Shown here: piece after piece, positions 1-64,000 of the stretch
How positions within the stretch are numbered: the stretch's first letter is position 1
Layout of the letters: the number at the start of each line of letters is the position of its first letter
NCBI GenBank assembly: GCA_964187785.1
Contig: OZ076409.1
Location: 72,418,001 to 72,482,000, forward strand
Length of the DNA: 64,000 nucleotides
Direction of reading: 5' to 3'
Source: Amphiscolops sp. MND2022
Taxonomy: Eukaryota
Translations under genes and position numbers: made by a program
Notes under the pieces: generated by a model
What the model was told of the DNA's origin: nothing
The model's input: only the letters and a program-made list of their open reading frames with translations
Databases searched by the model: none

Positions 1-578
1 AGTTATGTGGGTTGAATTGTCATAATATCAACTAATACGGACTTTTTTGGGAAAAAAATTTTTTCACATTAGTTTCAGGGACCTACAATGCTTCAGTCAA
101 CATAACCGTAACATTTTGATAGCCTTTCAAGTTGGCCTGGTGTCAACTTGGAAGGGCTATCCTTCTAAAATCGTTAATCAAGAGTTTTTTTGGATAGGTA
201 TATGTTGCATTAGTACCAATTAGAGCTTCATCAACAGTTTGCCAACGGCAAAACAATGTCGTGATAATTCCGTTATAAGAATAACAGTTAACAAATTGTT
301 TACAAAGTTGATTTTTCCCATTCAAAATGTGTCCAAATGCCACCAAATTGAATAAAATAATAAATGGTATTGACTAAAACTAACTAACATTGAAAAAGAA
401 GCTCAACATTGTTAATAGGTCTCATTATGGAAGCTGAAACCTCACGTTTTAGTTTAATTAACGTCAACGCCACATACTTTACATCAACGCCCACCGTCTG
501 TGGGCATGCCGAGGCATGCCCTTCGACGACGTATAACAAACACCTTTAATATCTACACCCACCCGCGGTAGCAGCTAG
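1..578 (+). mobile_element. Unit U0, 3' part of a family G element (truncated by window)
   Basis: Colinear with ~62420-62976. GATAGCC hairpin 118-161, GGCATGCC hairpin 502-521, ends in CTAG. Confidence 0.8.
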
Positions 579-2569
579 GTGGGCGGGGGTAATTCCCCAA
601 CAAAAAAATCGGCCGGCGGGTCGGGTCCTGCCGGCCGTCCAAAATCAAAATCCTCCTAGTAGAAAACGGCATGTCAAACGAGCTATTTTTTTATTTAACC
701 ATTAGAATTTCACCATTTTTTGCATGCGGCCCTGAAATGGCCATACGAGACGAAGTTCCTGCTGACGTTTTGCGATGTAAATGTTTTATAAAAAGTTATG
801 GCCGATTTGTCATTCACCTAGAAGGGTAAAATGAGGAAAATTTTAACAAAGTCGCTGATAACTCAAAATGTGTTAATTTTTGGACTTTGACTGTGAAACA
901 AGCTTGGAACCTTCATTTCGTGGCTGGGGCATTGGACTGAACACAAAAGATGTAAAGTTTTTACGTTTTTTGAAAATTCGACATTTTTGAAATTTTTTTC
1001 ACTACTATCAGTACCCCATATGTCAAAAACACCTCAGAAAAAAATTTTTATTTGCTTTAAATTGGAAACCTTGGTATCCATGGTTTCTGTCGGAACCTAC
1101 TCGCAGCCAAACACCCAACAGTTTGCATCCAATGTGAAAATAAAAATTTTTTCGGGGACATAAGCGTTTCACAAGGTTTTCATGTTTTAGTATTAAATTA
1201 CATAGTGGTCATTTTAAACATAAAATTTTGGTCCAGGTATGTCGGATATAGTCTGAATGCTCACGAACGGTCCTACTGGCAACGTAGGAACCATTTATAG
1301 TAATGAAAAGTAATAAAAAAATTTTTTTAACCGGTCTTCAGTCATTTTTCAGACATTCGGAACTTAACTTAGAAAATTTTCGAACCAAATACCCATTTTT
1401 TGTCAGGTCGAAAATTGAAATTCAGCTATTAAAGCAAAATTTTTTACTCTGACGTAACCAGTGGGGTCCATGATACTCAAAAATACGATTGGGACTGGTA
1501 CCAATGGCTCCTATATCATATGAGCCGCGATAAGACGTTATTTTGAGCAATACGTCTCAATTGAGGTAAACATCTTGCAAGCCTGGGATCACAGTGAAAT
1601 GTAATTTCATCAAAAAATTACTCATTTTCGTCAATCACTATGTGCAGAGAGTGGGTAGGGTGAGTTCCAACACTATAATGAGGTTTTTGAAGGCATAGGG
1701 TTGCTCAAGGGGTGGTATGAGTCATTACTTTCCTCTATACAACTGTATTTTCAAAAACTTTTAGCCCATTATCTGGAAAAATTAACTTGACAAAATACTT
1801 TCAATTAATTTATTCAAAGGTTACAATATAGATGAACACTGTGGTTGATCAGAAACTTTCATCTCTTTCGTTTTCCGAAATAACTCCTTTCAAATGTGTT
1901 ACATTTGTAGCAGGAAAAAAAAACTGAAACTAAAAAATACGCGATTTTGCTGAGATAGAATCGCAATGGTTGCGCCTAAAATCTCTTTAAATACTTCTAA
2001 CGCGACCTTACGGACCCAAAATGATTGAAAATGCCATTCACAATGCTGACATCTGCTCTTTCTACGATCCTGGCTGGACAAGTTTTGCATTTTTTTCAAG
2101 TACCTGTTAACTGAACATTGTGATAGCCTTTCAAGTTGGCCTTGTGTCAACTTGGGAAGGCTGTCACATCAAAAAACTGTCAACAAAAATACTCTTTGTT
2201 TATAGGATAATGCTGTCGATGCTTCACTTCGTGATTCGATCATGTCGTGAGTTCCTTCCATCAGGTCAGCTAACATTTGGATTCAGTGTTGGATAAGAAC
2301 CTATGATTTTCATGACAATTTTAGTTCTTTTTTGTCAACAAAAAGTACAAATAAATGATATAAAACATATTTGTAACCTTTAGGAAGTTTAACTTTACCT
2401 TTATTTACCGTTGCCATCGCCACCCACCCCCTACGACCTCGCAGTGTCCTCATTACAACGCCACATAGTGTAGCGACGCCCACAGTCTGTGGGCATGCCG
2501 AGGCATGCCCTTCGACGACGTATGCCAAATATAGCGTTAGCCCGCGGTCACTACCGCGGTAGCAGCTAG
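579..2569 (+). mobile_element. Unit U1, family S (1991 bp)
   Basis: Starts GTGGGCGGGGGTAATTCCCC, ends CCGCGG-tcacta-CCGCGG-tagcag-CTAG. Almost identical to 50291-52280. Confidence 0.85.
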
Positions 2570-2573
2570 GTGG
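2457..2573 (+). other. Representative conserved 3' terminal module and junction
   Basis: (C)AACGCCACATA-N-ACGCCCAC-N-GGGCATGCCGAGGCATGCCC-TTCGACGACGTATGCCAAA-variable GC hairpin-CTAG^GTGG. Recurs in all units except U14. Confidence 0.9.
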
Positions 2574-5500
2574 GGGGGGATATATCTCCACTTTTTTTGC
2601 GACCGCGGGTAGGGTCCTGTCGGGAGCTTCTATTTACCAAGCTTACGGCGCTATATACTAGAGAAAATTTTTCCGGCACCGAACTTTTTTTTGAACCATA
2701 GGATTTGTACCATTTTTTGCATGCGGCCCTAATTTGGGCATACAAGACGAAGTTCCTGCTGACGTTAAGCGATGGTTTCATTGTGTAACGAAATATAGCC
2801 ACTTTTTGGTGCGAATTTTGAGGTATTTTTGAGAAAAATTTTACAAACAGCTCGAATGCAAAAAATTGAAAAACTTGTGACAATCGACCTATCACTGGTT
2901 TAAACCTTCGATTCTTTGCCCTAGCAATGCACTAGACCCAAAAGATCTAAAACTTTTACATTTTCCAAAAATTTGACCAAATTGACTCGGGTTTCACTAC
3001 TATATGTAACCAATGTGACAAAAACACCTCAGAAAAAAATTTTTATTTGCTTAAATTTAGAAACCTTGGTATCCATGGTTTCTGTCGGAACCTACTCGCA
3101 GCCAAACACTCAACAGTTTGCATCCAATGTGAATTTAAATTTTTTTTCGAGGTCATAGGTGTTTCACAAGGATTTCACAACTTAGTTTCATATTACAAAT
3201 TGGTCATTTTCAACATCATATTTCCATCGAGGCATGTCGGATAGAGTCTTATTGCTTACGAACGGTCCTACTGGCAACGTGTTAACCATTTATAGAAATA
3301 CAAAGTTTTAAAAAAATTTTTTCACCCGTTCTTCCATCATTTTTCAGACATTCGGAACTTATCTTAGAAAAATTTCGTCTCAAAAACCCATTTTTTGTCA
3401 GGTCGAAAACTCAAATTCAGCTTTTTAAGCACAATTATTAACTCTGACGTAACCAGTGGGGCCCATGATACTCAAAACAACGATTGGGGTTGGTACCATT
3501 GGCTCAAATAACATATGAGTCGCGATAAGACGTTATTTTTAGCCATACGTCTCAATTGAGGTAAACATCTCGCAAGCCAGGGATCTCTGTGAAATGTGAT
3601 TTCATCAAAAAGTTACCCATTTTCGCCAATTACTATGTGCACAGAGTGCGTAGGGTGAGTTTCAGCACTATAATGAGGTTTTTGAAGGATTCGGGTTGCT
3701 CAAAGGGTGGTATGAGACATTTTTTTCCCATATACTACTGTATTTTCCAAAAATTTTAGCCCATTATCTGGAAAAACTAACTTGACAAAATACTTTCAGT
3801 TACTCTATTCGAAGCTTAGAATATAGATGAACACTGTGGTTGATCAGAAACTATTAACTATTTTGTTTTTAGAAAAAAACTGCCTTGCATGTGTTACATT
3901 AGTGGCAGGAAAAATACCAGTAGCTCCAAAAATCAAAAATTTGGACGGACAGACTTCCAATGATGCAAAACAAAAACGTTTCAACAACTTCTGACGCCAC
4001 TTTTTTTACCCAAGAGGTTCGAAAACACCATTAACAATGCTGACATTCGCAATAAATAAGATCGAGGTCTATTTACTAACACTTAGGTTTTAAATTTTTT
4101 TCTCGGAAACCCATTATTGTCAGGTCGCAAATTCAAATTTGGTTTTGGAAGCAATACTTTTCACTCTGAAGCAAACCATTGGGCCCAAAATACACAACAA
4201 CAACAAAAAGACTATCACCATATGCTCTAATAACATATGAGATGCGACTGTATGTTTTTAACACATAAACTCTCATTCTGAAGTAAACATGTTGAAAGCC
4301 TTGAATCACCGTGAGAAGTGATTTCATCAAAAAACATTTCTTTTTCGTCAATCACTAAATACACAGAACCCGTTGTGTTAGTTTCAGTCGTGAAATGAGG
4401 TTCTACCGTAATATCGGTTGCTCAAGGTGTTGTATAAGGCAAAAACTTCCTCTTTTCTACTAACTTCTTCAAATATTTCAACCCTTTGTCACACGAAGTT
4501 AATATTCAAAATCTCTTTGAATTGTTTCTTAAGGTTGTGGTGAATTGTTAGAACAATTACTATGATCGAAGAATGCTAGTATTGGTGTTTGGACCATGTC
4601 CGGATGAACAAATCGCAAAATCAAGAAAAAATTGTTTCCTTTTTTGGTTATTTTGGCAGTACTAAAAATGTTAGCTGACAAATAATTTTTTCGAAGGCAC
4701 CATTGGATTCCGCTCAAAAAGTTGATTATAACACATGTGTAATAACCCCGTATCTTTTCAATTTAAATAAATTTAAAAAGCAAACTTTTTTGACGAAAAT
4801 CCTAAAAATCATACCATTTCCTAAAAAATTTCAAATGCACTCCATTTGACGTATAAGAATAGCACAGAAAACTATCATATACCGATCAACTCTACTCCCA
4901 TTGTAGACTATTAGAATTTTGTTTTGATTGAATTTTGAAGAATATTAAAAAAATTTTGAACCCTCCAAAAATGGACCAAAACTACACGAAAAAATTGACC
5001 TTAAAATTTTAAAATGTCAAAAAATCATCAAAACCACAACTTCTTGGGGTTCTATCAACTCCACGTGGTCCACAGAGTACGCTAAAACAGGTTTTACCCG
5101 TTTTTGAGCAATATGTGAAAAAGCCGACATTTTTGGGAAAGAAAAACATACCATTTCCTAAAATATTTCAAATGCACGCCATTTGCCGTATGAGAATAGC
5201 ACAGAAAACTATCACATACCGATCAACTCTACTTCCATTGTAGATGATTAGAAGTTAGTGTAAGTGAAAATTAGACCGATAATAAAAAAATATAAATCCT
5301 CCAAAAGTGGGCAAAAATTACACGAAAAAAATGTCCTTAAAATATTAAAATGTCGAAAAATCATCAAAACCACAGCTTCTTGGGGTTCTATCAACTCCAC
5401 ATGGTCCACAGAGTACGCTAAAACAGGTTTTACCCGTTTTTGAGCAATATCTGGAAAAACCGACATTTTTGGGAAAGAAAAACATAACATTTCCTAAAAA

Positions 5501-7340
5501 AATTCACATGCACGCCATTTGGCGTATAAGAATAGCACAGAAAACTATCATATACCGATCAACTCTACTCCTATTGTAGATTATTAGAACTTTGTTTTGA
5601 ATGAATTTTGATGGATAATAAAAAATTTTGAACCCTCCGAAAATGGGCTAAAATTACACGAAAAAAAATGACCCTAAAATTTTAAAATGTCTAAAAATCA
5701 TCAAAACCACAGCTTCTTGAGGTTCTATCAACTCCACATGGCCCACAGAGTATGCCAAACCAGGTTTTACGCGTTTTTGAGCAAAATTTAGGAAAGCCGA
5801 TTTTTTTGAGGAAGAAAAACATATCATTTCCTAAAAAACTTCAAATGCACGCCATTTGGCGTATAACAATAGCACAGAAAACTATCACATACCAATCAAC
5901 TCTACTCTTTTTGTAGATTACCAGAAGTTTGCTTAGAATAACTTTTGATGAATATTTATAAATTTTAAACCCTCCTAATATGGGCCAAAATCACACGGAA
6001 AAATTGACCCTAAGTATTAAAATGTCAGATATTCATCAAAACCCCAGCTTCTTGGCGTTCTATCATTTCCATATGACTTTCAGAGTATACCAAACAAGTT
6101 ATTAACATTGGGCGATAATTAAAAAGACCAATTTTATTCTGAAGAAAACCATAATATGTTCAATATAAGAAGTGAATCATTCCACATATATACCCTGTCT
6201 AATATTCTAAATAAGCAAAAAAATATATACTTGATGTTTTTTGAATGTGAGCTTCATAAAAGGTTGAGATGTGATAATACGTAAATGGATTCCAAGTTTC
6301 ATCGAAAAGTCAATGGAATACGTCCAATCAACTTCAATCTTAACAATTCGATAACAAAAAACACTTAAGTACATTCCATCTCCCTATCGGGGAGATGAGA
6401 ATGTACTTTTCAAAAACTAAAAACTTAGATCTTTCTATCTTTTGTAACACTTACTGTAACAGCTGAAATGATGAAAGAATAATTATTCTTCTAATAACTT
6501 CAAGATTTTTTGCTTCACCTTTTATTTGTGCAGAACAAAACCATAAGACATACATATTTTTCGCTGTTAAGTTCAACTGTATTACCCAGTGAACAAAGGT
6601 ATGACAGGAAGATTACAAGTTGTCTCAAAACTTTCCCGCCTTCCAAAATCATGAAACGTCTACACAACCAAGATAGTAAAGGAATGAATGTGGAATGCAT
6701 CATTTTAGTTAAAATAAATAACGTGTAGAACTTACCTTTATCTGAAGATGACGTTGATTTATGATCTTTAGAGGATAGTTCAATTTTTGACCATAATAGT
6801 GCGAAACTAATTATTATATGAATAATGGCGTGGAAAGCGTTCAGAAATTGCAGTATTTTCGATTGGAGCATGTATGCGTGGGTTCCTTTGGTGGCATTAG
6901 CTTAGTGTACATGATGGAAGTTTTCGATCTATTATGATAAAATTTACTCACAAGTCTTTGTTTTTCCTATTTTTTTATGCCATTAAGTACATTCATTCTA
7001 TCCCCTTCTCTGGGAATGTACGTTTGCCAAATGACTGTCATCCAAATTTTGCATTCGCGAAGAGTTTAAATACATAAACACGTCTTTAGCGTTTCCAAAT
7101 CACAACCGATTAACATTTTTTAAAATTTTTTTATGAAAATTGATAATTTGTTTTGATTTTGGTATCTTCTACTTTTATCATCCATCATAACAAGCACCTT
7201 ACCATGTCTCTCGCTTGTCTTCATTTTACAACGCCACATAGCGTTCCGACTCGCACCGTCTGTGGGCATGCCGAGGCATGCCCTTCGACGACGTATGCCA
7301 ACTACTTTTTATATCTACACCCGATTGCGGTAGCGGCTAG
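2570..7340 (+). mobile_element. Unit U2, family L (4771 bp) with divergent first ~400 bp
   Basis: Starts GTGGGGGGGGATATATCTCC, then joins the S/L body. 4 x ~337 bp repeats, GTACATTC hairpin 6367-6408, ends CTAG. Confidence 0.85.
4811..6150 (+). repeat. Internal tandem repeat, 4 x ~337 bp
   Basis: ATAccATTTCCTAAAA motif at 4811, 5148, 5484, 5821. Confidence 0.9.
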
Positions 7341-9328
7341 GTGGGCGGGGGTAATTCCCCAACAAAAATTACGGCCGGCGGGTTGGGTCCTGCCGGACGT
7401 TCAAATAGCGCGAAGCATCTAGTAGAAAACAAGGAGTCCTGAAACAGCGATTTTAAAATTGAACCGTTAGAATTTGGTTTTAGATTGCATGCGGCCCTGA
7501 AATCCCCATACGAATGGAAGTTCCTGCTGGCGTTAAGCGATTGAAATAATATATAAAAAGTTATGGCCCATTTTTGGGTCACCGAGAAGGTCAAAATGAA
7601 GAAAATTTTAACTAAGTTGCTGATAACTCAAAATGTGTTAATTTTTGGACTTTGACTGTGAAACAAGCTTGGAACCTTCATTTCGTGGCTGTGGCATTGC
7701 ACTGAACACAAAAGATGTAAAGTTTTCACATTTTTTGAAAATTCGACATTTTTGAATTTTTTTTCACTACTATCAGTACACTATATGTCAAAAACACCTC
7801 TGAAAAATTTTTTTATTTGCTTAAATTTAGAAACCTCGGTATCCATGGTTTCCGTCAGTACCTACTCGCTGCCAAACACTCAACAGTTTGCATCCAATGT
7901 GAAAATAAATTTTTTTTCGAGGTCTTAGGTGTTTCACAAGGATTTCTCAACTTAGTATCAATTTACAAATTGGTCATTTTGAACACATTATTTTCATCGA
8001 AGCGTGTCATATACCGCCCTAATGCTCACGAACGGGCCTACTGGCAACGTTGGAACCATTTATAGTAATAAAAAGTTTTAAAAAATTTTTTTCACCCCGT
8101 CTTCAGTCATTTTACACACTTTCGGAACTTAACTTAGAAAAATTTCAACCAAAAACCCATTTTTTGTCAAGTCGAAAATTCAAATTCAGCTTTTTAAGCA
8201 AAATAAATAAATCTGACATAACCAGTGGGGCCCATGAAACTCAAAACCACGATTGAGACTGGTATCAATGGCTCCAATAACATATGAGTCGCGATAAGAC
8301 GCTATTTTGAGCAAAACATCTCAATTGAGGTAAAGATCTCGCAAGCCAGCGATCACTGTGAAATGTGATTTCATCAAAAATTTACTCTTTTTTGTCAATC
8401 ACTATGTGCACAGAATGCGTAGGGTGCGTTTCAGCACTATAATGAGGTTTTTGAAGGCATCGAGTTGCTCAAGGGGTGGTATGAGACATTTTTGTCCCAT
8501 ATACTACTGTAGTTTCCAAAATTTTTACCCCAATATCTGGAAATACAAACTTGACAAAATACTTTCAACTACTTTATTCCAAGGTTACAATATAGATGAA
8601 CACTGTGGTTGATAAGAAACTTTCATCTCTTTCGTTTTCGGAAATATTTCCGTTCGCATGTGTTACATTCATAGCAGAAAAAAAATCGAAACTGAAAAAT
8701 ACGCTATTTTGCTGATATAGAATCGCAATGATTGTGCCTAAAAACTCTTTAAACACTTCTAACGCAACCTTACGCACCAAAAATGATCGAAAATGCTATT
8801 CACAATGGTGACATGTGCTCTTTCTACGATCCTGGCTGGACAAGGTTTGCATATTTTTCAAGTACCTGTCAGCTAAATCTTGTGATAGCCTTTTCAGTTG
8901 GCCTTGTGTCAACTTGGGAAGGCTATCACATCAAAAAACCATCAACAAAAATAATTTTTGTTTATTGGATCTTACAGTCGATACTTTTTTTCGTGATTCT
9001 ATACTACCGTTAGTATATTTCATCATGTCACCTTACGATTGCATTCAGTCTTTGATAAAAACCTATGAACTCAAAGTCACATTTATATATTTTTTTGCCA
9101 GAAAATAACATCAAAAATATATAAAATATATAAAATAGAGTCTTTAACATTTTTACGTTTCAAGTTTTTGCCGTTATTAGGCCAATCAACGTCCTAGAGC
9201 CACATCCTGCCACATACTGTACAACGCCACATAGTGTTGCGACGTGCACAGTCTGTGGGCATGCCGAGGCATGCCCTTCGACGACGTATGCCGAATACCG
9301 CGGGCCTACGCCCGCGCTCCCCGGCTAG
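7341..9328 (+). mobile_element. Unit U3, family S (1988 bp)
   Basis: Standard head, ends CGCGGGC-ctac-GCCCGCG-ctccccgg-CTAG. Confidence 0.85.
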
Positions 9329-11309
9329 GTGGGCGGGGTAATTCCCCAACTAAAAATTCGGCCGGCGGGTTGGGTCCTGCCGGACGTCAAATAGTGTGAA
9401 ACATCCAGTAGGAAACGGCGACATAAATCAGCGATTTTAAAATTTAACCGTTAGAATTCGGACTTGGAGTGCATGCGGCCCCAAAATGCCCATACGAATC
9501 GAAGTTCCTGCTGACGTTAAGCGATTAAAACTCTTTATAAAAAGTTATGGCCCATTTTACGTTCACTTAGAGAGGTAAAATGAGGAAAATTTTAACAAAG
9601 TTGCTGATAACTCAAAATACATTAATTTTTGGACTTTGACTGTGAAACAAGCTAGGAACCTTCATTTCGTGGCTGTGGCATTGCACTGAACACAAAAGAT
9701 GTAAAGTTTTCACATTTTTTGAAAATTCGACATTTTTGATTTTTTTTTCACTACTATCAGTACACTATATGTCAGAAACACCTCTGAAAAAATTTTTTAT
9801 TTGCTCAAATTTAGAAACCTCGGTATCCATGGTTTCCGTCAGTACCTACTTGCTGCCAAACGCTCAATAGTTTGCATCCAATGTGAAAATAAAATTTTTT
9901 TCGAGGTCTTAGGTGTTTCACAAGGATTTCTCAACTGAGTATCAATTTACAAAATGGTCATTTTGAACACATTATTTTCATCGAAGCGTGTCATATACCG
10001 CCCTAATGTTCTAGAACGGGCCTACTGGCAACGTTGGAACCATTTATAGTAATAAAAAGTTTTAAAAAAATATTTTCACCCGGTCTTCAGTCATTTTTCA
10101 GTCATTCTGAACTTAACTTAGAAAAATTTCGACCAAAATACCCATTTTTTGTCAGGTCGAAAAATCAAATTCAGATTTTTAAGCTAAATTATTAACTCTG
10201 ACGTAACCCATGGGGCCCATGATACTCAAAACAATGATTGACACTGGTATCAATGGCTCCAATAACATATGAGTCGCGATAAGACGTTATTTTGAGCAAT
10301 AAGTCTCAATTGAGGTAAAGATCTCGCAAGCCATCGATAACTGTGAAATGTGATTTCATCAAAAATTTACTCATTTTTGTCAATCACTATGTGCACAGAA
10401 TGCGTAGGGTGCGTTTCAGCACTATAATGAGGTTTTTGAAAGCATCGAGTTGCTCAAGGGGTGGTATGAGACATTTGTGTCCCATATACTACTGTATTTT
10501 CCAAATTTTTTAGCCCAATATCTGGAAATACAAACTTGACAAATTACTTTCAACTACTTTATTCAAAGGTTACAATATAGATGAACACTGTGGTTGATCA
10601 GAAACTATCATCTCTTTAGTTTTCCGAAATATTTCCCTTCGCATGTGTTACATTTGTAGCAGAAAAAAATCCAAAACTAAAAAGTACGCCATTTTGCTAA
10701 TATATAATTGCAATGATTGTGCCTAAAAACTCTTTAAATACTTCTAACACGACCTTGCGGACCCAAATTGATTGAAAATGCCATTCACAATGGTGACATG
10801 TGCTCTTTCTACGATCCTGGCTGAACAAGTTTTGCATATTGTTCGAGTACCTGTCAACTGAAATTTGTGATAGCCTTTCAAGTTGGCCTTGCGTCAACTT
10901 TGGAAGGCTATCACATCAAAAATTTTTCATCAAAAATCTTTTTGTTTATTGGATATTACAGTCGATACCTTTTTTCGTGATTCTATACTACCGTTAGTAT
11001 ATTCCATGAGGTCACCTTACGATTGCATTCAGTCTTTGATAAAAACCTATGAACTCAAAGTCACATTTTAATATTTTTTGTCAAACAAAATCATCAAAAA
11101 TATCTAAAATATACAAAATAGAGTCTTTACCTTTTTTACGTTTCAAGTTTCTGCCGTTCTTAGGCCAATCAACGTCCTAGAGCCACATCCAGTCATACTG
11201 TACAACGCCACATAGTGTTGCGACGTTCACGGTCTGTGGGCATGCCGAGGCATGCCCTTCGACGACGTATGCCGAATACCGCGGGCCTACGCCCGCGCTC
11301 CCCGGCTAG
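9329..11309 (+). mobile_element. Unit U4, family S (1981 bp)
   Basis: Colinear with U3, different head variant (GACGTCAAATAGTGTGAAAC). Confidence 0.85.
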
Positions 11310-14300
11310 GTGGGCGGGGGTAATTCCCCAACAAAAAAATCGGCCGGCGGGTCGGGTCCTGCCGGCCGTCCAAAATCAAAATCCTCCTAGTAGAAAACGG
11401 CCGGTCAAACGAGCTATTTTTTTATTTAACCGTTAGAATTTGGGTTTAGATTGCATGCGGCCATGAAATGGCCATACGAATGGAAGTTCCTGCTGACGTT
11501 TTGCGATTGAAACACTTTATAAAAAGTTATGGCCAATTTGTCATTCACCTAGAAGGGCAAAATGAGGAAAATTTTAACAAAGTCGCTGATAACTCAAAAT
11601 GTAATAATTTTTGGACTTTGACAGTGAAACAAGCTTGGAACTGTCATTTCGTGGCTGTGGCATTGCACTGAACACAAAAGATGTAAAGTTTTCACATTTT
11701 TTGAAAATTCGACATTTTTGAATTTTTTTTCACTACTATCAGTACACTATATGTCAAAAACGCCTCTGAAAAAAATTTTTATTTGCTTAAAATTAGAAAC
11801 CTTGGTATCCATGGTTTCCGTCAGTACCTACTCGCTGCCAAACGCTCAACAGTTTGCATCCAATGTGAAAATATAATTTTTTTCGAGGTCATAGGTGTTT
11901 CACAAGGATTTCTCAACTTAGTATCTATTTACAAATTGGTCATTTTGAACACATTATTTTCATCGAAGCGTGTCAGATACCACCCTAATGCTCACGAATG
12001 GGCCTACTGGCAACGTTGGAACCATTTTTAGTAATAGAAAGTATTAAAAAAATATTTTCACCCGGTCTTCAGTCATTTTTCAGACATTCGGTACTTAACT
12101 TAGAAAAATTTCGCATCAAAAACCCATATTTGGTAGGGTCGAAATTTGAAATTCAGTTTTTTATGCAAAATTATTAACTCTGACGTAACCAGTGGAGCCC
12201 ATGATACTCAAAAACACGATTGGGACTGGTATCAGTGGCTCCAATAACATATGAGCCGCGATAAGACGTTATTCAGAGCAAACGCTCTAAATCGAAGTAA
12301 ACATCTCTGAAGCCTGGGATCACAGTGAAATGTGATATCACCAAAAGTTTACTCTTTTTTGTCAATCACTATGTACACAGAGTGCGTAGGGTGAGTTTCA
12401 GGACTATAATGAGGTTTTTGAAGTAATCGCGCTGCTCAAGGGGTGGTATGAGACTATTTTTTCCCATATACTACTACATTTCCATAAATTTGCAGTCCAT
12501 TGTCTTGGAAAGATAACTTCACAAAAACAATTTTTCTACTCTATTCAGTTATTAGAATAAAGTTGAACACTGTGGTTGATCAGAAATGCTCAATTCTTTT
12601 GGTTTTTAAAAAAAATTCCTTCGCATTCGTTACATTTGTGGAAGGAAGGTTATCAGTAGCTCCAAAAAAAACGAAATTTAGCACGAACAGACATGCAACG
12701 ATGCAAAGCAAAAACGTTTTTACAACTTCCGACGTCATTATTTTACCCAAGAAGTTCGAGAATATCATTCGCAATGCTGTCATTCGCTATATATACGATC
12801 GCGGTCAATTTACAAACATTTAGATTTCATTGTTCTGCTTGAAAACCAATTTTTGTCAGGTCGAAATTTTAAATTTTGCCTGGGGAGCAATACCCTTCAC
12901 GCTGAAGTAAACAGTGGGGCCCAAGTTACTCAAAAACAAGAAAGAGACTGCTACAATATGTCCTAATAACATATGGACCACGATAGTACGTTTTTCACAC
13001 AAAAAACTCTCATCCGAAGTAAATATGTTGAAAGCTTTTAATCACCGTGAGAAGTGATTTCATTAAAAAATAACTCTTTTTTGTCAATCACTATTTACAC
13101 AGAATTTGTAAAGTTAGTTTGAGTCATGAAATGAGGCTTTACCGTAATATGGGTTGCTCAAGGTGTTATATAAGACAAAAACTTCCTCTTTTCTACTAGC
13201 TTCTTCAAATATTTCAACCCTTTGTCACAATAAGTTAATATTCAAAATCTCTTTGAAATGTATCTTTATGTTGGGGTGAAGTCTAAGAACAATAACTATG
13301 ATCGAAGAATGCTAGTACTGGTGTTTGAACCATGTCCGGATGAACAAATCACAAAATCATCAAAAAATTGTTCCCTTTTTTGGTTATTTTGGCAGTACTA
13401 AAAATGTTAGCTGATAAATAATTTTTTCGATGGCACCATTGGATTCCTCTCAAAAAGTTGGTTATATGACCTGTGTAATAACCCCGTATCTTTTCAATTT
13501 AAATATATTTAAAAAGCCAACTATTTTGACCAAAATCCTAAAAATCATACCATTTCCTAAAAATTTTCAAATGCACCCCATTTGAGGTATAAGATAAGCA
13601 CAGAAAACTATAATATACCGATCAACTCTACTCCCATTGTAGATTATTAGAATTTTGTTTAGAATGAATTTTGATGGATATTAAAAAAATTTTGAACCCT
13701 CCAAAAATGGGCCAAAATTACACGAAAAAATTGACCTTAAAATACCAAAATGTCAAAAAATCATCAAAACCCAGGCTTCTTGGGGTTCTATCAACTCCGC
13801 GTGGTCCACAGAGTATGCTAAAACAGGTTTTACCCGTTTTTGAGCAATATGTGAAAAAGCCGACATTTTTGGGAAAGAAAAACATACCATTTCCTAAAAA
13901 AATTCAAATGCACGTCATTTGCCGTATTAGAATAGCACAGAAAACTATCACATACCAATCAACTCTACTTTCATTGCAGATGAACAGAATTTTGTTTAGA
14001 ATAAATTTTACCGGATAATAAAAAAATTTGAATCCTTCAAAAATGGGCCAAAATTACACGAAAAAATGAACCTTAAAAATTTAAAATGTCAAAAAATCAT
14101 CAAAACAACAGCTTATGGGGTTCTATCAACTCCACGAGGTCCACAGAGTATGCTAAAACAGGTTTTACCCGTTTTTGAGCAATATGTGAAAAAGCCGACA
14201 TTTTTGGGAAAGAAAAACATACCATTTCCTAAAAAAATTCAAATGCACGCCATTTGCCGTATGAAAATAGCACAGAAAACTATCACATACCAATCAACTC

Positions 14301-16070
14301 TACTTTCATTGCAGATGAACAGAATTTTGTTTAGAATAAATTTTACCGGATAATAAAAAAATTTGATTCCTTCTAAAATGGGCCAAAATTACACAAAAAA
14401 ATGGACCTTAAAATTTTAAAATGTCAAAAAATCATCAAAACCACGGCTTCTTGGGGTTCTATCAACTCCACGTGGTCCACAGAGTATGCTTAACCCGGTT
14501 TTACCCATCTTTGAGCAAAATGTGAAAATACCGACATTTTTGGAAAAGAAAAACATGCCATTTTCTAATAAATTTCAAATGCACGCCATTTGCTGTATGA
14601 GAATAACACAGAAAGCTGTCACATACCGATCAACTCTACTTCCATTGTAGATTATCAGAAGTTTGTTTAGAATAAATTTTGATGGATAATAAAAAAAATT
14701 GAATCCATCAAAAATGGGCCAAAATTACACGAAAAAATTGACCTTAAAATATCAAAATGTCAAAAAATCATCAAAACCACAGTTTCTTGGCGTTCTATCA
14801 ACTCCATATGATACCAAACCAGGTACTGCCAATCGTTTGAGTTATAATAAAAAAACCTCTTTTTTGGCAAGAATTCCATACCATAAATAATAATCATGTT
14901 CCATATAAGAAGCGAATCATTTCAGATATATACCCTGTTCATTTTTTTAATATTACCGATTATTAATTTAATAGATGTTTTGAATGTGAGCTTCCTAAAA
15001 GGTTCAGGTGTGATGATACGTAAAAAGAACCTTAGTTTCATCGAAATCTCAATTGAATATGTCCAATCTTAACCATCAGATAACAAGAAACACTTAAGTA
15101 CATTCCATCTCCCCATCGGGGGAGATGAGAATGTACTTTCGAGAAGCCAAATACGTCCAACATTCAAACTTTTGTAACTTTGTATGTAACTCCTGAAACG
15201 AAGAAGGAATAAAATTGTTTCTGGTACATACATGAGTCTTTACTTCAGCTTCTATTTCTGCTGAACAAAACCATTCGACTCTTTTGCCGGAGTTAAGATC
15301 GATTGTATTACCCAGTGAACAAAGGCATGACTGAAAACGTTTACTACTTTGTTCATAATTTTCCGGCCTTCCGAAATGATGAAACGTCCACATAACTAAG
15401 ATAGCAAGTGAATGACTGCGAAATGCACCTTATTAGATGAGGTAAATAACGTGTAAAACTCTCCTTTATCCTAACATGAGGTTGAGTAATGATCATTTGA
15501 GAATAGTTTGATATGTGAATACAATAGTATAAAACAAGTACATTTTATATGAATAACGCCGTGGAAAGCGTTCAGAAAGGACAGTAGGCTTGTTTGGAAC
15601 ATGTATGTGTGGTGTCCCTTGGTGGCGTTCGCTTAGTGTATATGTCGAGGGGTATTCGAGTTGTTATGATAGAATTTACACACAAGTCTTTTGTTTTTTG
15701 GTTTTTTTAAAATGTCGTTAAGTACCTGCATTCTATCCCCTTCTCAGAGATGACGTGAAGTTACGTTTGCTAAATAAATGTCATCGAAAGATCACACTCC
15801 CGACGAAATTAACTATCTTAACACGTGTTTAGAATTTTAAATAAACAACCGTATAAGATTTTTATATTTCATTGAGTTTGATGAAGTCTTTTGTTCTTCT
15901 AACTACTATTTCAACCAATACACATATCCGTTACCATATCACATGTCTCCATTAGTACAACGCCACATAGCGTTGCGACGCCCACAGTCTGTGGGCATGC
16001 CGAGGCATGCCCTTCGACGACGTATGGCAAATGGAGCCATGCCCGCCGTCTTTACGGCGGTAGCGGCTAG
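11310..16070 (+). mobile_element. Unit U5, family L (4761 bp)
   Basis: Internal repeats, hairpin 15096-15138, ends CCGCCGT-cttt-ACGGCGG-tagcgg-CTAG. Near-identical to U11. Confidence 0.85.
13547..14880 (+). repeat. Internal tandem repeat, 4 x ~336 bp
   Basis: Same monomer as 4811-6150. ORFs ending at 14018 and 14353 repeat the same translation. Confidence 0.9.
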
Positions 16071-18059
16071 GTGGGCGGGGGTAATTCCCCAACAAAAATT
16101 ACGGCCGGCGGGTTGGGTCCTGCCGGACGTTCAAATAGCGCGAAGCATCTAGTAGAAAACAAGGAGTCCTGAAACAGCGATTTTAAAATTGAACCGTTAG
16201 AATTTGGTTTTAGATTGCATGCGGCCCTAAAATCCCCATACGAATGGAAGTTCCTGCTGGCGTTAAGCGATTGAAATAATATATAAAAAGTTATGGCCCA
16301 TTTTTGGGTCATCAAGAAGGGCAAAATGAGGAAAATTTTAACTAAGTTGCTGATAACTCAAAATGTGTTAATTTTTGGACTTTGACTGTGAAACAAGCTC
16401 GGAACCTTCATTTCGTGGCTGTGGCATTGCACTGAACACAACAGATGTAAAGTTTTTACATTTTTTGAAAATTCGACATTTTTGAATTTTTTTTCACTAG
16501 TATCAGTACCCCAAATGTCAAAAACGCCTCAGAAAATTTTTTTTATTTGCTTTAAATTGGAAACCTTGGTATCCATGGTTTCTGTCGGAACCTACTCGCA
16601 GCCAAACACCCAACAGTTTGCATCCAATGTGAAAATAAAAATTTTTTCTGGGTCATAAGCGTTTCACAAGGATTTCTCAACTTAGTATTAATTTACAAAA
16701 TGGTCATTTTGAACACAAAATTTTCATCGAGGCTTGTCGGCTATAGCCTTAATGTTCTAGAACGGTCCCACTGGCAACGTAGGAACCATTTATAGTAATA
16801 GAAAGTTTTAAAAAAATATTTTTACCCGGTCTTCAGTCATTTTTCAGTCATTCGGAACTTAACTTAGAAAAATTTCGACCAAATACCCATTTTTTGTCAG
16901 GTCGAAAATTCAAATTCAGATTTTTGAGCAAAATTATTAACTCTGACGTAACCCATGGGGCCCATGATACTCAAAACAACGTTTGACAATGGTATCAATG
17001 GCTCCAATAACATATGAGTCGCGATAAGACGTTATTTTGAGCAATACGTCTCAATTGAGGTAAACATCTCGCAAGCCAGGGATCACTGTGAAATGTGATT
17101 TCATCAAAAATTTACTCAATTTCGTCAATCACTATGTGCACAGAATGCGTAGGGTGCGTTTCAGCACTATAATGAGGTTTTTGAAGGCATCGAGTTGCTC
17201 AAGGGGTGGTATGAGACATTTTTGTCCCATATACTACTGTAGTTTCCAAAATTTTTACCCCAATATCTGGAAATACAAACTTGACAAAATACTTTCAACT
17301 ACTTTATTCAAAGGTTACAATATAGATGAACACTGTGGTTGATAAGAAACTTTCATCTCTTTCGTTTTCGGAAATATTTCCGTTCGCATGTGTTACATTC
17401 ATAGCAGAAAAAAAAAACGAAACTGAAAAATACGCTATTTTGCTGATATAGAATCGCAATGATTGTGCCTAAAAACTCTTTAAACACTTCTAACGCAACC
17501 TTACGCACCCAAAATGATCGAAAATGCTATTCACAATGGTGACATGTGCTCTTTCTACGATCCTGGCTGGACAAGGTTTGCATATTTTTCAAGTACCTGT
17601 CAGCTAAATCTTGTGATAGCCTTTTCAGTTGGCCTTGTGTCAACTTGGGAAGGCTATCACATCAAAAAACCATCAACAAAAATAATTTTTGTTTATTGGA
17701 TCTTACAGTCGATACTTTTTTTCGTGATTCTATACTACCGTTAGTATATTTCATCAGGTCACCTTACGATTGCATTCAGTCTTTGATAAAAACCTATGAA
17801 CTCAAAGTCACATTTATATATTTTTTTGCCAGAAAATAACATCAAAAATATCTAAAATATATAAAATAGAGTCTTTAACTTTTTTACGTTTCAAGTTTCT
17901 GCCGTTATTAAGCCAATCAACGTGCTAGAGCCACATCCTGCCACATACTGTACAACGCCACATAGTGTTGCGACGTGCACAGTCTGTGGGCATGCCGAGG
18001 CACGCCCTTCGACGACGTATGCCGAATACCGCGGGCCTACGCCCGCGCTCCCCGGCTAG
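16071..18059 (+). mobile_element. Unit U6, family S (1989 bp)
   Basis: Head and 3' half match U3. One substitution in the GGCATGCC hairpin (17988-18007). Confidence 0.85.
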
Positions 18060-20850
18060 GTGGCGGGGGGCTGTCCCCAATAGAATATAGTGAGGTAGGG
18101 TAGGGTTCCCTACCGAACATTCAGTACTGAAAGACTCTTGTAGTATGAAAATTTTTCGATGTTTTGAGACCGATTTCGGATTCCACCCGTCAGAAGTTTA
18201 TGATTTTTTGGCCCCCACCCAGATTTTGGGCACTGATCGCCCCCCACCAGGTTCCATACCCGTGGTTTCGTTGTGACGGGTACACGAGCGACCGTTAGGG
18301 GTCAATCAGGGGGTAAAATTTATAAAAGTGTGAATAACTTTTCCCCCCGTCGTTTTAGCAGGTCCGGTCACTAGTAAAGGTTTGTTGGGCATCATGCAGT
18401 GGGTACGGGGGGCCAAACAAAAATTTTCTATCTTGCACCGTTACGGACTTGGCCCCCCGCCCAAACCGCTATTTTACCGGAAATTGCACTTTTTGACCGG
18501 GAAGGAGTCGTCTGAGCGCGGAGTCATTTGGTAATGTTTTGTAGAGCATCTGAAGACGTTGTGGGGGACATGTAGTTTGCCGACCCCAGTTTACCCCTCG
18601 GACGGGAAATGACCGTTATGTGAGTTTCAAAAATGCCCCCCTCCAATTTTCCCCGCAATTTCCGGTGTGAAGGAGTCGGAATAGCGTGTCGAGTGCTATA
18701 TATCAAAAGTAGCTTTAAACAAGGACCTATCAGAAACATGTGGTTTGGGACCCTTTGAACGGACCCGTTAGCCGGAAATAGGGTGACCGCCTCCTTTTTT
18801 TGGTGGTAAAACCGTAAAACGGGCATTAAAGTGTAATTATCTCGTGAACGCGTGGAGCAATCGTGTCCATCACTCCTACAAGGTTTCATACCCATGACAT
18901 GGTGCCTTCAGGGGGGCAAACAGATCAGCGCTATCTATCACCGTTACGGACTTTGCCCCCCAGCCTAACCGCTATATTACCGGAAATTGCCCTTTTTGAC
19001 CGGGAAGGAGTCGTCTGAGAGTGGAGTCGTTAAGTAATGTTTTGTAGAGCATCTAGAGACGTGTTGGGGGACATGTAGTTTGCCGACCCCGGTTTACCCC
19101 TCGGACGGGAAATTACCGTTATGTGAGTTTTAAAATTGACCCCCTTCAACTTTCCCCGTTATTTCCGATGTGAAGGAGTGAGGGTAGCGCGTCGGGTGTC
19201 ATATATCAAAAGTAGGTTAAGACAAGGACCAACCGGGAACATGTTGTTTGGGACCCTCTGGCCCAACCCGTTAGCCGTTATAAGGGTGATCGCCTCCTTT
19301 TTTTACTGCTAAAACCGGAAAACGGGCATTGAGGGGTAAATATCTCGTGAACGCGTGGAGCAATCGTGTCCATCACTACTACAAGGTTTCATACCCATGA
19401 TACGGTGCCTTCAGGGGGGAAAACAGATTACCGCTATATATCACCGTTACGGACTTGGCCCCCCAGCCTAACCGCTATGTGACCGGAAATGTCATTTTTT
19501 GAGCCAAAAGGGTTGGTCCCAGCGTAGGAACGTCAGGTAACTTTATGTAGAACTCAATGAGACGAGTTGGGGGATATAGTTTTAGTCACCCCCCGTTGAC
19601 CCGTTGGACCGGAAACGACCGTTATGTAGTGAAAAATGTTATTTTTATACTTTTTGAAGGCCATTTAGGGCAGGAAGTATCGGTAATATGTCTTTGGACA
19701 GTATACAATGAAAGTTTTGGTGTGAAACGAGCAATCTGAAATAACCGTTATTATGATTCGGAAGTCACACTAACAGCGAAAATGACCGTTATGTAGTGAA
19801 AATTTTTTTCACAATTTTTTTTATTTTCGATAGGTCCTTCAAGCCAGGAAGTAGCTGTATTAGGTCTTTGGTCACTTTATGATGATTGTGGTGTTGTGAG
19901 ATGACCGTACGAACTTGACCGTTATAATGCCCCTGAAGTTGCGGCGGCACGAGAAATTTCAGAAAGTTTGTCTTTTCTGTGTTTTGTTGTAATAAACATG
20001 TAATTTCATCAAACCAAAGTGCATTCAGGGTGTCAGAAAGCTTCAAGAAAAGAATTTGACAGGAAACATGAGGTGAGAAATAGGAAAATGCCACGGAAAT
20101 CCAACCCGTTGGGAAGTAAAGATAATAAATTGGTTTGGAAGTGCCAATCGACGTGTAATTGCGGATCATAGCTACGATATTGTCTCTTTTGTTTCTTTTT
20201 GAAGACTTTGAACATTTTCACTTTATCAGCTTGAAGTTTCGACTCCATTAACTCAATAACCGTTACAATATGATAGCCCTCAAGTTGACCTTGTGTCAAC
20301 TTGAAAGGGCTATCCTTTCACAACTGCGCAGCGACAGTGTGATTGAGTGTTTTTGTTATTATCCATAGCCAATTTGAACTTCAACAAAAGTTTAACCATA
20401 GTTAAAAAATTTCATATGATTCTTTTAAAAGGATAAGTAAGAAACAAATGTTTGACAAAAAACTTTCAACCTTTAATTTGTGGACTGAATATCAGGAAAA
20501 CCATGTCTCCTAACGTTGTTGGATGAAATTCAACATGATTCTTTTAATAGGATAACAAAGTTTGACAACATATTTTTTTATATTCTTTCGTTGGTGCTCT
20601 ACATTTTAGGAAAACGAATTTTCCAACAAATATTGTTGGCTGATGCCTGTTCATAGTGGCTTGAAAATTTCACCAACTGTAATGCTTTTTATCAAAGGTG
20701 AAACCGCTCCTTACCGTCGCATAATGTAATTCAAGCCGACGCCCACATGCCAACATCAACGCCCACCGTCCGTAGGCATGCCGAGGCATGCCTTTCGACG
20801 ACGTATGCCAAATCACGCCCCTGCGAGGTCACTAAAGCGGTAGCGGCTAG
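18060..20850 (+). mobile_element. Unit U7, GC-richer family G (2791 bp)
   Basis: Body homologous to 61001-62976, not to S/L. Head hairpin 18094-18114, GATAGCC hairpin 20272-20314, AGGCATGCC hairpin 20774-20793. Confidence 0.82.
18441..19640 (+). repeat. Internal tandem repeat, 503 bp period, about 2.4 copies
   Basis: TTACGGACTT...CCCCC...AACCGCTAT at 18441, 18944, 19447. Confidence 0.85.
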
Positions 20851-22121
20851 GTGGCCGCGTCTTTTAGATGGACTTTTAGCCCTGAGGCGCGGGTAGGGTC
20901 CTGCGCCGAGCTGGTGAAAATATACTACGTCCAAATCGCCCGTTCCGGAAACGATCTCGAAAACTGACCGTTAGAAATTCCTGAAAATTTGCATGTGGCC
21001 CCCAATTGGCGAGCAATGAAAAAGTGTAGGAGGTCATTTTTCCCAAATTCCACTGTGAGACGAGATATATGAAAAAAACGGACCCCAAAATGACGGAAAT
21101 TTCACTTTTTGACCATTAATGGGACATTATCTCCCCAGACAAGGCTCGGAGCAAAATTTGTCAGAACCCAAACCTGCAGCAGACTGTTAGAGCAGTACAC
21201 ACAGTAATTTTGAAAGAAATCCGATAATCACATGTTGAGAAATTGACGTTTTTCCGGCGAAATTTCTAGCAAATGCAGTCTATCTCTGCCGTTTTTTGCC
21301 CAAAATTTTTCCGAGACACTCGCCTAAAGGCCTCCCCTGGCCGGTTTACCTCCCAAAAAAACCATTTGGCCCTAAATACGAGGTTTCAGCGTTCTAGCTT
21401 TTCCCAGTAAAAAGTTATGGGACTTAGAAGTTTTTCAAAACTTTTCAAAATTTTTCTAAAAAAGTTCAGGCCGCCCAAAGTGAAGAAACTTCCACACAAC
21501 TAGTATTGCAAGTGAATGCATGTGGAAAGCCCTGCACTTGACGAGAAAAATGCCGTTTAGAACGTCTTTTTATCTCAACTTGATGTTGACTTATGATCTT
21601 TTGAGTAGCGTATAACACGTGATCACAGTAGTGAAAACCCTAATTTTCAAAAATTTTCGAACAATAACGCATGAAAAGAACCTGGAAAAGGTTCCGATGG
21701 GTCAGTTGGGATGTCTGAAGCTTGTGTACATTCCCGTAGTGTATAGCGGATGTATTTGGGACTTATTAGAAATTGTGATATGTTTTATACAAGTCTTTGT
21801 TTCTCTTAGAATCTTATGCAGTTGAGTACATTCCATCTCCCTCTCAGGGGAGATGTGAATGTACGTTTGTCAAATGCCTTGTATATTTCACATCTTTGAT
21901 GGATTCAAATAACTAAACAAGTGTGATTTGCGTTTGCCGAACCACTGCGACAAAATACCCTAAATCTATAGCGAGATTGTATGGTTTTTGTCTTTAGTGT
22001 TTCGTCTTGTGTAGCCGACTTCCACATCCAAATATCAACGCCCGCCGTCCGTAGGCATGCCGAGGCATGCCTTTCGACGACGTATGCCAAATACCCAATG
22101 CCACGCTGTCATTATCGCTAG
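20851..22121 (+). mobile_element. Unit U8, divergent 1271 bp element
   Basis: GTGG start, head hairpin 20886-20907, GTACATTC hairpin 21826-21864, conserved tail. Segment ~21390-21590 is homologous to ~23380-23570 and ~25560-25750. Confidence 0.8.
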
Positions 22122-24307
22122 GTGGAGGTTATTTTATAATAATTAAAGTGTTTTTTTCCGGAGTTTGTGGCTTTGGAAAAAACAAAAGGCGAGAAATTGG
22201 GCACTCCGGGCTGAACCGTATACACTCAAAATTCGCCCAATATTTATACGATCTCGAAACCCAGCCGTACGATTTGGCTGAAAATTTGCATGCGGCTAAA
22301 AAATCAGATTCTAAGAACTATTTCCTGCTGACATTTTTTTGAAATTTTTGTGTACGTTTCCCCCCCGCCCCCTAAAGGGGTCAATTTTCCCCAATTTTGC
22401 ACTTATGAGCCAAATTCTCAAAACTGGTGGATCTGAGCGTATTCCCGGCGGGGACAACTTTTAACGCGCGCTCCTCAGTAGACCTTTTTGACTTTTAACT
22501 TTGGTGGTACGTTCACCCCCCGAGGAGGAAATGGCGTTTTTGTGACTTCCGGTCGAGGCTTTTTTCACCCAAAAAATAGAATTAAGCCAATTTTGAGCAG
22601 GAAGGAGTGGATTTAAAGTGCCTGTACCCTGCTAAAAATTTGTTGGGCTTGTAGCGATATATCTCATACCAAGTCTGGTTTTCACCCCCAAACCCCCCTT
22701 GGGACCAAAATTCACCCAAACTTTTTTTTTCTCTGTTTGTAGTTTTTTTTGCAAAATGTCGTCATTTCCATGGGTAAGGAGTTGAATTAGGGGCTCCTAA
22801 TAGGGTACCAATGTTCAAGTACACTTGCAGTGCAACTGAGTGACCCTTTTGGGGCCTCTCCTGTGTTCGGCGAGGACCGGAAGTGGTGTAAACCCCCCTT
22901 TTTTGACGTTTGTTGACCTTGAGACTCGCGCTTAGATGACGTTTATGTCGCGCAAATCCTACAAACCAGTATTAGGATGACATGCTAGCCTACTAGAGAG
23001 CACTAAGGGAAACTGTACTATACCGGAAGTAACCCCCCGTGACCGGAAGTTGTCATTTTTGACCGGAAATGGTCCAAAACATAGCGTAAAAGCAGTTTTC
23101 ATTGCTTTTAAAGTCAACTTATTACCTTTTCAGTCTGCGCGAGCTTGTCTTCAGATTCGTTTTTGTTGTCCGTGCACACTACAACAAATATACATCTGTA
23201 GAACTTTTGCTATAATATCGTCGGAGAGAGAAATAACGGGTTTTCGGAATTTTTTTCAAAAATGTTTGTCTATATCTATCATTTTTACCCAACGTTATTC
23301 AACAGTAGAACCACAGGGGTTAGTATCTGCCAAAATATATGCCTAACAAAACCACTCGTCCCATTGGTTGCAGTTTGAGCGTTCTAGCTTTGCCTGGTCA
23401 CAAGTTGAGGGACTTCAAAAAGTTTCAAATTTTTTTGGAAATTTTTTTTTAAACGTCACGTCTCCCAAAGTTAAGAATTTTCCACACAACTAGGATTGCA
23501 AGAGAATGCACATGGTAAGACCTATAAATCGAGAGAAAAATTCCGTTCAGAACGTCTCTTTATCGTTACGTGACGTTAAAAGATGTTGCTTTGAATGTGA
23601 ATTTGATAATGCGTCGAGAAGTAAAAGAGTGTGAATGGATCCTATGTCTCGACAAATACTCATCGCAATACATACGATGAACCCCAATTACCCTCACTTT
23701 CAGTTGGCTAGTACATCAGCGTCTTCCAAGGACCGTTTACCTATTTAAAAATTGTCAAATTCATTATTAATATCAGTTAGCAAGAAATATTTGAGTACAT
23801 TGTCATCTCTCCCCATCGGGTGAGATGAGAATGTTCTTGCTAAAAGTCAAGTACTACGGCCCATTTTTGTTTTATTGCGACGTTTTCTGTGCCTTAGCAC
23901 AAGGATACTTTTATGTCATCTCACTTTTGTTATACAATCTGACTTGTTGTTATAAAATTCTCGTCATTACTTTACCTAAACTTACTACCATGCATCTTTA
24001 ACGTCAAAGCCAAATTCATTTAGACGCCCACCATTCCGTAGGTATGCCGAGGTATGCCTTTCGAAGAAGTATGGCAAAACACAAACGGGCAAATGAAAAG
24101 GGCTGAAATTCAGAAACAGTCACAAACAATTTTGACTATTTGACCGATGGTAGGTTTTTATATGGAACTTACACATCACTGACATTTCAAAACATTCCAG
24201 CTGACGCCCACTTACAAACATCAACGCCCACGGTCCGTGGGCATGCCGAGGCATGCCCTTCGACGACGTATGGCAAATACCTTTTACGACGTCCCAACTT
24301 TCCCTAG
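22122..24307 (+). mobile_element. Unit U9, 2186 bp family with doubled tail
   Basis: Starts GTGGAGGTTAT, ACCGGAAGT-rich body. Relic tail hairpin 24040-24059 and intact one 24239-24258. Confidence 0.8.
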
Positions 24308-26483
24308 GTGGAGGTTATTATATATCAATTAAAGTGTTTTTTTTCCGGAGTTTGTGGCTTTGGAAAAAACAAAAGGCGAGAAATTGGGCACTCCAGGCTG
24401 AACCTAAAAACACCCTAAAATTGGCCCGATTTTTTTACGATCTCGAAACCCAGCCGTACGATTTGGCTGAAAATTTGCATGTGGCTTCTAATCAATGAGT
24501 AATGAAAAAGTGTAGGAGTGACTTTTCCTGAAAAAATTGTTTTTGTTGCACTTTTTGCGCAATTTTTGACCGATTGTTGCGTTTTTTATGTCACTTTTGA
24601 CTTTTCAGGCAAAAAACTCATGGATGCTTTGATCCTAGCGCATCAAATGTTTCGACCAAAAAGTTGCAGCATTTTCTTTTACGTATGTTGAGAAAATTTG
24701 GTTGCCATCGTATTACCCCCCGCTGAGATAGAGGGGAACTTCCGGTGGAATTTAGGACCCTAAAAACGAGGACATCCTAAATTTCAGCATGAAGCGGTAG
24801 TTTTAGCGTGCTCATACCCTGCTGAAACTTTGTTGGCCATAATGAGATAGTCATGATATCATCTGTTCAGTTCACCCCCCATCACCCCCTGGACCGGAAG
24901 TGAACTTTTTTGTGCACTATCATACCGGAAGTCTCCATATTCATCGTTAAGCAGTCCTTGTACGAGCAACTACCGGGACATCAAAATTGAAGTACCACCT
25001 GAGGTCAACATAGTGACTACGTGTTGTCCAGTCATAGGTTCCGCTATGACCGGAAATGGGGTCAAAAGCCCCTATTTTGGTTGTTTTTTTAACAATTTTA
25101 CTAGTGTTTGGTCCACATTCAAGTCGCGTAAGTCAATTGAATCAGTGTGAGCAAAAACTGTATGTTCACTGCGTAGACGTAACTGACACTGACAGATACC
25201 GGAAGTAACCCCCCGTGACCGGAAGTTGTCATTTTCGACCGGAAATGGTCCAAAATGTAGCGTAAAACTAGTTTTTTAGTGCTTTTTAAAGTCAACTTAT
25301 TACTTTTTCAATCTCCGCGAGCTTGTATTCAGGTTCGTTTTTGTTACCCGTGCACTTTGCAACAAATATACATCTGTAAACTTTTCTCTATAATATCGTC
25401 GGATAGAGAAATAACGTGTTTTTGGGACTTTTTTCAAAAATATTAGACTATATCTGTCATTTTTACTCAAAGTTTTTCAACAGTACAACCACAGTGGTTA
25501 GTCTCTGCCCAAATTTTTGCCTAACAAAACTATTTGGCCCATTGGCTTCAGTTTGAGCGTTCCAGCTTTGCGTGATCATAAGCTAAAGGACTTGAAAAAT
25601 TTTCAAACTTTTTTCAAAAAAAACTTCTCACATTCATATCTCCCAAAGTGAAGAAACTTCCACACAATTAGGATTGCAAGTGGATGCATGTGGCAAGCCC
25701 TATAATTGAAGAGAAAAATGCCGCTTAGAACGTCTCTTTATCGTAAATTGACGTTAACGTATGGTGTTTGAATGAGAGCTTGATAAGAGGTCGAGAAGTC
25801 AAAGTGTGTAAATGGAACGTATGTCTCGTCGAAAACTCACCGGAATTTATGCAATGAACCCCAATTGTTTTAAATTGCAGTTGCCTACTGCAACAACGTC
25901 TTTTTGGTACATTTACCCATTTTCATAAGTGTCAAAATTATTTTTGAATTCAGTTAGCAAGAAACACTTGAGTACATTTTCATCTCTCCCAAGCGGGTGA
26001 GATGAGAATGTTCTTGCTAAATGCCAGGTACTACGGCCCACTTTTGTTTTAATGCGACGCATTCTCTGCTTTAGCACATAGATAGTTTATTTTGCGATTT
26101 TTTGTATACTCTCTGACTTGTTATTATAAACTTCTCTTCATTACTTTATATGAATTTACATCCATAATACGTTATCGTCAACGCCACATACTTTTAGGCG
26201 CCCACCATTCCGTAGGTATGTCGAGGCATACCTTTCGATTACCTATGTCAAAACGCAAACGCGATAAAAAGTGCTGAAATTCTGAAACAGTGACAAACAA
26301 TTTTGATTATTTGACATATGGTAGGTTTTTATATGAAACGTACACATCACTGACATTTCACAACATTCCAGCTGACGCCCACATACCAATGTCAACGCCC
26401 ACCGTCCGTGGGCATGCCGAGGCATGCCCTTCGACGACGTATGCCAATTTTGTATATCTAAACCCAATTGCGGTAGCCGCTAG
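24308..26483 (+). mobile_element. Unit U10, 2176 bp, same family as U9
   Basis: Same head as U9, colinear but diverged body. Relic hairpin 26214-26233, intact hairpin 26410-26429. Confidence 0.8.
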
Positions 26484-26506
26484 GTGGGCGGGGGTAATTC
26501 CCCAAC

Positions 26507-28496
26507 CTAGCTGCTACCGCGGTAGTGACCGCGGGCTAACGCTATATTTGGCATACGTCGTCGAAGGGCATGCCTCGGCATGCCCACAGACTGTGGGCGT
26601 CGCTACACTATGTGGCGTTGTAATGAGGACACTGCGAGGTCGTAGGGGGTGGGTGGCGATGGTAACGGTAAATAAAGGTAAAGTTAAACTTCCTAAAGGT
26701 TACAAATATGTTTTATATCATTTATTTGTACTTTTTGTTTGCAAAAAAAAACGAAAATTGTTATGAAAATCATAGGTTCTTATCAAACACTGAATCCAAT
26801 TGTTAGCTGACCTGATGGAAGGAACTCACGACATGATCGAATCACGAAGTGAAGCATCGACAGCAATATCCTATAAACAAATGGTATTTTTGTTGACAGT
26901 TTTTTGATGTGACAGCCTTCCCAAGTTGACACAAGGCCAACTTGAAAGGCTATCACAATGTTCAGTTAACAGATACTTGAAAAAAATGCAAAACTTGTCC
27001 AACCAGGATCGTAGAAAAAGCACATGTCAGCATTGTGAATGGCATTTTCAATCATTTTGGGTCCGTAAGGTCGCGTTAGAAGTATTTAAAGAGATTTTAG
27101 GCGCAACCATTGCGATTCTATCCCAGCAAAATCGCGTATTTTTTAGTTTCAGTTTTTTTTCCTGCTACAAATGTAACACATTTGAAAGGAGTTATTTCGG
27201 AAAACGAAAGAGATGAAAGTTTCTGATCAACCACAGGGTTCATCTGTATTGTAACCTTTGAATAAAGTAATTGAAAGTATTTTGTCAAGTTAGTTTTTCC
27301 AGATAATGGGCTAAAATTTTTGGAAAATACAGTAGTATATGGGAAAAAAATGTCTCATACACCCCCTTGAGCAGGCCGATTACTTCAAAAACCTCATTAT
27401 AGTGCTGAAACTCATCCTATGCACTCTGTGTACATAGTGATTGACGAAAATGAGTAATTTTTTGCTGAAATTACATTTCACTGTGATCCCAGGCTTGCGA
27501 GATGTTTAACTCAATTGAGACGTATTGCTCAAAATAACGTCTTATCGCGGCTCTTATGATATAGGAGCCATTGGTACCAGTCCCAATCGTATTTTTGAGT
27601 ATCATGGAGCCCACTGGTTACGTCAGAGTAAAAAATTTTGCTTTAATAGCTGAATTTCAATTTTCGACCTGACAAAAAATGGGTATTTGGTTCGAAAACA
27701 TTCTAAGTTAAGTTCCGAATGTCTGAAAAATGACTGAAGACCGGGTGAAAAAATTTTTTTAATACTTTTTCTTACTATAAATGGTTCCTACGTTGCCAGT
27801 AGGACCGTTCGTGATCATTCAGACTATATCCGACATGCCTGGACCAAAATTTTATGTTTAAAATGACCACTATGTAATTTAATACTAAATCATGAATACC
27901 TTGTGAAACGCTTATGACCTCGAAAAAATTTTTTATTTCACATTGGATGCAAACTGTTGGGTGTTTGGCTGCGAGTAGGTTCCGACAGAAACCATGGATA
28001 CCAAGGTTTCCAATTTAAAGCAAATAAAAATTTTTTTCTGAGGTGTTTTTGACATATGGGGTACTGATAGTAGTGAAAAAAATTTCAAAAATGTCGAATT
28101 TTCAAAAAACGTAAAAACTTTACATCTTTTGTGTTCAGTCCAATGCCCCAGCCACGAAATGAAGGTTCCAAGCTTGTTTCACAGTCAAAGTCCAAAAATT
28201 AACACATTTTGAGTTATCAGCGACTTTGTTAAAATTTTCCTCATTTTACCCTTCTAGGTGAATGACAAATCGGCCATAACTTTTTATAAAACATTTACAT
28301 CGCAAAACGTCAGCAGGAACTTCGTCTCGTATGGCCATTTCAGGGCCGCATGCAAAAAATGGTGAAATTCGTATGGTTAAATAAAAAAATAGCTCGTTTG
28401 ACATGCCGTTTTCTACTAGGAGGATTTTGATTTTGGACGGCCGGCAGGACCCGACCCGCCGGCCGAATTTTTTGTTGGGGAATTACCCCCGCCCAC
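26507..28496 (-). mobile_element. Unit U12, complete family S element in reverse orientation (1990 bp)
   Basis: Minus strand reads GTGGGCGGGGGTAATTCCCC...GTAGCAGCTAG. Closely related to U1/U21. Confidence 0.92.
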
Positions 28497-30708
28497 TAAA
28501 AAATCGGCCGGCGGGTCGGGTCCTGCCGGCCGTCCAAAATCAAAATCCTCCTAGTAGAAAACGGCCGGTCAAACGAGCTATTTTTTTATTTAACCGTTAG
28601 AATTTGGGTTTAGATTGCATGCGGCCATGAAATGGCCATACGAATGGAAGTTCCTGCTGACGTTTTGCGATTGAAACACTTTATAAAAAGTTATGGCCAA
28701 TTTGTCATTCACCTAGAAGGGCAAAATGAGGAAAATTTTAACAAAGTCACTGATAACTCAAAATGTAATAATTTTTGGACTTTGACAGTGAAACAAGCTT
28801 GGAACTGTCATTTCGTGGCTGTGGCATTGCACTGAACACAAAAGATGTAAAGTTTTCACATTTTTTGAAAATTCGACATTTTTGAATTTTTTTTCACTAC
28901 TATCAGTACACTATATGTCAAAAACGCCTCTGATAAAAATTTTTATTTGCTTAAAATTAGAAACCTTGGTATCCATGGTTTCCGTCAGTACCTACTCGCT
29001 GCCAAACGCTCAACAGTTTGCATCCAATGTGAAAATATAATTTTTTTCGAGGTCATAGGTGTTTCACAAGGATTTCTCAACTTAGTATCTATTTACAAAT
29101 TGGTCATTTTGAACACATTATTTTCATCGAAGCGTGTCAGATACCACCCTAATGCTCACGAATGGGCCTACTGGCAACGTTGGAACCATTTTTAGTAATA
29201 GAAAGTATTAAAAAAATATTTTCACCCGGTCTTCAGTCATTTTTCAGACATTCGGTACTTAACTTAGAAAAATTTCGCATCAAAAACCCATATTTGGTAG
29301 GGTCGAAATTTGAAATTCAGTTTTTTATGCAAAATTATTAACTCTGACGTAACCAGTGGAGCCCATGATACTCAAAAACACGATTGGGACTGGTATCAGT
29401 GGCTCCAATAACATATGAGCCGCGATAAGACGTTATTCAGAGCAAACGCTCTAAATCGAAGTAAACATCTCTGAAGCCTGGGATCACAGTGAAATGTGAT
29501 ATCACCAAAAGTTTACTCTTTTTTGTCAATCACTATGTACACAGAGTGCGTAGGGTGAGTTTCAGGACTATAATGAGGTTTTTGAAGTAATCGCGCTGCT
29601 CAAGGGGTGGTATGAGACTATTTTTTCCCATATACTACTACATTTCCATAAATTTGCAGTCCATTGTCTTGGAAAGATAACTTCACAAAAACAATTTTTC
29701 TACTCTATTCAGTTATTAGAATAAAGTTGAACACTGTGGTTGATCAGAAATGCTCAATTCTTTTGGTTTTTAAAAAAATTCCTTCGCATTCGTTACATTT
29801 GTGGAAGGAAGGTTATCAGTAGCTCCAAAAAAACGAAATTTAGCACGAACAGACATGCAACGATGCAAAGCAAAAACGTTTTTACAACTTCCGACGTCAT
29901 TATTTTACCCAAGAAGTTCGAAAATATCATTCGCAATGCTGTCATTCGCTATATATACGCTCGCGGTCAATTTACAAACATTTAGATTTCATTGTTCTGC
30001 TTGAAAACCAATTTTTGTCAGGTCGAAATTTTAAATTTTGCCTGGGGAGCAATACCCTTCACGCTGAAGTAAACAGTGGGGCCCAAGTTACTCAAAAACA
30101 AGAAAGAGACTGCTACAATATGTCCTAATAACATATGGACCACGATAGTACGTTTTTCACACAAAAAACTCTCATCCGAAGTAAATATGTTGAAAGCTTT
30201 TAATCACCGTGAGAAGTGATTTCATCAAAAAATAACTCTTTTTTGTCAATCACTGTTTACACAGAATTTGTAAAGTTAGTTTGAGTCATGAAATGAGGCT
30301 TTACCGTAATATGGGTTGCTCAAGGTGTTATATAAGACAAAAACTTCCTCTTTTCTACTAGCTTCTTCAAATATTTCAACCCTTTGTCACAATAAGTTAA
30401 TATTCAAAATCTCTTTGAAATGTATCTTTATGTTGGGGTGAAGTCTAAGAACAATAACTATGATCGAAGAATGCTAGTACTGGTGTTTGAACCATGTCCG
30501 GATGAACAAATCACAAAATCATCAAAAAATTGTTCCCTTTTTTGGTTATTTTGGCAGTACTAAAAATGTTAGCCGATAAATAATTTTTTCGATGGCACCA
30601 TTGGATTCCTCTCAAAAAGTTGGTTATATGACCTGTGTAATAACCCCGTATCTTTTCAATTTAAATATATTTAAAAAGCCAACTATTTTGACCAAAATCC
30701 TAAAAATC

Positions 30709-32040
30709 ATACCATTTCCTAAAAATTTTCAAATGCACCCCATTTGACGTATAAGATAAGCACAGAAAACTATCATATACCGATCAACTCTACTCCTATT
30801 GTAGATTATTAGAATTTTGTTTAGAATGAATTTTGATGAATATTAAAAAAATTTTGAACCCTCCAAAAATGGGCCAAAATTACACGAAAAAATTGACCTT
30901 AAAATACCAAAATGTCAAAAAATCATCAAAACCCAGGCTTCTTGGGGTTCTATCAACTCCGCGTGGTCCACAGAGTATGCTAAAACAGGTTTTACCCGTT
31001 TTTGAGCAATATGTGAAAAAACCGACATTTTTGGGAAAGAAAAACATACCATTTCCTAAAAAAATTCAAATGCACGTCATTTGCCGTATTGGAATAGCAC
31101 AGAAAACTATCACATACCAATCAACTCTACTTTCATTGCAGATGAACAGAATTTTGTTTAGAATAAATTTTACCGGATAATAAAAAAATTTGAATACTTC
31201 AAAAATGGGCCAAAAATACACGAAAAAATGGACCTTAAAAATTAAAATGTCAAAAAATCATCAAAACAACAGCTTCTTGGGGTTCTATCAACTCCACGAG
31301 GTCCACAGAGTATGCTAAAACAGGTTTTACCCGTTTTTGAGCAATATGTGAAAAAGCCGACATTTTTGGGAAAGAAAAACATACCATTTCCTAAAAAAAT
31401 TCAAATGCACGCCATTTGCCGTATGAAAATAGCACAGAAAACTATCACATACCAATCAACTCTACTTTCATTGCAGATGAACAGAATTTTGTTTAGAATA
31501 AACTTTACCGGATAATAAAAAAATTTGATTCCTTCTAAAATGGGCCAAAATTACACGAAAAAATGGACCTTAAAATTTTAAAATGTCAAAAAATCATCAA
31601 AACCACGGCTTCTTGGGGTTCTATCAACTCCACGTGGTCCACAGAGTATGCTTAACCCGGTTTTACCCATCTTTGAGCAAAATGTGAAAATACCGACATT
31701 TTTGGAAAAGAAAAACATGCCATTTTCTAATAAATTTCAAATGCACGCCATTTGCTGTATGAGAATAACACAGAAAGCTGTCACATACCGATCAACTCTA
31801 CTTCCATTGTAGATTATCAGAAGTTTGTTTAGAATAAATTTTGAAGGATAATAAAAAAATTTGAATCCATCAAAAATGGGCCAAAATTACACGAAAAAAT
31901 TGACCTTAAAATATCAAAATGTCAAAAAATCATCAAAACCACAATTTCTTGGCGTTCTATCAACTCCATATGATACCAAACCAGGTACTGCCAATCGTTT
32001 GAGTTATAATAAAAAAACGTCTTTTTTGGCAAGAATTCCA
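30709..32040 (+). repeat. Internal tandem repeat, 4 x ~336 bp
   Basis: Same monomer and copy number as in U5. Confidence 0.9.
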
Positions 32041-33232
32041 TACCATAAATAATAATCATGTTCCATATAAGAAGCGAATCATTTCAGATATATACCCTGT
32101 TCATTTTTTTAATATTACCGATTATTAATTTTATAGATGTTTTGAATGTGAGCTTCCTAAAAGGTTCAGGTGTGATGATACGTAAATAGAACCTTAGTTT
32201 CATCGAAATCTCAATTGAATATGTCCAATCTTAACCATCAGATAACAAGAAACACTTAAGTACATTCCATCTCCCCATCGGGGGAGATGAGAATGTACTT
32301 TCGAGAAGCCAAATACGTCCAACATTCAAACTTTTGTAACTTTGTATGTAACTCCTGAAACGAAGAAGGAATAAAATTGTTTCTGGTACATACATGAGTC
32401 TTTACTTCAGCTTCTATTTCTGCTGAACAAAACCATTCGACTCTTTTACCGGAGTTAAGATCGATTGTTTTACCCAGTGAACAAAGGCATGACTGAAAAC
32501 GTTTACTACTTTGTTCATAATTTTCCGGCCTTCCGAAATGATGAAACGTCCACATAACTAAGATAGCAAGTGAATGACTGCGAAATGCACCTTATTAGAT
32601 GAGGTAAATAACGTGTAAAACTCTCCTTTATCCTAACATGAGGTTGAGTAATGATCATTTGAGAATAGTTTGATATGTGAATACAATAGTATAAAACAAG
32701 TACATTTTATATGAATAACGCCGTGGAAAGCGTTCAGAAAGGACAGTAGGCTTGTTTGGAACATGTATGTGTGGTGTCCCTTGGTGGCGTTCGCTTAGTG
32801 TATATGTCGAGGGGTATTCGAGTTGTTATGATAGAATTTACACACAAGTCTTTTGTTTTTTGGTTTTTTTACAATGTCGTTAAGTACCTGCATTCTATCC
32901 CCTTCTCAGAGATGACGTGAAGTTACGTTTGCTAAATAAATGTCATCGAAAGATCACACTCCCGACGAAATTAACTATCTTAACACGTGTTTAGAATTTT
33001 AAATAAACAACCGTATAAGATTTTTATATTTCATTGAGTTTGATGAAGTCTTTTGTTCTTCTCACTACTATTTCAACCAATACACATATCCGTTACCATA
33101 TCACATGTCTCCATTAGTACAACGCCACATAGCGTTCCGACGCCCACAGTCTGTGGGCATGCCGAGGCATGCCCTTCGACGACGTATGGCAAATGGAGCC
33201 ATGCCCGCCGTCTTTACGGCGGTAGCGGCTAG

Positions 33233-35214
33233 GTGGGCGGGGGTAATTCCCCTTCAAAAAATTCGGCCGGCGGGTTGGGTCCTGCCGGACGTCAAATAGT
33301 GTGAAACATCCAGTAGGAAACGGCGACATAAATCAGCGATTTTAAAATTTAACCGTTAGAATTCGGACTTGGAGTGCATGCGGCCCCAAAATGCCCATAC
33401 GAATCGAAGTCCCTGCTGACGTTAAGCGATAAAAACACTTTATAAAAAGTTATGGCCCATTTTACGTTCACTTAGAGAGGTAAAATGAGGAAAATTCTAA
33501 CAAAGTTGCTGATAACTCAAAATACATTAATTTTTGGACTTTGACTGTGAAACAAGCTTGGAACCTTCATTTCGTGGCTGTGGCATTGCACTGAACACAA
33601 AAGATGTAAAGTTTTTACATTTGTTGAAAATTCGACATTTTTGAAATTGTTTTCACTACTATCAGTACCCCATATGTCAAAAACGCCTCAGAAAAATATT
33701 TTTATTTGCTTTAACTTGGAAACCTTGGTATCCATGGTTTCTGTCGGAACCTACTCGCAGCCAAACACCCAACAGTTTGCATCCAATGTGAAAATAAAAA
33801 TTTTTTCGGGGTCATAAGCGTTTCACAAGGATTTCTCAACTTAGTATTAATTTACAAATTGGTCATTTTGAACACACTATTTTCATCGAGGCTTGTCGGC
33901 TATAGCCCTAATGTTCTAGAACGGTCCCACTGGCAACGTAGGAACCATTTATAGTAATAGAAAGTTTTAAAAAAATATTTTCACCCGGTCTTCAGTCATT
34001 TTTCAGTCATTCGGAACTTAACTTAGAAAAATTTCGACCAAAATACCCATTTTTTGTCAGGTCGAAAATTCAAAATCAGATTTTTAAGCAAAATTATTAA
34101 CTCTGACGTAACCCATGGGGCCCATGATACTCAAAACAACGATTGACACTGGTATCAATGGCTCCAATAACATATGAGTCGCGATAAGACGTTATTTTGA
34201 GCAATACGTCTCAATTGAGGTAAAGATCTCGCAAGCCAGCGATCACTGTAAAATGCGATTTCATCAAAAATTTACCCATATTTGTCAATCACTATGTGCA
34301 CAGAATGCGTAGGGTGCGTTTCAGCATTATAATGAGGTTTTTGAAGGCATCGAGTTGCTCAAGGGGTGGTATGAGACATTTTTGTCCCATATACTACTGT
34401 ATTTTCCAAAATTTTTAGCCCAATATCTGGAAATACAAACTTGACAAAATACTTTCAACTACTTTATTCAAAGGTTACATTATAGATGAACACTGTGGTT
34501 GATCAGAAACTTTCATCTCTTTCGTTTTCCGAAATATTTCCCTTCGCATGTGTTATATTTGTAGCAGAAAAAAATCAAAACTGAAAAGTACGCTATTTTG
34601 GTAATATAGAATCGCAATGGTTGTGCCTAAAAACTCTTTAAACACTTCTAACGCAACCTTACGCACCCAAAACGATCGAAAATGCTATTCACAATGGTGA
34701 CATGTGCTCTTTCTACGATCCTGGCTGAACAAGGTTTGCATATTTTTCAAGTACCTGTCAGCTGAATCTTGTGATAGCCTTTTAAGTTGGCCTTGTGTCA
34801 ACTTGGGAAGGCTATCACATCAAACAACCATCAACAAAAATAGTTTTTGTTTATTGGATAATACAGTCGATACGTTTTTTCGTGATTCTATACTACCGTT
34901 AGTACATTCCATCAGGTCACCTTACGATTGCATTCACTCTTTGATAAAAACATATGAACTCAAAGTCACATTTATATACTTTTGGCCCAACAAAATTATC
35001 AAAAACATCTAAAACTTATAAAATAAAGTCTTTCACATTTTTACGTTTCAAGTTTCAACCGTTATTAAGCCAATCAACGTCCTAGAGCCACATCCTGTCA
35101 TACTGTACAACGCCACATAGTGTTGCGACGTGCACAGTCTGTGGGCATGCCGAGGCATGCCCTTCGACGACGTATGCCGAATACCGCGGGCCTACGCCCG
35201 CGCTCCCCGGCTAG
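33233..35214 (+). mobile_element. Unit U13, family S (1982 bp)
   Basis: Head as U4, tail as U3. Confidence 0.85.
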
Positions 35215-36285
35215 GTGGTCAAGGGGGATGCCCATCAGAAAATATTGCGAGGCCGGGGAGGGTCCCGAGAGCCGAGCACATTCTATCAATTCCTACCTTC
35301 AGGATTGCGAAGTATTTTAACCGATCTCGAAATTCACCCGTAGGATTTGTCTGAAACTTTGCATGTGGCTTAATCTCCAAAATTTAAGAACTTTTTTCCT
35401 CTGACGTTTTTCCAGGAAAATTCATTTTGTAAGGTTTTTTTGCGTTTTTTTGGTTTTTTTCATCTTTTTTCATCTTTGATTAATCAATGACCGAATCAAA
35501 GGCCATTTTCACCATGAAGGAAAACCCGTAGCGGCAAAGTGCACTTTTATGAAAATCATCAACGGTCAACGGTCTTTCGAACGGTCCAAAAAAATTTCCC
35601 CCCCGGGGGGGACCAAAGTGCCGAAAAGTGCCAAATTTATTTTTTTGACTGAATCACTTCGATCAAATTGATGATTTGAGCAGCCGGAACGGTCCGCACG
35701 GTCTCGGACAATAAGGTCAAAAATTAGCAGCATCCAATGGGGGTTCCAAAAATGTAATTTGTTCACCTGTAGGAGACATCAGAAAAAAGTTGATTTTTTT
35801 GAGTTTTGGCATTATGACTGATCGGATGATAAATCATTGCATCACGTTGAGTTGCATTTGGTGCAGCAAACGAAGCAGCTGCAGCGAACTTGAGACTGCT
35901 TAGGGGGCTGGGGTTTACTATCTGTAACAAGCAAAATAACCCTTGGGCATAAGGTATGCCAAAAAATGCCTCAAAGTGTTTATTAAGTTTTTGCAAATCG
36001 GCTAGCAAAATTCATTGTCACCGGTGTTCCGAGGGTTGCGCAGCATCTCGCGGGAACAACGGTGCTTGTTTCGAACGCAAAACCCAACATACCTCTTTGG
36101 TGACGTGACGGAGGTCACCATTGGCCTTTTTCAAGAGTGTGATGATATTTTTATCGTTGAATTGTGATGAACATACACAAAAGATTTAGCGTGGGATATT
36201 TGTTTGTGTCATACTTCAGTAACAAACTTTCAACCGTTTTGTTTAGGCCTCTACCTAGCAGTGCTCTAAATCGCTCCATCGCTAG
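35215..36285 (+). mobile_element. Unit U14, unique 1071 bp element lacking the GGCATGCC tail
   Basis: Bounded by CTAGGTGG on both sides. Has the head hairpin (CGGG-gagggt-CCCG) and the CCGTAGGATTTGTCTGAAACTTTGCATG block. Confidence 0.7.
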
Positions 36286-37564
36286 GTGGTCGTTAGCATG
36301 GGATTTTCTTTATGAGCGTAGTCCACTTTTTTTAGGCCGGGGTAGGGTCCCGGGCCGTTACCAATTTCTTACGGAGGAAAAATGTGAAAATCTGCGAGTT
36401 TAAAAAATTGGCCCGTACGATTTGGCTGAAAATTGGCATACAGCATCGTCTTGGTAAACAAATGACTTTGTCCTAGTGACATTTTGCCCAGAAAATTCAA
36501 AAAGTTGGTCAAATTGAAAATTTTTTGACCGTCTAAGGCTAAAATTTGACTTTTTCGCTTTTTTTGGTCAATTTCCTCAGAACTGGTTGATTTTGGTGAA
36601 GTAAGTCATAAGAGGTTATAAGGTCTGCAAATAGCCATCAATTGGCTTGCATAATCAGATTTTGTCAAAAGTGTTTAGTTTTTTCAAAATTTCACACTTT
36701 TTTTTCATTTCAGTGTTTTTTGATACAATTTATTGAATTTTTACTAAGTTCCACTAAATATTTTTAAAATGTTTTTAAAAAACCTTTTTTTGCACGTTTT
36801 TGATGTTTTTTGCTCTCCCATATAGGTTTTCGCATACGGGGAACCTGAATCTGACAACGAAATAATTTTATTCCGCAGTTCAACTTACGCCATTTTTAAT
36901 AGTGAAAAATCACTCATTTTCAATCTAACGAGTGAAAATATCAGAATTTAAAAACCTAAAGTTGAGTTTAAGGCGACTTACAGGTAGAAACAAATGCTCA
37001 GAAACAAACTGATTTCTTGTATTAGCTAAAGAAAGCCTTTAAAATTCTTTTTACTTTCTTTAAATCAAAATTCGACACTTTTCATGAAATTTGTCAGTGG
37101 AAAAAATTTATCATTTTTTTAAATTAAAAACTTGCTTTGTTGGTCATTTCCGTTAGTCATTAGTAGCTGTGTAATGCTCCAAAGCCTTTCAAGTTCTTTT
37201 GACCCTATTTGAAAGTTTTTGATACTGCATAATCAATCCGAGAGAACGAAACAGTTGTGTACATTCCATCTCCCTCTTGGGGGAGATGAGAATGTACTTC
37301 CTAAAGTCCAGGTACTACAGATCATATTTGGTTTTATGCGACGCCCTCTATGCTAGTGCATATAAATACAAGTTGTTTGGCTGGATTTTGCTTCTGACTT
37401 GACGTATACTGTACGTTTGGTACTGACAATACCCATCATTTACATAACAAACGTCAACGCCACATACCCTTACCAACGCCCATAGTCCGTAGGCATGCCG
37501 AGGCATGCCTTTCGACGACGCGCGCCAAACACAAGCGCGCCCGCACTTTTGCGGTAGCGGCTAG
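36286..37564 (+). mobile_element. Unit U15, very AT-rich 1279 bp element
   Basis: Head hairpin 36335-36356, GTACATTC hairpin 37259-37297, tail hairpin 37491-37510. Confidence 0.78.
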
Positions 37565-39562
37565 GTGGGCGGTAGGTTTCCCGTAGTCAAAAAAAAATTG
37601 CAGGCCGGGGTAGGGGCCCTGGCCGAGGCAAAATACCATAGAAAAGGTACCAAATTATGTGAGTTTAGAAAATTGAGCCATACAAATTCTCTGAAAATTG
37701 CTGTGTGTACCCTATCGCCCAATCTAAGAACTTTTTCCTGCTGACGTTTTGCTCTCCAAATGTTACTAATATGACTTTTTGAAAAATTTATCTCTGGTTT
37801 TTCATCAAAAATAGTGATTTTGGCAATTTTTGTGAAATATCTCTGATTGCATTAATTTTTGGACGTTGACTGTGAAACAAGGTCGGAACCATCATTTCGT
37901 GACCATGGCAATGCACTAAACACAAAAGATGTAGAGTTTTTAAATTTTTTGAAAATTTGACATTTTTAAATTTTTTTCACTACTATCAGTACCATATATG
38001 TCAAAATAACCTCAGAAAAAATTTTTTATTTTATTTAATTTAGAATCCTTGCTATCCATGGTTTCTGTTAGTATCTACTCGCTGCCAGAGACTCAACAGT
38101 TAGCATCGAATCTGAAATTAAAAATTTTTTCGAGGTCATAGGTGTTTCACAAGGATTTCACAACATAGTCTTGTTTTACAAATAGGTCATTTACAACATT
38201 ATATTTTCATCGAGGCATGTCGGATAAAGTCTTATTGCTCACGAACGGTCCTACTGGCAACGTAATAACCATTTATAGAAATATAAAGTTTTAAAAAAAA
38301 TCTTTTCACCCGTTCTTCAGACATTTTTTAGACATTCGGAACTTAACTTAGAAAAATTTCGTCTCAAAAACTCATTTTTCGTCAGGTCGAAATTTGAAAT
38401 TCAGCTTTTGAAGCACAAATATGCACTCTGACGTAACCAGTAGGGCCAATGATACTCAACAACACCATTGAGACTGGTATCAGTCGCTCCAAAAACATAT
38501 GAGCCGTGATAAGACGTTTTTTCAACAATACTGTTCAATTGATGTAAACATCGCGGAAGCCTTGGATTACAGTGAAAGTTGATTTGAACAAAAATTTACT
38601 CTTTTTTGTCAATCACTATGTAGACAGAATGCGTAGGGTAAGTTTCAGCACTAATATGAAGATTTTGAAGGAATCGGGTTGCTCAAGGCGTGGTATGAGA
38701 CACTTTTTTCTCATATACTAGTGTTTTTCAAAACCTTTTCGTTAAATATCTCGAAAAGCAAACATTAAAAAATACTTTCTGATATCTAATTTAATTCCTA
38801 GAATATAAATGAATCATGTGGTTGATCAGAAACTCTCTACTTTAATGTTTCAAGAAAAAAATCCCTTCCCATGTTTTATATCTGTAGCAGTAAAAAAAGT
38901 AGACGCTAAAAAATACGCTATTTTGCTAATATTGAATTGCAATTGTTTAGCTTTAAAACTCTTTTAATACTTCTAACGCCACCTTAAGGACTCAAGATGA
39001 TTGAAAATGTCAATCACAATGCTGACATGTAGTCTTTCTACGATCCTGGCTGGACAGATTTTGATTATTTTTCAAGTACCTGTTAACTGAATCTCGTGAT
39101 AGCCTTCTAAGTTGACCTTCTGCGTCAACTTGAGAAGGCTATCACTAAAATAAACTAAATTCTGATTTGTTTGTTTGTTTGTTCCTAACGTCTTTTGGTA
39201 CGATCGTCTTACGGTTAGTTGGTTAAACCAGGTCGCTTATACTTCCACAATTTTCGACCACAGTCCGTGTATTCGGTTCACACGACTTTACATTTTCAGT
39301 CGTTTGTTTTCGATAACTATCACAATGTACTGCCATTAGCGCAAAATTCATACTAGTACTTGGTTGGTTGAAATACTTAAACAACTGTTTCCATAGTTAT
39401 TCGCGGTGATGGTACAATCCGCGCGCCTACATACCTACGGCGTCTTGTCACTACAACGCCACATAAGGAAACAACGCCCATAGTCCGTAGGCATGCCGAG
39501 GCATGCCTTTCGACGACGCGCGCCAAATCTATGCGCGCCCGCACTTGTGCGGTAGCTGCTAG
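37565..39562 (+). mobile_element. Unit U16, divergent S-like element (1998 bp)
   Basis: S-like body from ~37850 to 39145, with different head and different final ~400 bp. Confidence 0.82.
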
Positions 39563-41549
39563 GTGGGCGGGGGTAATTCCCCAACAAAAATTACGGCCGG
39601 CGGGTTGGGTCCTGCCGGACGTCAAATAGCAAAGAATATCTAGTAGGAAACGGCGACACAGAATCGCGATTTTTAAATCTAACCACAATTTTTTGGACTT
39701 GGAGTGCATGCGGTCCTGAAATGCCCATACGAATCGAAGTTCCTGCTGACGTTAAGCGATTGAAATAATATATAAAAAGTTATGGCCCATTTTTCACTCA
39801 CATAGAAGGGTAAAATGAGGAAATTTTTAACAAAGTCGTTGATAACTCAAAATGTGTTAATTTTTGGACATTGACTGTGAAACAAGCTTGGAACCTTCAT
39901 TTCGTGGCTGTGGCATTGCACTGAACACAAAACTTGTAAAGTTTTTACATTTTTTGAAAATTCGACATTTTTGAAATTTTTTTCACTACTATCAGTACCC
40001 TATATGTCAAAAACGCCTCAGAAAATAATTTTTATTTGCTTTAAATTGGAAACCTTGGTATCCATGGTTTCTGTCGGAACCTACTCGCTGCCAAACACCC
40101 AACAGTTTGCATCCAATGTGAAATTAAAATTTTTTTCGAGGTCTTAGGTGTTTCACAAGGATTTCTCAACTTAGTTTCAATTTACAAATTGGTCATATTG
40201 AACACAATATTTTCATCGAAGCTTGTCAGATACCGCCCTAATGCTCACTAATGGGCCTACTGGCAACGTTGGAACCATTTATAGTAATAAAAAGTTTTAA
40301 AAAAATTTTTTCACCCCGTCTTCAGTCATTTTACACACTTTCGGAACTTAACTTAGAAAAGTTTCGTCTCAAAAACCCATTTTTTGTCAAGTCGAAAATT
40401 CAAATTCAGCTTTTTAAGCAAAATAAATAAAGCTGACATAACCAGTGGGGCCCATGAAACTCAAAACCACGATTGAGACTGGTATCAATGGCTCCAATAA
40501 CATATGAGTCGCGATAAGACGCTATTTTGAGCAAAACATCTCAATTGAGGTAAAGATCTCGCAAGCCAGCGATCACTGTGAAATGTAATTTCATCAAAAA
40601 TTTACTCTTTTTTGTCAATCACTATGTGCACAGAATGCGTAGGGTGCGTTTCAGCACTATAATGAGGTTTTTGAAGGCATCGAGTTGCTCAAGGGGTGGT
40701 ATGAGACATTTTTGTCCCATATACTACTGTAGTTTCCAAAATTTTTACCCCAATATCTGGAAATACAAACTTGACAAAATACTTTCAACTACTTTATTCA
40801 AAGGTTACAATATAGATGAACACTGTGGTTGATAAGAAACTTTCATCTCTTTCGTTTTCGGAAATATTTCCGTTCGCATGTGTTACATTCATAGCAGAAA
40901 AAAAAATCGAAACTGAAAAATACGCTATTTTGCTGATATAGAATCGCAATGATTGTGCCTAAAAACTCTTCAAACACTTCTAACGCAACCTTACGCACCC
41001 AAAATGATCGAAAATGCTATTCACAATGGTGACATGTGCTCTTTCTACGATCCTGGCTGGACAAGGTTTGCATATTTTTCAAGTACCTGTCAGCTAAATC
41101 TTGTGATAGCCTTTTCAGTTGGCCTTGTGTCAACTTGGGAAGGCTATCACATCAAAAAACCATCAACAAAAATATTTTTTGTTTATTGGATCTTACAGTC
41201 GATACTTTTTTTCGTGATTCTATACTACCGTTAGTATATTTCATCAGGTCACCTTACGATTGCATTCAGTCTTTGATAAAAACCTATGAACTCAAAGTCA
41301 CATTTATATATTTTTTTGCCAGAAAATAACATCAAAAACATCTAAAATATATAAAATAGAGTCTTTAACATTTTTACGTTTCAAGTTTTTGCCGTTATTA
41401 GGCCAATCAACGTCCTAGAGCCACATCCTGCCACATACTGTACAACGCCACATAGTGTTGCGACGTGCACAGTCTGTGGGCATGCCGAGGCATGCCCTTC
41501 GACGACGTATGCCGAATACCGCGGGCCTACGCCCGCGCTCCCCGGCTAG
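39563..41549 (+). mobile_element. Unit U17, family S (1987 bp)
   Basis: 3' two-thirds almost identical to U3, different head variant. Confidence 0.85.
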
Positions 41550-44500
41550 GTGGGCGGGGGTAATTCCCCAACTAAAAAATCGGCCGGCGGGTAGGGTCCT
41601 GCCGGCCGTCCAAAATCAAAAATATACTAGTAGAAAACGGCCGGTCAAACGAGCTATTTTTTTATTTAACCGTTAGAATTTGGGTTTAGATTGCATGCGG
41701 CCATAAAATGGCCATACGAATCGAAGTTCCTGCTGACGTTTTGCGATTGAAACACTTTATAAAAAGTTATGGCCAATTTGTCAGTCACCTAGAAGGGCAA
41801 AATGAGGAAAATTTTAACAAAGTCGCTAATAACTCAAAATGTGTTATTTTTTGGACTTTGACTGTGAAACAAGCTTGGAACCTTCATTTCGTGGCTGTGG
41901 CATTGCACTGAACGCAAAAGATGTAAAGTTTTTACATTTTTTGAAAATTTGACATTTTTGAAATTTTTTTCACTACTATCAGTACCATATATGTCAAAAA
42001 CACCTCAGAAAAAAAATTTTATTTGCTTTAACTTGGAAACCTTGGTATCCATGGTTTCTGTCGGAACCTACTCGCAACCAAACAACCAACAGTTTGCATC
42101 CAATGTGAAAATAAAAAATTTTTCTGGGTCATAAGCGTTTCACAAGGATTTCTCAACTTAGTATTAATTTACAAAATGGTCATCTTGAACACAATATTTT
42201 CATCGAGGCTTGTCGGCTATAGCCTTAATGTTCTAGAACGGTCCCACTGGCAACGTAGGAACCATTTATAGTAATAGAAAGTTTAAAAAATATATTTTCA
42301 CCCTGTCTTCAGTCATTTTTCAGTCATTCGGAACTTAACTTAGAAAAATTTCGACCAAAATACCCATTTTTTGACAGATCGAAAATTCAAATTCAACTTT
42401 TTAAGCAAAATTAGTAACTCTGACGTAACCAGTGGGACTCATGATACTCAAAAACACGATTGGGACTGGTACCAATGGCTCCAATATCATATGAGCCGCG
42501 ATAAGACGTTATTTTGAGCAATACGTCTCAATTGAGGGAAACATCTCGCAAGCCTGGGATCACAGTTAAAAGTGATTTCGTCAAAAATTTACTCTTTTTC
42601 GTCAATCACTATGTACACAGAGTGCGTAGGGTGAGTTTCAGCACTATAATGCGGTTTTTGAAGGAATCGGTCTGCTCAAGGGGTGGTATGAGACATTTTT
42701 TTTGCATGTAGTACTATATTTCTCAAAACTTTTAGCCCAATATCTCGAAAAGCTCACTTCGCAAATTACTTTCAGTTACTCTATTCGAAGCTTAGAATAT
42801 ATATGAACAGTGTGGTTGATCAGAAACTCTTGACTATTTTGTTTTTGGAAAAAAACTGCCTTGCATGTGTTACATTAGTGGCAGGAAAAATACCAGTAGC
42901 TCCAAAAATCACAATTTTGGACGGACAGACCTGCAATGATGCAAAGCAAAAACGTTTCAACAACTTCTGGCGCCACTTTTTTTACCCAAGAGGTTCGAAA
43001 TTACTATTAACAATGCTGACATTCGCTATAAATAAGATCGAGGTCAATTTACTAACACTTAGGTTATACATTTATATCTGAGAAACCATTCTTTGTCAGG
43101 TCGCAATTTTAAATTTAGTTTGGGAAGCAATACTTTTCACTCTGAAGCAAACCGTTGGGCCCAAATTACTCAAAAACTACAAAAAGACTGTCACCATATG
43201 CCCTAATAGCATATGAGATTCGACCGTATGTTTTTAACACAAAAACTCTCATCCGAAGTAAACATGTTGAAAGCCTTGAATCACCGTGAGAAATGATTTC
43301 ATCAAAAAATATTCCTTTTTCGTCAATCTTTATCTACACAGAACACGTTGTGTCATTTTCAGCCGTGAAATGAGCTTCTACCGTAATATGGGTTGCTCAA
43401 GGTGTTGTATAAGACAAAAACTTCCTCTTTTCTACTATCTTCTTCAAATATTTCAACCCTTTGTCACAAGAAGTTAATATTCAAAATCTCTTTGAAATGT
43501 TTCTTTAGGTTGGGGTGAAGTGTTAGAACAATAATTATGATCGAAGAATGATAGTATTGGTGTTTGGACCATGTCCGGATGAACAAATTGCAAAATCATG
43601 AAAAATTTCTTACCATTTTTGGTCATTTTGTCAGTACTAAAAATGTTAGCTGAAAAAGAATTTTTTTGATGGCACCATTGGATTCCTCTCAAAAAGTTGG
43701 TTATATGACCTGTGTAATAACCCCGTATCTTTTCAATTTAAATATATTTAAAAAGCCAACTATTTTGACCAAAATCCTAAAAATCATACCATTTCCTAAA
43801 AATTTTCAAATGCACCCCATTTGACGTATAAGAATAGCACAGAAAACTATCACATACCGATCGACTCTACTTCCATTGTAGATTCCCAGAATTTTGTTTA
43901 GAACAATTTTTGACGGATGCAAAAAAATTTAAACCCTCCAAAAAAGGGCCAAAATTACACGAAAAAATTGACCTTAAAATTTTAAAATGTCGAAAAATCA
44001 TCAAAACCACAGCTTCTTGGGGTTCTATCAACTCCACGTGGTCCACAGAGTATGTTAAAACAAGTTTTACCCGTATTTGAGCAATATGTGAAAAAGCCGA
44101 CTTTTTTGGGAATGAAAAACATACCATTTCCTAAAAAATTTCAAACGCACCCCATTTGACGTATAAGAATAGCACAGAAAACTATCACATACCGATCGAC
44201 TCTACTTCCATTGTAGGTTACCAGAATCTTGTTTAGAACAATTGTTGACGGATGCAAAAAAAAATTTAAACCCTCCAAAAATGGGCCAAAATTACACGAA
44301 AAAATTGACCTTAAATTTTTAAAATGTCAAAAAATCATCAAAACCACAGCTTCTTGGGGTTCTATCAACTCCACGTGGTCCACAGAGTATGCTAAAACAG
44401 GTTTTACATGTTTCTGAGCTATATGTGAAAAAACCGACATTTTGGGGAAGAAAAACATACCATTTCTTAAAAAATTTCAAATGCACGCCATTTGCCGTAT

Positions 44501-46312
44501 GAGAATAGCACAGAAAACTATCACATACCGATCAACTCTACTTCTATTGTAGATTATCAGATTTTTGTTTAGAACAAATTTTTATGGATATAAAAAATTT
44601 TTAAACCCTCCAAAAATGAGCCAAAATAACACGAAAAAATGGACCCTAAATTTTTAAAATGTCAAAAAATTATCCAAACCACAGCTTCTTGGGGTTCTAT
44701 CAGCTCCACGTGGTCCACAGAGTATGCTAAAACAGGTTTTGCCCGTTTTTGAGCAGTATATGAAAAAGCCGACATTTTTGGGGAAGAAAAACATACCATT
44801 TCCTAAATAATTTCAAATGCAGGCAATTTGCCGTATGAGAGTAGCACAGAAAACTATCACACACCGATCAACTCTACTTCTTTTGTAGATTATCAGAATT
44901 ATGTTTAGAGTAAAGTTTTATGGATATGAAAAATTTTTATACCCTCCAAAAATGGGCCAAAATGACACGAAAAAATTGACCTCAAATTTTTAAAATGTCA
45001 AAAAATTATCCAAACCACAGCGTCTTGGCGTTCTATCAACTCCAAATGACCTTCAGAGTATACCAAACCAGGTATTGCCAATCTTTTGAGCAATATTTAA
45101 AAACACCGACTATTTGGCAAGAACACCATAATATGTTCCATATAAGAAGTGAATCATTCCACATATATACCCGGTCTAATATTTCCAAATTAGCGATAAC
45201 ATTTATACATGATGGTTTTTGAAAGTGAGCTTTATAAGAGGTTGAGATGTAATAATACGTAAATGGACCCTAAGTTTCATTGAAATCTCAATGGAATACG
45301 TCCAATCAACTTCAATCCTAACTATTATATAACAAAAAACACTTGAGTACATTCCATCTCCCCATCGAGGGAGATGAGAATGTACTTTTCAAAAGCCAAA
45401 AACTTCGAATTTTAAATCTTTTGTAACATTGTATGTAACTGTTGAAACGATGAACGAATGAAAATGCTTCTAGTACCTTCATCAATTTTTGCTTCAGCTC
45501 CTATTTCTGCAGAACAAAACCAAAAGACACACTTACAGCAGTTAAGTTCGATTGTATAACTCAGTGAGTAAAGGTATGACTGAGGAAGTTCACAAGTTGT
45601 TTCAAAAGTTTCCGGCCTTCCAAAATCATGAAACGTCCACACAACCAAGATAGCAAGTGAAAGAATGCTGAATGCACCTTATTAGATGAGATAAATAATG
45701 TGTGGAACTTGCCATTATCTCAAGATGACGTTGATTTATGATCTTTTAAGGATAGTTCGATATGTGACCACAATAGTGGAAAACTTATTACTATTTGAAG
45801 AACACCGTGGAAAGCGTTCAGAAAGGACAGTATATTTGTTTCGAGCATGCATGCGTGTGTTCCTTTGGTGACGTTAGCTTAGTGTACATGACGGAGGTAT
45901 TCGAGAGATTATGATAGAGTTTACTCACAAGTCTTTGTTTTTTTAAACTTTCTATGCCGTTGAGTACATTCGTAAGGTACATCCATCCCCTTCTCTGGGA
46001 ATGTACGTTTGCCAAATGACTGTCATCCAAAATTCGTAATCCGGACGAGTTTAACTACATAAACATGTGATGAGCGTTTTCAATTCACAACCGAATAACA
46101 TTTTTTTTCTCGAAATTGATGATGGTTTTGATTTTGATGTCTTCTACTTTTATCATCATGCAAACGACCTTACCATGTCTCTCTTCTGTCGTCATTTGTA
46201 CAACGCCACATAGCGTTCCGACGCCCACCGTCTGTGGGCATGCCGAGGCATGCCCTTCGACGACGTATGCCAAATGAGCCATACCCGCACTCTGGAGTGC
46301 GGTAGCGGCTAG
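41550..46312 (+). mobile_element. Unit U18, family L (4763 bp)
   Basis: Internal repeats, hairpin 45346-45386, ends CCGCACTC-tg-GAGTGCGG-tagcgg-CTAG. Confidence 0.85.
43786..45127 (+). repeat. Internal tandem repeat, 4 x ~337 bp
   Basis: Same monomer as the other L units. Confidence 0.9.
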
Positions 46313-48301
46313 GTGGGCGGGGGTAATTCCCCAACAAAAATTACGGCCGGCGGGTTGGGTCCTGCCGGACGTCAAATAGTGTGAAACATCCAGTAGGAAA
46401 CGGCGACATAAATCAGCGATTTTAAAATTTAACCGTTAGAATTCGGACTTGGAGTGCATGCGGCCCCAAAATACCCATACGAATCGAAGTTCCTGCTGAC
46501 GTTAAGCGATAAAAACACTTTATAAAAAGTTATGGCCCATTTTACGTTCACTTAGAGAGGTAAAATGAGGAAAATTTTAACAAAGTTGCTGATAACTCAA
46601 AATACAATAATTTTTGGCTTTTGACTGTGAAACAAGCCTAGAACCTTCATTTCGTGGCCGTGGCATTGCACTGAACACAAAAGATGTAAAGTTTTTAAAT
46701 TTTTTGAAAATTCGACATTTTTGAATTTTTTTTCACTACTATCAGTACCATATATGTCAAAAACACCTCAGAAAATAATTTTTATTTGCTTTAACTTGGA
46801 AACCTTGGTATCCATGGTTTCTGTCGGAACCTACTCGCAGCCAAACACCCAACAGTTTGCATCCAATGTGACTTTAAAATATTTTTCGAGGTCATAAGGG
46901 TTTCATAAGGTTTTCATAACTTAGTATTAAACTACAAACTGGTCATTTTCAACATAATATCTTTGTCGAGGCATGTCGGATATAGTCCTATTGCTCACGA
47001 ACGGTCCTACTGGCAACGTAATAACCATTTATAGAAATGTAAAGTTATAAAAAAAATTTTTCACCCGGTCTTCAGTCATTTTTCAGTCATTCGGAACTTA
47101 ACTTAGAAAAATTTCGACCAAAATATCCATTTTTTGTCAGGTCGAAAAATCAAATTCAGATTTTTAGGCAAAATTATTAACTCTGACGTAACCCATGGGG
47201 CCCATGATACTCAAAACAACGATTGACACTGGTATCAATGGCTCCAATAACATATGAGTTGCGATAAGACGTTATTTTGAGCATTACGTCTCAATTGAGG
47301 TAAAGATCTCGCAAGACAGTGATCACTGTGAATTGTGATTTCATCAAAAATTTACTCTTTTTTGTCAATCACTATGTGTACAGATTGCGTAGGGTGCGTT
47401 TCAGCACTATAATGAGGTTTTTGAAGGCATCGAGTTGCTCAAGGGGTGGTATGAGACATTTTTGTCCCATATACTACTGTATTTTCCAAAAATTTTAGCC
47501 CAATATCTGGAAATACAAACTTGACAAAATACTTTCAACTACTTTATTCAAAGGTTACAATATAGATGAACACTGTGGTTGATCAGAAACTTTCATCTCT
47601 TTCGTTTTCCGAAATATTTCCCTTCGCATGTGTTACATTCGTAGCAGAAAAAAAAATCGAAACTGAAAAATACGCTATTTTGCTAACATAGAATCGCAAT
47701 GATTGTGCCTAAAAACTCTTTAAACACTTCTAACGCAACCTTACGCACCCAAAATGATCGAAAATGCTATTCACAATGGTGACATGTGCTCTTTCTACGA
47801 TCCTGGCTGGACAAGGTTTGCATATTTTTCAAGTACCTGTCAGCTAAATCTTGTGATAGCCTTTTCAGTTGGCCTTGTGTCAACTTGGGAAGGCTATCAC
47901 ATCAAAAAACCATCCACAAAAATAATTTTTGTTTATTGGATCTTACAGTCGATACTTTTTTTCGTGATTCTATACTACCGTTAGTATATTTCCTCAGGTC
48001 ACCTTACGATTGCATTCAGTCTTTGATAAAAACCTATGAACTCAAAGTCACATTTATATATTTTTTTGCCAAAAACAACATCAAAAATATCTAAAATATA
48101 TAAAATAGAGTCTTTAACATTTTTACGTTTCAAGTTTTTGCCGTTATTAGGCCAATCAACGTCCTAGAGCCACATCCTGTCATACTGTACAACGCCACAT
48201 AGTGTTGCGACGTGCACGGTCTGTGGGCATGCCGAGGCATGCCCTTCGACGACGTATACCAAATGAGCCTTTTCCGCACTCTGGAGTGCGGTAGCGGCTA
48301 G
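46313..48301 (+). mobile_element. Unit U19, family S (1989 bp)
   Basis: S body carrying the U18-type terminal hairpin. Confidence 0.85.
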
Positions 48302-50290
48302 GTGGGCGGGGGTAATTCCCCAACAAAAAAATCGGCCGGCGGGTCGGGTCCTGCCGGCCGTCCAAAATCAAAATCCTCCTAGTAGAAAACGGCATGTCAA
48401 ACGAGCTATTTTTTTATTTAACCATACGAATCTCACCATTTTTTGCATGCGGCCCTGAAATGGCCATACGAGACGAAGTTCCTGCTGACGTTTTGCAATG
48501 TAAATGTTTTATAAAAAGTTATGGCCGATTTGTCATTCACCTAGAAGGGTAAAATGAGGAAAATTTTAACAAAGTCGCTGATAACTCAAAATGTGTTAAT
48601 TTTTGGACTTTGACTGTGAAACAAGATTGGAACCTTCATTTCGTGGCTGGGGCATTGGACTGAACACAAAAGATGTAAAGTTTTTACGTTTTTTGAAAAT
48701 TCGACATTTTTGAAATTTTTTTCACTACTATCAGTACCCCATATGTCAAAAACACCTCAGAAAAAAAATTTTATTTGCTTTAAATTGGAAACCTTGGTAT
48801 CCATGGTTTCTGTCGGAACCTACTCGCAGCCAAACACCCAACAGTTTGCATCCAATGTGAAAATAAAAAATTTTTCGGGGTCATAAGCGTTTCACAAGGA
48901 TTTCTCAACTTAGTATTAATTTACAAAATGGTCATTTTGAACATAATATTTTCATCGAGGCTTGTCGGCTATAGCCTTAATGTTCTAGAACGGTCCCACT
49001 GGCAACGTAGCAACCATTTATAGTAATATAAAAGGTTAAAAAATTTTTTTCACCCGGTCTTCAGTCATTTTTCAGACATTCGGAACATAACTTAGAAAAT
49101 TTTTGACCCAAATACCCATTTTTTGTCAGGTCGAAAATTAAAATTCAGCTATTAAAGCAAAATTATTTACTCTGACGTAACCAGTGGGGCCCATGATACT
49201 CAAAAACACCATTGGCACTGGTACCAATGGCTCCATTAACATATGAGTCGCGATAAGACGTTATTTTGAGCAATACGTCTCAATTGAGGTAAAGATCTCG
49301 CAAGCCAGCGATCACTGTGAAATGTGATTTCATCAAAAATTTACTCATTTTTGTCAATAACTATGTGCACAGAGTGTGTAGGGTGCGTTTCAGCACTATA
49401 ATGAGGTTTTTGAAGGCATCGGGTTGCTCAAGGGGTGGTATGAGACATTTTTTTCCTATATACTACTGTGTTTTCCAAAACTTTTAGCCCATTATCAGGA
49501 AAAAATAATTTGACAAATTACTTTCAACTACTTTATTCAAAGGTTACAATATAGATGAACACTGTGGTTGATCAGAAACTTTCATCTCTTTCGTTTTCCG
49601 AAATAATTCCCTTCGAATGTGTTACATTTGTAGCCGGAAAAAAAACCGAAACTAAAAAATACGCGATTTTGCTGAGATAGAACCGGGATAATTGTGTCTA
49701 AATACTCTTTAAATACTTCTAACGCGACCTTACGGACCCAAAAGGATTAAAAATGCCACTCACAATGCTGACATGTGCTCTTTCGACGATCCTGGCTGGA
49801 CAAGTTTTGCAAATATTTCAAGTACCTGTTAACTGAATTTTGTGATAGCCTTTTAAGTTGGCCTTGTGTCAACTTGGGAAGGCTATCACATCAAAAAACT
49901 TTCAACAAAAAAACTTTTTGTTTATTGGATATTGCTGTCGATACCTTTTTTAGTGATTCTATACTACCGTTAGTATATTCCATCAGGTCACCAGACGATT
50001 GTATTCAGTATTTGATAAAAATTTATGAACTCGAAGTCTCTTTCATATGTTTTTTGTTCAAAAAAATTATCAAAAAAATTTATATTATAAACAATTGAGT
50101 CTTTAACTTTTTTATTCCCCAATTTTCCAGTGTTATTAGGCTCATCAACTTCCTACTGCCACATCCAGACATTAGTACAACGCCACAAAGTGTTGCGACG
50201 TCCACCGTCTGTGGGCATGCCGAGGCATGCCCTTCGACGACGTATGCCAAAAATAGCGCCCTCCGCGGTCACTACCGCGGTAGCAGCTAG
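48302..50290 (+). mobile_element. Unit U20, family S (1989 bp)
   Basis: Head as U1, conserved tail and CTAG. Confidence 0.85.
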
Positions 50291-52280
50291 GTGGGCGGGG
50301 GTAATTCCCCAACAAAAAAATCGGCCGGCGGGTCGGGTCCTGCCGGCCGTCCAAAATCAAAATCCTCCTAGTAGAAAACGGCATGTCAAACGAGCTATTT
50401 TTTTATTTAACCATTAGAATTTCACCATTTTTTGCATGCGGCCCTGAAATGGCCATACGAGACGAAGTTCCTGCTGACGTTTTGCGATGTAAATGTTTTA
50501 TAAAAAGTTATGGCCGATTTGTCATTCACCTAGAAGGGTAAAATGAGGAAAATTTTAACAAAGTCGCTGATAACTCAAAATGTGTTAATTTTTGGACTTT
50601 GACTGTGAAACAAGCTTGGAACCTTCATTTCGTGGCTGGGGCATTGGACTGAACACAAAAGATGTAAAGTTTTTACGTTTTTTGAAAATTCGACATTTTT
50701 GAAATTTTTTTCACTACTATCAGTACCCCATATGTCAAAAACACCTCAGAAAAAAATTTTTATTTGCTTTAAATTGGAAACCTTGGTATCCATGGTTTCT
50801 GTCGGAACCTACTCGCAGCCAAACACCCAACAGTTTGCATCCAATGTGAAAATAAAAATTTTTTCGGGGACATAAGCGTTTCACAAGGTTTTCATGTTTT
50901 AGTATTAAATTACATAGTGGTCATTTTAAACATAAAATTTTGGTCCAGGTATGTCGGATATAGTCTGAATGCTCACGAACGGTCCTACTGGCAACGTAGG
51001 AACCATTTATAGTAATGAAAAGTAATAAAAAAATTTTTTTAACCGGTCTTCAGTCATTTTTCAGACATTCGGAACTTAACTTAGAAAATTTTCGAACCAA
51101 ATACCCATTTTTTGTCAGGTCGAAAATTGAAATTCAGCTATTAAAGCAAAATTTTTTACTCTGACGTAACCAGTGGGGTCCATGATACTCAAAAATACGA
51201 TTGGGACTGGTACCAATGGCTCCTATATCATATGAGCCGCGATAAGACGTTATTTTGAGCAATACGTCTCAATTGAGGTAAACATCTTGCAAGCCTGGGA
51301 TCACAGTGAAATGTAATTTCATCAAAAAATTACTCATTTTCGTCAATCACTATGTGCAGAGAGTGGGTAGGGTGAGTTCCAACACTATAATGAGGTTTTT
51401 GAAGGCATAGGGTTGCTCAAGGGGTGGTATGAGTCATTACTTTCCTCTATACAACTGTATTTTCAAAAACTTTTAGCCCATTATCTGGAAAAATTAACTT
51501 GACAAAATACTTTCAATTAATTTATTCAAAGGTTACAATATAGATGAACACTGTGGTTGATCAGAAACTTTCATCTCTTTCGTTTTCCGAAATAACTCCT
51601 TTCAAATGTGTTACATTTGTAGCAGGAAAAAAAACTGAAACTAAAAAATACGCGATTTTGCTGAGATAGAATCGCAATGGTTGCGCCTAAAATCTCTTTA
51701 AATACTTCTAACGCGACCTTACGGACCCAAAATGATTGAAAATGCCATTCACAATGCTGACATCTGCTCTTTCTACGATCCTGGCTGGACAAGTTTTGCA
51801 TTTTTTTCAAGTACCTGTTAACTGAACATTGTGATAGCCTTTCAAGTTGGCCTTGTGTCAACTTGGGAAGGCTGTCACATCAAAAAACTGTCAACAAAAA
51901 TACTCTTTGTTTATAGGATAATGCTGTCGATGCTTCACTTCGTGATTCGATCATGTCGTGAGTTCCTTCCATCAGGTCAGCTAACATTTGGATTCAGTGT
52001 TGGATAAGAACCTATGATTTTCATGACAATTTTAGTTCTTTTTTGTCAACAAAAAGTACAAATAAATGATATAAAACATATTTGTAACCTTTAGGAAGTT
52101 TAACTTTACCTTTATTTACCGTTGCCATCGCCACCCACCCCCTACGACCTCGCAGTGTCCTCATTACAACGCCACATAGTGTAGCGACGCCCACAGTCTG
52201 TGGGCATGCCGAGGCATGCCCTTCGACGACGTATGCCAAATATAGCGTTAGCCCGCGGTCACTACCGCGGTAGCAGCTAG
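50291..52280 (+). mobile_element. Unit U21, family S (1990 bp)
   Basis: Almost identical to U1. Confidence 0.85.
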
Positions 52281-54269
52281 GTGGGCGGGGGTAATTCCCC
52301 AACAAAAAAATCGGCCGGCGGGTCGGGTCCTGCCGGACGTTCAAATAGCGCGAAGCATCTAGTAGAAAACAAGGAGTCCTGAAACAGCGATTTTAAAATT
52401 GAACCGTTAGAATTTGGTTTTAGATTGCATGCGGCCCTAAAATCCCCATACGAATGGAAGTTCCTGCTGGCGTTAAGCGATTGAAATAATATATAAAAAG
52501 TTATGGCCCATTTTTGGGTCACCGAGAAGGTCAAAATGAAGAAAATTTTAACTAAGTTGCTGATAACTCAAAATGTGTTAATTTTTGGACTTTGACTGTG
52601 AAACAAGCTTGGAACCTTCATTTCGTGGCTGTGGCATTGCACTGAACACAAAAGATGTAAAGTTTTCACATTTTTTGAAAATTCGACATTTTTGAATTTT
52701 TTTTCACTACTACCAGTACACTATATGTCAAAAACACCTCTGAAAAATTTTTTTATTTGCTTAAATTTAGAAACCTCGGTATCCATGGTTTCCATCAGTA
52801 CCTACTCGCTGCCAAACACTCAACAGTTTGCATCCAATGTGAAAATAAAATTTTTTTCGAGGTCTTAGGTGTTTCACAAGGATTTCTCAACTTAGTATCA
52901 TTTTACAAATTGGTCATTTTGAACACATTATTTTCATCGAAGCGTGTCATATACCGCCCTAATGCTCACGAACGGGCCTACTGGCAACGTTGGAACCGTT
53001 TATAGTAATAGAAAGTTTAAAAAAATATATTTTCACCCGGTCTTCAGTCATTTTTCAGTCATTCGGAACTTAACTTAGAAAAATTTCGACCAAAATACCC
53101 ATTTTTTGTCAGGTCGAAAAATCAAATTCAGATTTTTAAGCAAAATTATTAACTCTGACGTACCTCATGGGGCCCATGATACTCAAAACAACGATTGACA
53201 CTGGTATCAATGGCTCCAATAACATATGAGTCGCGATCGGACGTTATTTTGAGCAATACGTCTCAATTGAGGTAAAGATCTCGCAGGACAGCGATCACTG
53301 TCAAATGTGATTTCATCAAAAATTTACTCATTTTTGTCAATCATTATGTGCACAGAATGCGTAGGGTGCGTTTCAGCACTATCATGAGATTTTTGAAGGC
53401 ATCGAGTTGCTCAAAGGATGGTATGAGACATTTTTGTCCCATATACTACTGTGTTTTCCAAAATTTTTAGCCCAATATCTGGAAATACAAACTTGACAAA
53501 ATACTTTCAACTACTTTATTCAAAGGTTACAGTATAGATGAACACTGTGGTTGATCAGAAACTTTCATCTCTTTCGTTTTCCGAAATATTTTCCTTCGCA
53601 TGTGTTATATTTGTATCAGAAAAAAAATCGAAACTGAAAAATACGCTATTTTGCTAATATAGAATCGCAATGATTGTGCCTAAAAACTCTTTAAACACTT
53701 CTAACGCGACCTTACGCACCCAAAATGATCGGAAATGCTATTCACAATGGTGACATGTGCTCTTTCAACGATCCTGGCTGGACAAGGTTTGCATATTTTT
53801 CAAGTACCTGTCAGCTGAATCTTGTGATAGCCTTTTAAGTTGGCCTTGTGTCAACTTGGGAAGGCTATCACATCAAACAACCATCAACAAAAATAATTTT
53901 TGTTTATTGGATATTACAGTTGATACCTTATTTCGTGATTCTATACTACCGTTAGTATATTCCATGAGGTCACCTTACGATTGCATTCAGACTTTGATGA
54001 AAACCTATGAACTCAAAGTCACATTTATATATTTTTTGCCCAAAAAAATCATCAAAAACATCTAATATATATAAAATTGAGTCTTTAACTTTTTTACGTT
54101 TCAAGTTTCTGCCGTTATTAGGCCAATCAACTTCCTACAGCCACGCTCTCTGTCATACTGTACAACGCCACATAGTGTTGCGACGTGCACAGTCTGTGGG
54201 CATGCCGAGGCATGCCCTTCGACGACGTATGCCGAATACCGCGGGCCTACGCCCGCGCTCCCCGGCTAG
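52281..54269 (+). mobile_element. Unit U22, family S (1989 bp)
   Basis: Head and tail types as U3. Confidence 0.85.
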
Positions 54270-57200
54270 GTGGGCGGGGGTAATTCCCCAACTAAAAATT
54301 CGGCCGGCGGGTCGGGTCCTGCCGGCCGTCCAAAATCAAAATCCTACTAGTAGAAAACGGCATGTCAAACGAGCTATTTTTTTATTTAACCGTTAGAATT
54401 TGGGTTTAGATTGCATGCGGCCATGAAATGGCCATACGAATTGAAGTTCCTGCTGACGTTTTGCGATTGAAACACTTTATAAAAAGTTATGGCCAATTTG
54501 TCAGTCACCTAGAAGGGCAAAATGAGGAAAATTTTAACAAAGTCGCTGATATCTCAAAATGTGTTAATTTTTGGACTTTGACTGTGAAACAAGCTTGGAA
54601 CCTTCATTTCGTGGCTGTGGCATTGCACTGAACACAAAAGCTGTAAAGTTTTCACATTTTTTGAAAATTCGACATTTTTGAAATTTCTTTCACTACCATC
54701 AGTACCCCATATGTCAAAAACACCTCAGAAAAAAATTTTTATTTGCTTTAAATTGGAAACCTTGGTATCCATGGTTTCTGTCGGAACCTACTCGCAACCA
54801 AACACCCAACAGTTTGCATCCAATGTGAAATAAAAAATTTTTTCGAGGTCATAAGCGTTTCACAAGGTTTTCATGATTTAGTATTAAATTACATAGTGGT
54901 CATTTTAAACATAAAATTTTGGTCCAGGCATGTCGGATATAGTCTGAATGCTCACGAACGGTCCTACTGGCAACGTATGAACCATTTATAGTAATAAAAA
55001 GTATTAAAAAAATTTTTTCACCCGGTCTTCAGTCATTTTTCAGACATTCGGAACTTAACTTAGAAAATTTTCGAACCAAATACCCATTTTTTGTCAGGTC
55101 GAAAATTGAAATTCAGCTAATAAAGCAAAATTTTTTACTCTGACGTAACCAGTGGGGTCCATGATACTCAAAAATACGATTGGGACTGGTACCAATGGCT
55201 CCTATATCATATGAGCCGCGATAAGATGTTATTTCGAGCAATACGTCTCAATTGAGGTAAACATCTCGCAAGCCTGGGATCACAGTGAATTGTAATTTTA
55301 TCAAAATTTTACTCATTTTTGTCAATCACTATGTGCACAGAGTGCGTAGGGGGAGTTGTAGCACTATAATGAGGTTTTTGAAGGCATCGGGTTGCTCAAG
55401 GGGTGGTATGAGACATTTTTTTCCTATATACTACTGTATTTTCCAAAACTTTTAGCCCATTATCTGCAAAAACTAACTTGACAAAATACTTTGAGTTACT
55501 CTACTCAAAGCTTAGAACATAGATGAACACTGTGGTTGATCAGAAACTATTTACTATTTTGTTTTTAGAAAAAACTGCCTTGCATGTGTTACACTAGTGG
55601 CAGGAAAAATACCAGTAGCTCCAAAAATCACAAATTTGGACGGACAGACTTGCAATGATGCAAAGCAAAAACGTTTCAACAACTTCTGACGCCACTTCTT
55701 TTACCCAAGAGGTTCGAAAACGCCATTAACAAGGCTGACATTCGCAATAAATAAGATCGAGGTCCATTTACTAACACTTAGGTTTCAAATTTGTTTCTGA
55801 GAAACCCATTTTTGTCAGGTCGCAATTTCAAATTTAATTTGGGAAGCAAAATTTTTCACTCTGAAGCAAACCGCTGGGCCCAAATTACTCAAAAACAACA
55901 AAAAGACTATCACCATATGCTCTAATAACATATGAGATGCGACAGTATGCTTTTAACACAAAAACTCTCATCCGAAGTAAACATGTTGAAAGCCTTGAAT
56001 CACCGTGAGAAGTGATTTCATCAAAAAATATTTCTTTTTCGTCAATCACTATATACACAAAACCCGTTGTGTTAGTTTCAGCCGTGAAATGAGGTTCTAC
56101 CGTAATATGGGTTGCTCAAGGTGTTGTATAAGAGAAAATCGTCCTCTTTTCTACTAACTTCTTCAAATATTTCGACCCTTTGTCACACGAAGTTAAAATT
56201 CAAAATCTCTTTGAATTGTTTCTTTAGGTTGGGATGAAGTGGTAGAACAATAACTTTGATCCAAGAATGCTAGTATTGGTGTTTGGACCATGTTTGGATG
56301 AACAAATCGCAAAATCATGAAAAATTTGTTTCTTTTTTTGGTTATTTTGGCAGTACTAAAAATGTTAGCTGACAAATAATTTTTTCGATAGCACCATTGG
56401 ATTCCGCTCAAAAAGTTGGTTATATGACATGTGTAATAACGCCGTATCTTTTCAATTTAAATATATTTAAAAAGCCAACTTTTTTGACCAAAATCCTAAA
56501 AATCATACCATTTCCTAAAAAATTTCAAATGCACCCCATTTGACGTATAACAATAGCACAGAAAACTATCATATACCGATCAACTCTACTCTCATTGTGG
56601 ATTATTAGCATTTTGTTTTGAACGAATTTTGATGGATATTAAAAAATTTTGAACCCTCCAAATATGGGCCAAAATTACACGAAAAAATTGACCTTAAAAT
56701 TTTAAAATGTCAAAAAATCATCAAAACTACAGCTTCTTGGGGTTCTATCAACTCCACGTGGTCCACAGAGTACGCTAAAACAGGTTTTACCCGTTTTTGA
56801 GCAATATGTGAAAAAGCCGACATTTTTGGGAAAGAAAAACATCCCATTTCCTAAAAAAAATCAATTGCACGCCATTTGCCGTATGAGAATAGCACGGAAA
56901 ACTATCACATACCGATCAACTCTACTTTTATTGTAGATGATTAAAAATTAGTTTAAAACAAATTTTGACGGATATTAAAAAATTTTAAACCCTTAAAAAA
57001 TGGGCCAAAATTACACGAAAAAATTGACCTTAAAATTTTAAAATGTCACAAAATCATCAAAACCACAGCTTCTTGGGGTTCTATCAACTCCACGTGGTCC
57101 ACAGAGTACGCTAAAACAGGTTTTACCCGTTTTTGAGCAATATGTGAAAAAGCCGACATTTTTGGGGAAGAAAAAATAGGCATTTCCTAAAAAAATCAAA

Positions 57201-59018
57201 TGCACGCCATTTGCCGTATAAGAATAGCACAGAAAACTATCATATACCGATCAACTCTACTCCCATTGTAGATTATTAGAATTTTATTTTGAATGATTTT
57301 TGATGGTTATTAAAAAATTTTGAGCCCCCCAAAAGCGGGCCAAAATTACACGAAAAAATTGACCTTAAAATTTTAAAATGTCAAATAATCATCGAAACCA
57401 CAGCTTCTTGGGGTTCTATCCACTCCACATGGCCCACAGAGTATGCCAAACCAGGTTTTGCGCGTTTTTGAGCAATATTTGAGAAAGCCGAGTTTTTTGG
57501 GGAAGAAAAACATAACATTTCCTAATAAAATTCAAATGCACGCCATTTGGCGTATGACAATAGCACAGAAAACTATCACATACTAATCAACTCTACTCTC
57601 TTTGTAGATCACCAGAGTTTTGCTTAGAATAAATTTTGATGAATATTTGTAAATTTTAAACCCTCCTAATATGGGCCAAAATCACACGGAAAAATTGACC
57701 GTAAGGTATTAAAATGTCAGAAATTCATCAAAACCACAGCTTCTTGGGGTTCTATCATTTCTATATGACTTTCAGAGTATACCAAACAAGGTATTAACAT
57801 TGGGCGATAATTAAAAACACCAATTTTATTTTAGAAGAAAACCATAATAAGTTCAATATAAGAAGTGAATCATTCCATATATATACCCTGTCTTATATTT
57901 TAAATTAGCGATAATATATATACTTGATGTTTTTTGAAAGTGAGCTTCATAAGTGGTTGAGATGTGATAATACGTAAATGGATTCCAAGTTTCATCGAAA
58001 TGTCAATGGAATACGTCCAATCAACTTCAATCTTAACAATTAGATAACAAAAAACCTAAGTACATTCCATCTCCCCATCGGGGAGATGAGAATGTACTTT
58101 TCAAAAACCAAAAACTTAGATGTTTTTTTTTGTAACACTTACTGTAACTGCTGAAATGATGAAAGAATAATTATGCTTCTAATAACTCCATGATTTTTTG
58201 CTTCAGCATTTTTTTTGCAGAACAAAACCATCAGACATATTTTTCGCAGTTAAGTTCGATCGTATTACCCAGTGAACAAAGGTATGGAAGGATGTTTACA
58301 AGTTGTTTCAAAACTTTCCCGCCTTCCAAAATAATGAAACGTCTACACAACCAAGATAGCAAATGAATGAATGCGGAATGCATCTTATTAGATAAGATAA
58401 ATAACGTGTAGAACTTACCTTTATCTGAAGTTGACGTTGATTTATGATCTTTAGAGGATAGTTTGATTTTTGACCATAATAGTGGGAAACTAATTATTAT
58501 ATGAATGATGGCGTGGAAAGCGTTCAGAAATTGTAGTATTTTGGATTCGAGCATGTATGCGTGGGTTCCTTTGGTGGCGTTAGCTTAGTGTACATGATGG
58601 AAGTTTTCGATCTGTTATGATTAATTTTACTCACGAGTCTTTGTTTTTCCTATTTTTTTGCCATTAAGTACATTCATTCTATCCCCTTTTCTGAGAATGT
58701 ACGTTTGTCAAATGACTGTCATCCAAATTTTGCATTCCCGAAGAGTTTAAATACATAACACGTGTTTAGCGTTTCCAAATCACAACCGAGTAACATTCTA
58801 TTTTTTTTTCTCAAAATTGATAATGGTTTTGATTTTGGTGTCTTCTACTTTCATCATCCATCATAACAACCACCTTACCATGTCTCTCGCTTGTCTTCAT
58901 TTTACAACGCCACATAGTGTAGCGACGCCCACAGTCTGTGGGCATGCCGAGGCATGCCCTTCGACGACGTATGCCAAATTTAGCGTTAGCCCGCGGTCAC
59001 TACCGCGGTAGCAGCTAG
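54270..59018 (+). mobile_element. Unit U23, family L (4749 bp)
   Basis: 3' body closest to U2, but terminal hairpin of the U1 type. Hairpin 58058-58099. Confidence 0.85.
56505..57843 (+). repeat. Internal tandem repeat, 4 x ~337 bp
   Basis: Same monomer as the other L units. Confidence 0.9.
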
Positions 59019-61000
59019 GTGGGCGGGGGTAATTCCCCTTCAAAAAATTCGGCCGGCGGGTTGGGTCCTGCCGGACGTCAAATAGTGTGAAACATCCAGT
59101 AGAAAACGGGGGTAATTATCAGCGATTTTAAAATTTAACCGTTAGAATTCGGACTTGGATTGCATGCGGCCCCAAAATGCCCATACAAATCGAAGTTCCT
59201 GCTGACGTTAAGCGATAAAAACACTTTATAAAAAGTTATGGCCCATTTTACGTTCACTTAGAGAGGTAAAATGAGGAAATTTTTAACAAAGTTGCTGATA
59301 ATTCAAAATACAATAATTTTTGGACTTTGACTGTGAAACAAGCTCGGAACAGTCATTTCGTGGCTGTGGCATTGCACTGAACACAAAAGATGTAAAGTTT
59401 TCACATTTTTTGAAAATTCGACATTTTTGATTTTTTTTTCACTACTATCAGTACACTATATGTCAAAAACACCTCTGAAAAAATTTTTATTTGCTCAAAT
59501 TTAGAAACCTCGGTATCCATGGTTTCCGTCAGTACCTACTCGCTGCAAAACGCTCAACAGTTTGCATCCAATGTGAAAATAAAATTTTTTTGGAGGTCTT
59601 AGGTGTTTCACAAGGATTTCTCAACTTAGTATCAATTTACAAATTGGTCATTTTGAACACATTATTTCCATCGAAGCTTGTCGGCTATAGCCTTAATGTT
59701 CTAGAACGGTCTCACTGGCAACGTAGGAACCATTTATAGTAATAGAAAGTTTTAAAAAAATTTTTTCACCCGGTCTTCAGTCATTTTTCAGTCATTCGGA
59801 ACTTAACTTAGAAAAATTTCGACCAAAATACCCATTTTTTGTCAGGTCGAAAAATCAAATTCAGCTTTTTAAGCAAAATTATTAACTCTGACGTAACCCA
59901 TGGGGCCCATGATACTCAAAACAACGATTGACACTGGTATCAGTGGCTCCAATAACATTTGAGTCGCGATAAGACGTTACTTTGAGCAATACGTCTCAAT
60001 TGAGGTAAAGATCTCGCAAGCCTGCGATCACTGTGAAATGTGATTTCATCAAAAATTTACTCTTTTTTGTCAATCACTATGTGCACAGAATGCGTAGGGT
60101 GCGTTTCAGCACTATAATGAGGTTTTTGAAGGTATCGAGTTGCTCAAGGGGTGGTATGAGACATTTTTGTCCCATATACTACTGTATTTTCCAAAATTTT
60201 TAGCCCAATATCTGGAAATACAAACTTGACAAAATACTTTCAACTACTTTATTCAAAGGTTACATTATAGATGAACACTGTGGTTGATCAGAAACTTTCA
60301 TCTCTTTCGTTTTCCGAAATATTTCCCTTCGCATGTGTTACATTTGTAGCAGAAAAAAAAATCGAAACTGAAAAATACGCTTTTTTGCTAATATAGAATC
60401 GCAATGATTGTGTCTAAAAACTCTTTAAACACTTCTAACGCAACCTTACGCACCCAGAATGATCAAAACTGCTATTCACAATGGTGACATGTGCTCTTTC
60501 AACGATCCTGACTGAACAATTTTCGCAAATTATTCAAGTACCTGTTAACTGAATCTCGTGATAGCCTTTTCAGTTGGCCTTGTGTCAACTTGGGAAGGCT
60601 ATCACATCAAAAAATTTTCAACAAAATTTTTTTTGTTCATTGGAAATGACAGTCGATATATAATTTCGTGATTCTATACTACCGTTAGTACCTTCCATTA
60701 AGTCACCTGACGATTGCATTCAGTCTTTGATAAATACCTATGAACTCGAATTCATATTTATTAATTTTGTGCTAAAAATAAACATCAAAATTATCCAAAT
60801 TATTCAAAATTGAGTCTTTACCGTTTTTGTTTTTCTTTTTCTACTGTTATTAGGCCCATCAACTTCCTACAGCCACGCTCTCTGTCATTAGTACAACGCC
60901 ACATAGTGTTGCGACGTGCACAGTCTGTGGGCATGCCGAGGCATGCCCTTCGACGACGTATGCCGAATACCGCGGGCCTACGCCCGCGCTCCCCGGCTAG
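59019..61000 (+). mobile_element. Unit U24, family S (1982 bp)
   Basis: Head as U4/U13, tail as U3. Confidence 0.85.
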
Positions 61001-62976
61001 GTGCGGGGGGGTAACCCCAACAAAGATATTGGAGGATTCGGGTAGGGTCCTGAATCCGATCTTAGTACCGCCAGCTATCAGTAGAAAATTTCCCTCAAAA
61101 ACCGGGATCTCGGGAACTAACCGTAGGATTTGAAAGTTGGAGCGGCCCCCACCAGATTTTCCCGAATAGATCGCCCCCCACCGGGCTCCATACCCCGGAA
61201 AATTTTTTTTTGGCCACACGGGCGACAGTTAGGGGGTCATTTTAGGGGTAAAATTCATATTGGTCCATATAACTTTTTTCCTGTTGGTTTAAAAGTTTGG
61301 GAACCCTGCTAAAGGTTTTTCGACCATGTTGCAAGGGCTCCGGAGGTGCAAACCAAATTTTTCTATCTTGAAGCTATCTCCAAGTACCCCCCCGCTCAAA
61401 CCGTTATTTTTCCGGAAACGCAGGTTTTTGACCCGGAAGGAGTCGTCTGAGCGCGGGGTCGTTAGGTGATGTTTTGGGGACGGCCTTGAGACAAAGTGGG
61501 GGACAAGTAGTTTTCCAACCTCAATTTACCCCCCGGACGGGAAATGACCGTTATATGAGCGTGAAAAATGCCCCCCTCCACGTTTTACCGCTATTTCCGG
61601 TGTGAAGGTGTGGGAGTAGCGCGTCGGGTGCCATATATCAAAAGTAGGTTTAGACAAGGATCTATCAAAAACATGTGGTTTGGGACCCCCTGACCCAACC
61701 CGTTAGCGGGAAATGGGGCTTCCGCCTCCTTTTTTTTCGGTTAAAAACGGAAAATGGGCATTGAGGGGTAAATATCTCGTGAACGCGTGGAGCTACGGTG
61801 TCCTTCACTACTACAAGGTTTCATACCCATGATATGGTGCCTTCAGGGGGGCAAACAGATTTCCGCTATCTATCACCGTTACGGACTTGGCCCCCCAGCC
61901 TAACCGCTATGTGACCGGAAATGTCACTTTTTGAGCCCAAAGGGTCGGTCCCAGCCAGGGAACGTTAGATAACTTTTTGTAGTACTCATTGAGACGAGTT
62001 GGGGGACATAGTTTCAGTCACCCCCCGTTACCCCTTGTGACCGGAAATGACCGTTATGTGGGTAAAATTAGGATTTTTGTACTTTTTGAAGGGCATTTAG
62101 GTGCGGAAGGAGTGGTAATAGGTGCTTGGACACTATATGATGGAATGGAGGACGTGAGGCGAACATTCAGACATAACCGTTATGTTGACCCTAAAGTCCC
62201 CCTGGTACCGTAAACGACCGGAAATGGTCAAATTTTGTGTCTATTGGGTACAAATGTTTGGTATTTTGTAAATAAAAGTATCTATTAGGTGTTTCGACGG
62301 TCTGCAGTAGTGAACATAGTCATGAAACCTTGTCGGGGGGTAACGGTATATAGCACCGGAAGTCCAAAACGTTAGAGACGGGATAGGTTTTTTCGTTTTA
62401 AAATGTCTTTCGGCGTACTTTTGTCAACTAATATGGAATATTTTTTAAAATTAAAGTTTTTCCATATAGTTTCAGAGACTCCCAAACCTCAAACAACATA
62501 ACCGTTACCTTATGATAGCCTTTCAAGTTGGCCTGGTGTCAACTTGGAAGGGCTATCCTTCAAAAATCGTTGATCAAGTGTGTTTTTGGGTATGTTTGAA
62601 TCATTTTAGAATCAATTAGAGCTTCAAGAAATGTTTGCCAACTACAAAAACTATGTCGTGATGATTCCGTTATTAGAGTAATGGTTAACAAAATATTGAT
62701 TAAGTTGATTTTTTACATTTCAAAAGTGTCCTAAAAGCCAGAAAACCTCTTTACCAAACAAATGGTATTGATTGGATTGTATATAACATGTAATAAAAGT
62801 TCAAATTGATTATTACGTTTTATTATGTAAGCTGAAACGTCATATTATAGTTTAATTAACGTCAACGCCACATACTTTACACCAACGCCCACCGTCTGTG
62901 GGCATGCCGAGGCATGCCCTTCGACGACGTATACCAAATACATTTCATATCTACACCCACCCGCGGTAGCAGCTAG
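61001..62976 (+). mobile_element. Unit U25, family G (1976 bp)
   Basis: Starts GTGC (the only non-GTGG start). Homologous to U7 with one fewer 503 bp repeat. 3' part homologous to U0. Confidence 0.82.
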
Positions 62977-64000
62977 GTGGGCGGGGGTAATTCCCCAACA
63001 AAAATTACGGCCGGCGGGTTGGGTCCTGCCGGACGTTCAAATAGCGCGAAGCATCTAGTAGAAAACAAGGAGTCCTGAAACAGCGATTTTAAAATTGAAC
63101 CGTTAGAATTTGGTTTTAGATTGCATGCGGCCCTAAAATTCCCATACGAATGGAAGTTCCTGCTGGCGTTAAGCGATTGAAATAATATATAAAAAGTTAT
63201 GGCCCATTTTTGGGTCACCGAGAAGGTCAAAATGAAGAAAATTTTAACTAAGTTGCTGATAACTCAAAATGTGTTAATTTTTGGACTTTGACTGTGAAAC
63301 AAGCTTGGAACCTTCATTTCGTGGCTGTGGCATTGCACTGAACACAAAAGATGTAAAGTTTTTACATTTTTCGAAAATTCGACATTTTTGATTTTTTTTC
63401 ACTACTATCAGTACACTATATGTCAAAAACACCTCTGAAAAAAATTATTATTTGCTTAAAATTGGAAACCTTGGTATCCATGGTTTCTGTCGGAACCTAC
63501 TCGCTGCCAAACACCCAACAGTTTGCATCCAATGTGAATTTAAAATTTTTTTCGAGGTCATAAGGGTTTCACAATGTTTTCATAACTTAGTATTAAACTA
63601 CAAACTGGTCATTTTCAACATAATATCTTTGTCGAGGCATGTCGGATATAGTCCTATTGCTCACGAACGGTCCTACTGGCAACGTAATAACCATTTATAG
63701 AAATGTAAAGTTATAAAAAAATTTTTTCACCCGGTCTTCAGTCATTTTTCAGTCATTCGGAACTTAACTTAGAAAAATTTCGACCAAAATATCCATTTTT
63801 TGTCAGGTCGAAAAATCAAATTAAGATTTTTAAGCAAAATTATTAACTCTGACGTAACCCATCGGGCCCATGATACTCAAAACAATGATTGACACTGGTA
63901 TCAATGGCTCCAATAACATATGAGTCGCGATAAGACGTTATTTTGAGCATTACGTCTCAATTGAGGTAAAGATCTCGCAAGCCAGCGATCACTGTGAAAT
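62977..64000 (+). mobile_element. Unit U26, 5' part of an S/L element (truncated by window)
   Basis: Head as U3/U6/U22. Confidence 0.82.

Follow-up and report, generated by a model that had tools for sequence, protein, structure and literature searches.

Why should a gene-less transposable element carry one, and only one, of several unrelated hairpins? The question is raised by a 64-kb stretch of DNA (the window, analysed over its full 64,000 nucleotides) that lies in an array, several megabases long, in which gene-less and intact Helitron-like elements are mixed. A preliminary description had noticed two hairpins, classes A and B, and had proposed that they are mutually exclusive, interchangeable functional sites, such as second-strand origins or enzyme-binding sites. 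Setting unit borders at CTAG|GT yields 25 complete units in the window, of which 15 carry class A, nine class B and one another hairpin, and none carries both (Table 1). The unit that had seemed to lack a hairpin, U14, holds a third type, class C.

Table 1. Units, hairpins and element ends in the window
Feature	Position	Strand	Remark
Complete S unit	579..2569	+	gene-less Helitron-like element, GTGG...CTAG, 1,991 nt
Complete L unit	2570..7340	+	4,771 nt
336-nt minisatellite within L	4805..6065	+	3.8 copies
U14	35215..36285	+	class C unit, 1.07 kb
Reversed S unit within 5' end of another unit	26507..28496	-	
Head-to-tail junction CTAG|GTGG	2566..2573	+	one of 25 on + strand; resembles insertion target
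5' subterminal hairpin with GGG(T/G)NGGG(T/C)CC motif	610..637	+	candidate RepHel binding site
20-nt palindrome ~60-80 nt 5' of 3' end	2491..2510	.	many families, not all
Class A, S unit	2119..2168 (core 2122-2165)	+	fold z = -3.4
Class A, partial G-type unit	118..161	+	
Class A, 2.79-kb unit	20272..20314	+	
Class A with 7-nt loop, U16	39098..39143	+	
Class A, G unit	62514..62557	+	
Class A, starts	118, 2122, 8884, 10869, 17615, 20272, 34773, 39098, 41105, 47855, 49844, 51833, 53826, 60560, 62514		
Class A, one further, inverted	26911-26954		
Class B, L unit	6367..6408	+	fold z = -5.4
Class B, 1.27-kb unit U8	21826..21864	+	
Class B, starts	6367, 15096, 21824, 23793, 25970, 32258, 37257, 45345, 58058		
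Decayed second class B, captured 3' part of L	6985..7021	+	fold z = -0.9; recurs in other L units at 45974, 58666
Class C, GC-GCA-GC apex, U14	36019..36064	+	new relative to the preliminary description; fold z = -1.9

Gene-less units and the intact RepHel elements of the same arrays share the ends GTG[G/C]...CT(A/G)G. The reversed S insertion identifies the termini as GTGG...CTAG without target duplication, and a small array with host CTAG|TTGG also lacks one. Among 530 5' ends found without requiring CTRR, 412 are preceded by CTAG and 98 by CTGG, while host flanks at insertions read CTAG, CTTG or CTGG (a looser 5'-end pattern, with 47 genome matches, served solely for finding new families). 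CTNG at both ends of insertions is a likeness of target and terminus, not a duplication; the insertion target is CT(A/T/G)G|(G/T)T, and targets at array ends look like an element junction. Local tandem amplification was rejected as the source of the arrays, as neighbours of one family are 87.6% identical (n = 98) and random pairs 87.0% (n = 90). Larger segmental duplications do occur in the array. Linkage analysis indicates that units are recombining mosaics, and the L unit comprises, from 5' to 3', an S-like 1.47 kb, the minisatellite, a class B hairpin and a captured 3' part with the decayed second B.

The hairpins measure 37–50 nt with stems of 15–20 bp, and none of 200 shuffles was as stable in DNA folding as A or B. 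Exact patterns match 1,890 times genome-wide for A and 1,722 times for B, and the reversed patterns not at all. A distance of about 445–465 nt from the element end had been given for most class A hairpins; distance is indeed constant within a family, but across families it ranges over 331–1031 nt for A and 296–973 nt for B, and in gene-less units generally the hairpin lies 250–1,030 nt from the 3' end. The single bulged purine on the 3' arm, described as common to both classes, did not hold up: arm asymmetry is missing from 5 of the 27 variants of A and 6 of the 37 of B (including the B form of U9 and U10), and 44 B copies read GT where most read AG, making the extra base there a pyrimidine. 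With it falls the proposed analogy to IS608 TnpA hairpins and integron attC sites, known as imperfect hairpins, with a cassette-like array and an HUH enzyme nearby. Unlike those sites, the array hairpins have no conserved extrahelical base, are not placed at the cut site but 250–1,030 nt from the junction, and show no recombination peak. A recombination hotspot at the hairpin was likewise rejected, since linkage does not drop there consistently in four alignments, and the low value of one family at its hairpin equals that of its neighbourhood.

What is conserved is the paired structure and its presence once per unit. Both classes persist as islands within unrelated bodies, as first described: between families, arms are 88% identical for A (36 family pairs) and 94% for B (55 pairs), compared with 53–57% for 100-nt flanks and 51–52% in a shuffled control. 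Within 11 families, arms are 96–100% and flanks 74–99% identical, and such copy-by-copy constraint agrees with an element acting in cis, not with a product that the copies share. One A pair is seen as A-T, G-T and G-C, and the B loop varies from 4 to 11 nt with pairing kept. Of 478 gene-less segments in 1.39 Mb of array sequence, 443 have exactly one of A, B and C, the other 35 being variants, further classes or apparently merged units. In a smaller, overlapping set, exactly one is found in 293 of 303 segments, a fourth class in one, and the remaining nine are merged units (eight with an internal 5' motif, one with an inverted insertion). Where chimeras have gained a second hairpin, one of the two has decayed; this is seen in two chimera types, as a decayed second B in L and a decayed C in an A-bearing 4.9-kb family. 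Additionally, neither A nor B is tied to a single type of element end. Together with a 3,071-nt derivative bearing a different hairpin, these observations support the proposal of interchangeable sites and the view, drawn from sequence comparison, that A-, B- and C-type hairpins act as interchangeable modules in cis. In each of the thousands of gene-less copies stacked head-to-tail in this genome, the hairpin is likely a signal required for multiplication.

The gene-less members of this divergent Helitron-like family draw on at least five hairpin types of unrelated sequence, A and B among them. Class C folds more weakly than either, but its stem has two-sided changes at 7 of 18 pairs, and in 86 of 106 copies its apex reads GCGNAGC, with A, C or G as N. 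Similar cGNAg apices cap several hairpins of intact elements. Of the 3,071-nt derivative, no more than the first 900 and the last 86 nt are shared with the intact parent. Its hairpin, capped by cGAAg, is missing from that parent, which fits independent acquisition.

The HUH context suspected earlier is present, in the form of intact RepHel elements lying in the same arrays. A 2,376-aa ORF of theirs matches PF14214, PF05970 and PF01541, corresponding to an HUH Rep, a Pif1 helicase and a C-terminal GIY-YIG domain, and HxH and Walker A motifs were found in five array types. A second ORF 3' of RepHel is OB-fold-like, a lead only, with a recognition score below threshold; the idea of a capsid or packaging protein was dropped because this ORF does not look capsid-like. 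A and B are absent from every intact element sampled, and therefore cannot be the universal transposase site. The 5' GGG(T/G)NGGG(T/C)CC hairpin, common to gene-less and intact elements, is the shared candidate for such a RepHel site. Most intact elements have other hairpins, although three intact types have none stronger than about -11 kcal/mol 3' of RepHel. One of these other hairpins, E, spans a branch-point-like CTGAC directly 5' of a pyrimidine tract and AG. A rule of a hairpin after every ORF, as at giant-virus 3' ends, was discarded since hairpin E stays where the upstream ORF is gone. In viral contigs, the A and B patterns gave 0 matches and no RepHel relatives were found.

These elements combine features of several known groups. 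Like Helitron1/HLE1 elements (Helraiser, PDB 7lcc; wheat Xuan-Feng), they have a RepHel with an HUH motif and a Pif1 helicase, a 3' CTRR end, no target duplication, gene-less partners with the same ends and, as a lead, an OB-fold accessory gene 3' of RepHel. Unlike HLE1, their 5' end is GTG[G/C] instead of TC, their target CT(A/T/G)G|(G/T)T instead of A|T, and the hairpin 10–15 nt before the 3' end is often missing (some ends reach -8 to -13 kcal/mol, many of the 45 commonest only 0 to -2.5). Furthermore, their RepHel has the C-terminal GIY-YIG, its match to Helraiser is restricted to the helicase (E 1.4e-5), and they carry the internal hairpin module, of which the literature searches found no description. 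A helicase tree built without reference sequences, and without five proteins of this genome (the HLE2-type ones among them) in which the motif anchor failed, places 17 lineage members apart from two HLE1-like copies (100/100). With Helitron2/Helentron (HLE2) elements they share 5' hairpins, long RepHel ORFs and, in some relatives, OTU. However, DUF6570 is absent from the array RepHel and present in this genome's own HLE2-type copies, the array target is not T|T, and the array end is CTRR. GIY-YIG is reported once, in a Sphagnum HLE2 family, in the part of the source cited here (PMC11417382). Paramecium telomere-targeting Helitrons, described in the cited sections as a divergent clade, are alike in that they target a specific sequence, keep one orientation, contain satellites and have derivatives without ORFs, but theirs target the telomeric repeat, whereas the array target resembles the element's own junction (PMC13085455). 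A Helitron lineage with its own junction as target accounts for megabase arrays in a single orientation. The bacterial IS91 family consists of HUH Y2 rolling-circle elements without a helicase fusion, whose target tetranucleotide CTTG/GTTC abuts the origin end and resembles their own terminus. The array elements are alike in being HUH rolling-circle elements with such a target, but we know of no comparable IS91 arrays.

What, then, would the hairpin do? We hypothesize, as quite possible though short of probable, that the hairpin of each unit is a second-strand origin on an excised single-stranded DNA circle, like the sso modules of plasmids. RepHel would nick a junction with help from the 5' GGG(T/G)NGGG hairpin and peel off the plus strand, and a unit-length circle would be closed at the next junction, in the manner of a rolling-circle plasmid whose origin has been regenerated. 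The long internal hairpin would fold on this circle, and host primase or polymerase would start the other strand there, perhaps once the remaining single-stranded DNA is coated by the element's OB-fold protein or, alternatively, once the element's GIY-YIG has nicked beside the stem. If only double-stranded circles insert, a copy with a damaged hairpin would leave no offspring and a second hairpin would be redundant. New copies would enter CT(A/T/G)G|(G/T)T sites, and because each insertion would leave such a site again, mixed arrays would grow.

Several features match a single-strand origin: the hairpins are interchangeable and position-flexible, and one is sufficient. Plasmid ssos are described, in the sections cited, as interchangeable, position-flexible modules of five classes, active solely on the displaced strand (PMC5703833). 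Sso-type modules (ssoA/U/T/W/L; the G4 origin; RSF1010 ssiA) are likewise several unrelated hairpins, some with GNA mini-hairpin apices, but they are bacterial, reach ~160 nt in ssoA, are read by RNA polymerase or primase and act strictly on the leading strand, whereas the array hairpins, as putative origins, are short, eukaryotic and, for B, of uncertain strand. GCGNAGC mini-hairpins are reported to be extra stable as DNA, and a related RNA one much less so, and such motifs are present at the phage G4 and ssiA priming sites (PMC13037366, as excerpted). The cGNAg/GCGNAGC loops are thus of DNA type and were counted in favour of single-stranded DNA action for class C and several intact-element hairpins. 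Helraiser single-stranded circles are given as inactive, without conversion, with minus-strand priming left open (PMC5876387, passages cited).

Other observations count against an origin. Class B has no plus-strand bias in energy (16 of 36 variants are more stable on plus), and in 10 of 32 variants (92 of 170 copies) the minus strand is the one that shows cG(N)1-2Ag loops, with none on plus. Twenty of the 106 class C copies read ANA, not GNA, and the three intact types without a strong hairpin do not fit. Helraiser is stated to transpose with its two ends alone (PMC4778049, in part). The strict sequence conservation needs sequence-specific readers, which counts against the host-primase step, and to our knowledge eukaryotic primase does not recognise such sites. 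The overlap of hairpin E with CTGAC points to RNA. Class A favours the plus strand, but with pyrimidine loops and 21 G-T against 6 A-C pairs there, mostly at one position, it suits RNA as well as DNA.

These last points lead to the best-surviving alternative, that the hairpin acts as RNA in cis, which we consider unlikely but worth serious attention. Transcription of the unit would start in its 5' module, and the stem-loop would end or process the transcript, or tether RepHel or its OB-fold partner to nascent RNA at the source locus. In 1.28-kb families, B lies ~200 nt past the point where the sequence of intact elements goes on to a splice acceptor and the 5' UTR of RepHel; the likely branch point under hairpin E is in keeping with this, as is the preference of A and C for the sense strand, with G-U pairs. 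A and B also never occur upstream of the ORF in intact elements, as if A were incompatible with expression, and an intact element with an S-type 5' end stops inside the 5' arm of A. However, the GNA triloops are a DNA signature, B favours neither strand, and across families A and B are flanked by no common promoter, donor or acceptor.

It is doubtful that the hairpin is the enzyme-binding site of the preliminary description, with the element's own enzyme reading it on single-stranded DNA or a cruciform, either as a helicase pause licensing a cut at the next CTAG, in place of the usual 3' hairpin, or as a GIY-YIG nick site. The 3' hairpin of Helraiser is described as a terminator (PMC4778049, in the part cited), and many array families, including all 2,376-aa intact types, have no hairpin in the last 42 nt. 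A cruciform would account for classes favouring different strands, and the RepHel GIY-YIG matches an SLX1 homologue, if very weakly (E 0.33). Weighing against an enzyme-read site are a distance to the end that ranges from 250 to 3,400 nt, the lack of A and B in intact elements, their pairing with different element ends, the dispensable bulge and the lack of a consistent drop in flank-to-flank linkage at the hairpin.

That the hairpins are sites where host factors bind double-stranded DNA, or neutral palindromes whose likeness comes from descent and gene conversion, is very improbable. The mosaic units, and the AGG(T/C)CA-like string of A and ACATTCC-like string of B, would suit these readings, but not the persistence of B pairing around a changing loop, the compensatory pairs, the near-random identity between families of the flanks, or the decay of spare copies. 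Least credible is that the stems, short and miR-451-like, give rise to small RNAs with host or element genes as their trans targets: size, stem length, a B 3' arm more constant than the 5' arm, and one Argonaute pathway able to serve unrelated sequences are compatible with this, but a trans product is not expected to be conserved per copy or one per unit in more than 1,700 copies per class, Rfam gave nothing at gathering scores in the window and only chance-level matches around A, B and C, central arm bases vary, and the arms match 14 intact elements with nothing better than three mismatches.

Returning to the second-strand origin, a broader and more tentative proposal is that the arrays represent a third kind of Helitron, so far undescribed and possibly widespread, that would behave like a plasmid system of rolling-circle type in integrated form and whose junction would be both origin and target, and whose satellites would survive only via one of several interchangeable second-strand origin hairpins, the first for any eukaryotic transposon. 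The conversion of the Helitron single-stranded circle to an active double-stranded form is presented as an open step in the passages cited (PMC5876387). The arrays offer short, natural, swappable candidates for this step, with dozens of intact enzymes and with built-in controls in the form of intact, decayed and alternative hairpin classes, which opens second-strand synthesis to direct tests. Action of the hairpins as RNA would instead mean that a DNA transposon depends on RNA working in cis, a finding likewise unexpected. The lineage that targets its own junction is, moreover, a source of a sequence-specific HUH integrase.

The preliminary description placed two unrelated hairpins, A and B, in the gene-less units (types S, G, L and others) of the window and held that no unit has both. 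Both classes were located where it had put them, and none of the 25 complete window units combines A with B (15 carry A, nine carry B and one carries another hairpin). Unit boundaries consist of a CTAG end followed by the GTG[G/C] start of the next unit, and a reverse-inserted S copy without target duplication defines the termini. Both hairpins fold more stably than shuffled sequence (z -3.4 for A, -5.4 for B), and exact patterns matched the 1.07-Gb genome 1,890 times for A and 1,722 times for B, reversed patterns never; among the first 100 matches listed for each class, location in arrays was near-universal. In a census of 864 kb (315 segments, 303 gene-less and 12 intact), 293 of the 303 gene-less segments had exactly one hairpin of class A (151), B (133) or a third class, C (9), the others being one segment with a fourth hairpin class and nine merged units; 11 of the 12 intact segments lacked A, B and C, and the twelfth takes in an upstream B unit. 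A 1.39-Mb set that contains the first gave a single A, B or C hairpin in 443 of 478 segments; all eight segments scored as having none have either a variant of these or a hairpin of a further class. Several hairpins were counted in 27 segments, which, judged by their fitting lengths, are probably merged units.

The hairpins also proved to be conserved islands, as had been proposed: arm identity across families is 88% for A and 94% for B, compared with 53-57% in flanks, close to a shuffled control, and within families arms are 96-100% identical versus 74-99% for flanks. The class A core is largely invariant, with one pair occurring as A-T, G-T and G-C, while two-sided changes at 7 of 18 class C pairs support, rather than prove, kept pairing among rows that are related and of which five lie a base out of register. 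The proposed analogy to the bulge-reading systems IS608 and attC, which were compared along with IS91, fails because the bulge is not conserved. The L unit has taken over a B unit's 3' half, and the second B gained with it has decayed, in differing ways; an A-bearing 4.9-kb family also contains a decayed C; this decay of spare copies indicates that the classes are equivalent, and the suggestion that they are interchangeable holds. A 3,071-nt derivative has its own hairpin, absent from its intact parent.

Intact elements, located by a Helitron profile search, are 12-17 kb long and lie head-to-tail amid gene-less units with a common junction; their many intact ORFs (~2,370-2,600 aa) occur on the contig of the window and, on other contigs, in smaller arrays. 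The encoded HUH Rep-helicase protein, RepHel, contains Helitron_like_N, PIF1 and C-terminal GIY-YIG domains; a search of 50%-identity clusters gave 135 relatives at E <= 1e-30. The protein's similarity to Helraiser (HLE1) is confined to the helicase, and unlike HLE2 it lacks the marker DUF6570. As leads only, the second ORF looks OB-fold-like, and the closest Atlas hits of the accessory protein are POT1/CTC1-like OB folds. Small accessory ORFs of ~200 aa lie before or after RepHel depending on the copy; their GDS/GAS-type start motif resembles that of SGNH hydrolases, and Pfam returned weak DUF459 only. Of 465 units, 446 have a 5' hairpin that contains a GGG(T/G)NGGG motif, and a 3' terminal hairpin is missing from many. 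The 5' hairpin retains this motif, frequently in the telomere-like form TAGGG, and its stems compensate. Both the CTGG|GTGGG junction and the 5' hairpin also occur on a metagenome contig that encodes a 33% identical RepHel, so this signature is old. Some intact copies have 5' and 3' ends taken from gene-less families (S, G and U8 types), indicating that ends and bodies were shuffled in both directions.

In most intact elements the long hairpin is of another kind and sits 2.4-3.5 kb before the 3' end. One class, E, was present in 11 of 22 long segments, and the whole genome has 30 loci with it (arms 94% identical versus 60-69% for flanks), and a TCCTGG-type class recurs in several lineages; three intact types showed no hairpin beyond about -11 kcal/mol, and ten further RepHel elements of other lineages, several partly covered, yielded no intact A, B or C. 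In one intact element, an S-type 5' end terminates within the 5' arm of A. Hairpin E overlaps a branch-point-like CTGAC followed by a pyrimidine tract and AG. Strong splice acceptors precede RepHel (~830-860 nt in) and the OB-fold ORF (just 3' of E, as in sequence L079); no upstream exon was identified for them, and splicing may occur in trans or start in an upstream unit.

Coordinates of features in the window and in other array sequences (L and G handles with three digits denote sequences; C1-C3 denote contigs)
Feature	Sequence	Position
5' hairpin	window	610-637
5' hairpin	L096	370-420
3' palindrome	window	2491-2510 and equivalents
Decayed extra copy of 3' palindrome region, U9/U10	window	24005-24075, 26180-26250
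S-L-S block	window	11328-18109, 28492-35266
Reverse-inserted S copy	window	26507-28496
~200-aa accessory ORF	L074	1003-1722
~200-aa accessory ORF	L079	3694-4362
~200-aa accessory ORF	L065	7173-7832
Intact ORFs	contig of the window	71.6-76.5 Mb
Intact copies with gene-less families' ends (among others)	L185-L186, C2	102.85 Mb
Array, mainly single orientation	C1	70.4-76.5 Mb
Array, mainly single orientation	C3	2.5-3.9 Mb
Array at contig end (L156)	G000, C2	to final base of 104-Mb contig

Among 530 5' ends collected with preceding bases unconstrained, CTAG precedes 412, CTGG 98 and CTTG three. At their ends, arrays border host CTAG or CTTG. The host site of one small array is CTAG|TTGG, and that of a solitary copy is CTTG|GTCC. 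Adjacent same-family units are 87.6% identical, versus 87.0% for random pairs, and arrays probably grow via repeated insertion at junction-like sites, not local amplification. A 6.8-kb S-L-S block is present twice in the window at 97% identity, so segmental duplication adds to insertion. Arrays reach megabases, and a role at centromere or telomere is possible. Unit lengths fall into tight classes (~1.04-1.07, 1.28, 1.39, 1.98, 2.18, 2.79 and 4.75-4.9 kb) that recur in families whose sequences are unrelated or have diverged by 40-50%. A nearly invariant 3' palindrome, found in 314 of 510 segments with a G-C or A-T outer pair, matches two adjoining p53-family half-sites and could be a hairpin or a stress or germline enhancer; in U9 and U10 the decayed extra copy lies ~200 nt before the intact one.

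Because conservation runs copy by copy and one hairpin appears to suffice, we argue from sequence that the hairpin would work in cis for its own copy's multiplication. Our favoured reading, a tentative one by analogy, is that it may be a second-strand origin on the element's ssDNA circle, since plasmid single-strand origins are interchangeable modules (PMC5703833) and Helraiser depends on dsDNA circles, for the priming of which there is no explanation (PMC5876387). Of 106 class C copies, 86 have a GCGNAGC apex, and hairpins of intact elements repeatedly show cGNAg at theirs; motifs of this type are described as extra stable in DNA and present at ssDNA priming sites (PMC13037366). That the hairpin acts in cis as RNA is somewhat unlikely. 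Strand evidence is mixed, because A prefers the + strand in 18 of 23 variants by RNA energies and contains G-T pairs, while B has no preference by energy and places its G...A loops on the - strand. A pause or nick site for RepHel and its GIY-YIG domain is unlikely. Sites for host factors, for which transcription-factor motifs were considered, or neutrality are improbable, and small RNAs acting in trans are the least credible.

Helitrons in tandem, Helitron-like arrays next to telomeres and Helitrons with specific targets have all been published. The literature considered included PMC11417382, PMC4778049, PMC5876387, PMC5148889, PMC13286980, PMC13085455, PMC11934779 and bioRxiv 10.64898/2026.09.17.752431. 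Our search, with most subscription papers and Repbase outside its scope, listed no paper on this lineage or on internal interchangeable hairpins; the HELIANO supplements may contain such families. As judged from sequence, the hairpins are real and under selection, and the Helitron lineage that carries them is divergent and targets its own junctions.

Follow-up and report, generated by a model that had tools for sequence, protein, structure and literature searches.

Precise inverted insertion of a Helitron-like unit in a mixed transposon train and its probable link to a Rep-helicase-GIY-YIG lineage

Features of the locus

The window (the whole stretch of 64,000 nucleotides that was analyzed) carries a mixed head-to-tail train of non-coding units, one of which lies complete and inverted within the head of another. 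It contains no N and no open reading frame (ORF) longer than 162 amino acids (aa), and positions 24000-36000 gave no match in Rfam. The main features are as follows, in window coordinates:

579-64000, forward strand: mixed head-to-tail train of non-coding units of 1.07-4.8 kb, belonging to about a dozen families, in which every tail-head junction reads CTAG-GTG.
11310-16070, forward strand: close intact paralog of the host unit (99.27% by sequence comparison).
26484-26506, forward strand: 5' end of the interrupted 4,759-bp host unit (23 bp, GTG plus a short hairpin), preceded by the CTAG tail of a 2,176-bp unit.
26507-28496, reverse strand: inverted, complete, non-autonomous 1,990-bp unit with GTG...CTAG ends, 100% identical to a forward copy at C1:72186383-72188372.
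26507-26620, reverse strand: 3' end of the insert, comprising a palindromic conserved core, a variable terminal hairpin and CTAG (the homologous 3' end has a folding z of -2.9; in three of nine coding elements, the 3' end matches the core at 83-93% identity).
28497-33232, forward strand: rest of the host unit, which contains an internal tandem array of 336-bp repeats at 30703-31968.

The 4.76-kb units contain such a 336-bp tandem array of approximately 3.8 copies, located at 4805-6065, 13541-14806, 43780-45115 and 56499-57757 in addition to the array listed above.

Organization of the mixed trains

Mixed trains extend well outside the window. On C1, units with CTAG-GTG junctions occur from at least 70.45 Mb and related coding elements out to 76.46 Mb, not necessarily as a continuous array, and smaller trains are present on C1, C2, C3, C4, C5, C6, C8 and C10. 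Within the fetched stretches, 55 families (defined at 80% identity) are mixed among 204 units. Short trains of two, three or eight units, some of mixed families, are also embedded in host DNA, between CTAG and a host AT, GT or TT. Such single-orientation trains have an analogy in the cassette arrays of integrons. Genome-wide, one abundant tail motif is followed by GTG[GC] in 1,998 copies and lies off-junction in 58, 5 and 4 others under three search patterns, so that approximately 96% of the counted 3' ends adjoin GTG[GC] and approximately 4% do not. In the fetched trains, the GTG[GC] that follows a 3' end is the head of another unit; in the tail searches, host sites that happen to read GTG[GC] are inseparable from junctions.

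The neighbors of closely related units bear on how trains are built. Among 17 pairs of twins at least 99% alike, none shares its upstream neighbor (0 of 13) or its downstream neighbor (0 of 11), and none of 181 adjacent pairs is at least 99% alike. These data favor successive single-unit insertions over concatemers or the duplication of blocks. The main alternative is that elements insert at any CTNG^DT, the consensus of dispersed sites described below, and that trains form later by selection, rolling-circle concatemers, or unequal crossing-over and conversion instead of junction targeting. It draws on a local clustering of kin, as adjacent pairs belong to the same family in 36 of 181 cases versus 25.6 +/- 3.5 in within-train shuffles, and on a report that rolling-circle amplification gives rise to tandem Helitron arrays (PMC12628747). 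However, the published arrays, as far as the accessible part of that report describes them, consist of truncated copies, whereas the units here are complete; the neighbor counts and the existence of short mixed trains in host DNA likewise speak against it, and this alternative is regarded as unlikely. Ordinary DNA is estimated, by extrapolation from 200 kb, to hold 5.5 million CTNG^DT and approximately 40,000 CTRG^GTG[GC] sites, and the short word alone therefore cannot explain the preference for junctions. Selection against dispersed copies, or recombination within arrays, could make the junction bias look larger than it is.

Several further features of the trains were recorded. Long runs of units with GTGC heads occur at C1:71.56-71.59 Mb (L037-L040) and C1:38.08-38.17 Mb, and successive units in a train tend to share their head class (151 of 181 versus 140 +/- 3.5 in shuffles). 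At C1:71491398-71491545 (L035), a 148-bp mini-unit made up of a head joined to a tail resides in a train as a complete unit and is a possible minimal element. Just upstream of a train segment at C1:71.367 Mb (L045, positions 1500-2900) lies a 296-bp satellite in which GCTAG is followed by G(C/T)TG.

Precision and origin of the inverted insertion

The inverted unit interrupts its host 23 bp into the head and, read on the minus strand, begins with GTGGGCG and finishes with GCAGCTAG; host sequence resumes at 28497. An intact empty-site twin of the host is present on contig C260. With the insert removed, the host matches this twin over 4,759 bp with seven substitutions and no indel (99.85%), and the bases across the insertion point are identical; therefore, no host base was lost or duplicated. 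The preliminary description had proposed the precise movement of one unit, which split the host head without loss, and the twin bears out both points, although the supposedly intact form at 41550 that had served as reference is only 84% identical to the host. The paralog at 11310 has a different base beside the cut position. A genome-wide search with the exact host head returned two matches, one of which is the C260 twin, and the inverted junction has no second occurrence in the genome.

The forward unit that matches the insert perfectly lies 256 kb upstream in the shared array and is the likely donor of a very recent copying event. Identity between the insert and its host unit is only 85%; the insert is therefore not a fold-back of adjacent DNA, and a fold-back inversion is excluded. 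The inversion is thus confirmed as real and precise in the assembly. That it reflects an assembly or template-switch artifact is highly improbable: the insert is identical to another unit of the same repetitive array and orientation flips do occur in assembled trains, but both breakpoints coincide exactly with element termini, removal of the insert restores the host base for base, and the insert is no copy of adjacent DNA. The other flip examined, a train orientation switch at C1:23978672-23978870 considered as a second inversion, spans a run of N and is probably a scaffolding flip.

Element ends and target preference

Comparisons with empty alleles define the ends of the element. Insertion is precise at six sites, namely the focal site, L129 (CTTG^AT), L131, L164, L173 and L156, and matches the empty allele approximately at L160. 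Because L129 bars a shift of the register to the right, and L173 and the focal site bar a shift to the left, the element runs from GTG to CTAG, the first of the three registers initially considered equivalent. Only one head with a first base other than G was found, consistent with a GTG start. All 204 units end in CTAG or CTGG, units being defined by that pattern, and off-junction tails also end in CTAG. Target duplication is absent from the six precise comparisons and the approximate one; the single exception, of 35 bp, is found at L121 (C1:76.23 Mb), where a unit is nested on the same strand 64 nt into another unit's head. This case suggests that the 3' joint is precise and that the 5' joint may be left to repair.

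A 5' hairpin was detected in 23 of 46 head types versus 6.3 +/- 2.3 in shuffles, the families not being independent, and by folding the individual head hairpins are no more stable than shuffled sequences. Tails fold strongly (see the z score above).

Sequences downstream of 67 off-junction 3' ends, still including some duplicates and decayed remnants, were tallied by eye. The first two bases are GT in 29, AT in 25, TT in 9 and other in 4; T occupies position +2 in 63 of 67, and C is never found at +1 (0 of 67). The 58 matches that make up most of this set were retrieved with a base other than G at +3, and a reversed control of the five-match pattern gave two matches. All three patterns miss sites ending in C (the focal site included), and G-nonT-G starts lie outside them. 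A second tail family gave no off-junction match with the pattern used, and the downstream tally thus represents a single tail family.

The upstream side of the target is more constrained. For 57 of the 58 tail loci, 10 kb was fetched and the 5' end could be placed at 24, or 22 after removal of two duplicates, several diverged heads being located by eye. CTNG lies directly upstream at 17 of the 22 independent sites, against a background of approximately 1.2%, as well as at both resolved sites among nine further loci and at all three host-flanked train starts. CTNG^DT, matched by 19 of 24 resolved sites, is therefore the consensus for dispersed targets; its tetranucleotide is of the IS91 type and echoes the 3' terminus of the element itself. 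CTNG is missing from 5 of the 24 tail-selected sites (one reads CCAG), from three sites selected for a non-G upstream base, and from the focal site, which is an off-consensus minority case. TTA^GT recurs at three independent sites: the focal site, L173 and L121.

In an earlier proposal, target choice depends on a downstream sequence, ^GTNGG, that resembles the 5' end of the element, and a recombinase-like GT core or duplication of 2 bp may be involved. Both the focal site and L174, the second off-consensus site of this kind, lack an upstream CTNG and read GTnGGGG downstream, and the dominant target itself reads ^GTG[GC]. Off the junctions, however, GTNGG follows just 1 of the 67 tails, whereas 34 of 67 start with AT or TT; the empty sites at L129 and L164, with ^AT and ^GA among the sequences at the cut, refute a GT core or duplication, and the coding elements encode Rep-helicase proteins with no recombinase detectable by Pfam. 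As a general rule, ^GTNGG is refuted, and the full proposal is now scarcely tenable. It overlooked the main determinant, which lies upstream. What may survive is that the lower strand of a head mimics a head. A tyrosine-recombinase or integron-type 2-bp core was also rejected, since no such gene was found in the coding units and ^AT sites exist.

Nested insertions were encountered at other positions as well. At L156 (C8:25.69 Mb) and L085 (C1:74.377 Mb), two insertions, both at CTNG^GT, lie 13 nt apart in one unit, and one of the two internal positions carries an insertion on C1 as well. At L163, an insertion is found 16 nt after a tail.

Coding elements and their phylogenetic position

Larger train units are the probable source of the mobilizing enzyme. 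Nine units of 12-15 kb, bounded by the same CTAG-GTG junctions, carry intact ORFs of 2,350-2,545 aa, and a further ORF of 2,603 aa is present in another train. The 2,545-aa protein matches Helitron_like_N (PF14214, 33.8 bits) and PIF1 (PF05970, 27.7 bits) above the respective cut-offs; its C-terminal GIY-YIG domain scores below the cut-off (19.2 versus 22.6 bits), whereas homologs score above it. HUH and Y..KY motifs are present in the coding elements, and the helicase weakly resembles that of Helraiser (7LCC, E = 2e-6). The assignment of the system to a Helitron-like class, made beforehand from non-coding units, is thus upheld by the Rep-helicase of the coding partners. The 3' core of the 1,990-bp unit (56-77 bp) is shared with three of the nine coding elements at their 3' ends and occurs internally in a fourth. 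This core is all that the unit has in common with the coding elements, so a specific helper role for any one of them is at most putative.

Variation among the coding elements was also noted. In an abundant family of approximately 2,376 aa (L062-L079, on C1, C2, C6, C8 and C10), the ORFs are intact but the Y..KY motif lacks its second tyrosine. An additional ORF, 277-389 aa long, occurs in several coding elements; the three that were scanned gave no Pfam match.

One search yielded 54 homologs of these proteins; a second, at E<=1e-30, gave 356 clusters. Perkinsus olseni is the sole named organism among the homologs seen, and the ESM Atlas yielded generic Helitron_like_N clusters only. Thirteen metagenome loci containing relatives are too short or too nearly identical to define ends or trains. 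One metagenome contig with a distant relative (L198, positions 1-120) opens with TAG and then a G-rich stretch resembling a head; this lies 1.9 kb upstream of the ORF and could represent a similar 5' end.

In a Rep tree of 50 rows, the clade falls on one side of a long branch with 100/100 support, opposite three HLE1-type and seven HLE2-type rows; these outgroups are few and all from this genome, and long branches were flagged. A helicase tree, composed without HLE1 rows, also separates the clade from HLE2. On this thin sampling, the train-borne proteins appear to lie outside both HLE1 and HLE2. The same genome also contains canonical elements of the HLE1 and Helentron types that are intact (L178-L193), outside trains in the stretches seen.

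Proposed mechanism and its implications

It is considered probable that the focal event represents a precise, duplication-free GTG...CTAG insertion, likely a recent copy of the unit 256 kb away, carried out by the HUH Rep and Pif1 rolling-circle transposase of the larger train elements, which prefers junctions and here likely misfired. On the model of IS91 and Helraiser, a single strand would be nicked after CTNG at the 5' end, this CTNG being supplied by the host or by the tail of the previous unit; the nicked strand would be peeled off, nicked again after the terminal CTAG, and circularized. Re-insertion would take place after CTNG at a target resembling the circle joint. A tail-head junction would therefore resemble the circle junction and provide the best target, and because insertion at a junction regenerates two junctions, trains could grow unit by unit. 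Besides the short word, the enzyme likely needs to bind terminal hairpins close to the cut, and the GIY-YIG domain might, speculatively, trim or nick the second strand.

At the focal site, an enzyme recruited to the junction may have cut the lower strand of the quasi-palindromic host head, before a GT located 23 nt away. Such a misfire is likely because that lower strand reads as a second GT-plus-hairpin, because Helraiser offers a precedent for lower-strand cutting, and because other nested insertions lie near ends (L163, L156 and L121). In the available account, Helraiser cleaves precisely at the junction of its ends and, in vitro, additionally cuts its left end on the lower strand (PMC5876387, PMC4778049). 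Rare misfires of this type reveal target choice and make it testable.

A search of the literature, with subscription papers and Repbase entries outside its scope, found no description of junction-targeting mixed Helitron trains or of a Rep-helicase-GIY-YIG clade. The broader reading is held with moderate confidence: the clade, with its hundreds of homologous clusters, would be a widespread, undescribed and major eukaryotic rolling-circle lineage that cleaves at an IS91-like tetranucleotide, integrates site-specifically at its own tail-head junctions, builds integron-like single-orientation megabase arrays of dozens of families, and is active today. If so, a lineage combining IS91-like tetranucleotide logic with own-junction targeting would link Helitrons and IS91. 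Megabase repeat arrays would be possible without concatemers or unequal crossing-over. The system would also supply a candidate integrase, seamless and site-specific, that is intact, apparently active and carries 1-15 kb of cargo.

Comparison with known systems

The system is Helitron-like with an IS91-style target choice, and it departs from both HLE1 and HLE2 in their defining characters. With HLE1 (Helraiser) it shares Rep-HUH and Pif1 domains, a 3' hairpin followed by CTAG or CTGG (CTRR), the absence of target duplication, and non-autonomous partners with the same termini. It differs in its 5' GTG (TC in HLE1), in targeting CTNG^DT and its own junctions (A^T in HLE1), in an ORF of 2,350-2,600 aa with a C-terminal GIY-YIG-like domain, and in its separate Rep clade.

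HLE2 (Helitron2/Helentron/FoHeli) resembles the system in its large RepHel protein with an extra C-terminal nuclease and in hairpins at both ends. Self-insertions have been reported in Fusarium, and one Sphagnum HLE2 is described with GIY-YIG, according to the portions of these sources consulted. Unlike HLE2, the system shows no T^T target, no AP endonuclease and no DUF6570, and both its Rep and its helicase form separate clades. No family-matched asymmetric terminal inverted repeats were seen in the units, and reading the subterminal palindrome as such a repeat was rejected, the palindrome being, by eye, common to families with differing heads. HELIANO, as far as its accessible description goes, lists 19 genomes with HLEs that remain unclassified, as well as a single HLE2 that bears GIY-YIG; either could overlap with the clade.

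IS91 is described as inserting at CTTG, GTTC, GTCC or CTCG without duplication (PMC13181058, in part), and eukaryotic Helitrons as dinucleotide inserters, unlike the site-specific IS91 (PMC5876387, in part). The likeness to IS91 lies in orientation-specific insertion beside a tetranucleotide (CTTG, CTCG and GTCC were all found here), a similar tetranucleotide at the element's own cleaved end, and the lack of duplication. The IS91 family, however, is prokaryotic and has a small, helicase-less Y2 transposase, whereas the present system is eukaryotic, far larger and equipped with a helicase; mixed trains are not mentioned for IS91 in the parts of its literature consulted.

Replitrons, as outlined in the available portion of their description, are likewise eukaryotic HUH transposons whose insertion at an RG target is orientation-specific, but have no helicase, carry terminal direct repeats, and generate variable duplications in the founding family.

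The Helitrons of Paramecium, a third clade outside HLE1 and HLE2, are comparable in their strand- and sequence-specific insertion, their internal satellites, and a 3' end (CCAA) that resembles the target, as described in sections of the source (PMC13085455). They differ in using telomeric-repeat targets and in ORFs of 9-10 kb, and GIY-YIG is unmentioned in the main-text sections consulted (PMC13085455). In a single Paramecium Hel01 ORF compared by eye, the HUH motif shows the short classical spacing, versus a longer spacing in the clade described here.

Follow-up and report, generated by a model that had tools for sequence, protein, structure and literature searches.

A 5' subterminal hairpin as a probable left-end signal of Helitron-like elements stacked at CTAG|GTG junctions

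Helitrons have been sorted into two groups by their ends, and their choice of target has remained open. HLE1 elements have TC...CTRR ends and insert between A and T, HLE2 elements have short TIRs, T|T sites and a DUF6570 domain, and a number of HLEs have been left unclassified (PMC11417382). Helitron2 is already known to carry a 5' hairpin (PMC5148889), and one Sphagnum HLE2 family has captured a GIY-YIG domain, yet keeps TIRs and TT sites (PMC11417382). Helraiser requires dsDNA donors, and in its circles cleavage falls on the plus strand where the right end meets the left end (PMC5876387). HUH enzymes often bind hairpins (PMC10288648). The elements described here belong to a clade that breaks both end rules.

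The window analysed (G000:C1:72418001-72482000, 64,000 nt of a 1.07-Gb genome) is in its entirety a head-to-tail stack of non-coding elements of 1-5 kb, which belong to several families, have bodies mostly unrelated between families and are joined at CTAG|GTG. The plus strand of the window has 25 such junctions, and a hairpin core followed 22 of them; the three coreless junctions comprised two from a single family whose hairpin is of another kind and one whose head had been interrupted by an insertion. The hairpin under study (61034-61057, plus strand) has the core GGG-TAGGGT-CCT and the outer stem GGATTC/GAATCC, with GA flanking each side. It lies near the 5' end of a 1,976-bp non-autonomous element, 5'-GTG...CTAG-3' (61001-62976, plus strand); the genome contains 817 copies of its head type. 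The tail-head junction CTAG|GTG is at 60997-61003 (plus strand), and elsewhere identical heads come after many different tails. At the right end of the unit (62900-62976, plus strand) come, in order, a palindromic block of about 33 nt, a variable segment of 30-45 nt in which a hairpin is frequent, and CTAG. The palindromic block was common to the tails of unrelated bodies, and the last 30-45 nt of the tails came in a restricted number of variants, which were reassorted among the bodies.

Several units in the window were related to coding elements. Nucleotides 144-1069 of unit 61001 showed 78% identity over 939 nt to a 20.2-kb RepHel-encoding element (G000:C1:70548466-70568672). The 2,791-bp unit at 18060-20850 (plus strand; hairpin 18094-18114) had both ends in common with the same element, its first 1,566 nt being 95.8% identical and its last 83 nt matching the last 84 nt of the element at 83.5% identity. 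As judged from these alignments, the unit is likely a deletion derivative of the 20.2-kb element. In the 1,271-bp unit at 20851-22121 (plus strand; hairpin 20886-20907), a stretch of 350 nt (21258-21607) was homologous to the leader of element A, an autonomous element described below (82.7%, E 7e-96).

The remaining plus-strand units included the main 2-kb family of the window (579-2569; hairpin 610-637), in which the loop was TCGGGT or TTGGGT in most copies, a 4.8-kb type (2570-7340) with about four internal 336-bp repeats, and a 1,071-bp family (35215-36285) with the loop GAGGGT and a different tail. Tandem copies of the 336-bp repeat were seen at 4805-6065, 13541-14806, 30703-31968, 43780-45115 and 56499-57757. 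The coreless family (units 22122-24307 and 24308-26483) carried an alternative hairpin with an unrelated loop (22149-22184, plus strand). The hairpins of units 36286-37564 (36335-36356, plus strand) and 37565-39562 (37603-37624, plus strand) were exact string matches; indeed, all six hairpins named in the original prediction were found exactly where they had been placed, 31-49 nt past a CTAG|GTG junction.

Across the genome, the pattern CTAGGTG-N25-50-GGGTAGGGTCC had 1,527 matches, and the reversed control had none. When 302 heads were picked by the upstream tail alone and not by the hairpin, the core GGK-N1-4-GGG-N1-2-CC(C/T/A) was present at +20 to +80 in 292 (shuffled sequences, 1.1%), and eight of the ten coreless heads were from one multi-copy family with a long hairpin and another loop at the same place. 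The distance was nearly fixed: 29 of 31 families had the core between +37 and +47, and the hairpin spanned about +30 to +60. The loop consensus was KAGGGN, with its G and C runs preset by the hairpin selection filter, and TAGGGT occurred in eight of the 31 representatives. A conserved TAGGGT loop, as first described, was therefore an overstatement, given the KAGGGN consensus, the TCGGGT or TTGGGT loop of the commonest window family and the unrelated loop of the coreless family. The resemblance to telomeric TTAGGG had been put down to possible coincidence, and this view held: a telomeric link found no support, the loop being variable and none of the listed 3' flanks consisting of telomeric repeats. 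A G-quadruplex was rejected because the number of G tracts, judged by eye, differed between families. A small hairpin ahead of the main one was not conserved better than shuffles in any of the 31 families (p 0.05). A known structured RNA was likewise rejected, since none of 4,227 Rfam families reached the gathering score over the window.

We then compared the stems between families. From 101 distinct hairpins, 96 were in the standard register and were dereplicated to 31; the other five, which had longer loops and included that at 18094, were dropped before dereplication. The mean fold energy of the 31 hairpins was -8.4 kcal/mol with native arm pairs vs -5.8 kcal/mol with swapped arms, and none of 100,000 arm-swap permutations was as low as the native value, a test inflated by the relatedness of the families. 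Only for seven of the 31 hairpins did no other arm pair better than the native one. The predicted co-variation of the outer arms was thus borne out across the 31 families. The outer stems did differ and keep pairing; the description of them as fully exchanged did not hold for all, because the hairpins at 36335 and 37603 have the same left arm. Within the 61001 family, one stem position was T-A in 53 fetched copies, A-T in five and unpaired in none, an exchange that was probably a single event. The RNAalifold consensus had only four pairs because the registers of the outer stem shift.

Mismatches in the 31 hairpins were G.T 19, A.C 0, A.G 25 and C.T 6. The contrast of 19 G.T with no A.C agreed with the claim that the wobbles pair only on the plus strand, although the argument hangs on two columns at the core edge, which held nearly all of the G.T pairs (one G.T in the outer arms alone). 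DNA parameters gave the top strand the better fold in 25 of 31 families, and RNA parameters did so in 30 of 31. The proposal of a structure-selected element recognised on one strand was therefore supported by the co-varying arms, the folding bias of the top strand and the HUH-encoding autonomous members; what it had missed was the class of element. Since a single-strand HUH transposase is encoded by the autonomous elements that begin with this hairpin, we favour ssDNA rather than RNA as the folded strand.

Long coding elements were found inside the stacks by fetching array edges. Element A (C1:23994514-24008188, 13,675 bp) and element B (C2:102382135-102395858, 13,724 bp) both start with CTAG|GTG and the same hairpin and end with CTAG, and the protein that each encodes is about 2,370 aa long; the RepHel frame of element A is intact and lies on the minus strand of G000:C1:23994514-24008188. 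Intact 2,370-aa frames are thus present in the genome, and some of fifteen further coding elements had split frames. All 17 delimited RepHel elements (A, B and the fifteen; 12-20 kb) began with GTG and the core, the nearest upstream junction being taken as the 5' end in those with leaders of at least 3 kb. Two coding copies (C1:76.28 and 76.45 Mb) stand outside the 17, as the fetched stretch had no 5' junction. At least 1-3 kb lay between the hairpin and the ORF downstream of it. The coding copies at C1:71.6 Mb and C4:77.1 Mb shared 99.6% identity over 14 kb and lay among different neighbours, which suggests that they moved recently. Furthermore, a 3,072-bp unit was 98.8% identical to the C4 element over its first 902 nt and had the same tail type.

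The encoded protein consists of an HUH Rep, a PIF1 helicase and a GIY-YIG domain. PF14214 (Helitron_like_N) and PF05970 (PIF1) scored over the Pfam cut-off, and the C-terminal GIY-YIG was over the cut-off in protein P0003 and slightly below it in P0002. The HUH and YxxxY residues were invariant in 34 of 34 aligned relatives; the tyrosines that Helraiser uses are Y727/Y731 (PMC5876387). A structure model of the Rep region (pLDDT 80) had a single fold match under E 1e-3, which was Helraiser 7LCC (E 2.9e-8), and the sequence match to 7LCC covered the helicase only. The Rep of this clade is accordingly predicted, from the model, to fold like that of Helraiser. An accessory ORF downstream of RepHel was kept in nine of nine aligned copies and is predicted to be an RPA-like OB fold; the accessory ORFs had no Pfam name. 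This ORF (L074:7845-8897, minus strand; L110:2188-3495, plus strand; seven other coding copies) appeared RPA/MCM10-like with a four-cysteine insert. A 222-aa ORF without a Pfam match lay between RepHel and the OB-fold ORF (L068:1363-2028, minus strand), and its start may be SGNH hydrolase-like.

In a tree of 35 Rep+helicase proteins, which was unrooted, in which long branches meet and whose HLE1-like and HLE2-like comparators came from this genome alone with no Repbase references, 24 clade members were split by a 100/100 branch from three HLE1-like and eight HLE2-like proteins. A quick version with the Rep only gave a support of 94. DUF6570 was found in none of 13 clade proteins scanned vs all six HLE2-like controls. 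A profile search of public data returned at least 401 protein clusters at E 1e-30, with GIY-YIG in 49 of 55 long matches; the named hosts for two of 20 matches looked up were Myxine glutinosa (hagfish) and Styela clava (tunicate). Viral contigs had no relative. The metagenome scan yielded one locus, a distant relative with DNA, and the 3.5 kb upstream of it was without the core; the motif is known from this genome alone. This genome also has HLE1-like and DUF6570-bearing HLE2-like RepHel frames (L111-L130), of which one has an N-terminal JAB domain and one has OTU. The hairpin is likely a cis signal of a Helitron-like variant, and the clade is widespread and outside the end rules of HLE1 and HLE2. 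In the papers searched, among them 10.64898/2026.09.17.752431, PMC6431247 and PMC13404089, we found no description of a RepHel-GIY-YIG clade with GTG/CTNG ends or of mixed stacks; Repbase, subscription journals and the HELIANO and Paramecium supplements may already hold one.

The elements run 5'-GTG...CTRG-3' without target duplication. In a survey of tail tetramers in 285 units (36 false internal starts were excluded from the TSD counts), each of 50 tail 9-mers had one fixed terminal tetramer, CTAG or CTGG, independent of the preceding sequence. Fetching 20 array-end loci gave six host-flanked heads, one rearranged head and 13 headless ends (5'-truncated, older or non-elements). The six host-flanked insertions were at CTAG|AT (3), CTTG|AT (2) and CTCG|AT (1) and all ended in CTAG, including the three solo copies in CTTG|AT or CTCG|AT sites. 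CTAG as a 4-bp TSD was rejected on these grounds, that is, the tetramer fixed per tail and the CTAG end kept in CTTG|AT and CTCG|AT sites. Among paralogues of one flank, the empty site had a single CTAG in eight of 11, the host site being CTAG|TT. Within the window, a full-length unit is inserted in reverse (26507-28496, minus strand) at TTTA|GTTG in a second unit's head, and comparison of its flanks with the intact head at 41550 shows that not a single base was gained, lost or changed. Given this inverted insertion and the empty site, only GTG...CTAG fits as the ends.

The two bases after tails not followed by G were AT in 23, TT in six and others in two (n=31 listed array ends), and 17 further tails were followed by GT. 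The base preceding the 61001 head was G in 815 of 817 copies, with CT[C/G/T]G preceding nine. From the host flanks, the bases after tails and the bases before the 61001 head, we infer the target CTNG|DT, a sequence similar to that of the CTAG|GT junction. An IS607/Fanzor2 element that uses a GG core was rejected because A or T follows the 3' end in the 31 listed array ends and the partner is RepHel. The 3' ends, CTAG or CTGG, were of the HLE1 CTRR type, with a terminal hairpin in many, not all, tails. Asymmetric TIRs of 12-17 nt were sought in 26 elements, and in all 26 the longest 5'/3' inverted match was 7-11 nt (shuffles average 8-9).

Sites of the type CTNG|DT should be very common in 1 Gb. 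A head came directly after 1,870 of 1,942 tails of one type (96%), a figure possibly inflated by concatemers or unequal exchange, which also build stacks. In nine arrays, the head class differed in 123 of 181 neighbour pairs, and a coding-element tail without the shared palindromic block was present in eight copies followed by seven different heads. The joints between unrelated families were exact at CTRG|GTG, which argues for joints made by an enzyme. Same-class neighbours were commoner than expected (58 vs about 35 in shuffles) and multi-unit blocks were duplicated at 97%, indicating that amplification contributes to the stacks. In one sequencing run (of unknown kind, a small share), contigs of one related subfamily had the head unchanged and a different tail before it; these contigs do not enter the evidence.

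Array-rich regions were seen at G000:C1:70.45-76.48 Mb, C2:102.3-103.9 Mb, C1 3.5, 24.0, 29.5 and 38.1 Mb, C3 3.4 Mb and C7 16.1 Mb. The first spans about 6 Mb (outer limits) and is interrupted by LTR-like ORFs near 76.1 Mb, and that on C2 extends to the contig end. At G000:C1:23962000-24017000, two opposite-strand stacks converge. Near positions 1400-1600 of loci L147, L153 and L154, head-only fragments of about 70-100 nt had a new head immediately after them, possibly through early termination or insertion just past the hairpin.

We put the probability at roughly 0.75 that the hairpin is a left-end ssDNA signal for a Helitron-like transposase with a preference for the end-start junctions of its own elements, where both the binding and the junction targeting are what we infer. 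The Rep-helicase-GIY-YIG transposase would recognise the left end and the CTAG|GTG junction through the folded hairpin strand. By analogy with Helraiser and IS91, the Rep would nick the top strand at CTAG|GTG, the helicase would peel the strand off after the nick, the ends of the peeled strand would be joined to recreate CTAG|GTG in a circle, which would then integrate at a junction-like site. Resident junctions may be preferred because the circle junction and the array junction are the same sequence. To judge from the stacks, a resident junction with a hairpin would be a far better target than a bare CTNG|DT, so that families pile up, and local duplication would enlarge the stacks. The GIY-YIG domain is a candidate for second-strand or target nicking. 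A bolder version, to which we give somewhat less than even odds, makes the left-end hairpin a landing pad: the transposase of an undescribed, widespread clade with a fused GIY-YIG nuclease would handle resident CTAG|GTG junctions as it does the junction of its own circle, swap elements of any family into them and thereby build megabase cassette-like arrays.

The transposase or some protein of the host could instead recognise the motif in the form of dsDNA or a cruciform, with the G/C core as the binding site and the arms aiding extrusion. The core letters are indeed much more fixed than the arms, and Helraiser initiates on dsDNA donors (PMC5876387), so that first recognition need not involve a folded strand. 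The mismatch counts given above, however, favour the top strand for A.G over C.T as for G.T over A.C, and the family with another loop retains a stem; we consider the dsDNA reading unlikely. Still less probable is an RNA structure in element transcripts that serves regulation, processing or as a guide. Folding with RNA parameters, which favours the top strand in nearly all families, would suit it, as would the tandem GA flanks, which are common in RNA. Against it are the place of the hairpin, far upstream of the ORF and at a fixed distance from the DNA end, the precise insertions without TSD, a partner enzyme that is a DNA HUH nuclease and the empty Rfam search.

The least probable of the alternatives is that the stacks are satellite DNA derived from old Helitron debris through rolling-circle concatemers and unequal exchange, with the hairpin inherited passively. 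Plants and bats are known to carry Helitrons in tandem arrays (PMC5876387, PMC11934779), and the duplicated blocks and the excess of same-class neighbours fit such a history. It accounts poorly for unrelated families joined exactly at CTRG|GTG, for arms that co-vary though the bodies are unrelated, and for the existence of intact frames and solo insertions. The left-end ssDNA signal remains the reading that we prefer.

If the junction targeting is true, it explains the origin of mixed megabase arrays and would mean an integrase that prefers a defined short site; if the landing-pad version is also true, animals would have a safe harbour of the elements' own making and a single-strand integrase with a site preference. 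The clade is invisible to finders based on TC/CTRR ends or TIRs. This genome offers coding copies that are intact and nearly identical, exactly defined ends, a rule for the target and 31 naturally occurring variants of the stem, with which left-end recognition and target choice are directly testable.

As in HLE1 and Helraiser, a Y2 HUH Rep is fused to a PIF1-like helicase, the 3' CTRR often follows a hairpin, no TSD is made, an RPA-like gene lies downstream of RepHel and head-to-tail junctions occur (PMC11417382, PMC5876387). Unlike HLE1, this clade starts with GTG instead of TC, inserts at CTNG|DT instead of A|T, and has a conserved 5' subterminal hairpin, a fused GIY-YIG, a separate place in the tree and stacks of many families. 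With HLE2 (Helitron2, Helentron, FoHeli) it shares the hairpin at the 5' end, a long RepHel that includes an additional nuclease domain, the occurrence of OTU in some relatives and internal tandem repeats in non-coding copies (PMC11417382, PMC5148889), whereas it is without asymmetric TIRs, DUF6570 and the T|T target and has GIY-YIG where HLE2 has an AP endonuclease. The third-clade Helitrons of Paramecium, compared by description only, are likewise outside HLE1 and HLE2, have long ORFs and build a genomic compartment by sequence-targeted, oriented insertion; they differ in their CCAA ends and telomeric-repeat targets, and their main text has no GIY-YIG (PMC13085455). Among prokaryotic systems, IS91 and IS200/IS605 are similar in their single-strand HUH transposition (PMC10288648, PMC5876387). 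They are without the fused helicase of the present clade. Their one-sided tetranucleotide target, the lack of a TSD and the hairpins near their ends are further points of likeness, whereas multi-family stacks are, to our knowledge, a feature of the present elements and not of these.
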